Counted from the first letter of the stretch, positions 1 through 59,449 are shown. The stretch is DNA of 59,449 bases from a virus (IMGVR_UViG_3300034050_001176:1-59449), one strand, 5' to 3'. Notes: a model not told the origin generated them from the letters alone. Numbers and translations: made by a program.

Positions 1-424
1 TGCATAGGAACTTATTCTTGTTGTATTCAATGCTTTTTTAGCAGACAGAATCTCCTATGCATATTTTTTCATCATAATTTTTAGTTAATTCCCTCTGCTA
101 TTTTGTTTTTGCAAAAGGCTCTAATGGAAATTCAATTATTCCTTTCGAGAGTATGAGAGCTTATTTTAAAAGTTGTCTTGTCGAAAATGGCAATGAAATC
201 TAATCTTTGATTTCGTTTGATAAAGGTTTTGACGCTTACGATCATGGGTAGTAGAGCAATGATTGCTAAATTGTGATGAGGGTCAAGCCAGTGAGGCCTG
301 GCTCCTTAAACTTCTTTATACGCTTCTGGATCAATTTAATCAAAGTCTAGCCCCTTTAAACATCCCATCAAATAATTTTCTAATAATTCCTTGTATTGCA
401 TGCGTATGTTAATTATCTTGATAC

Positions 425-468
425 ATATACATAATTTATCAACAGTGTTATTAACAAGGTTATACACA
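425..468 (+). promoter_or_regulatory. Degenerate DnaA-box-like array upstream of terS (left copy)
   Basis: ATATACATA, TTATCAACA, TTATTAACA, TTATACACA, in the same positions as the four boxes at 39785-39828. Confidence 0.45.
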
Positions 469-469
469 C

Positions 470-853
470 ATGGAATTAACACCCCCTCGTTCAACGCCTG
501 CTTCAGATTATCTCGATTTTGTAAGACGCAAGGCTGTATCTGGCATGAGTTCTGACCAAATCGCTGCAGACTACGCTCAGCGCTGGAATATTTCCTATGA
601 GCTTGCCAAGCAACGTATGAAGGAATCTGAATACCGACAAGCCATGGAAGCTGGCTACCAATCTGGTCTGGGGCGGATTTGGGAAAAACTCCACCACCTT
701 GCTATGGAAAAAAATGATCAGGGGATTTTGTTATTACTGGCCAAGGAACAACTCAAACTGTTTGGTCAAGTGGAATCGGAGGATTTACTGGCTAAAAGTT
801 CGTTGAGTAAAGATAAACTCAAGAAAATTCATGAGCTGATCTTTGGAAAATAA
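470..853 (+). CDS. terS: Putative terminase small subunit
   Basis: 127-aa helical protein overlapping the terL start; near-identical paralogue at 39400-39783. Call is positional. Confidence 0.7.
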   Translation: MELTPPRSTPASDYLDFVRRKAVSGMSSDQIAADYAQRWNISYELAKQRMKESEYRQAMEAGYQSGLGRIWEKLHHLAMEKNDQGILLLLAKEQLKLFGQVESEDLLAKSSLSKDKLKKIHELIFGK

Positions 854-2252
854 CCTCACTTCAGCTGAGATTATGAAAGAGGCGTGGTATGCTCACCGGA
901 CCTTCGCCTATTATGAACCGCATTTAAAACAGAAGCAGTTTCATGCATTGGGTAAAACCGCTCGAGAACGTTTGTTTTTGGCGGGTAATCGTACCGGTAA
1001 GACCTATGGTGGGGCAATTGAAGTGTGTATGCACCTCAGTGGCGTCTATCCTGAGGATTGGTCGGGCTATCGCTTTGATAAACCTATTATGGCCTGGGCA
1101 ATTGGGGTGTCGAATGAAACAGTGCGTTCGACCCTACAACAGTATTACATTGGTGATCCTAAAGCTTCAAGCCCTGGAGCGTTAGCCCCAGCTATTATCT
1201 TGTCCACCACGATGCGACGTGGCTTAGCCGATGCGGTTGATACGGTTCGGGTACGCCATGTTAGTGGAGCTCAATCAATCTTGTGCTTTAAAAGCTATCA
1301 GCAAGGTCGTGAAGCTTTGCAAGGGGCAAGAGTCGATTTAATCCACTGTGATGAAGAACCACCCCATAGTTTGTATATGGAATTACTGATGCGCCTCATG
1401 AGTGTTGATGGGGTATCCGATCCAGGCATGATGATGATTACCGCAACCCCATTATTGGGGATGACCAATACGATCTTGCGCTTTACCAATGAAGATGATG
1501 CAAGGGAAGGCGAAGCCCTGAATGGGCGTGGGTTTGTGCAAGCGGGTTGGAATGATAACCCGTATTTGAGTGAACCAGAAAAAAAACAACTGCGCTCCGG
1601 TATGGCACCCCATGAGTTGGAAGCCAGGGAAAAGGGTATTCCATCACTTGGCTCTGGTATGGTCTATCCGGTCGCTGAATCAGCAATTACCTGTGAGCCA
1701 TTTGCTATTCCAGACTATTGGCCAAGGGTTTATGGCCTAGACTTTGGTTGGACAGCTCCAACCGCAGCACTTTTTGGGGCTCATGATCGGGACAATGATG
1801 TGATCTATTTCAACTGCGAATATGCTTTACCAGAGCTCACGCCCCAACAACATGCTACAAATCTTTTAAAACTTGGGGCGGATTGGATTCCAGGGGTTTT
1901 TGATCCCTCAGGGCTACAATCAAGTGTTAAGGATGGTGACAAGCTTGCCCAAGTTTACCATGATGTGGGACTCAAACATTTAAGCAAAGCCGATAATGCT
2001 AAAGAATCAGGCATTGCCCAAACTTTGACGCGGATGCAAAATGGGCAACTTAAAATTTTTAGCTCCTTATCACAAACTCTCAAGGAGTTACGCATCTATG
2101 GACGTGATGAACATGGCATTGTTCGCAAAGGCAATGACCATCTTATGGACTGTATGCGCTATATTGTGATGTCAGGGCTCAATGTTGCTCGGCCCCAGAA
2201 AATGCCAAGGCCCATTGGTAGAATGCGCTGTCAAGGTGGGGGATATTTATGA
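843..2252 (+). CDS. terL: Terminase large subunit, P22 gp2-like
   Basis: Walker A LAGNRTGKT, FKSYQQGRE, Walker B IHCDEEPP, TATP coupling motif, nuclease motifs GLDFG and NDHLMDCMRY; TTG start. Confidence 0.95.
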   Translation: MENNLTSAEIMKEAWYAHRTFAYYEPHLKQKQFHALGKTARERLFLAGNRTGKTYGGAIEVCMHLSGVYPEDWSGYRFDKPIMAWAIGVSNETVRSTLQQYYIGDPKASSPGALAPAIILSTTMRRGLADAVDTVRVRHVSGAQSILCFKSYQQGREALQGARVDLIHCDEEPPHSLYMELLMRLMSVDGVSDPGMMMITATPLLGMTNTILRFTNEDDAREGEALNGRGFVQAGWNDNPYLSEPEKKQLRSGMAPHELEAREKGIPSLGSGMVYPVAESAITCEPFAIPDYWPRVYGLDFGWTAPTAALFGAHDRDNDVIYFNCEYALPELTPQQHATNLLKLGADWIPGVFDPSGLQSSVKDGDKLAQVYHDVGLKHLSKADNAKESGIAQTLTRMQNGQLKIFSSLSQTLKELRIYGRDEHGIVRKGNDHLMDCMRYIVMSGLNVARPQKMPRPIGRMRCQGGGYL

Positions 2253-2277
2253 TTGATATGTGTGGAAAAGCAAACTC

Positions 2278-2378
2278 ATGACTACACAACTCCATAAACC
2301 GCCAAGAGGTTATGGATTCTCTTCCTTGATGGAGATAGCTGTGGCCAGCTCTCACTAACCTTTCTTAAATGCTTTTGT
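2278..2378 (+). pseudogene. Relic of the patatin N-terminus
   Basis: After a frameshift it reads TTP*TAKRLWILFLDGDSCGQLSLTFLKCFC, versus TTPQTAKTVRILSLDGGGMRGYLSATFLKRFC in 36699-37871. Confidence 0.8.
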
Positions 2379-2452
2379 TTTATATAATTTTAGAAATACA
2401 ATACTTACATTAACGAATATTGTATGTAGATCAATAAACCTACGTCTAATGG

Positions 2453-2480
2453 TTGAATTTTGGGCCAGAAATGCTATACT
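2453..2480 (+). promoter_or_regulatory. Sigma70-like promoter upstream of portal
   Basis: TTGAAT-16 nt-TATACT with an extended -10 TG; equivalent retained at 33086-33113. Confidence 0.55.
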
Positions 2481-2548
2481 GAGCTTGCGTTGTGTTAGTT
2501 TTGTGTCTCTAATATTTCTTTTAAATATATGGACCATAGGAATAAACC

Positions 2549-2722
2549 ATGAACATGATCCTCAACCCCCAATATGGTCAAAGCTATGGAAACTTAGAGG
2601 TCGTGCTGGATGATGGGTCAGTCAAAACGCCAATCCCCCTGTTTGTGGTCGAGTGCTTTTTATGGTACATGGTTGTTGTACATATCCTTATCGATGTATT
2701 ATTACAAATGGGTAAGCTTTAA
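2549..2722 (+). pseudogene. Internally deleted and diverged copy of the 73-aa pre-portal gene (57-codon ORF)
   Basis: Same RBS/start GGAATAAACCATGA; LNPQYGQSYGNLEVVLDD..VKTPIPL versus LNPQYVQICGNLGVVLDD..IKTQIPL in 32789-33010. Confidence 0.7.
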
Positions 2723-2725
2723 CCT

Positions 2726-4552
2726 ATGGCTTACCCACTTTCACCATCCCGGCAAAAGGCCCTAGACACCGCCCAAGACTATTTTAGGGCGGCTAACCTG
2801 CATCAATCAACCAATGAGTTTCGCTTAAAATCCATTAATGATTACGGATTTTACGATGGCACTGACCAATGGCAGCCGAAAGATTTAGAAAAGTTAAATG
2901 CCCGTGAACAACTCCCCATTACCGTCAATATCTGCAAAGGGTTTATCGATAATCTTTCAGGTGTCGAAATCCAATCTCGTTATCGCACTGCGTGCCGCAG
3001 TGATTCCCATAACCCTCAAGATGATAAACTTGCTGAAGCCTTAACTCATCTGTTGTTCTATGTTCAAGAACACCAGGAAATACCTTATAAAGGCAGCTTG
3101 AAGTTTCGTGATTCCCTGATTTGCGGGATTGGCTGGAGTCATCTGTGCAAGGAAGATGGTGAAGTTTTTTATGATTATGTGCATCCCTTCAATATTCTGC
3201 CTGATCCCGATGATCTCAGCCCGCAATATGATGCGATGAAATACGTCTGCCGCAAACGCTGGATGCGCCCAGACATGGTCAAGTCGATGTGGCCTAAGAC
3301 CGCTCAAGAGATTGATTTTGGCGGAGAATTTGCTTATTACGAGGGCATTTCATCTGCGGAGCTGATGGATCGTAACGCTGCCTATACGGATTACGGTGGG
3401 TACACAGGCGCAAATGGCAGTCGGGTACTGGTGGTCGAAGTCCAATACAAGGTGCCCCATAAAATCTATAGTGGTACCGATAGCAATGGTCGATTCTTTG
3501 AGACTTTTAAGCTAGAGGAGGCTGAAGAACTTGCCCAAGGTGAAATTGAAGAAAAAAGGGGCGAGCGCATCATGCGCACCCTGTTTTTGGACAACACGTT
3601 GCTAGAACATGGACCGTTGGACAACACTTTCCCAGATCAAAAAGATTTTAGTTATATTCCGATCGTTTTTCAGCGGCGTTTTAAAACTGGTGTAGCTTAT
3701 GGACTTTTGGAATCGATGAAAGATATCCAACGGGACTGTAATGCCCGGGTAACGAAATCAATTTATGCGATTAACTCGGCTCGTTTAATTTTTGAAGGCA
3801 ATCCGATGCAAGGTCAGAGTCTTGAAACAATTCAGGAGCAATTGCAAAAAATTGATTCAGTGATTGCTCTGCCCAAGGATTCTAAGTTTCAACTGTCCAG
3901 CAATGCACAGATGGGGGAAGAGCAACTTAAAATTGTTGAACTCTACCTTAAGCTGATCCAAAGAGTTACTGGTATTCATGATGAGATGCTGGGGATTCAA
4001 ACCAATGCCACCAGTGGGGTTGCCCAACACATGCGTCAGGTCAACAGTGTACGCAATAATGTCTTTGCCTTTGATAACTTCTCGCAGATGAAGAAACGCG
4101 AATCCCGGTTTATCTTAAACATCATTCAATCCAGCAGTGAGATGAACGCGGCGGTAGAACTGCTAACACCGAATGAGCGAGAAATGATCATTTTGAATCT
4201 GATGCGAGAAGTTAACGGTAAACAGGTAATATTCAATGATATCCGCACCCTACCGCTGTCCTTGTACATTGAAGAAGTGCCGGATTACCAAAGTTCCTTT
4301 GCGGAACAAAAGGCTACTTTCGAATCCCTATTGTCTAACGCCCATGCCCAGTGGCTAATGCTCTCACCGGAACTACTGCGCCGCATGGGGGTGCGCAATC
4401 CGGAACAAATCGCCCAAGAAATGCAGCAAGCCATGCAACAAAAAACCACGATGGAACAAGGGGTTGCCGGCAGAGGTGATCCTGTACAGTTTGCCCCTCA
4501 AGGCCAACCCCAAGGTGGATCTAACCAGCCACTCAAACAACAACCTATTTAA
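2726..4552 (+). CDS. Portal protein, P22-like
   Basis: FYDGTDQW, LPITVN, CGIGW, ESMKDIQRDCN and NATSGVA motifs; Gln-rich C-terminus; position after terL. Confidence 0.9.
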   Translation: MAYPLSPSRQKALDTAQDYFRAANLHQSTNEFRLKSINDYGFYDGTDQWQPKDLEKLNAREQLPITVNICKGFIDNLSGVEIQSRYRTACRSDSHNPQDDKLAEALTHLLFYVQEHQEIPYKGSLKFRDSLICGIGWSHLCKEDGEVFYDYVHPFNILPDPDDLSPQYDAMKYVCRKRWMRPDMVKSMWPKTAQEIDFGGEFAYYEGISSAELMDRNAAYTDYGGYTGANGSRVLVVEVQYKVPHKIYSGTDSNGRFFETFKLEEAEELAQGEIEEKRGERIMRTLFLDNTLLEHGPLDNTFPDQKDFSYIPIVFQRRFKTGVAYGLLESMKDIQRDCNARVTKSIYAINSARLIFEGNPMQGQSLETIQEQLQKIDSVIALPKDSKFQLSSNAQMGEEQLKIVELYLKLIQRVTGIHDEMLGIQTNATSGVAQHMRQVNSVRNNVFAFDNFSQMKKRESRFILNIIQSSSEMNAAVELLTPNEREMIILNLMREVNGKQVIFNDIRTLPLSLYIEEVPDYQSSFAEQKATFESLLSNAHAQWLMLSPELLRRMGVRNPEQIAQEMQQAMQQKTTMEQGVAGRGDPVQFAPQGQPQGGSNQPLKQQPI

Positions 4553-4568
4553 CCATTAGGAGAAAATT

Positions 4569-5495
4569 ATGTTAGATACCCTAAAAAAGGAAACAGCTGA
4601 GACTGCAGAAAAAATGGATACAATTTCTAGTTTGTTTGAGGATCGTGATCGCCAAGCTTTACAAGAGGATATCAGCCCATCTTCCAACACATCAAAAAAA
4701 CAGGCAGCACCCACATTATCTTCACAACCAGATGAGGTAACGGTTGAAACCAAAGCTGCCAAGGTCGACGATCAAGCTATTGACAACCCAGATCTCAAAG
4801 CCTTACAAACGGAGCTGGAAAAAACCCGCAAAACGATCCTGGAGAATCAGAAGTATGGGCGGCAAAATGCTCAACGCTTAAAGGGTGCTTTAAAACAAGC
4901 TAAAACTTTGGTGGAGAGTGGTGCATTGTCTGAGGAAGAAGCGCGACACTTAATAACATCTTTGGAAAGTGATGATGCAGAAGCAGTAGAAGCTTCCCCA
5001 TACGATACGCATCCCTTTGGTCAGGTGCTTAAAATTGCCAACACCCAACTAGAGAACCTCAGAAAATATAGCGATGATGACCTGCTGGATGACAAGGTCA
5101 AAGCTTTTGATTACTTCCTAAGCCTGGCATCTCCTGAAGAAGTTAAGGGGGCTCTTGAGGATCTTACTGACCTCATCGATGATCCGATCAAACTGACTAA
5201 AAAGATGCTCAGCATTGGCAAGCTTTATTATGATGAATCCTATAAGGATATCGCTAGTTCTGGAGGTGTTTCTCAGTACATAAAAAGTAAACAGGAAGAA
5301 ATTGAAATGTTGAACAAAAGTATTGACAAGTTAACCAAGAAACTGGCACAGTATGAGGACTATGATCAACCACGTTATCGTATTAATGAAGTTGGTGAGT
5401 CTAACGACACACCCCATACAAAACGGGATCCCTCTTCGGATGTCTTTGATGATCGAGACAGGGATGATAGGAGAAGACAAAAGCGCCTAGCCTAG
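4569..5495 (+). CDS. Putative scaffolding protein
   Basis: Acidic, coiled-coil-like protein between portal and capsid, with a basic C-terminal tip. Confidence 0.65.
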   Translation: MLDTLKKETAETAEKMDTISSLFEDRDRQALQEDISPSSNTSKKQAAPTLSSQPDEVTVETKAAKVDDQAIDNPDLKALQTELEKTRKTILENQKYGRQNAQRLKGALKQAKTLVESGALSEEEARHLITSLESDDAEAVEASPYDTHPFGQVLKIANTQLENLRKYSDDDLLDDKVKAFDYFLSLASPEEVKGALEDLTDLIDDPIKLTKKMLSIGKLYYDESYKDIASSGGVSQYIKSKQEEIEMLNKSIDKLTKKLAQYEDYDQPRYRINEVGESNDTPHTKRDPSSDVFDDRDRDDRRRQKRLA

Positions 5496-5687
5496 GTCGC
5501 CCGCTTTTGGATTCAGCTTGGATGAAAAGACGATTGCGTAAAGGTTGAAGACAGCTCAATTTCTGGCTCTTACCTTCAACTTTTACCGAAATCCCTACCT
5601 TTTTTTGAAAAGAACGAAAATTCGCATTTTAAGGACAACTTTGGTTGTTGCTTAAATTTTTTTGTTTGTTTTAAAAAAGGAATTTTT
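5496..5687 (+). promoter_or_regulatory. Conserved structured leader upstream of the major capsid gene
   Basis: About 190 nt conserved with 29428-29619; stem GTAAAGGTTGAAG/CTTCAACTTTTAC shows a compensatory change in the other copy. Confidence 0.55.
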
Positions 5688-6908
5688 ATGGCGCTTTATC
5701 CAGTCCCTGCACCCGGTTATAATGGAATCAACCAAAATCTCTTCCCCTTTGACGTTGTCACGAAAGTCTTCAAGGAATGGGTACAAATCACCCCATTGTA
5801 CAACCTGATCGGTAATGAGCCGACCCGACCGATTGTTCGTAAACAACTTAGTCGTGGTGAAGGTTTGCAATACCGCATGGGCAAACTCCAAGCGCTTGAT
5901 TACAAAAACCCTGTGCTAAACTTCGATCAACGCCGGGGTAATGCCCAGCAGCAATCAATTGACTACGATGCTGTCAATGTCGATTTTAAAAGCTTTCTGG
6001 TCCAGATCAAGGGCTACGACATTCTCAACTACGGTACACCGATTGACTTGCCACCCTATGCGCGTCAGCAATTGGTCGAAGCATTCTCCAGGTGTTTAAA
6101 CTACGATCTGTTTAATGCGATGACCTCCACAGTCTATCCGGCCCTGACCACAGGTTCTGCCTTAACCGGTAACGTCGCTGGGAATTACCCAAGCTATGAT
6201 CGTGTGGTTTTACCAGTCGCTGCAGGAACGCTATTAGGAAGAGCAGCTTATCAAGCCAATGGCACCTTTCCAACCCTGGTCAATGGCCTACAGACTTCCG
6301 CCAACACAACCCCTGCAGGATCAGGTCTTTCCGCCCGTCACTTGGAGACCTTAAAGCAATATGCGGAACGGGGTAATGCTGCTGATGTTGGGGTCAATAC
6401 CGAAAATGCCCTACGCCCAGCCTACATTAAAAGCAAAGCCGGGTGGCCGATGAACAAATATATTTATCTGGCCCATCCCCAAACCCTCACTAGCTTGTTT
6501 GCCGATCCGTTGTTTGCCAACTCAACCTTTAACCGTGGCACGGTGATTGATTCTGATAATACCCCACAAACCCTCAATGGTGCTGACTATGTGGGGGAAT
6601 ATCGTGGCATTGCGATTTATAGCTGCCGTGACCTCTACCAATATGCGATCACCAGTCAAGATGGGACAAAACAAGCGGCCTGGAACATTTTTATGGGTGC
6701 TGGTGCCCTATCAATAGGTTGGGCGGAAGAACCACAGATCGGCATGGAAAATGACCTAGTGGAACGGATTCAGCTCTACTTTGGTCATGAGTTTCGTGGA
6801 CAAAAGATGCTGCAGTTTAAAAGTTTATACGCAAGCCAGGCTGGTGCCGTAGTGGGATCAAACACAGTGGTTGAACAGGGAATACTTCATTCGTTTGTCA
6901 GCTTTTAA
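5688..6908 (+). CDS. Major capsid protein (DUF4043/N4-gp56-like)
   Basis: 406 aa after the scaffold; LSRGEG..RRGNAQ..VNVD N-terminal pattern and YIYLAHPQ motif; very conserved between the two copies. Confidence 0.8.
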   Translation: MALYPVPAPGYNGINQNLFPFDVVTKVFKEWVQITPLYNLIGNEPTRPIVRKQLSRGEGLQYRMGKLQALDYKNPVLNFDQRRGNAQQQSIDYDAVNVDFKSFLVQIKGYDILNYGTPIDLPPYARQQLVEAFSRCLNYDLFNAMTSTVYPALTTGSALTGNVAGNYPSYDRVVLPVAAGTLLGRAAYQANGTFPTLVNGLQTSANTTPAGSGLSARHLETLKQYAERGNAADVGVNTENALRPAYIKSKAGWPMNKYIYLAHPQTLTSLFADPLFANSTFNRGTVIDSDNTPQTLNGADYVGEYRGIAIYSCRDLYQYAITSQDGTKQAAWNIFMGAGALSIGWAEEPQIGMENDLVERIQLYFGHEFRGQKMLQFKSLYASQAGAVVGSNTVVEQGILHSFVSF

Positions 6909-6999
6909 AAAGATAAAAATATAATAGAAAAGAAGACAATATATAGAAATACAATAGATAATAATTTAACATATTATAAATTAATAGAGGAGATCAATC

Positions 7000-7371
7000 A
7001 TGACAAGTGTTGTTCGCTACGTGCAAAATACAACGACTGCTGCCAACGTGAATACAAGCGTGGTGTCAACGGGAAGCGATTATCAGCTGGTTGCTTTTGA
7101 TATTACGACTGCAGCAGGAATTGCGGCTAACGCCAATGCCAATATCTTGACCTGGAAAGGGGCGGGTAAAATCAAGGCAATATCATCGGTGTTTATGCGC
7201 CGGGCTACAACCGGTGAAGTGATTCCTATGGGAGCGGTGGCACAAAATACCCATACAACCATCACCCTAGATGCCACAGGAAAAATCATCAACATCGCTT
7301 TATTAGCAGGTGCAACACCTATTCCAACCAATACGGTGATTTCTTTACTGCTGGTGATTGGGAATTACTAA
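7000..7371 (+). CDS. Putative capsid decoration/head protein
   Basis: 123-aa beta-rich protein directly after the capsid gene, with a strong GGAG RBS. Confidence 0.5.
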   Translation: MTSVVRYVQNTTTAANVNTSVVSTGSDYQLVAFDITTAAGIAANANANILTWKGAGKIKAISSVFMRRATTGEVIPMGAVAQNTHTTITLDATGKIINIALLAGATPIPTNTVISLLLVIGNY

Positions 7372-7431
7372 AGGTAGGCGTCTGCACGATAAGTTAGGTG
7401 AGTGAGAAGATGATCGTGGGATAAGTAAAAA

Positions 7432-8070
7432 ATGGAAGTATCAACGTTACTGAACTTAATGGGTAATCTCTCTTTGGGTAATGATAATATTACTGCGGTT
7501 GAGCGAGGTATTTTTTTACAGTATCTCAACCTCGCCCATTTAGAGCTCTACCAAGTGACGGCTAATTTTAATCAGGATCTGCTGGTTCAAGTAACCCTTG
7601 CTAATCAGGTGGAGTCAAACCAGGTGCAACTCCCCGAAACCCCCTATCTGGTCAATCACGTTTACGATCTTACCCATCACCGTCAACTCCGTCGGATTTC
7701 CTTAAGGGATGCGATTACTAAGGACCCAGCTTTTACAGCTAATGGCAATCCTACCCAATATGTTGTTCGGCGTGATGTCTTGGAGTTTATCCCAACGCAG
7801 ATGGCGATCACCTCGATCAATATCTGGTATGTTCCTCAGCCGATCCCTTTAACGGAACAAACCCCTGAGGAAGATATCCCCTATCCCTTTGCCTATCACC
7901 CTGTCTTAGTCGATGGGGCGTTGTATTATTTATTTTGTGAAGAAGGCGGCTTTAAAAACCTCCAAAAGGCTCAGGATGCTCAAAGACGCTGGGAAGTCGG
8001 CCAGACCCGCTTGCTCGCCTATCTCTACAATTCCAGTGGTCAACTGTTTTCTACGTTCAGTAGTGTGTAG
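7432..8070 (+). CDS. Head-tail adaptor (tail tubular A-like)
   Basis: YLNLA, GNPTQY and YHPVLVDGALY motifs; position before the nozzle gene. Confidence 0.7.
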   Translation: MEVSTLLNLMGNLSLGNDNITAVERGIFLQYLNLAHLELYQVTANFNQDLLVQVTLANQVESNQVQLPETPYLVNHVYDLTHHRQLRRISLRDAITKDPAFTANGNPTQYVVRRDVLEFIPTQMAITSINIWYVPQPIPLTEQTPEEDIPYPFAYHPVLVDGALYYLFCEEGGFKNLQKAQDAQRRWEVGQTRLLAYLYNSSGQLFSTFSSV

Positions 8071-8085
8071 CAGGGTGGATGAATC

Positions 8086-10245
8086 ATGTTCCAAGAAGGT
8101 AACTATAACGTTTTAGAAATCTGCCCTCCTGCACAAGGGATGAACTGCAACATTGCCCCAGAAGTGTTGCCGCAAGACTTTGCCGTTGTGTTTGAGAACA
8201 TCCTACCAACACCGGTCGGCTCAAGTGTCGTGCGCTATGGCACTAAACGCTTAGGCGGTGTGACCCTTGATCCGGATGCCGTGATCATCGAAGCGTTCCC
8301 TTATGCTAAAGCCAATGGCGATAGCCAGATGGTCCTTTATGTACAAACCTTTGTCCTAGATGGTACAGCCGAGAATTTTGAGGTGCTGGCCCCTAATCAG
8401 TTTAGCTTTGATACAGATAATCTGGGTGCCTTTAATATCGATACGCCGATTAAAATTCCCTACACTAGCCTGGGGGTGACGACCCTCACGGCGACCATTG
8501 TCAGTAAAACCGTGGTTGGTCAAACCGTTACAATCACGGTGCAAGATAACTCCTTCCCCTTACCGCTCGAGGGGGTGACGATTAATTCCGTAGCGTATTC
8601 TCAAGGCAGTCTCTACGTTTATGACTTGCTATCCTCAACCCTTGGTGACCCCCTTAAAACCGGGTTAAGTGTCGGGTGTGTGCCCCGATCAGTGACCTTT
8701 TTAAACACCCTGTTACTCTGTAATGGGGTTGATCGAGTCTTGGCCTGGGATGGGGTAACTTTAAGCGAAGTTATTGATTTTGTTAAAGAAGATGCCTCCA
8801 TTGATTTTAATCGCATCGATGACACTCAGTTCTCTTATGCTCTTTCACCGCTAAAAGCTGACGTTTTTGATATCACTAAATATCAACACAATAATCAAAT
8901 CCAGCTTAACATTCATGGAGTGACGACCACCACGACGGTTGTCAATATTGAGCAAGTTAATGAGGTAGTGACCATCACGACCGCAGATCTCTTACCTGCT
9001 TTCGATCAACAACACCAACCTGAACTCTTTTACCGGGACTGGCCACCTGCCTTTAGCTTTATGCTGGTCGCCCACAATCGTCTTTGGGCGTTGGGTCCGG
9101 GTGCCGTGGGATTGAGTTACCGTGATCCTATCCAAGCCTTGCGGGTCTATTTTACCTATCAGCCCAATACGTTAACGAGGTGGTTTGATGAAAAGCTTAA
9201 AATCGTTCCCTTTATCGATTTAGCACAAACCCATGGTGCTCCAGATAATCTTGAGGCCATTGCCTATGTCAGTGGTTTGACCATCTTTATGGGCAGAGGT
9301 AAAACCCAAGTGTGGACGGGTTCTGAACCCTTAGGGGCTGCGGTTGATCCGACCCGCCCCAAGTTTGAGTTCTCCTCGATACTGCCGATTGGCATTGTGC
9401 ACGGTAATCTGGTGGTGGAAATGGCGAATGATGTCTATTTTGTTAGTCAAAATGGTCTATTATCCTTTAGCACTCTCAACGTGGCTAAGCAGTTTGCAGC
9501 ATCCCCAAGTGATGCGGTTGATCCCTTAGTTCGACAATATGTGACCTCGACGACCACTTCGAACCAAGCCTACCGGGCCTGTCGCTCCTTCAAGTACAAA
9601 TCAGGGGCCTTTTGTGGGTTTAAGATTGGTCTGAATAAGCTATTGGTCTCCATGTATTCGACGAATCTCTATGCTTGGTCATTATTTTCTGGGGATTTTG
9701 AGAAAGCGCAAAGTTTTTTAGCAACCTTGGACAATGCTTTATATCTTTTAATCGATAACCGCATTAGCCAATATGCCGATGGCACGAAAGATACCCCTGA
9801 GCATGGGGATAATGATGGCCGAGACTTGATCAATTTTATGTGGACACCTCCCCTTGTGCATTTATCTGGAAAACGTTGGGCTAACAAACGCTATGAACTG
9901 CAGGTGGCTTATCCTTCAAGCTTTGTGCTGGGAGATGAGAACAGCTTATCGATCCTGATTCATGGGGATATCCACAAGACCTTTTCCTTATCCGATCCCT
10001 ATCACCTACCGTTTAAGGGCGATATCTTACAAACCATTCCTTTGGTGCTTTCTGGGGATCCTGATCCCAATGAACCTGATCCAGAAATGTTTGGGTTTAG
10101 ATTAGATGAACCGTATGCGTACCCTAAAGATCGTTTAAAGTTTTTAAGCTCGACTTTTGGAGTGAGTGTGCTTGGCGCCACCAAAAATGGCAAGCTGAGC
10201 TTTAAAAAGATTAGGTTGTTCGGCATTGCTGAGCGTAACACATAG
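8086..10245 (+). CDS. Tail nozzle/stabilisation protein (P22 gp10/T7 gp12-like)
   Basis: 719-aa beta-rich protein with GMN...ENILP...VRYGT N-terminus and HNRLW blade motif. Confidence 0.75.
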   Translation: MFQEGNYNVLEICPPAQGMNCNIAPEVLPQDFAVVFENILPTPVGSSVVRYGTKRLGGVTLDPDAVIIEAFPYAKANGDSQMVLYVQTFVLDGTAENFEVLAPNQFSFDTDNLGAFNIDTPIKIPYTSLGVTTLTATIVSKTVVGQTVTITVQDNSFPLPLEGVTINSVAYSQGSLYVYDLLSSTLGDPLKTGLSVGCVPRSVTFLNTLLLCNGVDRVLAWDGVTLSEVIDFVKEDASIDFNRIDDTQFSYALSPLKADVFDITKYQHNNQIQLNIHGVTTTTTVVNIEQVNEVVTITTADLLPAFDQQHQPELFYRDWPPAFSFMLVAHNRLWALGPGAVGLSYRDPIQALRVYFTYQPNTLTRWFDEKLKIVPFIDLAQTHGAPDNLEAIAYVSGLTIFMGRGKTQVWTGSEPLGAAVDPTRPKFEFSSILPIGIVHGNLVVEMANDVYFVSQNGLLSFSTLNVAKQFAASPSDAVDPLVRQYVTSTTTSNQAYRACRSFKYKSGAFCGFKIGLNKLLVSMYSTNLYAWSLFSGDFEKAQSFLATLDNALYLLIDNRISQYADGTKDTPEHGDNDGRDLINFMWTPPLVHLSGKRWANKRYELQVAYPSSFVLGDENSLSILIHGDIHKTFSLSDPYHLPFKGDILQTIPLVLSGDPDPNEPDPEMFGFRLDEPYAYPKDRLKFLSSTFGVSVLGATKNGKLSFKKIRLFGIAERNT

Positions 10246-10256
10246 GAGAAAAACTT

Positions 10257-11492
10257 ATGCCCGTACCGATTAACAATAGCCGTCCATCCTTGCCGTATGC
10301 GCCAACCCAATCGCTTCCTAACAACACACGCTTTGGAATCTTAACGACCACACAAAGGCCGCCTACTGCTGAAATGCTCGATGCTGAATTCAATGCGCTA
10401 ACCGATGATGTCAATATGTTGGCAGCAGCGATTAATGATGTCCAGGCAGGAACAATTGCCGGCGCTAATGATCCCTTGAATGCTAACAAAGTTTTAAAGA
10501 CTGATGGGGCTAATAATCTTTCTTGGACACAAGTAACCAATGCGGAGATTGAGGTCAATGCGGTGGTTGAACAAAAGCTCGCCGCCCAAAGTGTCACTAC
10601 CCCTAAAATTGGTGATGCGGCAGTCACCACGCAAAAAATTGCTCAAAATGCGATAGCCACCCATCAGCTTATTGATGCGAATGTCACCACGGTTAAGCTT
10701 GCTGATGCGAATGTTACTACCGCTAAAATCGCTGATGCCGCCATCACCACCCCAAAACTTGCCAATCAAGCGGTAACCCAAAACCAACTCGCTAATGCTG
10801 CGGTGGGCACCAACCAACTCGTTGACGGTAATGTCACAACTGTAAAGATTGCAGATGTTGCGGTGACCACCGATAAACTCGCTGATGCTGGGGTAACGAA
10901 TCCTAAAATTGGGCTCTTAGCGGTAACCGCTCCGCAAATCAGTTCAGCGGGTAGTCAATTGGGAGATGTCTTAACCTCTAATGGTGCAGGGGCAGCGTCT
11001 TTCTTGGAAAATATCGGTAAGGTGCTACAGATTGTTTCCTATGAAGATGCACGTTTTGTGCGAAACGAATACGATGCGGCAGCTTCGCCAATTAACCTCC
11101 TCTCGTTTAAGACGGCACCGTTTTTGTTAAGAATTACCCCCAGAAAAACCAATTCGAAGATTATTTTGTTTTATTCGATTAATGTCGGTAGCGCCAACAA
11201 CCAGTATACCAGCGTCACATTATGTAAAAACGATCTTCCGTTTAAGGTGGGTCAGGATGATCCCTCCTATAAAGGCGTTACCCATAGTATTTATAGTGCT
11301 TGGGGAAAACAGCATTCAGATGGGCAGTACGGGTGTTTTAATTTTTGTAACTTCTTTGTGGACACAGGGGTTCAAGGCACAGAAATTGTTTATGAAGTTA
11401 AAAAGGCAATGCCTTACACATGCATCAATTCAGGGTATAGTGGAGGCTACGCCACCGTCAGCACCATGCATGCAATTGAGATCGATATTTGA
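10257..11492 (+). CDS. Short tail fibre/needle
   Basis: LDAEFNAL N-terminus, many 10-aa (I/L)ADA(A/N)VTTxK repeats, and a GKVLQIV C-terminal domain. Confidence 0.75.
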   Translation: MPVPINNSRPSLPYAPTQSLPNNTRFGILTTTQRPPTAEMLDAEFNALTDDVNMLAAAINDVQAGTIAGANDPLNANKVLKTDGANNLSWTQVTNAEIEVNAVVEQKLAAQSVTTPKIGDAAVTTQKIAQNAIATHQLIDANVTTVKLADANVTTAKIADAAITTPKLANQAVTQNQLANAAVGTNQLVDGNVTTVKIADVAVTTDKLADAGVTNPKIGLLAVTAPQISSAGSQLGDVLTSNGAGAASFLENIGKVLQIVSYEDARFVRNEYDAAASPINLLSFKTAPFLLRITPRKTNSKIILFYSINVGSANNQYTSVTLCKNDLPFKVGQDDPSYKGVTHSIYSAWGKQHSDGQYGCFNFCNFFVDTGVQGTEIVYEVKKAMPYTCINSGYSGGYATVSTMHAIEIDI

Positions 11493-11548
11493 TGGATGCT
11501 GGTACTGGGGTTAAAATGACGGAGATTGTCTAAATGGAGATTATCTAA

Positions 11549-11959
11549 ATGAAGCCTCTACAAATAGAACTCACCCCAATGAAACTTATCGAAATCAACC
11601 CGCTCGATGTGCAACGAGTGTTTCCGAGCTTTTATCACCAAGATTCGCAATTCTTTATGATCACCTACAAAGATCATGAGGTGGGGATTTATGGAATCAA
11701 ACCCATCGACCCAAATGTTTGTGAAATTTCTTTATGTATATTTGAAGACTATCGCTTTAAGCTTCCCTATAGAACTGGCTTAAAACTGTTATTAGACTTT
11801 CCATTTACTCATAAGTTTGATAAAATACTGATGTCCACCTGTGAAAAGTCGATTATTACTTTATTGCGCCAGTGTCACTCACTTGGGGTCGAGTTTGTCG
11901 GTTATGACAAAGACAACTATCAAAAAGTTTGGTTTAAACGAGAAAGGCAAAGCATATGA
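11549..11959 (+). CDS. GNAT-fold-like virion assembly protein
   Basis: VGIYGI..CEISLCIFEDYR and LGVEFVG patterns; sits before the ejection genes as in podoviruses. Confidence 0.5.
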   Translation: MKPLQIELTPMKLIEINPLDVQRVFPSFYHQDSQFFMITYKDHEVGIYGIKPIDPNVCEISLCIFEDYRFKLPYRTGLKLLLDFPFTHKFDKILMSTCEKSIITLLRQCHSLGVEFVGYDKDNYQKVWFKRERQSI

Positions 11960-12987
11960 GTTTTGGTGGTGATGATTCTCCCCCTCCAGCCCCCTATTAT
12001 CCACCAGTGCCGCCTAAGGAAGAGCTACTGGATGTGATTGATGAGGTAACTGGCACCCAAGCGATTACCGTGGTAGGAGCGGATGGTAAGAAAAAACGCG
12101 TGGTTAGCCGTTTACCGCGATCTGAAGCAGAGCAAAAGCTTTATGATGATGCCGGCGAGTTGATGAATAAGGCGATTGTGGAGATCAAACGCTTGAGTGA
12201 CTATGATCCTGGGGCAGTCGTGGATTTTGCTCCCTTTGTTGATGTCATGAACAATCTCAATGCTGAGCGGCAGGCAGATATAGCAGAACTCTCCAAGCTC
12301 CCCAACTTTAACCAATACGTAAACGACTTTAAGGCAATGGGTAACACCATTATTCAAGATGAATTTAAAAAAGCGGAAAATGAAAACAAGGCTTACCTGG
12401 CTAATCGGGGTTATGCCGACAGTAGTGCAGCGATTGCGATGCGTAACTCCCTGGTGAGTGAAAAAGCGAAAGCCCTGCAACAACAAGATGTCAACGGCAA
12501 TCTTTATGGGGAACAGCTCAAAGCCGCGGATCTTGGTAACCGCATGAATACTTATGGTTTTAGAGAACAAGGCCGTATGGGGCAGTTACAAAATGCCCAA
12601 GCCGAGCACAACCTAAAGTTAGGCCAGTACGACCAGTCCAATGCCATGCGCCAACAGGCTTTGCAAAACCAAAGTGGGTTATTCAATATAGGCTCAAGCA
12701 TTCGAGGCGAAGATGCCAACAAAGCGATGGCGACCCGGGCTCCAGAACTCGCCAATATCATCTTCCAGCAAAGCAATATGGACAGTCTAAACCGTCATAA
12801 TGCCCAGATTGGCCAGATCAACAGTCAGTATCAAAACCAACTCGCGAGTTATAACAGTCAGCGACCCTCCTTTGGGGATACGATGCTGCAACTCGGTGGC
12901 ATGGGTGTAGGTGCGTATTTTGGTGGCCCCATGGGAGCAATGATGGGCGGTCAAGCCGGTAAGACCGCTGGCAATCTTTTAAGGTAA
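11956..12987 (+). CDS. Internal virion/ejection protein 1
   Basis: MSFGG start, LANRG..DSS motif, Gln-rich body, C-terminal GxxxG hydrophobic GAYFGGPMGAMMGG. Confidence 0.65.
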   Translation: MSFGGDDSPPPAPYYPPVPPKEELLDVIDEVTGTQAITVVGADGKKKRVVSRLPRSEAEQKLYDDAGELMNKAIVEIKRLSDYDPGAVVDFAPFVDVMNNLNAERQADIAELSKLPNFNQYVNDFKAMGNTIIQDEFKKAENENKAYLANRGYADSSAAIAMRNSLVSEKAKALQQQDVNGNLYGEQLKAADLGNRMNTYGFREQGRMGQLQNAQAEHNLKLGQYDQSNAMRQQALQNQSGLFNIGSSIRGEDANKAMATRAPELANIIFQQSNMDSLNRHNAQIGQINSQYQNQLASYNSQRPSFGDTMLQLGGMGVGAYFGGPMGAMMGGQAGKTAGNLLR

Positions 12988-13018
12988 GGGTAAGTAAGGG
13001 TAAGGAACAATAAAATTT

Positions 13019-14422
13019 ATGACCAATGTGCCAATGGATTTATTAAAGCTTAGTGCAAAAAAGCAACCCAAACCAGGTGAGCTTAATGCCAATTTGCAAA
13101 CCCAAGGCTCCTTAGCGAAGATGCGCTATGAAACAGGAGCGGGGGTGCCCAATGCTCATGATGATCGTTCTGATGTCTTTAACAAGATGCGGCAACAATT
13201 AGGCAGTGGCTCTAAGCGAGGTTGGCGTGCAGGTATTGCTGGACTCTTGGATGGTCTGGCGGTTGGCAGCAAATCACAAGGAAACGATGAACGTCGTGAG
13301 ATGGCCAGAAAGATGATGGACACTTTCTCAAGTTTAGAGGGGATTGCGAATGAGGCCGGGAGACGTAATGCACTCTATGCCAAGAAAGCGGCCTTGCAAG
13401 AACAGCTTACTCCAGCATTAGAGGCGCTCACTAGAAATATGAGCGTCTTAGCTTACGATGATGTCGTCAAGGTTGGATCAAATATTGTCGAGAGGATTAA
13501 CCAGTCCAGTGGCACCAATTACAAGATCTCCATGATCGATCAGCAAAATGGTAAGGTGTTATTAACGGAAGCCGGAAAGCCTGATCAAAAGATTGATTTG
13601 TTTGAGATGTTTCCTAAGATCGCAGATGAGCAAAATGTTGAGTACCTGACCAAGAAAGCCATGCAAATTCAAGCAGAACAAGACAGGAGAGCACAAGCAC
13701 AACTGGGGATTAACCAGCAAAATGCCGATGCCATTCAAAACCGTACCCAGTTTAGTCAAGATCCTGATAAACAACATGATGTAACCTTGGGCAAGGAGCA
13801 GGCAAAAGCATTAGCGAAAAAGCAATCCACCCTATCTGAGCAAAATCTAGCCTTAGAAGATGTTAGCTACAAAATCCAGGATTTAAAAGATATCCTCAAC
13901 AACAGTGAGATGATTACTGGCGATACCTTGTCAGCAGGGTTTGAAAGGATAATAGGTAAGCAATTGGGCAACAAAGCCTATTCAGATACGGAACTCTATG
14001 ACTCAATCAGTAAAGGATTACTGTCGTTTGTTAAGGGCAATCTGGCGTTTGGCAATATGAATCAGAAGGAGTTTGAGTTTTTAACCGCGCAAACTCCCGA
14101 CAGCCATAAAACCAAAGCGGCCTTAGAACGTATGCTCAACCGTTTTGAAACAACGCTGGATCGACAAATTAAGCGTAATGACCGGGAAATCAATGCGGTA
14201 CCAAGTTATGGGAGACGCAATCAGCTTGCGAATGAAGCACAGCAGAAGGAACAGCAGGAGCAAATGCCGGCACAGACGCAGTTACCCCCAGAACAAACGC
14301 AGATGTCACCACAACCCCAGACTGAGATGGTACGCATGACGGCACCAGATGGCACGGTGGTTTTAATTCCAGCCGCCAATGTTGATTTAGCGATGAGTCA
14401 GGGAGCACGTCTTGTTGAGTAA
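13019..14422 (+). CDS. Internal virion/ejection protein 2
   Basis: Helical protein with a GNMNQKEFEFL motif typical of DNA-transfer proteins; position in the module. Confidence 0.6.
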   Translation: MTNVPMDLLKLSAKKQPKPGELNANLQTQGSLAKMRYETGAGVPNAHDDRSDVFNKMRQQLGSGSKRGWRAGIAGLLDGLAVGSKSQGNDERREMARKMMDTFSSLEGIANEAGRRNALYAKKAALQEQLTPALEALTRNMSVLAYDDVVKVGSNIVERINQSSGTNYKISMIDQQNGKVLLTEAGKPDQKIDLFEMFPKIADEQNVEYLTKKAMQIQAEQDRRAQAQLGINQQNADAIQNRTQFSQDPDKQHDVTLGKEQAKALAKKQSTLSEQNLALEDVSYKIQDLKDILNNSEMITGDTLSAGFERIIGKQLGNKAYSDTELYDSISKGLLSFVKGNLAFGNMNQKEFEFLTAQTPDSHKTKAALERMLNRFETTLDRQIKRNDREINAVPSYGRRNQLANEAQQKEQQEQMPAQTQLPPEQTQMSPQPQTEMVRMTAPDGTVVLIPAANVDLAMSQGARLVE

Positions 14423-16355
14423 CCCATCATCATCCAAGACAACATCCAGGACCACAACACCTCCTCAACAGTTTAATCTTGCAGCGCTCGGTGGTGTGGT
14501 TGAGCAACCTGCATCCACACCGCAAAAATTTAATCTCGAAGCTTTAGGTGGAGTTGTTGAAGGTACACAACAAGGTTTACAAGGAGGTGGACAAGCAGGT
14601 GCACAACCACAGAACCAAGAATCTCTGGCAACGCGCGGGGCAAGAGCTGTTGCACGTACCGCCAAATCCCTTGGATCAGGGGTCGTTGGTGGGTTAGCTG
14701 ATACAGTGACGATGCCTTACAACTTGGCCGCCACCATGTTCAATGCGCTAAAAGAAAGTAAGCTAGCCAAAGATCTCGACCCATCCTCTCGTGCCATGTT
14801 GGAAGCTGAAGGGTTTTACTTGAGCGAGCCTGGCAGTCCAGATATCCCAACAGCACCTTCTGCCGTCGATGCGGTAGATCGTGGTGTGGACAGTATCACT
14901 GGTGACTATACTAAAACTCCTGAAGATGAAAAAAGCTTGCATGAAGGGTTAAAGGCAGTTGGGTCATTAGCGAGCGCCGGTAGTGCTGCCAAGGGTGCTG
15001 TAAAGTTTGGGGCCAATCGGATTGGTAAAACTTTGGAAAAGTTAGGTAGTACAAAAGCCCGGGATCTAGCCGCAGGTGGCATTGCCAGTGGCGTAACTAG
15101 TGAAGCTCTAGAAAAAGGTCAAGGAATGCCAGCAGCCTTTGGTGAAGGGATTGGAGCAGGTATGCTTGCAAATGTGCTGCTTAATAAGAAAACCTTAAAT
15201 ATTCCAGCTAAAGCCGCCATGAAAACTCTAGGTTTAGACCCTAAAAATCTTAAAACCGACACCCTTGAAGCAGCTAAACGCATTGGTGTTGATTTACCGG
15301 CTTCAGGTGCTACTGATGCCAAGATGATGGGATTAGCCAATCAAATGGTAGCGGCAACGCCAGTGATGGGAGATGTGGTCAGAGACAAGGTTAAAACCGC
15401 ATCCAAACAGTTTCAAACTGCGTTTAAAGAACTCGCTGATTCAGTTGGCCCCATCAAGAATGAGGCTGTAGATCAGGAGATCAATCGTCTTTATGGAAAG
15501 GTTAGAGATACCCTTCCTAAGGATGCTGCAATAATCCCCACCCATACAGTTACAGCTATCAACGCTGTTAAAGCCAAGGTCAACACGGCAATCCTCTCCC
15601 CATCAGAGAAAGAATTGCTTGCAACTCTTGATACGCTTGGCAATAACCTGATGTTTGATAGCAAACTAGCAGTGCCAATGCCAGTTGAAATGCTAGTGGG
15701 TACCAAACGCAGTCTCAACAGTATTATTAAATGGGATAAAGACGAAGGGACGAAAAACCTGTTAAGAACAGTACAACAAGCCACGCTTAAAGATATTGAT
15801 GCTTACGGTAAGACCAATCCCACCTGGCAAAAGACTTTTGATGCAGCGGAACGTCAGTTTGAAAAAGTTGCCAAACGTGAAAAACTCGACAATCTTCTAG
15901 CTGGCAGAATTGAAGACCCGATTACCAAAGATGTTGCCTATGTTCCGCTAGTTAAGCTTTTAAATGACAAAAAATATGCCAAGCAACTTGAAACTACCCT
16001 CGGGAACCAAAACTTCAAGAAGCTCAAGGATTTTACCACCGTTGCAGAAAGTATGGCAGTTGCCAATAAAAACACACCCAATCCCTCTGGTTCAGCCATC
16101 GTTGGTTCAGTAGCAGCATTGGTTACTTCAATTGTCGTTGGAGATTTTACGACACCGCTTAAGGTCATTGGTGGTGGAGCTGTGCTCACCCAGTTGCTAA
16201 CCAACAAACGGTTTTTAAATCTCGCTACTAAGTTTGCCAAGCAACCAACAGAATCACTTGCCCAAAAACTCAATAGCTTAATCAAAGAAAGCACAGGTAT
16301 GACCTCTCAGGCGTTGATGACGGGGTTGAAAGAAAAATCACAAACATCAGACTAG
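14412..16355 (+). CDS. Internal virion/ejection protein 3
   Basis: Large Ala/Gly-rich helical protein with NPSGSA and a hydrophobic C-terminus; last gene of the operon. Confidence 0.6.
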   Translation: MLSNPSSSKTTSRTTTPPQQFNLAALGGVVEQPASTPQKFNLEALGGVVEGTQQGLQGGGQAGAQPQNQESLATRGARAVARTAKSLGSGVVGGLADTVTMPYNLAATMFNALKESKLAKDLDPSSRAMLEAEGFYLSEPGSPDIPTAPSAVDAVDRGVDSITGDYTKTPEDEKSLHEGLKAVGSLASAGSAAKGAVKFGANRIGKTLEKLGSTKARDLAAGGIASGVTSEALEKGQGMPAAFGEGIGAGMLANVLLNKKTLNIPAKAAMKTLGLDPKNLKTDTLEAAKRIGVDLPASGATDAKMMGLANQMVAATPVMGDVVRDKVKTASKQFQTAFKELADSVGPIKNEAVDQEINRLYGKVRDTLPKDAAIIPTHTVTAINAVKAKVNTAILSPSEKELLATLDTLGNNLMFDSKLAVPMPVEMLVGTKRSLNSIIKWDKDEGTKNLLRTVQQATLKDIDAYGKTNPTWQKTFDAAERQFEKVAKREKLDNLLAGRIEDPITKDVAYVPLVKLLNDKKYAKQLETTLGNQNFKKLKDFTTVAESMAVANKNTPNPSGSAIVGSVAALVTSIVVGDFTTPLKVIGGGAVLTQLLTNKRFLNLATKFAKQPTESLAQKLNSLIKESTGMTSQALMTGLKEKSQTSD

Positions 16356-17515
16356 CCACACTTGCTAAATGCTTGATCTACAATGTTAGTTAACTTCTTT
16401 AATTCTTCTAATTCTAAATGCGCATAACGCGTGGTTGTTGCAATATTTTTATGTCCTAAGAGTTTAGATACTCCATAAAGGCTCACTCCTTTCTTTAAAG
16501 CAAAGCTAGCAAAACTATGTCTAAGATCATGAATACGGACATCTGGAATGCCAGCTTTTTGACGAATCCTATCCCAGATTTTTTGGATGGTAACTAAATG
16601 CGTTCCCTTTTTATTTCCGCAAAACACATGGGGATTATCGGCTTGTTTTTTAAGACCTAAAATTACATTTTTAGCACTCTCATTTAAGGGGATACCTCGT
16701 TCTCCTACTTTGCTGTCTTTAAGATGTATGAAATTTTCTTTAAGGTTGACATCTTCCCACTTCAGGCTCAAAACCTCTCCTAAACGGCAACCCGTATATA
16801 TAAGTAAACGTAGGGCTGCGATAGTATAATTAGAAGCAGCATTTGCTCCAGCTTTTTCATCAAGAACTTGATTCAACCTTCCTAATTCTTCATCACTTAG
16901 GAAACGGTTCATTTTCTTGCCTGGGTGTTTAGGAACACCTCGACAAGGGTTACTATTTTGAGGTCTATACCCCCATAATTCGGCTTGGTTGAAAGCACAC
17001 CCTAGCAGTATGAGACATTTTGCGCTTGTACCATTGGACAGAGAATCTTTGAATGCTAATATATCCTTTCGTTCAATTTCAGCTATAGTTTTTTTCCCAA
17101 AGAAAGGAAGTATGTACAGTTTAATTCTTGAAGAATCTCGATTAATTGTAGAAGGTTTGTGGTGCTGCTTGATGTATTTTTCTGTAAACACCTGCCAGAA
17201 TTCTTCAAAAGTAACAGATTGCTGAATTTCAACTTGTTTTACTTTTTTATTTTCCTTTGGATCAATATCTTTGGCAATATCTGCGCACCATTTCTTTGCT
17301 TTGTCCCTAGCTAAGTCTACTGTGTAGTTTCCGTGCACACCGATTTTAAGATAAGAGTATATTTTTGTTGTTGGAGATGTATAAAAAAATACGTAGGTTT
17401 TGTAGCCAGATGCGTAAATACGGCATCCAAACCCCTTTATCTCATCATCCCAAATCACATAATCTTTTTCTCGTGGTAGACTGGTCTCTACAAGCTTTTT
17501 TGTTAGTTTTGTCAT
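16352..17515 (-). CDS. int: Tyrosine integrase with N-terminal arm-binding domain
   Basis: WDDEIKGFGCR arm domain; TGCRLGE, HDLRH, LLGH and TTRY catalytic motifs. Start taken at MTKLT. Confidence 0.95.
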   Translation of the reverse strand: MTKLTKKLVETSLPREKDYVIWDDEIKGFGCRIYASGYKTYVFFYTSPTTKIYSYLKIGVHGNYTVDLARDKAKKWCADIAKDIDPKENKKVKQVEIQQSVTFEEFWQVFTEKYIKQHHKPSTINRDSSRIKLYILPFFGKKTIAEIERKDILAFKDSLSNGTSAKCLILLGCAFNQAELWGYRPQNSNPCRGVPKHPGKKMNRFLSDEELGRLNQVLDEKAGANAASNYTIAALRLLIYTGCRLGEVLSLKWEDVNLKENFIHLKDSKVGERGIPLNESAKNVILGLKKQADNPHVFCGNKKGTHLVTIQKIWDRIRQKAGIPDVRIHDLRHSFASFALKKGVSLYGVSKLLGHKNIATTTRYAHLELEELKKLTNIVDQAFSKCG

Positions 17516-17532
17516 CCATTTCACTCAATTCA

Positions 17533-17557
17533 AACGTTAGATCAAAGTTAGAACAAA
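17533..17557 (+). repeat. Putative integrase arm-type sites (left)
   Basis: AAC-GTTAGATCAAA-GTTAGAACAAA, an 11-nt direct repeat. Confidence 0.5.
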
Positions 17558-17689
17558 ATGGGTTTTACTGTCAATTTTTATCCATAAATAGTGCATTATG
17601 AAGAATATAAGGTATATCCAAAAAAGGCTGAAAACCTTGATATACCTAAGGATTTTAGTATTTCTAGATATATCAAGTCTTGATAATTT

Positions 17690-17740
17690 ATCGGTTTTTG
17701 GTACCGGCATCCCTAGGTTCGAATCCTAGTACCCCAGCCA
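17690..17740 (+). tRNA. 3' half of tRNA-Gln(UUG); att core, not a full tRNA
   Basis: Anticodon arm TCGGT-TTTTGGT-ACCGG, T-arm CTAGG-TTCGAAT-CCTAG, acceptor strand TACCCCA-G-CCA. No TGGGGTA or D-arm upstream. Confidence 0.9.
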
Positions 17741-17854
17741 AGCTTTTATGCCTTTTATGGCTCTATATATAGATCTTATGGCCATTCACAAAAATCAACT
17801 ATGGTAAATAACTCCCAATGAATACCCTATAAAGGAAGATACATCTTGTTCTGA

Positions 17855-17879
17855 TGCTAACTTTTTGCTAACGTTAGCA
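17855..17879 (-). repeat. Putative integrase arm-type sites (right)
   Basis: The minus strand reads AAC-GTTAGCAAAAA-GTTAGCA, mirroring the left site; includes the palindrome TGCTAACGTTAGCA. Confidence 0.5.
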
Positions 17880-17904
17880 CATCAAAAAATCAAGATATTT
17901 TAAG

Positions 17905-19068
17905 ATGCCCCAACTTACCAAAGCAGTAATTGATAGAAGCCCCAATAAGCCAAAAGATTATATTATATGGGATGATGTAATCGCGGGATTTGGTTGTAGG
18001 ATTTACCCATCTAAAAAAACCTTTGTATACTCTTATCGATCTCCCATAAACAAAAAATCTTCTTGTATTAAGATTGGCGTGTATGGAAGCATTACTGTGG
18101 ATGAAGCCCGAATACAGGCTAAAAAGTTTGCACATAGTGTGCAAATAGAAAAAATTGACCCCAAGGAATTAAAAAAAGCCAAAGAAGTTGAGGTACAGCA
18201 GTCTGTTACTTTTGGAGAGTTCTGGCTGGTGTTTACAGAAAAATATATCAAGCAGCACCATAAACCTTCTACAATTAACAGAGATTCTTCAAGAATTAAA
18301 AACTATATACTGCCTTTTTTTGGCAAAAAATCTATAACTGAAATTGAACGAAAAGACATATTAGAGTTCACAAATTCCTTATCCAATGGCACTAGTGCAA
18401 AATGCCTTATATTGTTAGGATGCGCTTTCAATCAAGCCGAATTATGGGAGTATAGACCTCGAAATAGTAATCCTTGCCGAGGAGTACCTAAACATCCAGG
18501 GAAGATGATGAACCGTTTTTTAAGTGACAAGGAATTAGAGCGGCTAGACCAAGTTTTAGCTGAGCGAAATGGAACTGATGCTGATTCAAACTACACTATC
18601 GCTGCTTTTCGTCTTCTTATTTACACAGGTTGTCGTTTAGGTGAGGTTCTAAGCCTAAAGTGGGAGGATGTAAACCTTAAGGAAAATTTCATACACCTTA
18701 AGGACAGTAAAGTAGGAGAACGAGGTATCCCGTTAAATGAGAGTGCTAAAAATGTAATTTTAGGACTTCAAAAGAAACCAGACAATCCATATGTGTTTTG
18801 TGGCAGTAAAGCTGGTTATCATTTAATTAAAGTACACAATACATGGAACAGGATCCGTAAAAAAGCTGGTATTCCAGATGTAAGGATTCATGATTTGCGT
18901 CATTCTTTTGCTAGTTTTGCTTTAAAGAAGGGGGTAAGTCTTTACGGAGTATCTAAACTTTTAGGACACAAAAATATTGCAACAACCACACGTTATGCGC
19001 ATTTAGAGCTAGAGGAATTAAAGAAGCTAACCAACATTGTAGATCAAGCCTTTAGCAAATGCGGTTAG
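17905..19068 (+). CDS. int: Tyrosine integrase, paralogue of the left integrase
   Basis: Same catalytic motifs and identical C-terminal ~65 aa; diverged N-terminal arm domain. Confidence 0.95.
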   Translation: MPQLTKAVIDRSPNKPKDYIIWDDVIAGFGCRIYPSKKTFVYSYRSPINKKSSCIKIGVYGSITVDEARIQAKKFAHSVQIEKIDPKELKKAKEVEVQQSVTFGEFWLVFTEKYIKQHHKPSTINRDSSRIKNYILPFFGKKSITEIERKDILEFTNSLSNGTSAKCLILLGCAFNQAELWEYRPRNSNPCRGVPKHPGKMMNRFLSDKELERLDQVLAERNGTDADSNYTIAAFRLLIYTGCRLGEVLSLKWEDVNLKENFIHLKDSKVGERGIPLNESAKNVILGLQKKPDNPYVFCGSKAGYHLIKVHNTWNRIRKKAGIPDVRIHDLRHSFASFALKKGVSLYGVSKLLGHKNIATTTRYAHLELEELKKLTNIVDQAFSKCG

Positions 19069-20897
19069 TCTGAGGCTTCTGATTTTTCTTTAAGCCCCGT
19101 CATCAAAGCCTGAGAGGTCATACCTGTGATTTCTTTGACGAGAGCATTGAGTTTTTGGGCAAGTGGCTCAGTTGGTTCTTTGGCAAACTTGGTGGCTAGA
19201 TTCAAGAATCGTTTGTTGGTCAACAACTGGGTGAGCGCAGCTCCACCACCAATGACCTTAAGCGGGGTCGTAAAATCACCAACGACGATTGAGGTCACCA
19301 GGGCTGCTACCGAACCAACGATGGCTGAACCAGAGGGGTTGGGGGTATTTTTATTGGCAACCGCCATACTTTCTGCAACGGTGGTAAAATCTTTGAGCTT
19401 TTTGAAGTTTTGGTTCCCGAGGGTCGTCTCGAGTTGCTTGGCATATTTTCTGTCGTTTAAAAGCTTAGCCAGAGGAAGATAGGCAACATCTTTGGTAATC
19501 GGGTCTTCAATCTTGCCAGCTAGAAGATTGTCGAGCTTTTCACGTTTAGCAACCCTTTCAAACTGACGTTCCGCTGAATCAAAAGTCTTTTGCCAGGCGG
19601 GATTGGTCTTGCCGTAAGCAGCAATATCTTTAAGGGTGGCTTGTTGCACAGTTCTTAGCAGGCTTTTCGTCCCTTCGTCCTTATCCCATTTGATAATATT
19701 ATTCAGGCTACGTTTTGTACCAACTAGCATTTCTACTGGCATTGGCACTGCTAGCTTGCTATCAAACATCAGGTTATTCCCAAGCGTATCAAGGGTTGCA
19801 AGTAACTCTTTTTCTGGAGGGGAAAGGATTGCCGTTTTGACCTTGGCTTTAACAGCGTTGATCGCGTCAACCGTGTGGGTAGGGATTATTGCAGCATCTT
19901 TAGGAAGAGTATCTCTAACCTTTCCATAGAGACGATTGATCTCTTGTTCTGTGGCTTCATTCTTGATGGGGCCAACTGAATCAGCGAGCTCTTTAAACGC
20001 GGTTTGAAACTGTTTCGATGCCGCTTTAACCTTGTCTCTCACCACATCTCCCATCACTGGCGTGGCCGCTACCATTTGATTGGCTAAGCCCATCAGCTTG
20101 GCATCAGTAGCACCTGAAGCCGGTAAATCTACACCAATGCGTTTAGCTGCCTCAAGGGTATCGGTTTTAAGATTTTTAGGGTCTAAGCCTAAGGTTTTCA
20201 TGGCGGCTTTAGCTGGAAGATTTAAGGTTTTCTTATTAAGCAGCACATTTGCAAGCATACCTGCGCCAATCCCCTCACCAAAGGCCACTGGCAGATTTTG
20301 TCCTCTTTCCATAGCTTCACTAGTAACACCACTAGAAATCCCGCCTGCGACTAAATCTCGAGCTTTTGTGGTTCCCAACTTTTCTAGGATTCCACCAATT
20401 TTGTTAGCTCCGAACTTTATTGCACCCTTGGCAGCACCACCTGCGCTTGCTAATGACCCAACCGCCTTAAGGCCTTCATGAATGCTTTTCTCATCTTCAG
20501 GGGTTTTTGTGTAATCTCCGGTTAATCGGTCAACTCCTTTATCAACCGCATCGACCGCAGAAGGCACTATGGGAATATCTGGACTGCCAGGCTCGCCTAG
20601 GTAAAACCCTTCAGTTTCCAACATTGCACGAGAAGATGGGTCAAGGTCTTTGGCAAACTTACTTTCTTTTAACGCATTGAACATGGTGGCAGCCAGGTTG
20701 TAGGGCATGGTCACCGTATCGGCTAAGCCACCAACGAGACCTGAGCCAAGGGATTTAATGGTACGCGCAGCAGCTTTTACCCCGCGAGTGGCTAGGGAAT
20801 CTTCTCTATGCGGTTGTTGATCAGGCACAAAACCGTATTTATTATCTGGCTTCACATCTGGAACAAAACCATATTTATTGGAGGGTGTAGCCATCAT
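19065..20897 (-). CDS. Internal virion/ejection protein 3
   Basis: Paralogue of 14412-16355. Confidence 0.6.
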   Translation of the reverse strand: MMATPSNKYGFVPDVKPDNKYGFVPDQQPHREDSLATRGVKAAARTIKSLGSGLVGGLADTVTMPYNLAATMFNALKESKFAKDLDPSSRAMLETEGFYLGEPGSPDIPIVPSAVDAVDKGVDRLTGDYTKTPEDEKSIHEGLKAVGSLASAGGAAKGAIKFGANKIGGILEKLGTTKARDLVAGGISSGVTSEAMERGQNLPVAFGEGIGAGMLANVLLNKKTLNLPAKAAMKTLGLDPKNLKTDTLEAAKRIGVDLPASGATDAKLMGLANQMVAATPVMGDVVRDKVKAASKQFQTAFKELADSVGPIKNEATEQEINRLYGKVRDTLPKDAAIIPTHTVDAINAVKAKVKTAILSPPEKELLATLDTLGNNLMFDSKLAVPMPVEMLVGTKRSLNNIIKWDKDEGTKSLLRTVQQATLKDIAAYGKTNPAWQKTFDSAERQFERVAKREKLDNLLAGKIEDPITKDVAYLPLAKLLNDRKYAKQLETTLGNQNFKKLKDFTTVAESMAVANKNTPNPSGSAIVGSVAALVTSIVVGDFTTPLKVIGGGAALTQLLTNKRFLNLATKFAKEPTEPLAQKLNALVKEITGMTSQALMTGLKEKSEASD

Positions 20898-22251
20898 TCA
20901 GTGCCTCCTTTAACTTAGACATCGGAATTTTACCAATCACCCCATCTGGGCTGACAACAGGAACGGTTTGCTCAGCTTCAGCTGGCTGCTGTTCTGGCAT
21001 CTGGGTTTGCTCTTGGGGTAGCGGTTGTGTCGCCTCTGGTGAGCTTTGAGTGCGCGTCCCATAACTTGGCACTTTATTAAATTCCCGCTCATTGCGCTTC
21101 ATTTGCCGATCAAGAATCATTTCAAAACGGTTGAGCATCCGTTCTAGGGCGGCTTTGGTTTTATGGCTGTCGGGGGTTTGTGCGGTTAAAAACTCAAACT
21201 CCTTCTGGTTCATATTGCCAAACGCTAAGTTGCCTTTGACAAACGAAAGCAAGCCCTTGCTGATTGAATCATAGAGCTCGGTATCTGAATAGGCTTTGTT
21301 GCCTAATTGTTTACCTATTATCCTTTCAAACCCTGCTGACAAGGTATCGCCGGTAATCATCTCGCTGGTTTTAAGAATCTCTTTTAAATCCTGAATCTTG
21401 TAGCTCACATCTTCGAGCGCTAAGTTTTGCTCAGATAGAGTGGCTTGCTTTTTAGCTAAGGCTTTCGCTTGCTCTTTACCCAACGTCACATCATGTTGCG
21501 CATTAGGGTCTTGACTAAACTGGGTACGGGTTTGAATGGCATCGGCATTTTGCTGGTTAATCCCAAGCTGTTGCTCAGCCCTGCGATCTTGTTCTGCTTG
21601 AATTTGCATGGCGCGTTTGGTCAGGTATTCAACATTTTGCTCTTCCCTGATTTTAGGAAACATCTCAAACAAATCAAACTTTTGATCAGGCTTACCAGCT
21701 TCAGTTAATAACACCTTACCATTTTGCTGATCAATCATGGAGATCTTGTAATTAGCACCACTGGATTGGTTAATTCTTTCCACAATCCCTGAGCCAACCT
21801 TGACGACATCATCATAAGGTAAGGCACTCATGTTTTTGGTCAGAGCCTCTAACTCTGGGGTGAGCTGTTCTTGTAAGGCCGCTTTCTTGGCATAGACCTC
21901 ATTGCGTCTTCCTGCCTCATTCGCAATTCCCTCTAAACTTGAGAAGGTGTCCATCATTTTACGAGCCATATCCCTGCGTTCTGCGTTACCCTTTGATTTA
22001 CTGCCCACTGCCAGACCATCCAAGAGTCCAGCGATACCTGCACGCCAACCCCTTTGAGGCCCATTGCCTAATTGTTGCCGCATCTTGTTAAAGACATCAG
22101 AACTATCATCATAAGCATTGGGAACACCTGCTCCCGTTTCATAGCGCATTTTCGCTAAGGATCCTTGGGTTTGCAGATTAGCATTAAGCTCACCTGGTTT
22201 GGGTTGCTTTTTTGCACTCAGCTTTAATAAATCCATTGGTACATTGGTCAT
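20875..22251 (-). CDS. Internal virion/ejection protein 2
   Basis: Paralogue of 13019-14422. Confidence 0.6.
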   Translation of the reverse strand: MTNVPMDLLKLSAKKQPKPGELNANLQTQGSLAKMRYETGAGVPNAYDDSSDVFNKMRQQLGNGPQRGWRAGIAGLLDGLAVGSKSKGNAERRDMARKMMDTFSSLEGIANEAGRRNEVYAKKAALQEQLTPELEALTKNMSALPYDDVVKVGSGIVERINQSSGANYKISMIDQQNGKVLLTEAGKPDQKFDLFEMFPKIREEQNVEYLTKRAMQIQAEQDRRAEQQLGINQQNADAIQTRTQFSQDPNAQHDVTLGKEQAKALAKKQATLSEQNLALEDVSYKIQDLKEILKTSEMITGDTLSAGFERIIGKQLGNKAYSDTELYDSISKGLLSFVKGNLAFGNMNQKEFEFLTAQTPDSHKTKAALERMLNRFEMILDRQMKRNEREFNKVPSYGTRTQSSPEATQPLPQEQTQMPEQQPAEAEQTVPVVSPDGVIGKIPMSKLKEALNDGYTLQ

Positions 22252-22266
22252 AACTTTTATTGTTCC

Positions 22267-23298
22267 TTACCTTAAAAGATTGCCAGCGGTCTTACCGGCT
22301 TGACCACCCATCATTGCCCCCATTGGTCCACCCAAATAGGCACCAACTCCCATGCCACCGAGTGTCAGTATCGTATCCCCAAACCCGGGGCGCTGACTGT
22401 TATAACTGGACAGTTGGTTTTGATACTGACTGTTGATCTGACCAATTTGGGCATTATGACGGTTCAGACTATCCATATTGCTTTGCTGGAAGATTGTATT
22501 CGCCAATTCTGGGGCTCGGGTTGCCATCGCTTTGTTGGCATCATCCCCTTGAATCTTAGCCCCGGTACTAAACAAACCATATTGGTTTTGCAAAGCTTGC
22601 TGGCGCATGGCATTAGACTGGTCGTATTGCCCTAACTTTAACTGATGTTCCGCTTGGGCATTTTGTAACTGCCCCATGCGCCCCTGTTCTCTAAAGCCAT
22701 AGGTATTCATGCGGTTGGCAAGATCTGCGGCTTTGAGCTGCTCGCCATAAAGATTACCGTTGACATCCTGTTGTTGCAGGGCTTTCGCTTTTTCACTCAC
22801 CAGGGAGTTGCGCATGGCAATCGCTGCACTACTGTCGGCATAACCCCGATTAGCCAGGTAAGCGTTGTTTTCATTTTCCGCTTTTTTAAATTCATCTTGA
22901 ATGATGGTATTACCCATTGCCTTAAAGTCGTCTACGTATTGGTTAAAGTCAGGAAGCTTGGAGAGCTCTGCTATATCTGCCTGCCGCTCAGCATTCAAAG
23001 AATTCATGACATCAACAAACGGAGCAAAATCGACAACTGCGGCGGGATCATGGTCACTAAGCTTTTTAATTTCAACAATCGCCTTATTCATCAATTCACC
23101 GGCATCATCATAAAGCTTTTGCTCTGCTTCCGAGCGTGGTAAACGGCTCACCACACGTTTTTTCTTACCATCGGCTCCCACCACGGTAATCGCTTGGGTG
23201 CCGGTTACTTCATCAATCACATCCAGTAGCTCTTCCTTTGGTGGCACTGGTGGATAGTACGGGGCTGAAGGGGGAGAATCATTACCACCAAAACTCAT
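22267..23298 (-). CDS. Internal virion/ejection protein 1
   Basis: Paralogue of 11956-12987. Confidence 0.65.
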   Translation of the reverse strand: MSFGGNDSPPSAPYYPPVPPKEELLDVIDEVTGTQAITVVGADGKKKRVVSRLPRSEAEQKLYDDAGELMNKAIVEIKKLSDHDPAAVVDFAPFVDVMNSLNAERQADIAELSKLPDFNQYVDDFKAMGNTIIQDEFKKAENENNAYLANRGYADSSAAIAMRNSLVSEKAKALQQQDVNGNLYGEQLKAADLANRMNTYGFREQGRMGQLQNAQAEHQLKLGQYDQSNAMRQQALQNQYGLFSTGAKIQGDDANKAMATRAPELANTIFQQSNMDSLNRHNAQIGQINSQYQNQLSSYNSQRPGFGDTILTLGGMGVGAYLGGPMGAMMGGQAGKTAGNLLR

Positions 23299-23314
23299 AA
23301 CTTTTTACCCATAT

Positions 23315-23707
23315 TCATGGCCTTTCTTTCTTAAACCAAACTTTTTTAGAATTGTCTTTGTCATAGCCGATAAACTCCACTCCAAGTGACTGACACTGCC
23401 GCAACAAAGTAATGATTGATTTTTCTTGAGTTGATATCAGTATTTTATCAAACTTATGAGTAAGTGGAAAGTTTAATAACAGTTCTAATCCAGTTCTATA
23501 TGGAAGCTTAAAGCGATAATCTTCAAATATACATAAAGAAATTTCACAGGTTTTGGGATCAATGGTTTTGATTCCATAAATCCCCACTTCACAGGTTTCA
23601 TGATTAATCGCAAAGAACCGTGAGTTAGAGTGATAAAAGCTTGGGAACACCCTTTGGACATCCAGTGGATTAATTTCAACAAGCTGCATAGTTTTATCCA
23701 TCCTCAA
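23315..23707 (-). CDS. GNAT-fold-like virion assembly protein
   Basis: Paralogue of 11549-11959; start codon uncertain. Confidence 0.5.
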   Translation of the reverse strand: MRMDKTMQLVEINPLDVQRVFPSFYHSNSRFFAINHETCEVGIYGIKTIDPKTCEISLCIFEDYRFKLPYRTGLELLLNFPLTHKFDKILISTQEKSIITLLRQCQSLGVEFIGYDKDNSKKVWFKKERP

Positions 23708-24939
23708 ATATCGATCTCAATCGCATGCATAGTGCTGACGGTAGCATAGCCACCAGCATATCCTGAATTGATTCCTGTATAAGGCTGGGCTTTTTTAATT
23801 TCATAAGCAATTTCTGTGCCTAACACACCCGTATCCACAAACAAGTTTGAGAAGTTGTAGCAGCCGTAAGTGCCATCTGAATGCTGTTTCCCCCAGGAAC
23901 TGTAGATACTGTGGGTTACCCCCTTATAGGACGGATCATCTTGGCCGACCTTAAACGGCAAGTTGTTTTTACATAAAGTGATGCTGGTGTATTGGTTATT
24001 ATAACTGCCAATATTGATCGAATAAAACAAGATAATCTTAGAATTCGTTTTTCTTGGGGTGATTCTTAACAAAAATGGTGCAGTTTTAAATGAGATGAGA
24101 TTAATTGGCGAAGCTGCTGCATCATACTCATTTCTAAAAAAACTCGCATCTTCATAAGAAACGATCTGCAGCACCTTGCCGATATTCGCCAAGAAAGAGG
24201 CTGCACCTGCACCATTAGAGGTTAAGACATCTCCTAGATTGCTACCCGCTGAACTAATTTGCGGGGCGGTCACCGCTAACAGCCCAATTTTAGGATTAGT
24301 TACCGCAGCGTCAGCCAGTTGTTGGGTGGTCACCGCAACATCTGCAATCTTTGCAGTGGTGACATTAGCGTCAATGATTTGTGGGGTGCCTACAGCAGCA
24401 TTAGCGATTTGGCCTTGGGTTACTGCTTGATTGGCAAGCTTTGGGGTGGTGATGGCAAGGTCGGTAATTTTGCTGGTAATAATCGCATTATCAGCTATTT
24501 TTAACGTGGTGACATTGGCATCAATAATCTGATGGGTCGCTATCGCATTTTGGGCAATTTTTTGAGTAGTCACTGCTGCATCACCAATTTTAGGGGTAGT
24601 GACTGCCTGGGCGGCGAGCTTTTGTTCAACCACCGCATTGACCTCAATCTCGGCATTGGTCACATATGTCCAAGAAAGATTATTAGCACCATCGGTTTTT
24701 AAAACTTTGTTAGCATTCAATGGGTCATTAGCCCCTGGGATACTTCCTGCCTGGACATCATTAATCGCTGCCGCCAACATATTGACATCATCGGTCAGCG
24801 CATTGAACTCAGCATCCAACATTTCGGCGGTGGGTGGCCTTTGCGTCGTCGTTAAGATCCCAAAGCGTGTGTTGTTGGGCAGCGATTGGCTTGGCGCATA
24901 CGGCAAGGATGGACGACTATTGTTGATCGGTACTGGCAT
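23704..24939 (-). CDS. Short tail fibre/needle
   Basis: Paralogue of 10257-11492; start set at MPVPINN. Confidence 0.75.
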   Translation of the reverse strand: MPVPINNSRPSLPYAPSQSLPNNTRFGILTTTQRPPTAEMLDAEFNALTDDVNMLAAAINDVQAGSIPGANDPLNANKVLKTDGANNLSWTYVTNAEIEVNAVVEQKLAAQAVTTPKIGDAAVTTQKIAQNAIATHQIIDANVTTLKIADNAIITSKITDLAITTPKLANQAVTQGQIANAAVGTPQIIDANVTTAKIADVAVTTQQLADAAVTNPKIGLLAVTAPQISSAGSNLGDVLTSNGAGAASFLANIGKVLQIVSYEDASFFRNEYDAAASPINLISFKTAPFLLRITPRKTNSKIILFYSINIGSYNNQYTSITLCKNNLPFKVGQDDPSYKGVTHSIYSSWGKQHSDGTYGCYNFSNLFVDTGVLGTEIAYEIKKAQPYTGINSGYAGGYATVSTMHAIEIDI

Positions 24940-24949
24940 AAGTTTTCTC

Positions 24950-27103
24950 CTATGTATTACGTTCAGCGATGCCAAACAATCGCATCTTTTTAAAACTCAA
25001 CTTACCATTCTTGGTGGAACCAAGCACACTTACCCCAAAGGTTGAGCTTAAAAACTTTAAACGATCCTTGGGGTACGCATAGGGTTCATCTAATCTAAAC
25101 CCAAACATTTGTGGATCGGGTTCATTCGGGTCTGGCACGCCACGAGCCACCAAAGGAATGGTTTGTAAGATATCCCCTTTAAACGGCAGCGGATAATTAT
25201 TGGACAGGGAAAAAGTTTTATGGGTATCACCATGAATGAGGATCGATAAGCTATTCTCAATCCCAAGCACAAAACTTGAGGGATAAGCCACCTGCAGTTC
25301 ATAACGTTTGTTAGCCCAGCGTTTCCCTGGTAAGTGCACAAGGGGTGGTGTCCACATAAAGTTGATCAAATCCCGGCCATCATTATCCCCATACTCAGGG
25401 GTATCTTTCGTGCCATCAGCGTATTGGCTAATTTGGTTATCGATTAAAAGATACAAAGCATTGTCCAAGGTTGCTAAAAAGCTTTGCGCTTTCTCAAAAT
25501 CCCCAGAAAATAACGACCAAGCATACAGGTTCGTGGAGTACATGGAGACCAACAGCTTATTCAGGCCAATCTTAAACCCACAAAATGCCCCTGATTTATA
25601 CTTGAAGGAGCGACAGGCGCGGTAGGCCTGATTGGAAGTGGTGGTCGAGGTAACGTATTGTCGAACTAAGGGATCAACCGCATCACTTGGGGATGCTGCA
25701 AACTGCTTAGCCACGTTGAGAGTGCTAAAGGATAGTAGGCCATTTTGACTAACAAAATAAACATCATTAGCCATCTCGACCACGAGATTGCCGTGCACAA
25801 TGCCAATTGGCAGAATCGAGGAGAATTCAAACTTGGGGCGGGTCGGATCAACTGCTGCCCCTAAGGGTTCAGATCCTGTCCACACTTGGGTTTTACCTCT
25901 GCCCATAAAGATGGTCAACCCACTGACATAGGCGATGGCTTCGAGATTATCTGGAGCACCATGGGTTTGCGCCAAATCGATAAAGGGGACGATTTTAAGT
26001 TTTTCATCAAACCAGTTGGTCAGCGTATTCGGCTGATAGGTAAAATAGACCCGCAAAGCTTGGACAGGATCACGGTAACTCAATCCCACTGCACCCACAC
26101 CTAACGCCCAGAGGCGATTGTGGGCGACCAGCATAAAGCTAAAGGCAGGTGGCCAGTCCCGGTAAAATAGTTCAGGTGGATTCCCAAATGCCGGTAAAAT
26201 ATCTGCGGTTGTAATTGTGATCAGGTTTTGGGCTTGGAGAATATTGACAACCGTCGTGGTCGTCGTCACTCCATTAATTTTAAGCTGGATTTGATTATTG
26301 TTTTGATATTTAGTGATGTCAAAGACGTCAGCTTTTTGAGGTGAAAGACTAAAAGAAAAATGCGTATTATCGATGCGATTAAAATTAATTGCCGTATCTT
26401 CTTTAACAAAATCAACAACTTCGCTTAAAGTCACACCATCCCAACGCAAGACCTTATCAACCCCATTACAGATTAACAGGGTATTTAAAAAAGTCACCGA
26501 CCGGGGCACACAACCGACACTTAACCCGGTTTTAAGCACAACGCCAAGGGTTGAGGACAGCAAGTCATAAACGTAGATACTGCCTTGAGAAAAGGCCACG
26601 GAATTAATCGTCACTCCCTCGATCGGTAGGGGAAAGGAATTGTCTTGTACCGTGATCGTAACCGTTTGACCGACGACAGTTTTACTGACGATTGTTGCAT
26701 AAAGGGTGGTCACCCCAAGACTGGTGTAGGGAATTTTAATCGGTGTATCAACCCCAAATTTATCGGCAACTGCCGTATCAAAGCTAAATTGATTAGGGGC
26801 CAGCACTTGAAAATTCTGAGCTGTACCATCTTGGACAAAGGTTTGCACATAAAGTACCATCTGGCTGTCGCCATTAGCTTTGGCATAAGGGAAGGCTTCG
26901 ATGATCACGGCATCCGGATCAAGGTTCACACCGCCCAAGCGTTTGGTGCCATAGCGCACGACACTTGAGCCGACAGGTGTAGGCAGGATGTTTTCAAAGA
27001 CAACCGCAAAGTCTTGCGGCAACACTTCTGGAGCGATATTGCAGTTCATCCCTTGGGTGGGCGGATTAAACTCTAAAACGTTATAATTACCCTCTTGAAA
27101 CAT
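24950..27103 (-). CDS. Tail nozzle/stabilisation protein
   Basis: Paralogue of 8086-10245. Confidence 0.75.
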   Translation of the reverse strand: MFQEGNYNVLEFNPPTQGMNCNIAPEVLPQDFAVVFENILPTPVGSSVVRYGTKRLGGVNLDPDAVIIEAFPYAKANGDSQMVLYVQTFVQDGTAQNFQVLAPNQFSFDTAVADKFGVDTPIKIPYTSLGVTTLYATIVSKTVVGQTVTITVQDNSFPLPIEGVTINSVAFSQGSIYVYDLLSSTLGVVLKTGLSVGCVPRSVTFLNTLLICNGVDKVLRWDGVTLSEVVDFVKEDTAINFNRIDNTHFSFSLSPQKADVFDITKYQNNNQIQLKINGVTTTTTVVNILQAQNLITITTADILPAFGNPPELFYRDWPPAFSFMLVAHNRLWALGVGAVGLSYRDPVQALRVYFTYQPNTLTNWFDEKLKIVPFIDLAQTHGAPDNLEAIAYVSGLTIFMGRGKTQVWTGSEPLGAAVDPTRPKFEFSSILPIGIVHGNLVVEMANDVYFVSQNGLLSFSTLNVAKQFAASPSDAVDPLVRQYVTSTTTSNQAYRACRSFKYKSGAFCGFKIGLNKLLVSMYSTNLYAWSLFSGDFEKAQSFLATLDNALYLLIDNQISQYADGTKDTPEYGDNDGRDLINFMWTPPLVHLPGKRWANKRYELQVAYPSSFVLGIENSLSILIHGDTHKTFSLSNNYPLPFKGDILQTIPLVARGVPDPNEPDPQMFGFRLDEPYAYPKDRLKFLSSTFGVSVLGSTKNGKLSFKKMRLFGIAERNT

Positions 27104-27119
27104 ACTTCACCCCCTCCCG

Positions 27120-27758
27120 CTAGACACTACTGAACGTAGAAAACAGCTGACCACTGGAATTATAGAGATAAGCGAGTAGTCGAGTCTGACCGATTTCCCA
27201 ACGTGCTTGGGCAGCTTGGGCTTTTTGCAAGTTCTTAAAACCACCTTCTTCTTGAAATAAATAATACAAAGCACCATCGACCAATACCGGATGGTAGGCT
27301 AGAGGGTATGGGATATCCTGTTCTGGGGTATTCTCGGCTAAAATGATGGGTTGCGGGACATACCAGATCTTGATTGAGGTTATCGTTGTCTGCGTTGGAA
27401 CAAACTCCAAGACATCACGTTTAACAAAGTACTGGGTGGGATTACCATTAGCTGTAAAAGCTGGGTCTTTAGTAATTGCATCGCTTAAGGAAATTCGACG
27501 GAGTTGACGCTGATGGGTAAGGTCATAAACGCTGTTAACCAAATAGGGAGTTTCGGGGAGTTGTACCTGGTTTGAATCGACCTGATTGGCAAGCGTTACT
27601 TGAACCAGCAAATCCTGGTTAAAGTTGGCGGTGATCTGATACAACTCCAAATTAGCCAGGTTGAGATACTGCAAAAAAATAGCCCTCTCAACCTGGGTAA
27701 TATTATCATTACCCAAAGAGAGATTGCCCATTAAGCTCAGTAACGTTGATACTTCCAT
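27120..27758 (-). CDS. Head-tail adaptor
   Basis: Paralogue of 7432-8070. Confidence 0.7.
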   Translation of the reverse strand: MEVSTLLSLMGNLSLGNDNITQVERAIFLQYLNLANLELYQITANFNQDLLVQVTLANQVDSNQVQLPETPYLVNSVYDLTHQRQLRRISLSDAITKDPAFTANGNPTQYFVKRDVLEFVPTQTTITSIKIWYVPQPIILAENTPEQDIPYPLAYHPVLVDGALYYLFQEEGGFKNLQKAQAAQARWEIGQTRLLAYLYNSSGQLFSTFSSV

Positions 27759-27783
27759 CTAAAAACCCGCATCCTAATTACTA

Positions 27784-27809
27784 CCCCGCCTTTCAGCGGG
27801 GCTTTAATT
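27784..27809. terminator. GC-rich hairpin after the head genes
   Basis: CCCCGC-CTTTCA-GCGGGG; no good U-tract in the sense (-) direction, so it may be an attenuator or mRNA stabiliser. Confidence 0.4.
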
Positions 27810-28180
27810 TAGTAATTACCAATCACCAGCAGCATGGCCATGACACTTAGGGCTGGAATTGGTACGCCAGCTGCTGGGACACTCACGTTGAGTATTTTTT
27901 GAGATGCATCAATAGTTATCAACGTATGGGTGTTTTGTGCGACAATGCCTAAGGGCAGTAATTCCCCAGTCGCTGCAACCTTTGGGGTAAAGGTTAAGAT
28001 CGATTTGATTTTACCCGCACCTTTCCAGGTTAAGATATTGGCGTTGGCACCGGCAGCAATCCCTGCGGTGGTGATAATATCAAAGGCAACCAGCTGATAG
28101 TCACCCCCAGTTGATGCCACGTTTGTATTAACGTTGGCAGCGGTGGATGTATTTTGCACGTAGCGAACAACACTTGTCAT
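27809..28180 (-). CDS. Putative capsid decoration/head protein
   Basis: Paralogue of 7000-7371. Confidence 0.5.
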   Translation of the reverse strand: MTSVVRYVQNTSTAANVNTNVASTGGDYQLVAFDIITTAGIAAGANANILTWKGAGKIKSILTFTPKVAATGELLPLGIVAQNTHTLITIDASQKILNVSVPAAGVPIPALSVMAMLLVIGNY

Positions 28181-28206
28181 GATTAATCTCCTTTATCTAA
28201 ATTTCA

Positions 28207-38004: not shown

Positions 38005-39410
38005 AAATACCCCCCACCTTGGGAGCGCATTCTACCAATGGGTCTTGGCATTTTTTGCGGCCGAGCAACGCCGAGTCCGGACATTACGACATAGCGCATA
38101 CAGTCCATGAGATGGTCATTGCCTTTGCGAACAATGCCATTTTCATCGCGTCCGTAGATGCGGAGTTCCTTGAGAGTTTGTGATAGGGAGCTAAAAATTT
38201 TAAGTTGCCCATTTTGCATCCGCGTCAAAGTTTGCGCAATCCCTGCTTCTTTAGCATTATCAGCTTTGGTTAAATGCACTAAGCCCACGTCATGGTAAAC
38301 CTGGGCGAGTTTATCGCCATCTTTGACACTTGATTGTAGCCCTGAAGGATCGAAAACGCCTGGAATCCAATCCGCTCCCAGTTTTAAAAGATTGGTGGCA
38401 TGTTGTTGAGGAGTGAGTTCCGGTAAAGCATATTCAGAGTAGAAATAGATAACATCATTATCCCGATCATGAGCCCCAAACAGTGCTGCGGTCGGAGCCG
38501 TCCAACCAAAGTCCAGACCATAAACCCGTGGCCAATAGTCTGGAATATTAAATGGATCACAAATAATTGCTGATTCAGCGACCGGATAGACCATACCAGA
38601 GCCAAGCGATGGAATACCTTTTTCTCGGGCTTCCAATTCATGGGGTGCCATGCCGGATCGCAGTTGTTTTTTTTCTGATTCGCTCAAATACGGGTTATCA
38701 TTCCAACCTGCTTGCACAAACCCACGCCCATTCAGTGCTTCGCCTTCCCTGGCATCATCTTCATTGGTAAAGCGTAAGATCGTATTGGTCATCCCCAATA
38801 ATGGGGTTGCCGTAATCATCATCATCCCAGGATCGGATACCCCATCAACACTCATCAGGCGCATCAGTAATTCCATATATAAACTATGGGGTGGTTCTTC
38901 ATCACAGTGGATTAAATCGACTCTTGCCCCTTGCAAAGCTTCACGGCCTTGCTGGTAGCTTTTAAAGCACAGAATTGATTGACCTCCACTAACATGGCGT
39001 ACCCGAACCGTATCAACCGCATCGGCTAAGCCGCGCCGCATCGTGGTGGACAAGATAATTGCTGGGGCTAACGCTCCAGGGCTTGAAGCTTTAGGATCAC
39101 CAATGTAATACTGCTGCAAGGTTGAGCGTACCGTTTCATTGGATACGCCAATCGCCCAGGCCATAATCGGTTTTTCAAAACGATAGCCTGACCAATCCTC
39201 AGGATAGACGCCACTAAGGTGCATACAGACTTCAATTGCTCCACCATAGGTTTTACCCGTACGATTACCCGCCAGAAACAAACGTTCCCGAGCCGTTTTA
39301 CCCAACTCATGAAACTGCTTTTGTTTTAAATGCGGTTCATAATACGCAAAGGTCCGGTGAGCATACCATGCCTCTTTCATAATCTCAGCTGAGCTCAGGT
39401 TATTTTCCAA
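38001..39410 (-). CDS. terL: Terminase large subunit
   Basis: Paralogue of 843-2252; TTG start assumed by analogy (an in-frame ATG lies at 39422). Confidence 0.95.
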   Translation of the reverse strand: MENNLSSAEIMKEAWYAHRTFAYYEPHLKQKQFHELGKTARERLFLAGNRTGKTYGGAIEVCMHLSGVYPEDWSGYRFEKPIMAWAIGVSNETVRSTLQQYYIGDPKASSPGALAPAIILSTTMRRGLADAVDTVRVRHVSGGQSILCFKSYQQGREALQGARVDLIHCDEEPPHSLYMELLMRLMSVDGVSDPGMMMITATPLLGMTNTILRFTNEDDAREGEALNGRGFVQAGWNDNPYLSESEKKQLRSGMAPHELEAREKGIPSLGSGMVYPVAESAIICDPFNIPDYWPRVYGLDFGWTAPTAALFGAHDRDNDVIYFYSEYALPELTPQQHATNLLKLGADWIPGVFDPSGLQSSVKDGDKLAQVYHDVGLVHLTKADNAKEAGIAQTLTRMQNGQLKIFSSLSQTLKELRIYGRDENGIVRKGNDHLMDCMRYVVMSGLGVARPQKMPRPIGRMRSQGGGYL

Positions 39411-39783
39411 AGACCAGCTCATGGATTTTCTTCAATTTATCTTTACTCAACGAGCTTTTAGTCAGCAAATCCTCCGATTCCACCTGACCAAACAGTTTGA
39501 GTTGCTCCTTAGCCAACAATAACAAAATCCCCTGATCATTTTTTTCCATGGCCAGATGGTGGAGTTTTTCCCAAATCCGCCCCAAACCAGATTGGTGGCC
39601 AGCTTCCATGGCTTGACGATATTCAGGTTCTTGCATGCGTTGTTTAGCAAGCTCATAGGTGATGTTCCAGCGTTGAGCATAGTCCGCAGCAATTTGGTCG
39701 GAGCTCATTCCAGACACAGCTTTGCGTCTTACAAAATCGAGATAATCTGAAGTGGGCGTTGAACTAAGGGGTGTCAATTCCAT
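39400..39783 (-). CDS. terS: Putative terminase small subunit
   Basis: Paralogue of 470-853. Confidence 0.7.
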   Translation of the reverse strand: MELTPLSSTPTSDYLDFVRRKAVSGMSSDQIAADYAQRWNITYELAKQRMQEPEYRQAMEAGHQSGLGRIWEKLHHLAMEKNDQGILLLLAKEQLKLFGQVESEDLLTKSSLSKDKLKKIHELVFGK

Positions 39784-39784
39784 A

Positions 39785-39828
39785 TGTGTATAACCTTGTG
39801 GATAAATATGTTGATAACCTGTGAATAA
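39785..39828 (-). promoter_or_regulatory. Four tandem DnaA boxes abutting the terS start
   Basis: TTATTCACA-gg-TTATCAACA-tat-TTATCCACA-agg-TTATACACA-t-ATG; three boxes match TTWTNCACA exactly. Confidence 0.7.
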
Positions 39829-39996
39829 GTATCAGGCTAACAAATGTAAGTCTAAAAGACAAGCATTCACAAAGTAATTATTTATGGTGAATTTTTATTT
39901 GAAGTAATGAGTTATATACACACTAAGGTTTGAGCACAAAATTAAACTGGTGATAAATAGTCACCATTTGAGATTTATACTTAATTTTTCAATTAA

Positions 39997-41757
39997 TTAA
40001 TACTCGTTTAATTTTTCAAGGGCTGCACTTACATCCCAAATTTTAAAACTAAAAACATTCTCCCCAACCACTAACCGAATTGGGTGGTATAGAGGCTGAT
40101 GCGTAACCAAGTTTCCTTGTTTACTAGTTTTATAAATATCATAAGGCGTCTCCTTAATAATAGGTTCACCCAAAAATATAGTCATATTAGCAGGATTTAA
40201 AAAAAGATCTTGCTCATGAGGATCAACATGAAGAATTAAAGGAATTTTATCTGGTAGATTGTTAAACCTTTTTTCGGTAACCTTGTCCTTGTCATCAAGT
40301 TTTAATGGTAGAGTATTGGAGACAACAACATGCATTTGGCCTTCAAAAGGATAAGAATTAAGCCTACTGCGTGCTCCTATTTCTAAATCGTAACATATGT
40401 CTGTTGATACAATTTTTTTACCTGTATCTTCACCTTCGCCAAAAATGTATAGGGCTGTTTTTTCTTTTATTGATTTAGTAGTTAAGAAGCTATTGGCCTC
40501 ATCTTTATAAGAGACCTTTCTATAAGAACCCACCATTTTTCCTGATGAGTAAATAAATGATTCATTTTGAAAGGTTAAGTAATCTGTGTCGTCTTGTAAA
40601 CTAAGTAGCAATTCACTTATCTCAAAATCCGGGTGATAAAAAAATGAATCCACATTTTCTCCTAAGTTTTGAGGCCATTTTTCTTTGAAGTCGTTGACTA
40701 GGCCTTTATACTCTCCCCCACTCATCTTTTTATCGTTAAAATAAAGAAAATTTACGTGAAAAAAAGCTGAAGGAACTTCTTGTGAAAGATTGATTATCTG
40801 TTTTGAAACATTATCAAACTCTTCAAAAGAAAGAGGAGCATATTTCTCTAGGTTTTTGTTTTCGTCAGCTTTACCAAAGAACATCTCATTAAAAACAATC
40901 AGATAATCTTTTTTTGCAATTGAATGACTTATTTTTTTTATCTTTTCCAACACCAATTCATTTTCTTTTTGACGTGTTTTGAAAAAATAAGGATTTCGTT
41001 GGCACTTTGCTTTTAAATCTGCAAAACGATTAAGTTCTTTTGAACTTTCTTGTTTTATAACTCCCTCAGTTCTGTTTAAGAAAAACTTTGAGATTTCTTT
41101 AAAGCTGATTAAATTAAGTAAATCTTTTTTCAATAGAGTGACACCAAATTGATCCACTTTTAAAGATAAAGTCTTTTGGTCATAAAATTTATTTTTACCT
41201 TTTGCTGACTCCGTTACGGTTTCTATTTTAGAGGAAATAAAAGATTCTATTAAGCCAGTTAACTCAGAAAAATTTTGGATTGTTTGTAATTCTCGCTGTT
41301 GTGTGCTCTTTAATTCTTCATTTAGTTTGGCAAAGAACCAATCGTAATCTTTTTTTCTTTCATCAAGGTACTGAAGCAAAATTTTTGGTGTGAGATTCCC
41401 AAGATCTTCAACGGTATGCTTATTAATTTTTTGGTAAGTCGAGTCATAGTATGTGCTAAAATCTTTAAAAAACTGTTCATCTTTCTCTATAGATTGGGAT
41501 AAAGCTTTAGGAAGATCAGTATTTTCCACTAAAATAGACATTAAAGTACCAAAAACGGCGTTTTGTTCCTCTAATGTCAGTTTAGGATAATTTAGATCAT
41601 CAACAGTTTCTCTAGTGACAGAAATGACGTAAGTTTTTGAAAAGTCATGCTTAGCCTCCTCCATTGAATACACAGAAGATAACAACGTAAAACTGGAGAG
41701 TGTTAACCATAAAAACTTCCAGCTATATCCCTTAACATTCATTATTTTCTCCATCAA
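39997..41757 (-). CDS. Secreted protein with a nitrilase/CN-hydrolase-like catalytic triad
   Basis: Signal peptide ending ..SVYS-ME; IVFNEMFF, YRK and ICYD in the canonical order; low GC. Confidence 0.55.
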   Translation of the reverse strand: MMEKIMNVKGYSWKFLWLTLSSFTLLSSVYSMEEAKHDFSKTYVISVTRETVDDLNYPKLTLEEQNAVFGTLMSILVENTDLPKALSQSIEKDEQFFKDFSTYYDSTYQKINKHTVEDLGNLTPKILLQYLDERKKDYDWFFAKLNEELKSTQQRELQTIQNFSELTGLIESFISSKIETVTESAKGKNKFYDQKTLSLKVDQFGVTLLKKDLLNLISFKEISKFFLNRTEGVIKQESSKELNRFADLKAKCQRNPYFFKTRQKENELVLEKIKKISHSIAKKDYLIVFNEMFFGKADENKNLEKYAPLSFEEFDNVSKQIINLSQEVPSAFFHVNFLYFNDKKMSGGEYKGLVNDFKEKWPQNLGENVDSFFYHPDFEISELLLSLQDDTDYLTFQNESFIYSSGKMVGSYRKVSYKDEANSFLTTKSIKEKTALYIFGEGEDTGKKIVSTDICYDLEIGARSRLNSYPFEGQMHVVVSNTLPLKLDDKDKVTEKRFNNLPDKIPLILHVDPHEQDLFLNPANMTIFLGEPIIKETPYDIYKTSKQGNLVTHQPLYHPIRLVVGENVFSFKIWDVSAALEKLNEY

Positions 41758-41820
41758 TTTTTAAATACCTTAACATAACAACCAACATTTAATTTTAGAG
41801 AGCAATTAAGCGTGTAATAT

Positions 41821-42243
41821 TCATTTTAACTCCAGCGTAAAGTTAAACTGTGTATTTCCTACTTTTTCTTGATTAATTTTGTAAGAAGAAAGCTTATCTA
41901 ATGCAGCATGTGTGTAATCTTGTTCCCAAGATATAGAGAATTTTTCCAAGTCACTCTGCTTTAGTGGATTCGCCACTTCAAATTCAATTTCATCAGAAGC
42001 AGTTCTTTGGTTTGTATGCATAAAATATAAAGTTGGCACCACTGAAACCTTGAAATTAAGAGTGTCTTGTGGATTAAGTTCTACTCCTTCCCCAATATCT
42101 GCATTTAACAAACTAGAATAATTATCCTTAATACTCTGAACTACAATAGGCTGCTTCGTATTATTCTTAAGAGTAATCTCCAAATCTTCGCTTGCGTTTA
42201 GACTAGCGACTACTCCTGCACAAATTAATAATTTCTTGAACAT
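41821..42243 (-). CDS. Secreted hypothetical protein
   Basis: MFKKLLICAGVVASLNA signal peptide; AGGAG RBS. Confidence 0.7.
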   Translation of the reverse strand: MFKKLLICAGVVASLNASEDLEITLKNNTKQPIVVQSIKDNYSSLLNADIGEGVELNPQDTLNFKVSVVPTLYFMHTNQRTASDEIEFEVANPLKQSDLEKFSISWEQDYTHAALDKLSSYKINQEKVGNTQFNFTLELK

Positions 42244-42998
42244 TTCTATCTCCTTAATTTTTGGTTGTTACCAACTTAATTTTCTGTTCGCAGAATAACA
42301 CGTTCATGGTTAAATCCACAATCCCAATTTTTGGGGGTATTGTTCCAGTTAAGTTAAATCATTAAATCCATTAAACTTCCACATAAATCTATAACTAAAG
42401 CTTGTTGACAGATTTTTCTTATTTTTAGCCCATTCTGTATAAAATCAGTTTATGGTGCTTAAAGCGCATTTATGGAGGTTTGTGATGTGGTCTGCGTGGG
42501 CAAATGAAATTAATTAAGAGCTTTCCACAAAGAAAATTTCTGGCCACGGGAATTGTGGGGACGAGTAGGTATACCCATATCCCTTTTGGCTGTGTGGTTA
42601 GATGCCCCCATACCCCCAGGGGGCAGTCTTGGTAATCCAAATGGCATACCTATGAGGTAAAGTAGAATTTACATAAACCTTTTATAGAGACTCACCAGTG
42701 CCATACAATTGATATCTATGCTAGGGGTTATAGCCAAACATAACTAATCCACTCTAAAACGTCTTTAAATGAAGTTTTCCACATCAGTCTAGTTTTCCAC
42801 CAGAAAACTGTCAATCTTCCTCAAAACTATAGACCATCGCCTTAGTCAGGCGATTGTATATAGCTTGTAATCGTTTGCCACAAACAAGCTACATGTTGAT
42901 AATAGCAAAAAGTTATCAGATAGTTAGCACGAAATGAGATTTGTGGTAAGTTGAATCACTGGAAAGCCGCAGTTTTGAGCCATTACTATTTTTTTCGT

Positions 42999-43260
42999 GT
43001 AGTAAGTAGTAGTAAGTATGCAGTAAGTTGGAAGAGCCTGTAAAGAAGAGAATATATAGGTATATTAAGATATTTTTTTTTACATACTGCACTTACTGCG
43101 TCTTATTTTCTTGATTTTACCTTTATAAGGGTGCTGTATATGCAGTAAGTACTCTCTAACCCTTGCTTTTCTGGGGCTTTCACTTACAGCACTAGTACTG
43201 CAGACTTACTACAAAAATCCACTGTAAGGGTATGTAAATAAGGGAATTCAACTTACTGCA
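42999..43260. repeat. Iteron-like G(C/T)AGTAAGT repeats in both orientations (putative origin)
   Basis: Forward copies at 42999, 43009, 43020 and 43142; reverse copies at 43091, 43182 (one mismatch), 43204 and 43251; AT-rich core between them. Confidence 0.65.
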
Positions 43261-43646
43261 AACCCATTTTAATGCTATCTATACGCTAACTTTAAAATAA
43301 CTAATCTGGATAAAGTGATTATAGCAAAGGCTTACAACCACTTAACCTTAAATTAATATAGGCGAAGGTATAGCCTGTGGAAAAACCCTAAATCCTCTGA
43401 AACATCTGTTTTTAAGCCATTTATTGATCAAAACATGACTATCATTTTTTTGTTACGTATTTTCTATAACCAGAAAAGGTGAGCACTAATTGCATGCAAT
43501 TTAATAAATTACCAAACACTAACTACACATTTACTGTTATTAACAGACCTATAACAAAAAACCTAAAATTATAATTTGTTTTGGTTTTCAATAAATATTA
43601 GATTGGCAATTGAAAAACAACTTTATTTTTAGACAAGGATTTATCA

Positions 43647-44054
43647 ATGACAAATGAAACAAGTTACAGAAAGCACAAAAGATTAAGGAGTCAGGCAAAT
43701 CAAGCTATTAATCTTGTACAAAATATTATGGACACTACAGAAAGTTCTGACTTTATAGTTCTTGAAAATTTGATGAATAAAAAAGTTAGTGTGTATAAAT
43801 TTTGTAGAGATTTTCCCAAGCAGATAGAATGCCTATTTCATTTATTAGATGAATTAGAAAAAATCAGCAAACAAAACAGACATAATATGTTACTAACAGA
43901 TGAACAGCTAGATGAAATGTTGCTTTTATATAGTTATAAAGTACCACACGCTGAAATTGCCAGAAAGTTTAACATTTCATATCCCACTGTAAAAAAGTAT
44001 TTAGCAATATCTCAAAATAGGAAAGAGAAAGAAGACCAAAATAGTGGCAATTAA
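43647..44054 (+). CDS. Protein with a C-terminal helix-turn-helix
   Basis: PHAEIARKFNISYPTVKKYL. Confidence 0.65.
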   Translation: MTNETSYRKHKRLRSQANQAINLVQNIMDTTESSDFIVLENLMNKKVSVYKFCRDFPKQIECLFHLLDELEKISKQNRHNMLLTDEQLDEMLLLYSYKVPHAEIARKFNISYPTVKKYLAISQNRKEKEDQNSGN

Positions 44055-44121
44055 TCATCATGTTTGCTCTATTTTCCAGGCATTGCTAACTCACAATTTT
44101 TAGTGGTATACGTGGCTTCAA

Positions 44122-44541
44122 ATGGTGAAACCAAGAACAGCCATGGCCACAAAATACCATCCATTAAAAGATCCTAAATACATGTCTATAGCCATGAAGA
44201 GCTTTTTTCGAAAGAAGCTTAAAGGCCAGCTTAATGCTCTACATAGAAAGTGTTTAACCTTTGGAAAAACCTTACAAGTCACAGCCATTAAAGAGCCTGA
44301 TTTTGTTGACCAAAGCTGTTTAAGTGAAGAGCGATTTAATCATTTTGCGTATTATAGTCATGAAAGACGTCAGCTTCATGAAATAGAGCTGGCATTGCAA
44401 CGATTATACAATGGCAATTACGGTTATTGCTTAGCCACTGGTGAACCAATTGGTGTGAATAGGTTGCTTGCCGAGCCATGTGCAAAGTATAGTTTGGAAC
44501 AGCAAATGTCGCGTGAAAATCATAGAGTTTTTGCCAATTAA
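44122..44541 (+). CDS. dksA: DksA/TraR family RNAP-binding factor
   Basis: Coiled-coil tip DFVDQS and ALQRL..GNYGYCLATGEPIG..RL; alphaproteobacterial type lacking the C4 Zn finger. Confidence 0.85.
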   Translation: MVKPRTAMATKYHPLKDPKYMSIAMKSFFRKKLKGQLNALHRKCLTFGKTLQVTAIKEPDFVDQSCLSEERFNHFAYYSHERRQLHEIELALQRLYNGNYGYCLATGEPIGVNRLLAEPCAKYSLEQQMSRENHRVFAN

Positions 44542-44657
44542 AGATGTGTCTCTATAAACCTTGAGGTTTAGGCGTTGAAAATATATTTGCATCGCCTCTT
44601 GTTTATTATTTCTAATGAGCCTAAATAATAAGCCATTAGGATCAAGCTTGGTTCACT

Positions 44658-45959
44658 ATGGCTATTTTTTCGTCCTTAAGTCGCCAACAAAAGGAAGCTG
44701 TTGGGCTTTTGCAAGCTGGCACTTTTCTCGAATATTTTGATCTCATGCTCTACGTTCATATGGCAGTTCTGCTCAACGAATTGTTTTTTCCTAAGGTTGA
44801 CCCTCGAACAGCATCTTTGTTATCAGCATTTACTTTTTGCACAACTTTTGCGTTGCGTCCTGTTGCAGCTCTTTTGTTTGGTTGGATAGGAGATACATTT
44901 GGTAGAAAACCTACGGTTATTATCACAAGCCTTATGATGGCCTTATCTTGTATTATTATGGCAACCTTACCACCATATGTTCAAATTGGTATCACTGCTT
45001 CTTATTTGATGATTTTATGTCGTGTATTACAAGGGTTTTCTTCTATAGGTGAAATTATATCAGCTAAAACTTATTTGGTAGAAACATTTCAACCACCTAT
45101 GCGCTATTTTGTGACGACTTTAGTTTCCGTTTCTGCTGCTTTAGGAGGCACCTTTGCTTTAGCAATTGCGTCACTTTTCACATTAAAAGGATTTGATTGG
45201 CGCATTGCTTTTTGGTTTGGCATGTCTGTAGCAGCAATAGGTTCAATTGCAAGAAATCGTTTAAGAGAAACTCCTGAATTTATACGAGCAAAAAAAGAAG
45301 CTGTAAATAAACATTTTGATAAAAAAACTTTTTTTGCTTACTTTTTTATATCTTGTGGTGCATCAGTTTGCTTTTTCATTGCCTATGTTTATTGCGGTGA
45401 TATACTCAAACACACTTTTGGTTTCACACCGGAACGAGTTATTCATAATAATTTTTTTGTTTCATTGTGTGACCTCGGCGATACCTTGATTATTGCTTTT
45501 TGTACCTTAATTATTCACCCACTTAAAATAACAAGAATAAAATTTTATGCCTTTTCTATTTTTGTCTTCGTTCTACCATTCATACTTTTTACTGCTAAAT
45601 CACCATCTTACGTGCTGTTTGTTCAATGTTTAATATGGTTTGTTAGTATTGAAAACAATCCTTCAGAAGCTATTTTTATCAAGCATTTTCCTGTATTAAA
45701 ACGCATTACAAGCGTTACTTTTGCTTTTGCATTAGCTCGAGCATTAGTTTATTGCATCACTTCATTTGGTTTAATTTATATAACGGATATCTTAGGTTAT
45801 TTTGGATTATGGGTCATATTGCTACCGATATTAATTGGTTTTTACTGGGGGTTAGACCACTTTGAAAAACTAGAAAACCAAAAGCAAGCTCAATTTCATA
45901 CTCCACACCCACTCTCAACTAACCCCAATGAACTTAAACTGACAGCGATAAAATTATGA
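44658..45959 (+). CDS. MFS transporter, ProP/MHS family
   Basis: GTFLEYFD, RP..GWIGDTFGRK, RVLQG and LRETPEF motifs. Confidence 0.9.
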   Translation: MAIFSSLSRQQKEAVGLLQAGTFLEYFDLMLYVHMAVLLNELFFPKVDPRTASLLSAFTFCTTFALRPVAALLFGWIGDTFGRKPTVIITSLMMALSCIIMATLPPYVQIGITASYLMILCRVLQGFSSIGEIISAKTYLVETFQPPMRYFVTTLVSVSAALGGTFALAIASLFTLKGFDWRIAFWFGMSVAAIGSIARNRLRETPEFIRAKKEAVNKHFDKKTFFAYFFISCGASVCFFIAYVYCGDILKHTFGFTPERVIHNNFFVSLCDLGDTLIIAFCTLIIHPLKITRIKFYAFSIFVFVLPFILFTAKSPSYVLFVQCLIWFVSIENNPSEAIFIKHFPVLKRITSVTFAFALARALVYCITSFGLIYITDILGYFGLWVILLPILIGFYWGLDHFEKLENQKQAQFHTPHPLSTNPNELKLTAIKL

Positions 45960-46021
45960 TTATCAGTTTCCTCGCTAATCATAACAAAACTTAACCAGCC
46001 TAACCACATGAGGTAACTTTT

Positions 46022-49000
46022 ATGCTTAAGCGTTTTGTAGCCCGTCTTTTAATCATCACACAGATTTATAGCAATTTATTTCAGGGCGTGGCGCATGGTA
46101 ACTTTGCTGACCATCATGCTATCCAGAATGAAATCTATCTCCACAGTTCCGTTGGTAAGGATGGTGCCTTGCGTCTGTCCTTAGGTACGGACCATGGCAC
46201 AACCAAAGATCCTGAGTTGCTCGAACTGTTCGAGGTGCCGTCTTATAAAAGCTTGGTCGCTCCACCCAAACCACTGCAACAAACTGTCGTAGATTTGCTC
46301 GACGTTGTTGAAACAGAGATGTCCGGGGACGCCGAGTCTTTGCCTGGTGACCTCAGCTTTGAATCTAATGGTATTACGCGTAAAGCTGAAGGTACGTATT
46401 TTACAATTCAGGGACTAGAAGTCTTTATCAATAATGATCATGAGATGTTAGTTCAGGGTCGGCAAACAGATTTTTCTAAGCCGATCTTTTTGAGTGGGGC
46501 AAAAAGCATCATCTTAAATAATGTAGATGCCAGCAGCTTAAAATTACTCTCACCTTCCATATTAGGAGTTGGACGCTCAACCATCGATTTCTTATCTTTA
46601 GAGGGATTAACTGACGCTGCGGTCTTTATCAATGGTGGTTCTTTAACAGCAAAAGAGATCTTTTTAAAAAATCTCTCCACCTCCAATCTTGGCAAGATAG
46701 AGACAGTTGCCATAGAGGCGCAAGCCGGAACTTTAAAAAATACTGGAACCCTAGAAGCTGAAACAAATATTACCCTAGGGGTTAATAGCTTTACTAATAG
46801 CGGTGTTGTCACCGCAGAATCGGTCCAAGGCTTAGAAGCTCTCCAAGAGTTTGCCAATACTTCTAGTGGGCGACTATGTGTTGATGAGCTCTTTAGAACC
46901 GGGGCACAGACAGCCGTGATTAACCACGGAAGTTTTACTGGGGGTGATTGTCAATTTACAGGACCATCCTTACTGCAGAATGGTAAAATGCACGTTAAAA
47001 GCTTACGTACTGAAGCAGGTACAGAAATTACAACAGACGCCTCACAGGAGCTGGTTGTCGAAGATACTTTAGTCAGTAAATCTAGATTGCCTTGGCAACT
47101 TTTAGGAAGCGTCCGCGCTAAAGAATTCACTCACTTGGGAAGATTAGATTTAGCTGGTGATCTTACTACAGCTTCTTTTACAGGACATGGAAGCATTCAA
47201 GCTACTGGTAAACTTAAAGGTGAACAATCACGGTTTATTGATGATATCCTTAATCTAGGCGAAATCGATACCCAAACTTTACAAGCAGATGCAAGATTAT
47301 CGACGCACGGTAAGGTTCATGTCAGACGTACCGCCAGGGTGATCGGGTCATTTACGGTGGGTGCTGATGGAAGTTTTACAGGCTACGAGGCTGAACCTTT
47401 AGCGTTAAGCTTACATGATGCCGCTGATATCGCCGGTAAGGTTGACGTTGATCATCTTGATGCAAAAGCTATTCACCTAAGCGGATCTGGTCAACTGTTG
47501 GCTGCTCAAAACACCACAATTGATGGAGATCTGGCTATTGAGGTAGATGCCAAAGCGCACCTAAAAGGCTTAAATTTTACCGGTGGCGAAATTATCAACC
47601 TTGGTAAGTTAAGGATTGTGGGAATTGATTTGGTGCAAGATGCCGTAATTAAACTCACTAACGCAGGTAATGCCAGTATTGATGCTGCATATACTTTGCC
47701 GAAGCTTGATGAGCATAGCCCTGATAATTTAGCGGTAATGCATGGCGTTTCACCAATTTATCCTGAAATTCTTGAATTCAAAGAAGCACAAATGGCAATG
47801 AGGGCAACACATGAAGAAATGCAGCTTGTGCGCAGCCAAATTCAAGAAATTCCCTTGGCACCGACAGTAGCTTCTGGTAACCCGATTGGCAAGATTAACT
47901 TTTTAATTTCAAGAGCTTTAAACACAATTGCAAAATTACCACCCCAAGACCGTGGAGTTTTATTAACGGAACTAAGGGATAGAATTAATCTAATTGCACC
48001 TACATATTCTGGATATGATTCCGGCATCTTGACTACTGCTTTTAATGGTATACGTAACAGTTTTGCACCTAAAATACAGGCAGCTATAGATTTTGCCTTT
48101 GAACAAAACAAACACTTGCAACAACTGCAACAGGTGCTTATTTACAAAGATCTAATGCCAGAAGTCTTTCAGGTTAAGGGTTTGCCCGCTGCAACTGATT
48201 CACTACAATCGTTTCTTGCTGGGGTTGAACCAGTCGCCTTAAGTAGAGATCTGGTAGTACTACTACCGGAAGCTCGTATATATCCCGGCTTTGCTAGCGC
48301 TAATCCGGTGCTGATGAAAAGAGCAGCATCAAAGTTAAAGGCTCTATGTGAAGGCAGGGAATACGCTGAAAATACAATCTTTCCTGAATTCATTAGCCTC
48401 AATCCAATGCTGGTGAAAATTGCCGCCTCAAGATATAAAGAAATCTCAGAAAATCCCCTAATTCTGCCAGAACAACTGCTTAGCATGCCAGCAGAAGTTG
48501 TTAGCGCTGAACAACATCTTATTCAACAACTCCAACAACAGGTTGAATTTTTGCAGCAAGTATCAGCTTTCAGAAAGCAGATGCCAGATATTCCCCAAAT
48601 TAAAATGCAGGTACTCAACCAAGTATCAGGACAACTGACCCTAAAATCAGGCAGATTTGAGTTTGTGGGTGATGCTACTCTAGTTAACCATGGTACTTTA
48701 ATTCAAGAAAGTGCTTATACTTTGTGGCTGACCGGCAACCCAAGTGAATTTAATCGAGGCACCTGGAGGACGAACGGCTCGTTAGGCCTGTTGAGCTATC
48801 AAGGCAAAGATATGGGTAAGCTGGAAGTTGAAGGTGCCCTCGAGGTAGACACGCCTGTAGATGCTATGGAAGCCTTCCGTGGTTTGGCACAGTTTAAAGC
48901 TTCAAAAGTTATTATGCATGCACCGAGATTGTTGGTTAATGAGGACAAGCAGTTTGCGATGCCAGTGGAATTGCATATTCAAGATATGTTTAGTCTGCAA

Positions 49001-52000
49001 GCAAAATTGACAGCCCCAGCATTTGTCGTGAACGCCAGAAGGTTAGAACTGGGTTCTGGCGAAGGAGGCTGGGGAGTTTTATCGGCCTACCAAGAGGGCA
49101 TTGACATAACCGTGACTAGCTTGAATAACAGGTTTGGTCATATCATCGCGATGCAGGACGCACAACTTACCGTCAATGGCGATGAGTTTTTTAATGGGGC
49201 TTGTTTATTAGACCCGAACTATGCAGAGCCAGCTGAAGGTGTCTTGGCTTACGAATACCCAAGAAAACGCAACGGCGCAGCAATCTCGGTAGGCAGAGAC
49301 CTTAAGATCGCCGTCAAAGGCCAAAATGCTCTGTTGAATAATAACTATGGCTTAATGCAAGCAGATGGTTACCTCGATCTGTTCTCACAAAAACAAATGA
49401 GCAGTATGGCTGGGATTATCTCTGCAAAAGGAGGTGGTTTGATATCATCACCTGAGATTATTGTGAAAAGAGAAGACAGGGTGCAAAAACCCTATGGTTC
49501 AAAATTTTGCGATGGACATTTTTATTATAAAAAAGGTTGCCAGGTCAGAGATTCCTGTAGTGGGGGTGGTCGTTGTTCGCAAGCCTATCTGACCCGAGAG
49601 CAATCTGATGAAGGCTGGATTAATGTTGGGGGTGGAGATTTAGAGATTGATACAGACTCATTGACGGTTTTAGCTTCCCATATCGTATCCAAAGGTAGGC
49701 TTCTCTTAAAACGTCACGGTATCGATTTACCCAAAATTGAAAATGGCGCGCTTACGGGGATCAACGGCGTATTGGTGCAAAGCCGTCAAGATTCAAGAAT
49801 TTATTATGGAATGTGTCGGAACGGCCAGACTACACAGCTACCAGTCATTCACAAGGCAGGTATTTTTTCTTATTCAGATATGGAGATGCATTCACACGGT
49901 TTAAAGATTGAGGGCATCTCGGCAACGCAGACGATGGATGTGGTCAGGGCGTTGACGCAAACCGTTCAAAGTGCTGGTTTTGATGTAACGACCGATCAAG
50001 CGCGCGATCTCTTGATTGATCTTGTCAGTGGTGCAAAATATCAAGCAAATGAGTCACACAGCTTGATTACTCATCTGGAAGGACAATTTGTTTACGATCT
50101 GCCCTTTGAAAGAATCGAGGTTCCTACCTATGGGCGTGGACCAATGCCAGTGTTAACTGACAGTTATGCAGTATTCGACGCAACACTACGTCAGGGTGCC
50201 TATCTCCAGCATACAGTCTCTAAAATGGTTTTAGAGAGCTTACTAGATAATTTAGTCATGAAGGCACTGCGCAATCCACAAAGAACAGACTTTTCCAGAA
50301 AACTCTATGAGAATTCCCAAGTTTTTGCCGTAAATAACATGAAGCAAAGACTTCTGCAAAGCAGTGAGGCAAAAACAGAAGAGGAAGCCGAAAATATCGT
50401 AGCGGTGAGATACAATCAATTAATCCCAATCACTTATCAAGACGTGAGTATTTACGGCAGGGATGTGAAAGCTTGTGCTAAACAAATGTTGCTGTTTGAG
50501 TTGGGGGCTAATTACCGGGCTATCGATAAATTAAAGCGCATGGAAGATGCCTTGGATCAAGAAATCTGTGATTTACGTCCCAAGGTGTTTGTCCCAAAAG
50601 AATCGGTGCCAACTGACAAAACATCAGCAACAGTTCACAGTGACGGCTCATTAGACCATCACGCAAGGGGCGACATGACCCTCAGAGGTGAGGCGCAATA
50701 CAGCAGTCATGGGGGCACAACGAAGGTGGACGGAACCCTTACCCTAGAAGCGGTGGCGATGCGCCAAGGGGATGTGGTTAACTTTCAAGAACAAAGCTCT
50801 CGTCCGCTCATTCGCAACCTGGGCAATAATAATGAGCTAAACTTTATGGTCGACCAAGATGTGCTGCTAACAGGAGCATTGATCGATACGGGTGGTAAGG
50901 ATAACACAATCAACATTTTTACCCCTGGACGAATCATTGATACAGCACTTGGAGTAAGCAGTAGAAGCACCACCCTCAGCCGCAGCAAGCGTTCCCACAC
51001 AGTGACCGTGGTTGACGAAACACTGATGCAGCCAACTGAGTACTTTGGATTAGGTGCTATACAATTTAAAAGTGACAGCGGCGTTTTTTTGCAAGCACCT
51101 GAATTTACCTGCAAGGTAAGTGTGAACGCCCCTTATTTAGGGCTGTCAGATGCCCACAACCAACGTTCAGTGCAAAGTACCACAGAAACTTATGGTAGAA
51201 GAGGCCTATTTGGTGGATCCACCAAAAAGACCACCCAATCGATGATGCGCTCACTATTTTCGCAAGGTGGTAAACTCAAGGGACCAGAATTCATCGTACA
51301 CGTCCAGCAATTTAGTGCGACCAATACAGAGTTTGATACCCAAGCAGAGATTACGGCTACAGAAAAAGTTGATCTTCTTACCGGCACCAGCAACACCTCT
51401 AGTCATACCCAGACCGTTTATAAGGGAGTGATTTGGAACAAGGTAAGTTCGGAAAGCCAAAAACACTTAACCCATCAGGCCTGTAGCTTTAGACAACCGG
51501 TAACCTTCCACACACCAGATCTAACCATGGAACGAGTACGTGGTTCAGGCGTAATAGAAAATCTGCACAGTGATACACCCGTTCAGTACCGGGATATGCT
51601 TGATGTCCATGAACACCACCAACACTCTCAGAAGAGTCTCAGTGCTGGGGCCGCGTTGATTACCAAGCTAGCAGTAGGCTTAATCTTGTATAGCAATCCC
51701 GTAACGTTTGGGCTGGGTGGTACGCCAGGAGTGATGGTTAATGCCGGTTTTGGCGCGTTGTGTAGTGATGCCACAGTCTGCCTAGTTGAAAATGATGGTG
51801 ATCCTGGCAAAGCCATACAAGCCTTATCAAAAAGTAAAATCGCGATGAATGTCGCAAGGTCAATGTTGACTGCTGGCTTAGTTGGTGAAATCAGTGATGT
51901 GGTTGGTCTTCCATCAACCAACTTAGAATTAATTGATTATGCCCAAAAAGCGACCATTCAGTCAGCGGTTAATACAGTGTTAGCCGTTAGTATTGATGGT

Positions 52001-53170
52001 CAGAACTTTGAAAAAGCATTGATGCAGGGTATGACCACGGCTGCATTGTCTACAGCAACCTCATACTTGGCCAATCAGATAGGGCAATCATACTTTGATA
52101 AGCAGCTCAATTGGTTGGAACATAAGACCCTCCACGCATTGTTAGGTGGTTTATCAGGTGGGGTTAGTTCAAAACTATTTGGTGGTAGCTTTGAGAGGGG
52201 GGCTATATCCGGTGCCTTAGGTGCGGTAGTTGCGGAGGCAGTTGCTGAAATGCTTAAACCTGATCTGACCAATGAAATGATCAGCAGTCAAAACAAAAAC
52301 CTAAGTAAAGATGAATTTGAAAAAGAGTTTATGGAAAAGGCCCAACAATCTTCTAAGTGGGCAGATTTTGTTGGTTCAGTAAGTGCTTTTGGAATGGGCT
52401 TGGATACTAATATAGCGTATCAAACCTCAAGTAATGCGACCCAAAATAATTTCTTACCTGGAATTTTACTGGCATTAACTGTGGGAAGCACGGTTTATGA
52501 AGGCTATCAAATTCACCAAACCTACAAAAATGAAGGTGGCGAAGCAGCCCTAAAGCATTTAGGTATTACCGTAGTGAGTGCTGCGGTGGTTGGTGGAATT
52601 GCCACTGTGGGCTTTAAAGTTGGTAAAGCAGTTTATCCAAGCTTGCATGAAGCTTATAAGGCAGCTGTAGCTAGTAGGCCAATGCTTGCAAGTGCTTTAA
52701 CTGCAATGGAGTCTAGGCTTGGAAAAATAGAAAAATATGTTAAAGATCAGTTTGACTATAAGAGGCATTTTGTTAATAAAGATAAAGGAATAAATTGGTT
52801 AGACGAAAAAGCTGTAATGAGTGATAAGGCGCGTATGTATAATGATTCTGTCTCAGGAGCAAGATCAAATGCTATATCTGGAAATTCTCAAGCCCCATCT
52901 TTAAAATATTCAAATAAAGATGGTATAGAAAAAACTGTAAGATTTGATGGCATTGAAGATAAAATACTAATTGATAGAAAATTGGCAGTTGTAACAACAG
53001 AAAAAGCTAGAAATCAAGCATTAAGGCAATCAGAAGCTCTTGAACAAAATGGATTATTAGGCAGATGGGAAGTGCCCACCGAAAGCGAATTGAATAGGGC
53101 GTTAAAGATGTTTGAAGAATTAAACGTTAAAAATATAGGAGTCAAAGTTGTCAAAATACCAAAATTTTAA
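46022..53170 (+). CDS. CdiA/filamentous-haemagglutinin-like polymorphic toxin with a C-terminal PD-(D/E)xK nuclease
   Basis: Signal peptide, NxG beta-helix repeats, DUF637-like region from ~51625, VENN-like NATQNN at ~52433, and VRFDG..LIDRK..QALRQ..WEVP toxin domain. Confidence 0.8.
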   Translation: MLKRFVARLLIITQIYSNLFQGVAHGNFADHHAIQNEIYLHSSVGKDGALRLSLGTDHGTTKDPELLELFEVPSYKSLVAPPKPLQQTVVDLLDVVETEMSGDAESLPGDLSFESNGITRKAEGTYFTIQGLEVFINNDHEMLVQGRQTDFSKPIFLSGAKSIILNNVDASSLKLLSPSILGVGRSTIDFLSLEGLTDAAVFINGGSLTAKEIFLKNLSTSNLGKIETVAIEAQAGTLKNTGTLEAETNITLGVNSFTNSGVVTAESVQGLEALQEFANTSSGRLCVDELFRTGAQTAVINHGSFTGGDCQFTGPSLLQNGKMHVKSLRTEAGTEITTDASQELVVEDTLVSKSRLPWQLLGSVRAKEFTHLGRLDLAGDLTTASFTGHGSIQATGKLKGEQSRFIDDILNLGEIDTQTLQADARLSTHGKVHVRRTARVIGSFTVGADGSFTGYEAEPLALSLHDAADIAGKVDVDHLDAKAIHLSGSGQLLAAQNTTIDGDLAIEVDAKAHLKGLNFTGGEIINLGKLRIVGIDLVQDAVIKLTNAGNASIDAAYTLPKLDEHSPDNLAVMHGVSPIYPEILEFKEAQMAMRATHEEMQLVRSQIQEIPLAPTVASGNPIGKINFLISRALNTIAKLPPQDRGVLLTELRDRINLIAPTYSGYDSGILTTAFNGIRNSFAPKIQAAIDFAFEQNKHLQQLQQVLIYKDLMPEVFQVKGLPAATDSLQSFLAGVEPVALSRDLVVLLPEARIYPGFASANPVLMKRAASKLKALCEGREYAENTIFPEFISLNPMLVKIAASRYKEISENPLILPEQLLSMPAEVVSAEQHLIQQLQQQVEFLQQVSAFRKQMPDIPQIKMQVLNQVSGQLTLKSGRFEFVGDATLVNHGTLIQESAYTLWLTGNPSEFNRGTWRTNGSLGLLSYQGKDMGKLEVEGALEVDTPVDAMEAFRGLAQFKASKVIMHAPRLLVNEDKQFAMPVELHIQDMFSLQAKLTAPAFVVNARRLELGSGEGGWGVLSAYQEGIDITVTSLNNRFGHIIAMQDAQLTVNGDEFFNGACLLDPNYAEPAEGVLAYEYPRKRNGAAISVGRDLKIAVKGQNALLNNNYGLMQADGYLDLFSQKQMSSMAGIISAKGGGLISSPEIIVKREDRVQKPYGSKFCDGHFYYKKGCQVRDSCSGGGRCSQAYLTREQSDEGWINVGGGDLEIDTDSLTVLASHIVSKGRLLLKRHGIDLPKIENGALTGINGVLVQSRQDSRIYYGMCRNGQTTQLPVIHKAGIFSYSDMEMHSHGLKIEGISATQTMDVVRALTQTVQSAGFDVTTDQARDLLIDLVSGAKYQANESHSLITHLEGQFVYDLPFERIEVPTYGRGPMPVLTDSYAVFDATLRQGAYLQHTVSKMVLESLLDNLVMKALRNPQRTDFSRKLYENSQVFAVNNMKQRLLQSSEAKTEEEAENIVAVRYNQLIPITYQDVSIYGRDVKACAKQMLLFELGANYRAIDKLKRMEDALDQEICDLRPKVFVPKESVPTDKTSATVHSDGSLDHHARGDMTLRGEAQYSSHGGTTKVDGTLTLEAVAMRQGDVVNFQEQSSRPLIRNLGNNNELNFMVDQDVLLTGALIDTGGKDNTINIFTPGRIIDTALGVSSRSTTLSRSKRSHTVTVVDETLMQPTEYFGLGAIQFKSDSGVFLQAPEFTCKVSVNAPYLGLSDAHNQRSVQSTTETYGRRGLFGGSTKKTTQSMMRSLFSQGGKLKGPEFIVHVQQFSATNTEFDTQAEITATEKVDLLTGTSNTSSHTQTVYKGVIWNKVSSESQKHLTHQACSFRQPVTFHTPDLTMERVRGSGVIENLHSDTPVQYRDMLDVHEHHQHSQKSLSAGAALITKLAVGLILYSNPVTFGLGGTPGVMVNAGFGALCSDATVCLVENDGDPGKAIQALSKSKIAMNVARSMLTAGLVGEISDVVGLPSTNLELIDYAQKATIQSAVNTVLAVSIDGQNFEKALMQGMTTAALSTATSYLANQIGQSYFDKQLNWLEHKTLHALLGGLSGGVSSKLFGGSFERGAISGALGAVVAEAVAEMLKPDLTNEMISSQNKNLSKDEFEKEFMEKAQQSSKWADFVGSVSAFGMGLDTNIAYQTSSNATQNNFLPGILLALTVGSTVYEGYQIHQTYKNEGGEAALKHLGITVVSAAVVGGIATVGFKVGKAVYPSLHEAYKAAVASRPMLASALTAMESRLGKIEKYVKDQFDYKRHFVNKDKGINWLDEKAVMSDKARMYNDSVSGARSNAISGNSQAPSLKYSNKDGIEKTVRFDGIEDKILIDRKLAVVTTEKARNQALRQSEALEQNGLLGRWEVPTESELNRALKMFEELNVKNIGVKVVKIPKF

Positions 53171-53411
53171 AGAGTCTATGGTTAAATGTTTAATTGAAAC
53201 AATGGTTTTTTTGGAATTTACAAGTGAAGAACTATTAAATCCGGATGTGGCTATTGAAATGCAAGAAAGTATTTCGTTTGAATTAGGCAAACTAAGTCAT
53301 GATGAAAAATGTGAATTGAAAGAAATGTTGGAGCTTATCAGTTTGGAATATACTGATAACAAAATAACTCAATATATCAAGTCATTACCAAGCAGCTTAG
53401 GAATTTCCTAG
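53148..53411 (+). CDS. Cognate immunity protein (CdiI-like)
   Basis: Small acidic ORF overlapping the toxin stop, with AGGAG before the TTG start; FLEF..LNPD.A and LP.SLG motifs. Confidence 0.7.
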   Translation: MSKYQNFKESMVKCLIETMVFLEFTSEELLNPDVAIEMQESISFELGKLSHDEKCELKEMLELISLEYTDNKITQYIKSLPSSLGIS

Positions 53412-53468
53412 GATAGGTATATAGAAAATTACTGGATGCAAAGAGCTAAAGAATTAGGAGGAAAATAA
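53412..53468 (+). pseudogene. Relic C-terminus of a displaced toxin (LHH-like)
   Basis: Reads DRYIENYWMQRAKELGGK*, TAATG-coupled to the SMI1/KNR4 gene. Confidence 0.5.
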
Positions 53469-53968
53469 TGCAAGCAGTTGATGAAGCAGTAAGGCTTATT
53501 CGTAATAATTTTAATTCTTCTGAATATTCTTTAGATGGACATTATAGTGACGAAGAAGTTGAAAGTGCAGAAAAAATTCTCAATATTAAATTTCCTAAAT
53601 CATACAGAGAGTTTTTAAAAAAATATGGCAATGTAGACGTGGGATCTTTATCGGTAATGGGTTTGTCAAGGTACAATTACCAAAATAGCGGGTATGGTGG
53701 GCTAGTATCGTGCACACTGAGCGATCGTCAAAATTTCTCGCAACCCAATCATATCATTTCTTTGTATGACATAGGAGAAGGCACTACTTACGCTCTTGAT
53801 CTATCTCAGATGAATGAGAATAACGAATGCCCAGTTGTGTATTGGCCAATCGGTGGCTATGAAATGACCCCTATTTTAGAAGTGGTGGCTCCTGATTTTG
53901 GCACATGGTTTTTAGATATGGTTAAAGAGCGAATAAAGTGGAAACAGGAAGAATCACTGATTTCTTAA
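53468..53968 (+). CDS. SMI1/KNR4 (SUKH) immunity protein
   Basis: EVESAEKILNIKFPKSYREFLKKYG, ECPVV and VAPDFGTWF motifs. Confidence 0.9.
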   Translation: MQAVDEAVRLIRNNFNSSEYSLDGHYSDEEVESAEKILNIKFPKSYREFLKKYGNVDVGSLSVMGLSRYNYQNSGYGGLVSCTLSDRQNFSQPNHIISLYDIGEGTTYALDLSQMNENNECPVVYWPIGGYEMTPILEVVAPDFGTWFLDMVKERIKWKQEESLIS

Positions 53969-54058
53969 TATATAGGACCATGCTGGCTGGGTCTAATAAA
54001 ATCTCATGTCGCTAAGGTTAAATAGGATTAAGCTCTAGTTTTATCATTTCTAGTTGTC

Positions 54059-54547
54059 TTATACTTTACACCTGATTAAACTGTCTCTTGCTTGCTCATA
54101 GCTAATATTTTGGATAAACATTAGCTCATAAGCAAACAAATCAACAGCTAGATTATGAATTTCAATCTTGCTTTGATTTTTCTGCTTGCCATTAATGCTA
54201 CTGCAGGTATCTCTAATCACCTCAGCTAATTTTTTTACTTCTCCAGAATTAATTTTTTGATAGTAATTTTTTGAAGTGGCCATCCAATTTTGACGTGAGG
54301 TGGACTTTTTTGACTTTAATATTTCAAAACATTCGCTTATCTCATCTAAGCTTGCTAATCCCCTGGCAGCTATGCCATCAATTTTGCTTTTGGGAAAATA
54401 CGTTGTAACTTTTTTAGTGTAAAAATAGATTGACAGCACTTCTTCTTTACCACCATCAATTTCAATGGTTTGCCAACCCTGACATTTACCTACACCCCAG
54501 CGTGGCATAACCAAGAGATCGTTGATTTTTATGGCTTTTAGATTCAT
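54059..54547 (-). CDS. carD: CarD/CdnL-like transcription factor
   Basis: PRWGVG RNAP-interaction domain pattern and W....KINSG...LAEVIRD. Confidence 0.8.
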   Translation of the reverse strand: MNLKAIKINDLLVMPRWGVGKCQGWQTIEIDGGKEEVLSIYFYTKKVTTYFPKSKIDGIAARGLASLDEISECFEILKSKKSTSRQNWMATSKNYYQKINSGEVKKLAEVIRDTCSSINGKQKNQSKIEIHNLAVDLFAYELMFIQNISYEQARDSLIRCKV

Positions 54548-54750
54548 TATTTTTTCTTCCATATATCATTATAATTAAGCAATTCATTGACTTGTTTCTC
54601 TATTTCTTGACAGCGTAGTTTACATTTTTTGTGTTCAGCTGTTAATTTTTCGATAAAATTTGACCTCTCGTTTACAGAAAGAGAATTTACTGACAGCTTT
54701 CTAAAACATTTTTTTACTGCTTCTAAAATTGATAATTTATTTTGAGTCAT
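54547..54750 (-). CDS. 67-aa hypothetical protein
   Basis: Overlaps both neighbouring genes; AGGAG RBS. Confidence 0.5.
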   Translation of the reverse strand: MTQNKLSILEAVKKCFRKLSVNSLSVNERSNFIEKLTAEHKKCKLRCQEIEKQVNELLNYNDIWKKK

Positions 54751-55237
54751 TTGGAGTGCTCCTGTTAATATTTTCTTTTTTTCTAACTAATTCAAGCAAA
54801 GCAAGCGCATCAGCTTCATTATCATCTTTCGGGTGATAGCCTATAGCTTCGATCGCCTTGATGACATCTTGTTTACTAGCATTACCTTTGCCAGTTACAT
54901 GAAGCTTGATATGGGACACTGGCACACCTTGATATGGCAAATTATGATCCTCACACCATGCGGTTAGGGTTGCTAGAAAACCACCGTAGACGTGAGCAGC
55001 ATCTGTGCCGATGTGACGCCTGACTTCTTCAAAGTAAACACTTGTGATTTCGCCATTATAATTGAGGTCATCTAACCAATGACGAAATCTTAAAAACCTC
55101 ATGCCGCCTCCTTGGAAACGATCATTCTTCAGATTAATCGTACCGCTGAATACCTGGTACCCATTTTTTGGATCTGCCTGTTGCCAAATGGCCCACCCAG
55201 TATTGGTGCCAAGATCAAGGGCCAGAATTTTATGCAT
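54737..55237 (-). CDS. Phage RuvC-like Holliday junction resolvase
   Basis: LALDLGTNTGWA, FEEV, TGKGNA and DNEADA motifs; start set at MHKIL. Confidence 0.85.
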   Translation of the reverse strand: MHKILALDLGTNTGWAIWQQADPKNGYQVFSGTINLKNDRFQGGGMRFLRFRHWLDDLNYNGEITSVYFEEVRRHIGTDAAHVYGGFLATLTAWCEDHNLPYQGVPVSHIKLHVTGKGNASKQDVIKAIEAIGYHPKDDNEADALALLELVRKKENINRSTPNDSK

Positions 55238-55946
55238 GTGTTTCACCATTTGCTTGATTTTGATAACAAAAATTAACAAAATCACAGTACTGGCAGGGCA
55301 TCTTGGGTGGAACATCATTAGCATCGCCTAAGGTTGCTGGCATATCTTTACCATGACTAATGATTTTGTTGATTTTTCTCAGTCCCATTTCGATTTCAGC
55401 TTCATCAACCTGAATCACAGCTTGATAAATCTCCCCATTGTTTTTGTTAACTGCCAAAAATAAGGTACGTGGGATTTCAATAAAGTGCATGTACATTTGG
55501 CACTGCAAATAATAGGTGGCGAAGGTTTTTTGAACCCCATTTTTAACTAGAGCTTTAAAATATTTTTCCTGGGTAGACTTGATCTCCAGAATATATTTGT
55601 TGCCTGCCTGATCTAAGATAATGCCGTCAATATGACCCTGGAAGTTTCCATCCAGTACCGAAAATGCACCCTGACGATTGAGAACCAAATATCCAGCCCC
55701 TTGAAGAGCTTTGATTAAACGCTCTTCCTCGTGCCGTCCCCGATCAAATTTCTCCTCACGACTTCCGGTTTTAAGGATTTCTTCTGGAGCTTTACTGACT
55801 GGTGCACTGACACCATTCCAATCGAGCCAGATGCGACGTTCACAAGCATGCCCTAATATTGACGCTCCAATGTAGCCACGGGTTTTTGATTCTGCTTGAC
55901 TCGCATAGTAACCGAGCACTTTGTTTGGTAAATCATTAAAGGGCAT
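55230..55946 (-). CDS. PD-(D/E)xK exonuclease (Cas4/YqaJ-like, Fe-S cysteines)
   Basis: GAS.LG..CER, GHIDG, LEIKS, QCQMYM and CQYCDF..FC motifs. Confidence 0.8.
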   Translation of the reverse strand: MPFNDLPNKVLGYYASQAESKTRGYIGASILGHACERRIWLDWNGVSAPVSKAPEEILKTGSREEKFDRGRHEEERLIKALQGAGYLVLNRQGAFSVLDGNFQGHIDGIILDQAGNKYILEIKSTQEKYFKALVKNGVQKTFATYYLQCQMYMHFIEIPRTLFLAVNKNNGEIYQAVIQVDEAEIEMGLRKINKIISHGKDMPATLGDANDVPPKMPCQYCDFVNFCYQNQANGETHA

Positions 55947-55970
55947 GCCTGTTCTCCTATTGGCTATTAG

Positions 55971-56390
55971 TTAAAATGGAAATTCTTGATTTGCTATATC
56001 GGCTAGAGTTGCTGGGGCGTATTCTTTGATATAAGGGAATCTCTCATTTTTCTCAGACACAAATTCCTCAACAAAAACTTTGACTGTTTTGCCAACTAAT
56101 ACGCTTACATCAAAGTTTGCTCTTCCACCACTTGTTGATGGAAATTGCACGCCAGCTGCTGCACAAAGTTTCTTGAGTTTTTTACCTGCATGATTTCTTT
56201 TGGTTTCGACATCTGCCCATAACTTGAATTTATCTTTGAGAGTGTTGTCACCAATTTTCCAAGTGAGACAAAGTTGATCTTCATTATTATGGGTAACCTG
56301 ATCTGCACCGATAATTTTTCCAGTGTGACTACCAGCAGCAATTGCTGGGGCATCTAAATCTGCACTCACTTCAAATGTTAACATAGTCAT
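55971..56390 (-). CDS. Putative phage SSB (DUF669-like)
   Basis: Follows the ATPase; LVGK.VKV.V motif and EFPF tail. Confidence 0.6.
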   Translation of the reverse strand: MTMLTFEVSADLDAPAIAAGSHTGKIIGADQVTHNNEDQLCLTWKIGDNTLKDKFKLWADVETKRNHAGKKLKKLCAAAGVQFPSTSGGRANFDVSVLVGKTVKVFVEEFVSEKNERFPYIKEYAPATLADIANQEFPF

Positions 56391-56392
56391 AG

Positions 56393-57190
56393 TTATTCTC
56401 CTTTTTCTGGGGTTGTAGTTTGGTTAAATTGTTTGTAGTAAGCCTGGATATGGTTAAACAAAAGATTCCAATCCAGGGGTAGTTTAGATGGCAGATTGTA
56501 TGTGTTCTTAGCTAAGAACGTTGTCCCACCATCCGTATGTAATACACGAGTTGATTTTGATACTTTTGAGATTTTGCGATTAAATTCGACAGTCTCATCT
56601 TTCAGTTCAATTTCATCCTCGGCAAACAATACACATGAGCACCAGTTTCGTAATAATTCCGATGCTTTTTCATAAAGGTTGATTTGATATTGCATGTAGC
56701 TAGCACCAGTTAAATGTTCCTCACGTTTTTCTTTAAAATGAGCCAGCAAAATAATTGTGATTTTCTTATGCTCCCAAAGATTTTTTAATTTCTCTAAAAA
56801 TTGATCCCATAAAGGAATCATTTTTTGATAACCTTGACCATATTGGAAACTTGCTAAACTGCTGACCTTGTTGTCTTTTAATACTTTTTCAATGACTAGC
56901 TTTTCTAAACTACTGAGTGAATCAACCACCAAAGTTTTAAACTCGTGGTCTTGATTAAATAAGGTGCCCAAAAAGGCCATGACATCGTCATAAGTTTTAA
57001 GGGTTACCCCAAAAGTCTTGTTACTAGAAACTGACAGCTCATAAATATTTTCATCCAGATCTAAAAAGATCGGACTTGGAGCACAGGATGCAAAGCGGCT
57101 TTTACCGATGCCATTACGTCCGTACAAGATAATCTTAGGTGGTACATAAATTACCTTTGGTTTTTGGTTCCTTAAATCAATTTGGGTCAT
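56393..57190 (-). CDS. AAA_24/Sak4-like ATPase
   Basis: YGRNGIGKS, VVDSLS, LLAH and AKN motifs. Confidence 0.85.
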   Translation of the reverse strand: MTQIDLRNQKPKVIYVPPKIILYGRNGIGKSRFASCAPSPIFLDLDENIYELSVSSNKTFGVTLKTYDDVMAFLGTLFNQDHEFKTLVVDSLSSLEKLVIEKVLKDNKVSSLASFQYGQGYQKMIPLWDQFLEKLKNLWEHKKITIILLAHFKEKREEHLTGASYMQYQINLYEKASELLRNWCSCVLFAEDEIELKDETVEFNRKISKVSKSTRVLHTDGGTTFLAKNTYNLPSKLPLDWNLLFNHIQAYYKQFNQTTTPEKGE

Positions 57191-59409
57191 CTAATTTTCC
57201 TTTTGTTGAGGTTTGGGTTAAGGAGATAGAGAGCTCCACCACCTTTTTTACTTGGAGTTTTTATAATTTGTTTAGACTCCAGCAATGGTTCTAGTAAGTC
57301 ATCTAATTGCCGGGCATTGATGGCATAATGAAGAGCCATACAAAGATCGTATCTTCTAACCCATTTGCCTTTATGGGAAGCTAAATATTCAAGAATTTTA
57401 TTGATGTATTTCTCATTTTTGTTTTCGGTAAGCAGCTCCGCTATGTCAAGATTGTTTTTCAAACAACGGATTGCAACACTTACAGCCCACTGAATATCTT
57501 TTAGGGTAATCTTGATTGGGGCATCGTATTCGGCTTTATAGTTTCCAGTGTCAATTTCTATACGTTGGGCTTTTGCCACCAGCAGGGCCAGTTTGATGGA
57601 TTGTTCTGCTAAGTTTCCCACCAAAGAATCTACCTTGGCTGCCTGACATCGAAGTTCTCGTTGGACAGTCTGTGTAACTTTACTGAATCTCCCAAACCAC
57701 TCTTTGGCTGAATCGTCAAAACTAACTATTTTGCCAACACATTTAATTGAACTTAAATCTTCTAGAAGTTTATGCGGAATGTTCTTGTTAATATTCGTGT
57801 TACGCTCAGAAGACTCGTAGTCAGGCTTTAACCAAAACACTAAAAATCGTGCTAGTAGACCAGATACCGCAGCTTCTGGGTTAAGCTTATTAATAATGTT
57901 TTCTGTAGCAGTTCCATAAACATTGAGATAAGGGTTTTCAATTCCTTGGATTTCTTCTCCTTTGATCTTATCCGTGGTTATATAGTTGCAATTGTAAAGC
58001 GTTAAAAGCTGTTGCTCTAAACGAGTTTCATGGGTGCCAGCGTTTCTATTTTGAAAGTTTTGAAATATATGGCTAATTTCATCTTGTGCCCAATAGACAC
58101 AATTTTCTTTTTTACAAAGCGCATCTATTAACCCTTGAGATGAACCAATCGCCGAAGCTAAAGAGCCGCGCTTATCTAAGGCCTTGAGTATTGCACTGAT
58201 ACAACCAAGCCCATTATTTTTACCAGAACGACTAGGGCCAATCACCAAAATGTATAAATTAGTCCTAAGATCAGTGGTGCTAATCACTGCGTCCTTTTTT
58301 AAAAAAGCCAACAATGACAGGCTTGCACTTAAAGAAAAAATTGGTATGGGAGCCGGTGCTACTGATTGCACCCAATCATAGGTGCTTTTAAGAATCGGAC
58401 AGGGAAAATCAAAGATATCACTAACAGCAAAGGGTTCTAAGTCATCCAAGCATTTATCGACAGGATCAATAAATTCATCAGCTTCTTCAAACTCTTCAAC
58501 AACTATTTGGTTCTCTACCTTTGAAGGCTTCTCAGTAACGGCATTTGCGCTATCTGATGTTCCAGTGGTGATTACATAAGTTATCGGATTTGATCTAGAT
58601 GTAGGTTGCCAACCAGCATTCCTCGCATGCATGAATAGGGTAGCAATTGTAACCCCACCACCTGACTTGAAAGAATTCCACTTTTTATTTAAAGATTCTA
58701 TTCCCTCATATTTTTCGCTGTTTCTTGCTGACCAGTTATTCCATATAGCAAAACCACTATTGCCAAGCTCATGATGCAAGGCCATACCCATTTCAAGCCA
58801 CGTGTCATAGTCACAACCGGCATCTATGCGGTTTAAAGCCTCACGGATGTCCTCTGAGGTCGTTTCGCGGTATTCTGATGGTATTACCAAAGGCAAAGTT
58901 GTTTTGGCTGTTGGTGGCAATGTATGAGGGTCTAAAAATTTACCAGCTATCTCATAACCCACCTCATATGCACCACCTTCAGATTTGCAGGGCATAATCC
59001 ACATTCTGGAAACATCTTTGCTGGCAGATTTGTCTAAGCCTATTGGATTACCAAGTAAATTTATGATTCGAGCGTGAGCTTCAGGCCAAAAGTTAGGCTC
59101 AATAGCCTTTGCAAAAGGTAGAATTAATCGCCACCGGTGACGCAACTCTGTGTGTGACCAGGTGGTGTAATACAAATAAATTAGATCCAACTGTTTCAGC
59201 TGTTCTATAAATTTCGGTAATTTAAGTTGTCCATCTTCAGTGTTGTCGAAGTCCAGCACCATAGCTGACAAAGCCTTAACATTCTCCTTAGCGCGTGTAG
59301 TATCAGGTTTATAAGCCACCATACTAGATAGTGTAGTCACGAGATAAGAAAGAGTGATATGCTCTGCTAAAAAGATAGGAGAGAAAAGATGAAAGCGCAC
59401 AGAAGACAC
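57187..59409 (-). CDS. Primase-helicase (AEP primase, PriCT-2, DUF3987-like ATPase)
   Basis: LDFD, YTTWSH..RWRLILP, YDTWLEMGMAL..W..WS..KY..W.SF, GPSRSGK, QDEI and SGLLARFL motifs. Confidence 0.85.
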   Translation of the reverse strand: MSSVRFHLFSPIFLAEHITLSYLVTTLSSMVAYKPDTTRAKENVKALSAMVLDFDNTEDGQLKLPKFIEQLKQLDLIYLYYTTWSHTELRHRWRLILPFAKAIEPNFWPEAHARIINLLGNPIGLDKSASKDVSRMWIMPCKSEGGAYEVGYEIAGKFLDPHTLPPTAKTTLPLVIPSEYRETTSEDIREALNRIDAGCDYDTWLEMGMALHHELGNSGFAIWNNWSARNSEKYEGIESLNKKWNSFKSGGGVTIATLFMHARNAGWQPTSRSNPITYVITTGTSDSANAVTEKPSKVENQIVVEEFEEADEFIDPVDKCLDDLEPFAVSDIFDFPCPILKSTYDWVQSVAPAPIPIFSLSASLSLLAFLKKDAVISTTDLRTNLYILVIGPSRSGKNNGLGCISAILKALDKRGSLASAIGSSQGLIDALCKKENCVYWAQDEISHIFQNFQNRNAGTHETRLEQQLLTLYNCNYITTDKIKGEEIQGIENPYLNVYGTATENIINKLNPEAAVSGLLARFLVFWLKPDYESSERNTNINKNIPHKLLEDLSSIKCVGKIVSFDDSAKEWFGRFSKVTQTVQRELRCQAAKVDSLVGNLAEQSIKLALLVAKAQRIEIDTGNYKAEYDAPIKITLKDIQWAVSVAIRCLKNNLDIAELLTENKNEKYINKILEYLASHKGKWVRRYDLCMALHYAINARQLDDLLEPLLESKQIIKTPSKKGGGALYLLNPNLNKRKIR

Positions 59410-59449
59410 GATATCTCAGACAAAGTATGGTTTTTGCTTGAGCCCCATT

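Follow-up and report, generated by a model that had tools for sequence, protein, structure and literature searches.

Two closely related tyrosine integrase genes stand back to back around half of a tRNA gene in a virus record of 59,449 nucleotides (IMGVR_UViG_3300034050_001176; this whole stretch of DNA is called the window below), and the locus raises the question of why two such sister genes should point away from each other at a single tRNA. The first-pass annotation had described divergent integrases around a half-tRNA, with a hybrid of two phage arms on one core, and this description stands: the spacer at 17516–17904 separates two divergent and, according to the ORF calls, intact integrase genes, intL and intR, and contains a tRNA fragment at 17692–17740. 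No reason had been given for the head-to-head orientation. Judging from related loci, it appears to be due to opposite polarity of the core relative to int and arms in the two phages.

The core shared by both sides (17692..17740, plus strand) was identified by comparison with the intact tRNA-Gln(TTG) genes of relatives. The gene is intact and 75 nt long in nine of nine relatives, and the fragment matches its 3' part exactly over 49 nt, from the second base of the 5' strand of the anticodon stem to the CCA; the 51-nt core proposed earlier is recovered once a single mismatch at 17691 is tolerated. By the same comparison, the anticodon loop occupies 17696–17702 (plus strand), with the middle base of the anticodon at 17699. 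ARAGORN reports no tRNA gene in the whole window, and Rfam gives a partial tRNA match in the spacer (E 0.15). This inner tRNA-Gln fragment is the one match in the whole window; the outer junctions are known from other records (L055 and L066).

On either side of the core lies the int-proximal arm of a different attachment site, named here after the two types of lysogen described below. The left arm, PB (17516..17691), belongs to type B and was recognised by homology to the arm between int and an inverted tRNA-Asp fragment in locus L009. The right arm, P'A (17741..17904), belongs to type A and is homologous to the arm that leads from a full tRNA to int in L001, L005, L006 and others; it places the start of intR 164 nt from the tRNA core. 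Two nested inverted repeats are found in the left arm (AGGTATATC / GATATACCT at 17610–17618 and 17639–17647, and CTTGATATACCTA / TAGATATATCAAG at 17636–17648 and 17665–17677), and a palindrome, TATCAAGTCTTGATA, abuts the core; the inverted repeats of this region (17610–17689) may be candidate sites for an accessory bending or directionality protein.

Both integrases are 387 residues long and were delimited by ORF calls, Pfam and alignment. The intL gene (16352..17515, minus strand) encodes a K-type N-terminal arm-binding domain; the ORF finder opens it at a GTG at 17524 (16352–17524, minus strand), but the ATG at 17515 is the likely true start, because relatives begin with MPKLTKK. The intR gene (17905..19068, plus strand) encodes an N-terminal domain of Q1 type. 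Each product matches Arm-DNA-bind_3, Phage_int_SAM_3 and Phage_integrase (PF13356, PF14659 and PF00589) above the curated cut-offs. Positions 2–169 of the 172 in the PF00589 profile are covered in IntL and IntR alike, so that the catalytic domain is intact in both, and the two proteins share the blocks HDLRHSFAS and LLGHKNIATTTRYAH, which we take to be their catalytic motifs. Over the whole protein alignment they are 79% identical. As had been claimed, they differ most in the arm-binding domain: identity is 53% (51/96) over the N-terminal ~95 residues, as against 90% (94/105) and 86% (161/187) in the remaining domains. The final 57 residues are identical, and the DNA that encodes them is ~86–88% identical. 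Nowhere do the two int regions share an exact match of 60 nt or longer; with DNA that has diverged over conserved protein, the pair is therefore not a collapsed repeat. In lambda Int, the N-terminal domain binds arm sites and the C-terminal domains bind the core, and it is the asymmetry of the overlap that sets the orientation of insertion.

The elements that carry these genes are two P22-portal-type prophages, inverted with respect to each other and 85–90% identical, not generic islands. Inverted repeats pair 370–17271 with 18149–39883 in 18 blocks of 72–97% identity, mostly 83–90%. According to Pfam and this inverted homology, the left prophage (1..17691, plus strand; type B polarity) carries terminase, P22-type portal, SU10-type adaptor and tail genes on the plus strand, followed by intL on the minus strand, and extends past the left end of the contig. 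The right prophage (17741..59449, minus strand; type A polarity) carries tail, portal and terminase genes on the minus strand and extends past the right end; it further holds two cargo blocks, then replication genes (54059–59409, minus strand) and an insertion sequence (IS) at 59321–59449. PF16510 (P22-type portal), PF03237 (T4-type large terminase) and PF24175 (SU10-type adaptor) are matched in both prophages and PF17289 (terminase) in the right-hand copy only; Pfam gave no matches to the other virion genes of either. The nearest integrases sit in metagenome-assembled genomes (MAGs) labelled Candidatus Finniella, Odyssella, Caedimonas and Caedibacter, and the host is a Finniella-like (Paracaedibacteraceae) protist endosymbiont. 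A viral contig collection yielded no match to the core sequence and a single relative of the integrase, at 33% identity, and a phage collection yielded only tRNA-Gln genes of unrelated phages.

Among related integrase loci, two arrangements of tRNA and int can be told apart. ARAGORN was run on 14 (L001–L014) of 30 such loci, and seven of the 14 have a full tRNA upstream of int and in the same orientation, ending 142–167 nt before it (Arg-TCT twice, and Met, Arg-CCT, Glu, Gly-GCC and Asp). The right arm of the window is of this type A in both architecture and sequence. The left arm matches that of L009, in which a tRNA-Asp 3' fragment stands inverted upstream of int. Scanning 22 upstream regions for the T-loop motif gave ten forward matches, four reverse matches and eight regions without a match; the reverse ones are the left arm of the window (Gln), L009 (Asp), L050 (Arg-CCT) and L051 (Gly-GCC), at 184–213 nt upstream of int. 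Beyond the fragment, all three type B loci from outside the window (L009, L050, L051) continue into cellular genes: YceD and SDR; WecB and Ugd; glyoxalase, APH and methyltransferase.

A lysogen of type A, the type of the right phage, reads full tRNA, P'A, int ... PA, fragment, host, and one of type B, the type of the left phage, full tRNA, P'B ... int, PB, fragment, host. One MAG (G001) contains, on separate contigs, the two ends of one type A lysogen and those of one type B lysogen. Its type A element lies at tRNA-Arg(TCT): one end (L062) consists of the full tRNA, P'A and int, and the other end (L063) of PA, the fragment and non-phage sequence with an ORF that looks KdsB-like by eye. Its type B element lies at tRNA-Asp: the full tRNA leads into DNA that over 1399 nt shares 82% identity with the P'B side of contig L058 (L060), and the other end (L061/L009) runs int, PB, fragment, host. 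In either type the element carries the tRNA 3' part, with the full tRNA at one end and the displaced 3' fragment at the other, and the type B integrase occupies the attR end. A further locus, L010, contains at 2500–2812 a distal arm, a tRNA-Glu-like fragment, a proximal arm and int, which corresponds to an attP-like site or a tandem junction; its anticodon loop is CTATTAA, compared with CTTTCAA in the tRNA-Glu of L007, and an MFS transporter gene lies upstream. This locus is binned as Bacteroidetes, probably by mis-binning.

The arms carry short repeats that can be used as a ruler. On the left, an 11-nt-phased pair of putative IntL arm-type sites, GTTAGATCAAA / GTTAGAACAAA, lies at 17536–17557 (plus strand), with its 5-mers starting at −163/−152 from 17699; on the right, the pair of putative IntR arm-type sites, GTTAGCAAAAA / GTTAGCATCAG, lies at 17872–17851 (minus strand), with 5-mers starting at +158/+169. 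The repeat search also found a third, inverted copy of the right-arm repeat, GTTAGCACATC, at 17873–17883 (plus strand), which is again a putative IntR site. Mirror-placed 11-nt repeats had been reported 140–150 nt from the core; these distances were approximate, and the measured ones are the offsets just given. The mirror placement itself is confirmed: a search of all 59,449 bases found GTTAGN6GTTAG in two places only, 17536–17551 (plus strand) and 17857–17872 (minus strand). The expected count is 0.06, and two occurrences were reached in none of 100 shuffles.

Phased GTTAG pairs recur on the proximal and distal arms of both types, at fixed offsets and apart from the core, as would befit arm sites. 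Measured from the middle base of the anticodon, the 5-mers of type A start at −81/−70 on the distal arm PA (L058 and L063; −80/−69 in L010) and at +158/+169 on the proximal arm P'A (the window and L062; +159/+170 in L010), all on the minus strand. Those of type B start at +67/+78 on the distal arm P'B (L058; +66/+77 in L060) and at −163/−152 on the proximal arm PB (the window; −162/−151 in L009), all on the plus strand. When type B is reflected about the centre of the loop, its offsets become −82/−71 and +148/+159: the distal pairs of the two types then coincide within 1 nt, as does one proximal repeat, the other being offset by one 11-nt period. By arithmetic on the same offsets, reflection about the T-loop would fail to superpose them. 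The conservation of these distances across types argues that the tRNA core has been flipped relative to the arms and that int has not moved.

The arms themselves seem to have been adjusted to this flip. The proximal arm of type B has ~50 extra nt beside the core, and its distal arm is correspondingly shorter; gain and loss would compensate for the tRNA 3' part changing sides and thereby keep the arm sites in register. A tRNA 3' part in decay was considered as the source of these ~50 nt in the proximal arm and was dropped, the resemblance by eye being too weak. The identity blocks also begin at nearly the same place in five tRNAs, at the 5' anticodon stem in Gln and 0–4 nt 5' of the loop in the Asp, Arg-CCT, Gly-GCC and Arg-TCT fragments, and from these boundaries we infer a crossover within the anticodon loop, 17696–17702.

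Taken with the junctions found in sibling records, these features make it probable, in our judgement, that the spacer is the inner junction of a head-to-head tandem array of two sister temperate phages, which would have inserted into one tRNA-Gln(TTG) gene of the Finniella-like (Paracaedibacteraceae) host. Both phages would use a heterobivalent tyrosine integrase with crossover in the anticodon loop and would contain a copy of that part of the tRNA which extends from the anticodon stem to the CCA. In type A, this core would be oriented with int, and in type B it would be flipped relative to int and both arms; given this opposite polarity, two phages at one tRNA must lie head-to-head. In the order PB, core, P'A, the fragment in the window would then serve the left phage as attR and the right phage as attL, and the presumed order of insertion would give an array reading tRNA-Gln, B, core, A, core, host. 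Each phage, together with its own outer site, could in principle be excised alone.

Matching att copies at the far ends of the elements, which had been named beforehand as a check, do occur in sibling records (L055, L066 and the lysogen ends of MAG G001). L055 joins the full tRNA-Gln to P'B. L066 runs from PA through the Gln fragment, with one mismatch, into host DNA in which the next ORF is TrmD-like by eye, and this downstream sequence also follows the full tRNA-Gln at an unoccupied site (L054); L066 belongs to a MAG that is not necessarily the host of the window. The PB-core-P'A junction is present in a separately assembled 4.6-kb contig as well (L059, 100% identical over 4523 nt). In no single record is the array complete: each prophage of the window continues beyond its end of the contig, and the outer junctions were found in other samples or MAGs, with arms only 82–88% identical to each other. 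The reciprocal junction, PA-core-P'B, was recovered from two samples (L057 and L058, 100% identical over 3332 nt). It is not expected from a simple two-member array and needs a third copy, another order of insertion, or a circle. The first-pass annotation had offered the junction in the window as the attP of a composite circle; this assignment fails, as the junction would be internal to such a circle and its attP would be PA-core-P'B, as in L057/L058.

A circle of this kind is the basis of the first alternative, in which the contig derives from a circular heterodimer of A and B with two hybrid junctions, formed by exchange between two attP sites or by excision of the whole array. Both hybrid junctions do occur, and both are represented under one sample prefix, by L059 and L057; among the 16 exact-core matches there is neither a cognate attP (PA-core-P'A or PB-core-P'B) nor a P-core-host junction; and the source is filed as a virus record. 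All of this would suit a heterodimer, yet L055 (tRNA-Gln and P'B) and L066 (PA, fragment and host) show that insertion into the chromosome takes place here, and the two ends of the 59,449-base record have no overlap. In P22-like phages, which package DNA by the headful, a dimer of more than ~80 kb would moreover probably not be packaged. We therefore regard a heterodimer as unlikely.

Slightly less likely still is an assembly chimera, in which the assembler would have crossed within the common 49-nt core between separate A and B genomes or single lysogens. The core is indeed a perfect repeat common to several contexts in the same samples, the two hybrids are exactly the reciprocal products of a mis-join between attP(A) and attP(B), and the Logan contigs stop at the core: in four runs (k = 31) they break at the 49 nt, and PB-core, core-P'A, PA-core and core-P'B each occur. 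Each hybrid was nevertheless assembled twice (the window and L059; L057 and L058), and all four contigs are hybrid, with a cognate attP in none. Reads of ordinary length span 49 nt, and in 11 of the 24 runs listed, at least 96% of the words sampled from 17300–18100 are present. The physical link PB-core-P'A rests on two assemblies.

Finally, a family of single polarity whose left phage was inverted later, by homologous recombination or aberrant inversion by the integrase, so that the junction is a scar, might be suggested by the long inverted repeats of 85–90% identity that the prophages offer as substrates, but it is highly improbable, since single type B lysogens have host DNA on the fragment side (L009, L050, L051), the matching full-tRNA end of type B is found in the same MAG (L060), the ~50-nt insert in the left arm preserves the register between arm sites and loop, and the core, which would have been inverted too, is not.

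In the proposed mechanism, the repeat pair of each arm would be matched to the divergent N-terminal arm-binding domain of its own integrase. The left pair is of the variant GTTAGA(A/T)C and the right pair of the variant GTTAGCA, and these variants co-vary with the type of N domain across relatives, in agreement with the earlier claim that each arm has its own variant: K-type domains pair with (T/A)CTAAC in four of four relatives, Q1-type domains with a GCTAAC repeat in five of six, and Q2-type domains with G(T/C)TA(T/C)TT in three of three. The arm repeats of L050 and L051 are of other kinds, which counts against the overall reading. This co-variation supports, by inference from sequence, a "private" recognition of arms by each integrase. 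The arm repeats lie 20–70 nt upstream of the respective int start, and a scan of 17400–18000 for promoter and terminator consensus sequences found neither. Probably, the repeats also serve to repress the promoter of their own int gene. Such autoregulation is likely by analogy with IntS of KplE1, in which the int promoters are reported to overlap the attL arm sites and to be negatively autoregulated (PMC2951348).

The N domain appears to be a separate mosaic module that moves independently of the rest of the integrase. L006 shares 98% identity with IntR within the N domain and 62% outside it; for L009 and IntL the values are 92% and 64%, respectively, and the whole-protein integrase tree is mosaic. 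The closest relatives of IntL are L003 (84%) and L004 (83%), which have K-type arms (L003/L041 and L004/L042); the motif scan recognised no tRNA fragment within 1.5 kb upstream of int in either, a further point against the overall reading. L003 has a perfect 12-bp hairpin upstream of int, CAACATAGGCAA...TTGCCTATGTTG, and the target of L003 and L004 may possibly be a site other than a tRNA.

The core seems to be exchanged as well. The integrase next to tRNA-Arg(TCT) in L001 is 98% identical to IntR, and the P' arms of L001/L062 and the window are near-identical only across the int-proximal ~110 nt, which suggests the exchange of a cassette made up of the core and the ~60 nt next to it. Integrases 98% identical are thus found at tRNA-Gln and at tRNA-Arg(TCT), catalytic parts 87% identical use the Gln core in both polarities, and relatives use at least nine tRNA genes, for which seven species have been named (Gln, Arg-TCT, Arg-CCT, Met, Glu, Gly-GCC and Asp). 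Together with arm sites locked to the centre of the loop within 1 nt, this suggests that the core cassette sets target and direction. That the phage-borne copy of the anticodon stem-loop, and not the protein, dictates the target tRNA and the direction of insertion throughout this integrase family is a tentative proposal, which we hold possible but would not yet favour.

If it were true, the recombinase would be naturally reprogrammable and indifferent to polarity, and core flips would be routine in its evolution and would give rise to head-to-head arrays and hybrid att sites. The opposite core polarity of the two sister phages would, by its geometry alone, fix the crossover at the anticodon loop, and it explains the puzzling head-to-head layout. 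Together with the shuffled arm-binding domains and the many tRNA targets, it suggests integrases whose target and direction would be set by a short DNA cassette, which is of practical interest for integrase engineering. The present phages would be the natural counterpart of lambda experiments with engineered sites, arms and core orientation being separable in both: in lambda, a core turned round with respect to the arms is reported to be tolerated (Kitts and Nash, 1988). The lambda flip was made in the laboratory, whereas here two natural lineages are concerned, with P4-like Arm-DNA-bind_3 integrases and the anticodon stem-loop of a tRNA as target.

Tandem prophages and tRNA-targeting integrases are textbook matter; the use of the same tRNA core in opposite polarity by sister phages is apparently undescribed, and a full-text literature search, which covered listings and some passages, found no account of it. 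The closest parallels differ in defined ways. Among the 3919 islands of Islander, 125 arrays of two or more are counted, and 2083 islands have anticodon-centred sites (PMC4383910). As in these tDNA arrays, several elements with their own integrases would share one tDNA here, and displaced 3' tDNA fragments would mark the borders; unlike in them, the members are 85–90% identical sisters and yet lie head-to-head. The accessible parts of the Islander account define arrays by the orientation of fragments and do not mention the orientation of int or polarity-flipped sisters (PMC4383910). In Mycobacterium abscessus, the phages prophiT36-2a and -2b are inserted at the same attB and joined by a hybrid attR(a)/attL(b), and each is still released (PMC9934374); a hybrid attR/attL junction at one attB would be shared with the present case. 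Their attP lies inside the repressor gene and confers integration-dependent immunity, unlike here, and the available text on them has neither opposite core polarity nor divergent integrases (PMC9934374). The KplE1 arrangement of IntS and attL at argW (the "STI" shape) resembles type A, with int downstream of the tRNA and pointing the same way; type B differs from it in having int at the other end of the prophage, beside the displaced fragment (PMC2951348).

Several features of the prophages outside the attachment sites may be added. In the right prophage, 46022–53968 encodes a 2382-aa protein with DUF637 (haemagglutinin/CdiA-like) and then a SUKH-family immunity-like protein; these genes lie on the strand opposite to the phage genes and adjoin genes for an HTH_7 protein and an MFS transporter (43647–45959), and the block looks like polymorphic toxin/immunity cargo. 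An insert of ~4.7 kb at 32785–38000, between portal and terminase, is present in the right prophage only (the corresponding gap on the left is 2252–2732); it has four ORFs, one of which encodes a patatin-like phospholipase (36699–37871). The window would also show that temperate phages which carry toxin and lipase cargo are active in endosymbionts of the Paracaedibacteraceae. Within a 1.4-kb intergenic region, 42990–43260 is densely filled with iterons of the GCAGTAAGT / ACTTACTGC type in both orientations, flanked by inverted arms (42909–42956 and 43246–43293) that contain GTTAT/GTTAG pairs, and could be an origin or a partition site. This region (42909–43293) was ruled out as a second att junction, as it has no tRNA fragment and is full of GCAGTAAGT-type iterons instead.

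In L057, the primase gene and the type B distal arm flank a gene at 1121–1372 (minus strand) for an 83-aa HTH_17 (excisionase/AlpA-like) protein, which is a candidate for the directionality factor; in both prophages of the window, this part falls beyond the contig. An attempt to join the right end of the window to the PA side of L058 failed, the window ending in an IS and L058, by eye, in the 3' end of an IS30-like transposase. The IS at the window end is 842 bp long in full and has terminal inverted repeats of 23 nt; its initial 129 nt make up 59321–59449, and it interrupts the start of the primase gene. These 129 nt are 100% identical to a copy in host contig L053 (4087–4928), ~1 kb upstream of an empty tRNA-Gln site, and the shared IS ties the phage to the host lineage of L053.
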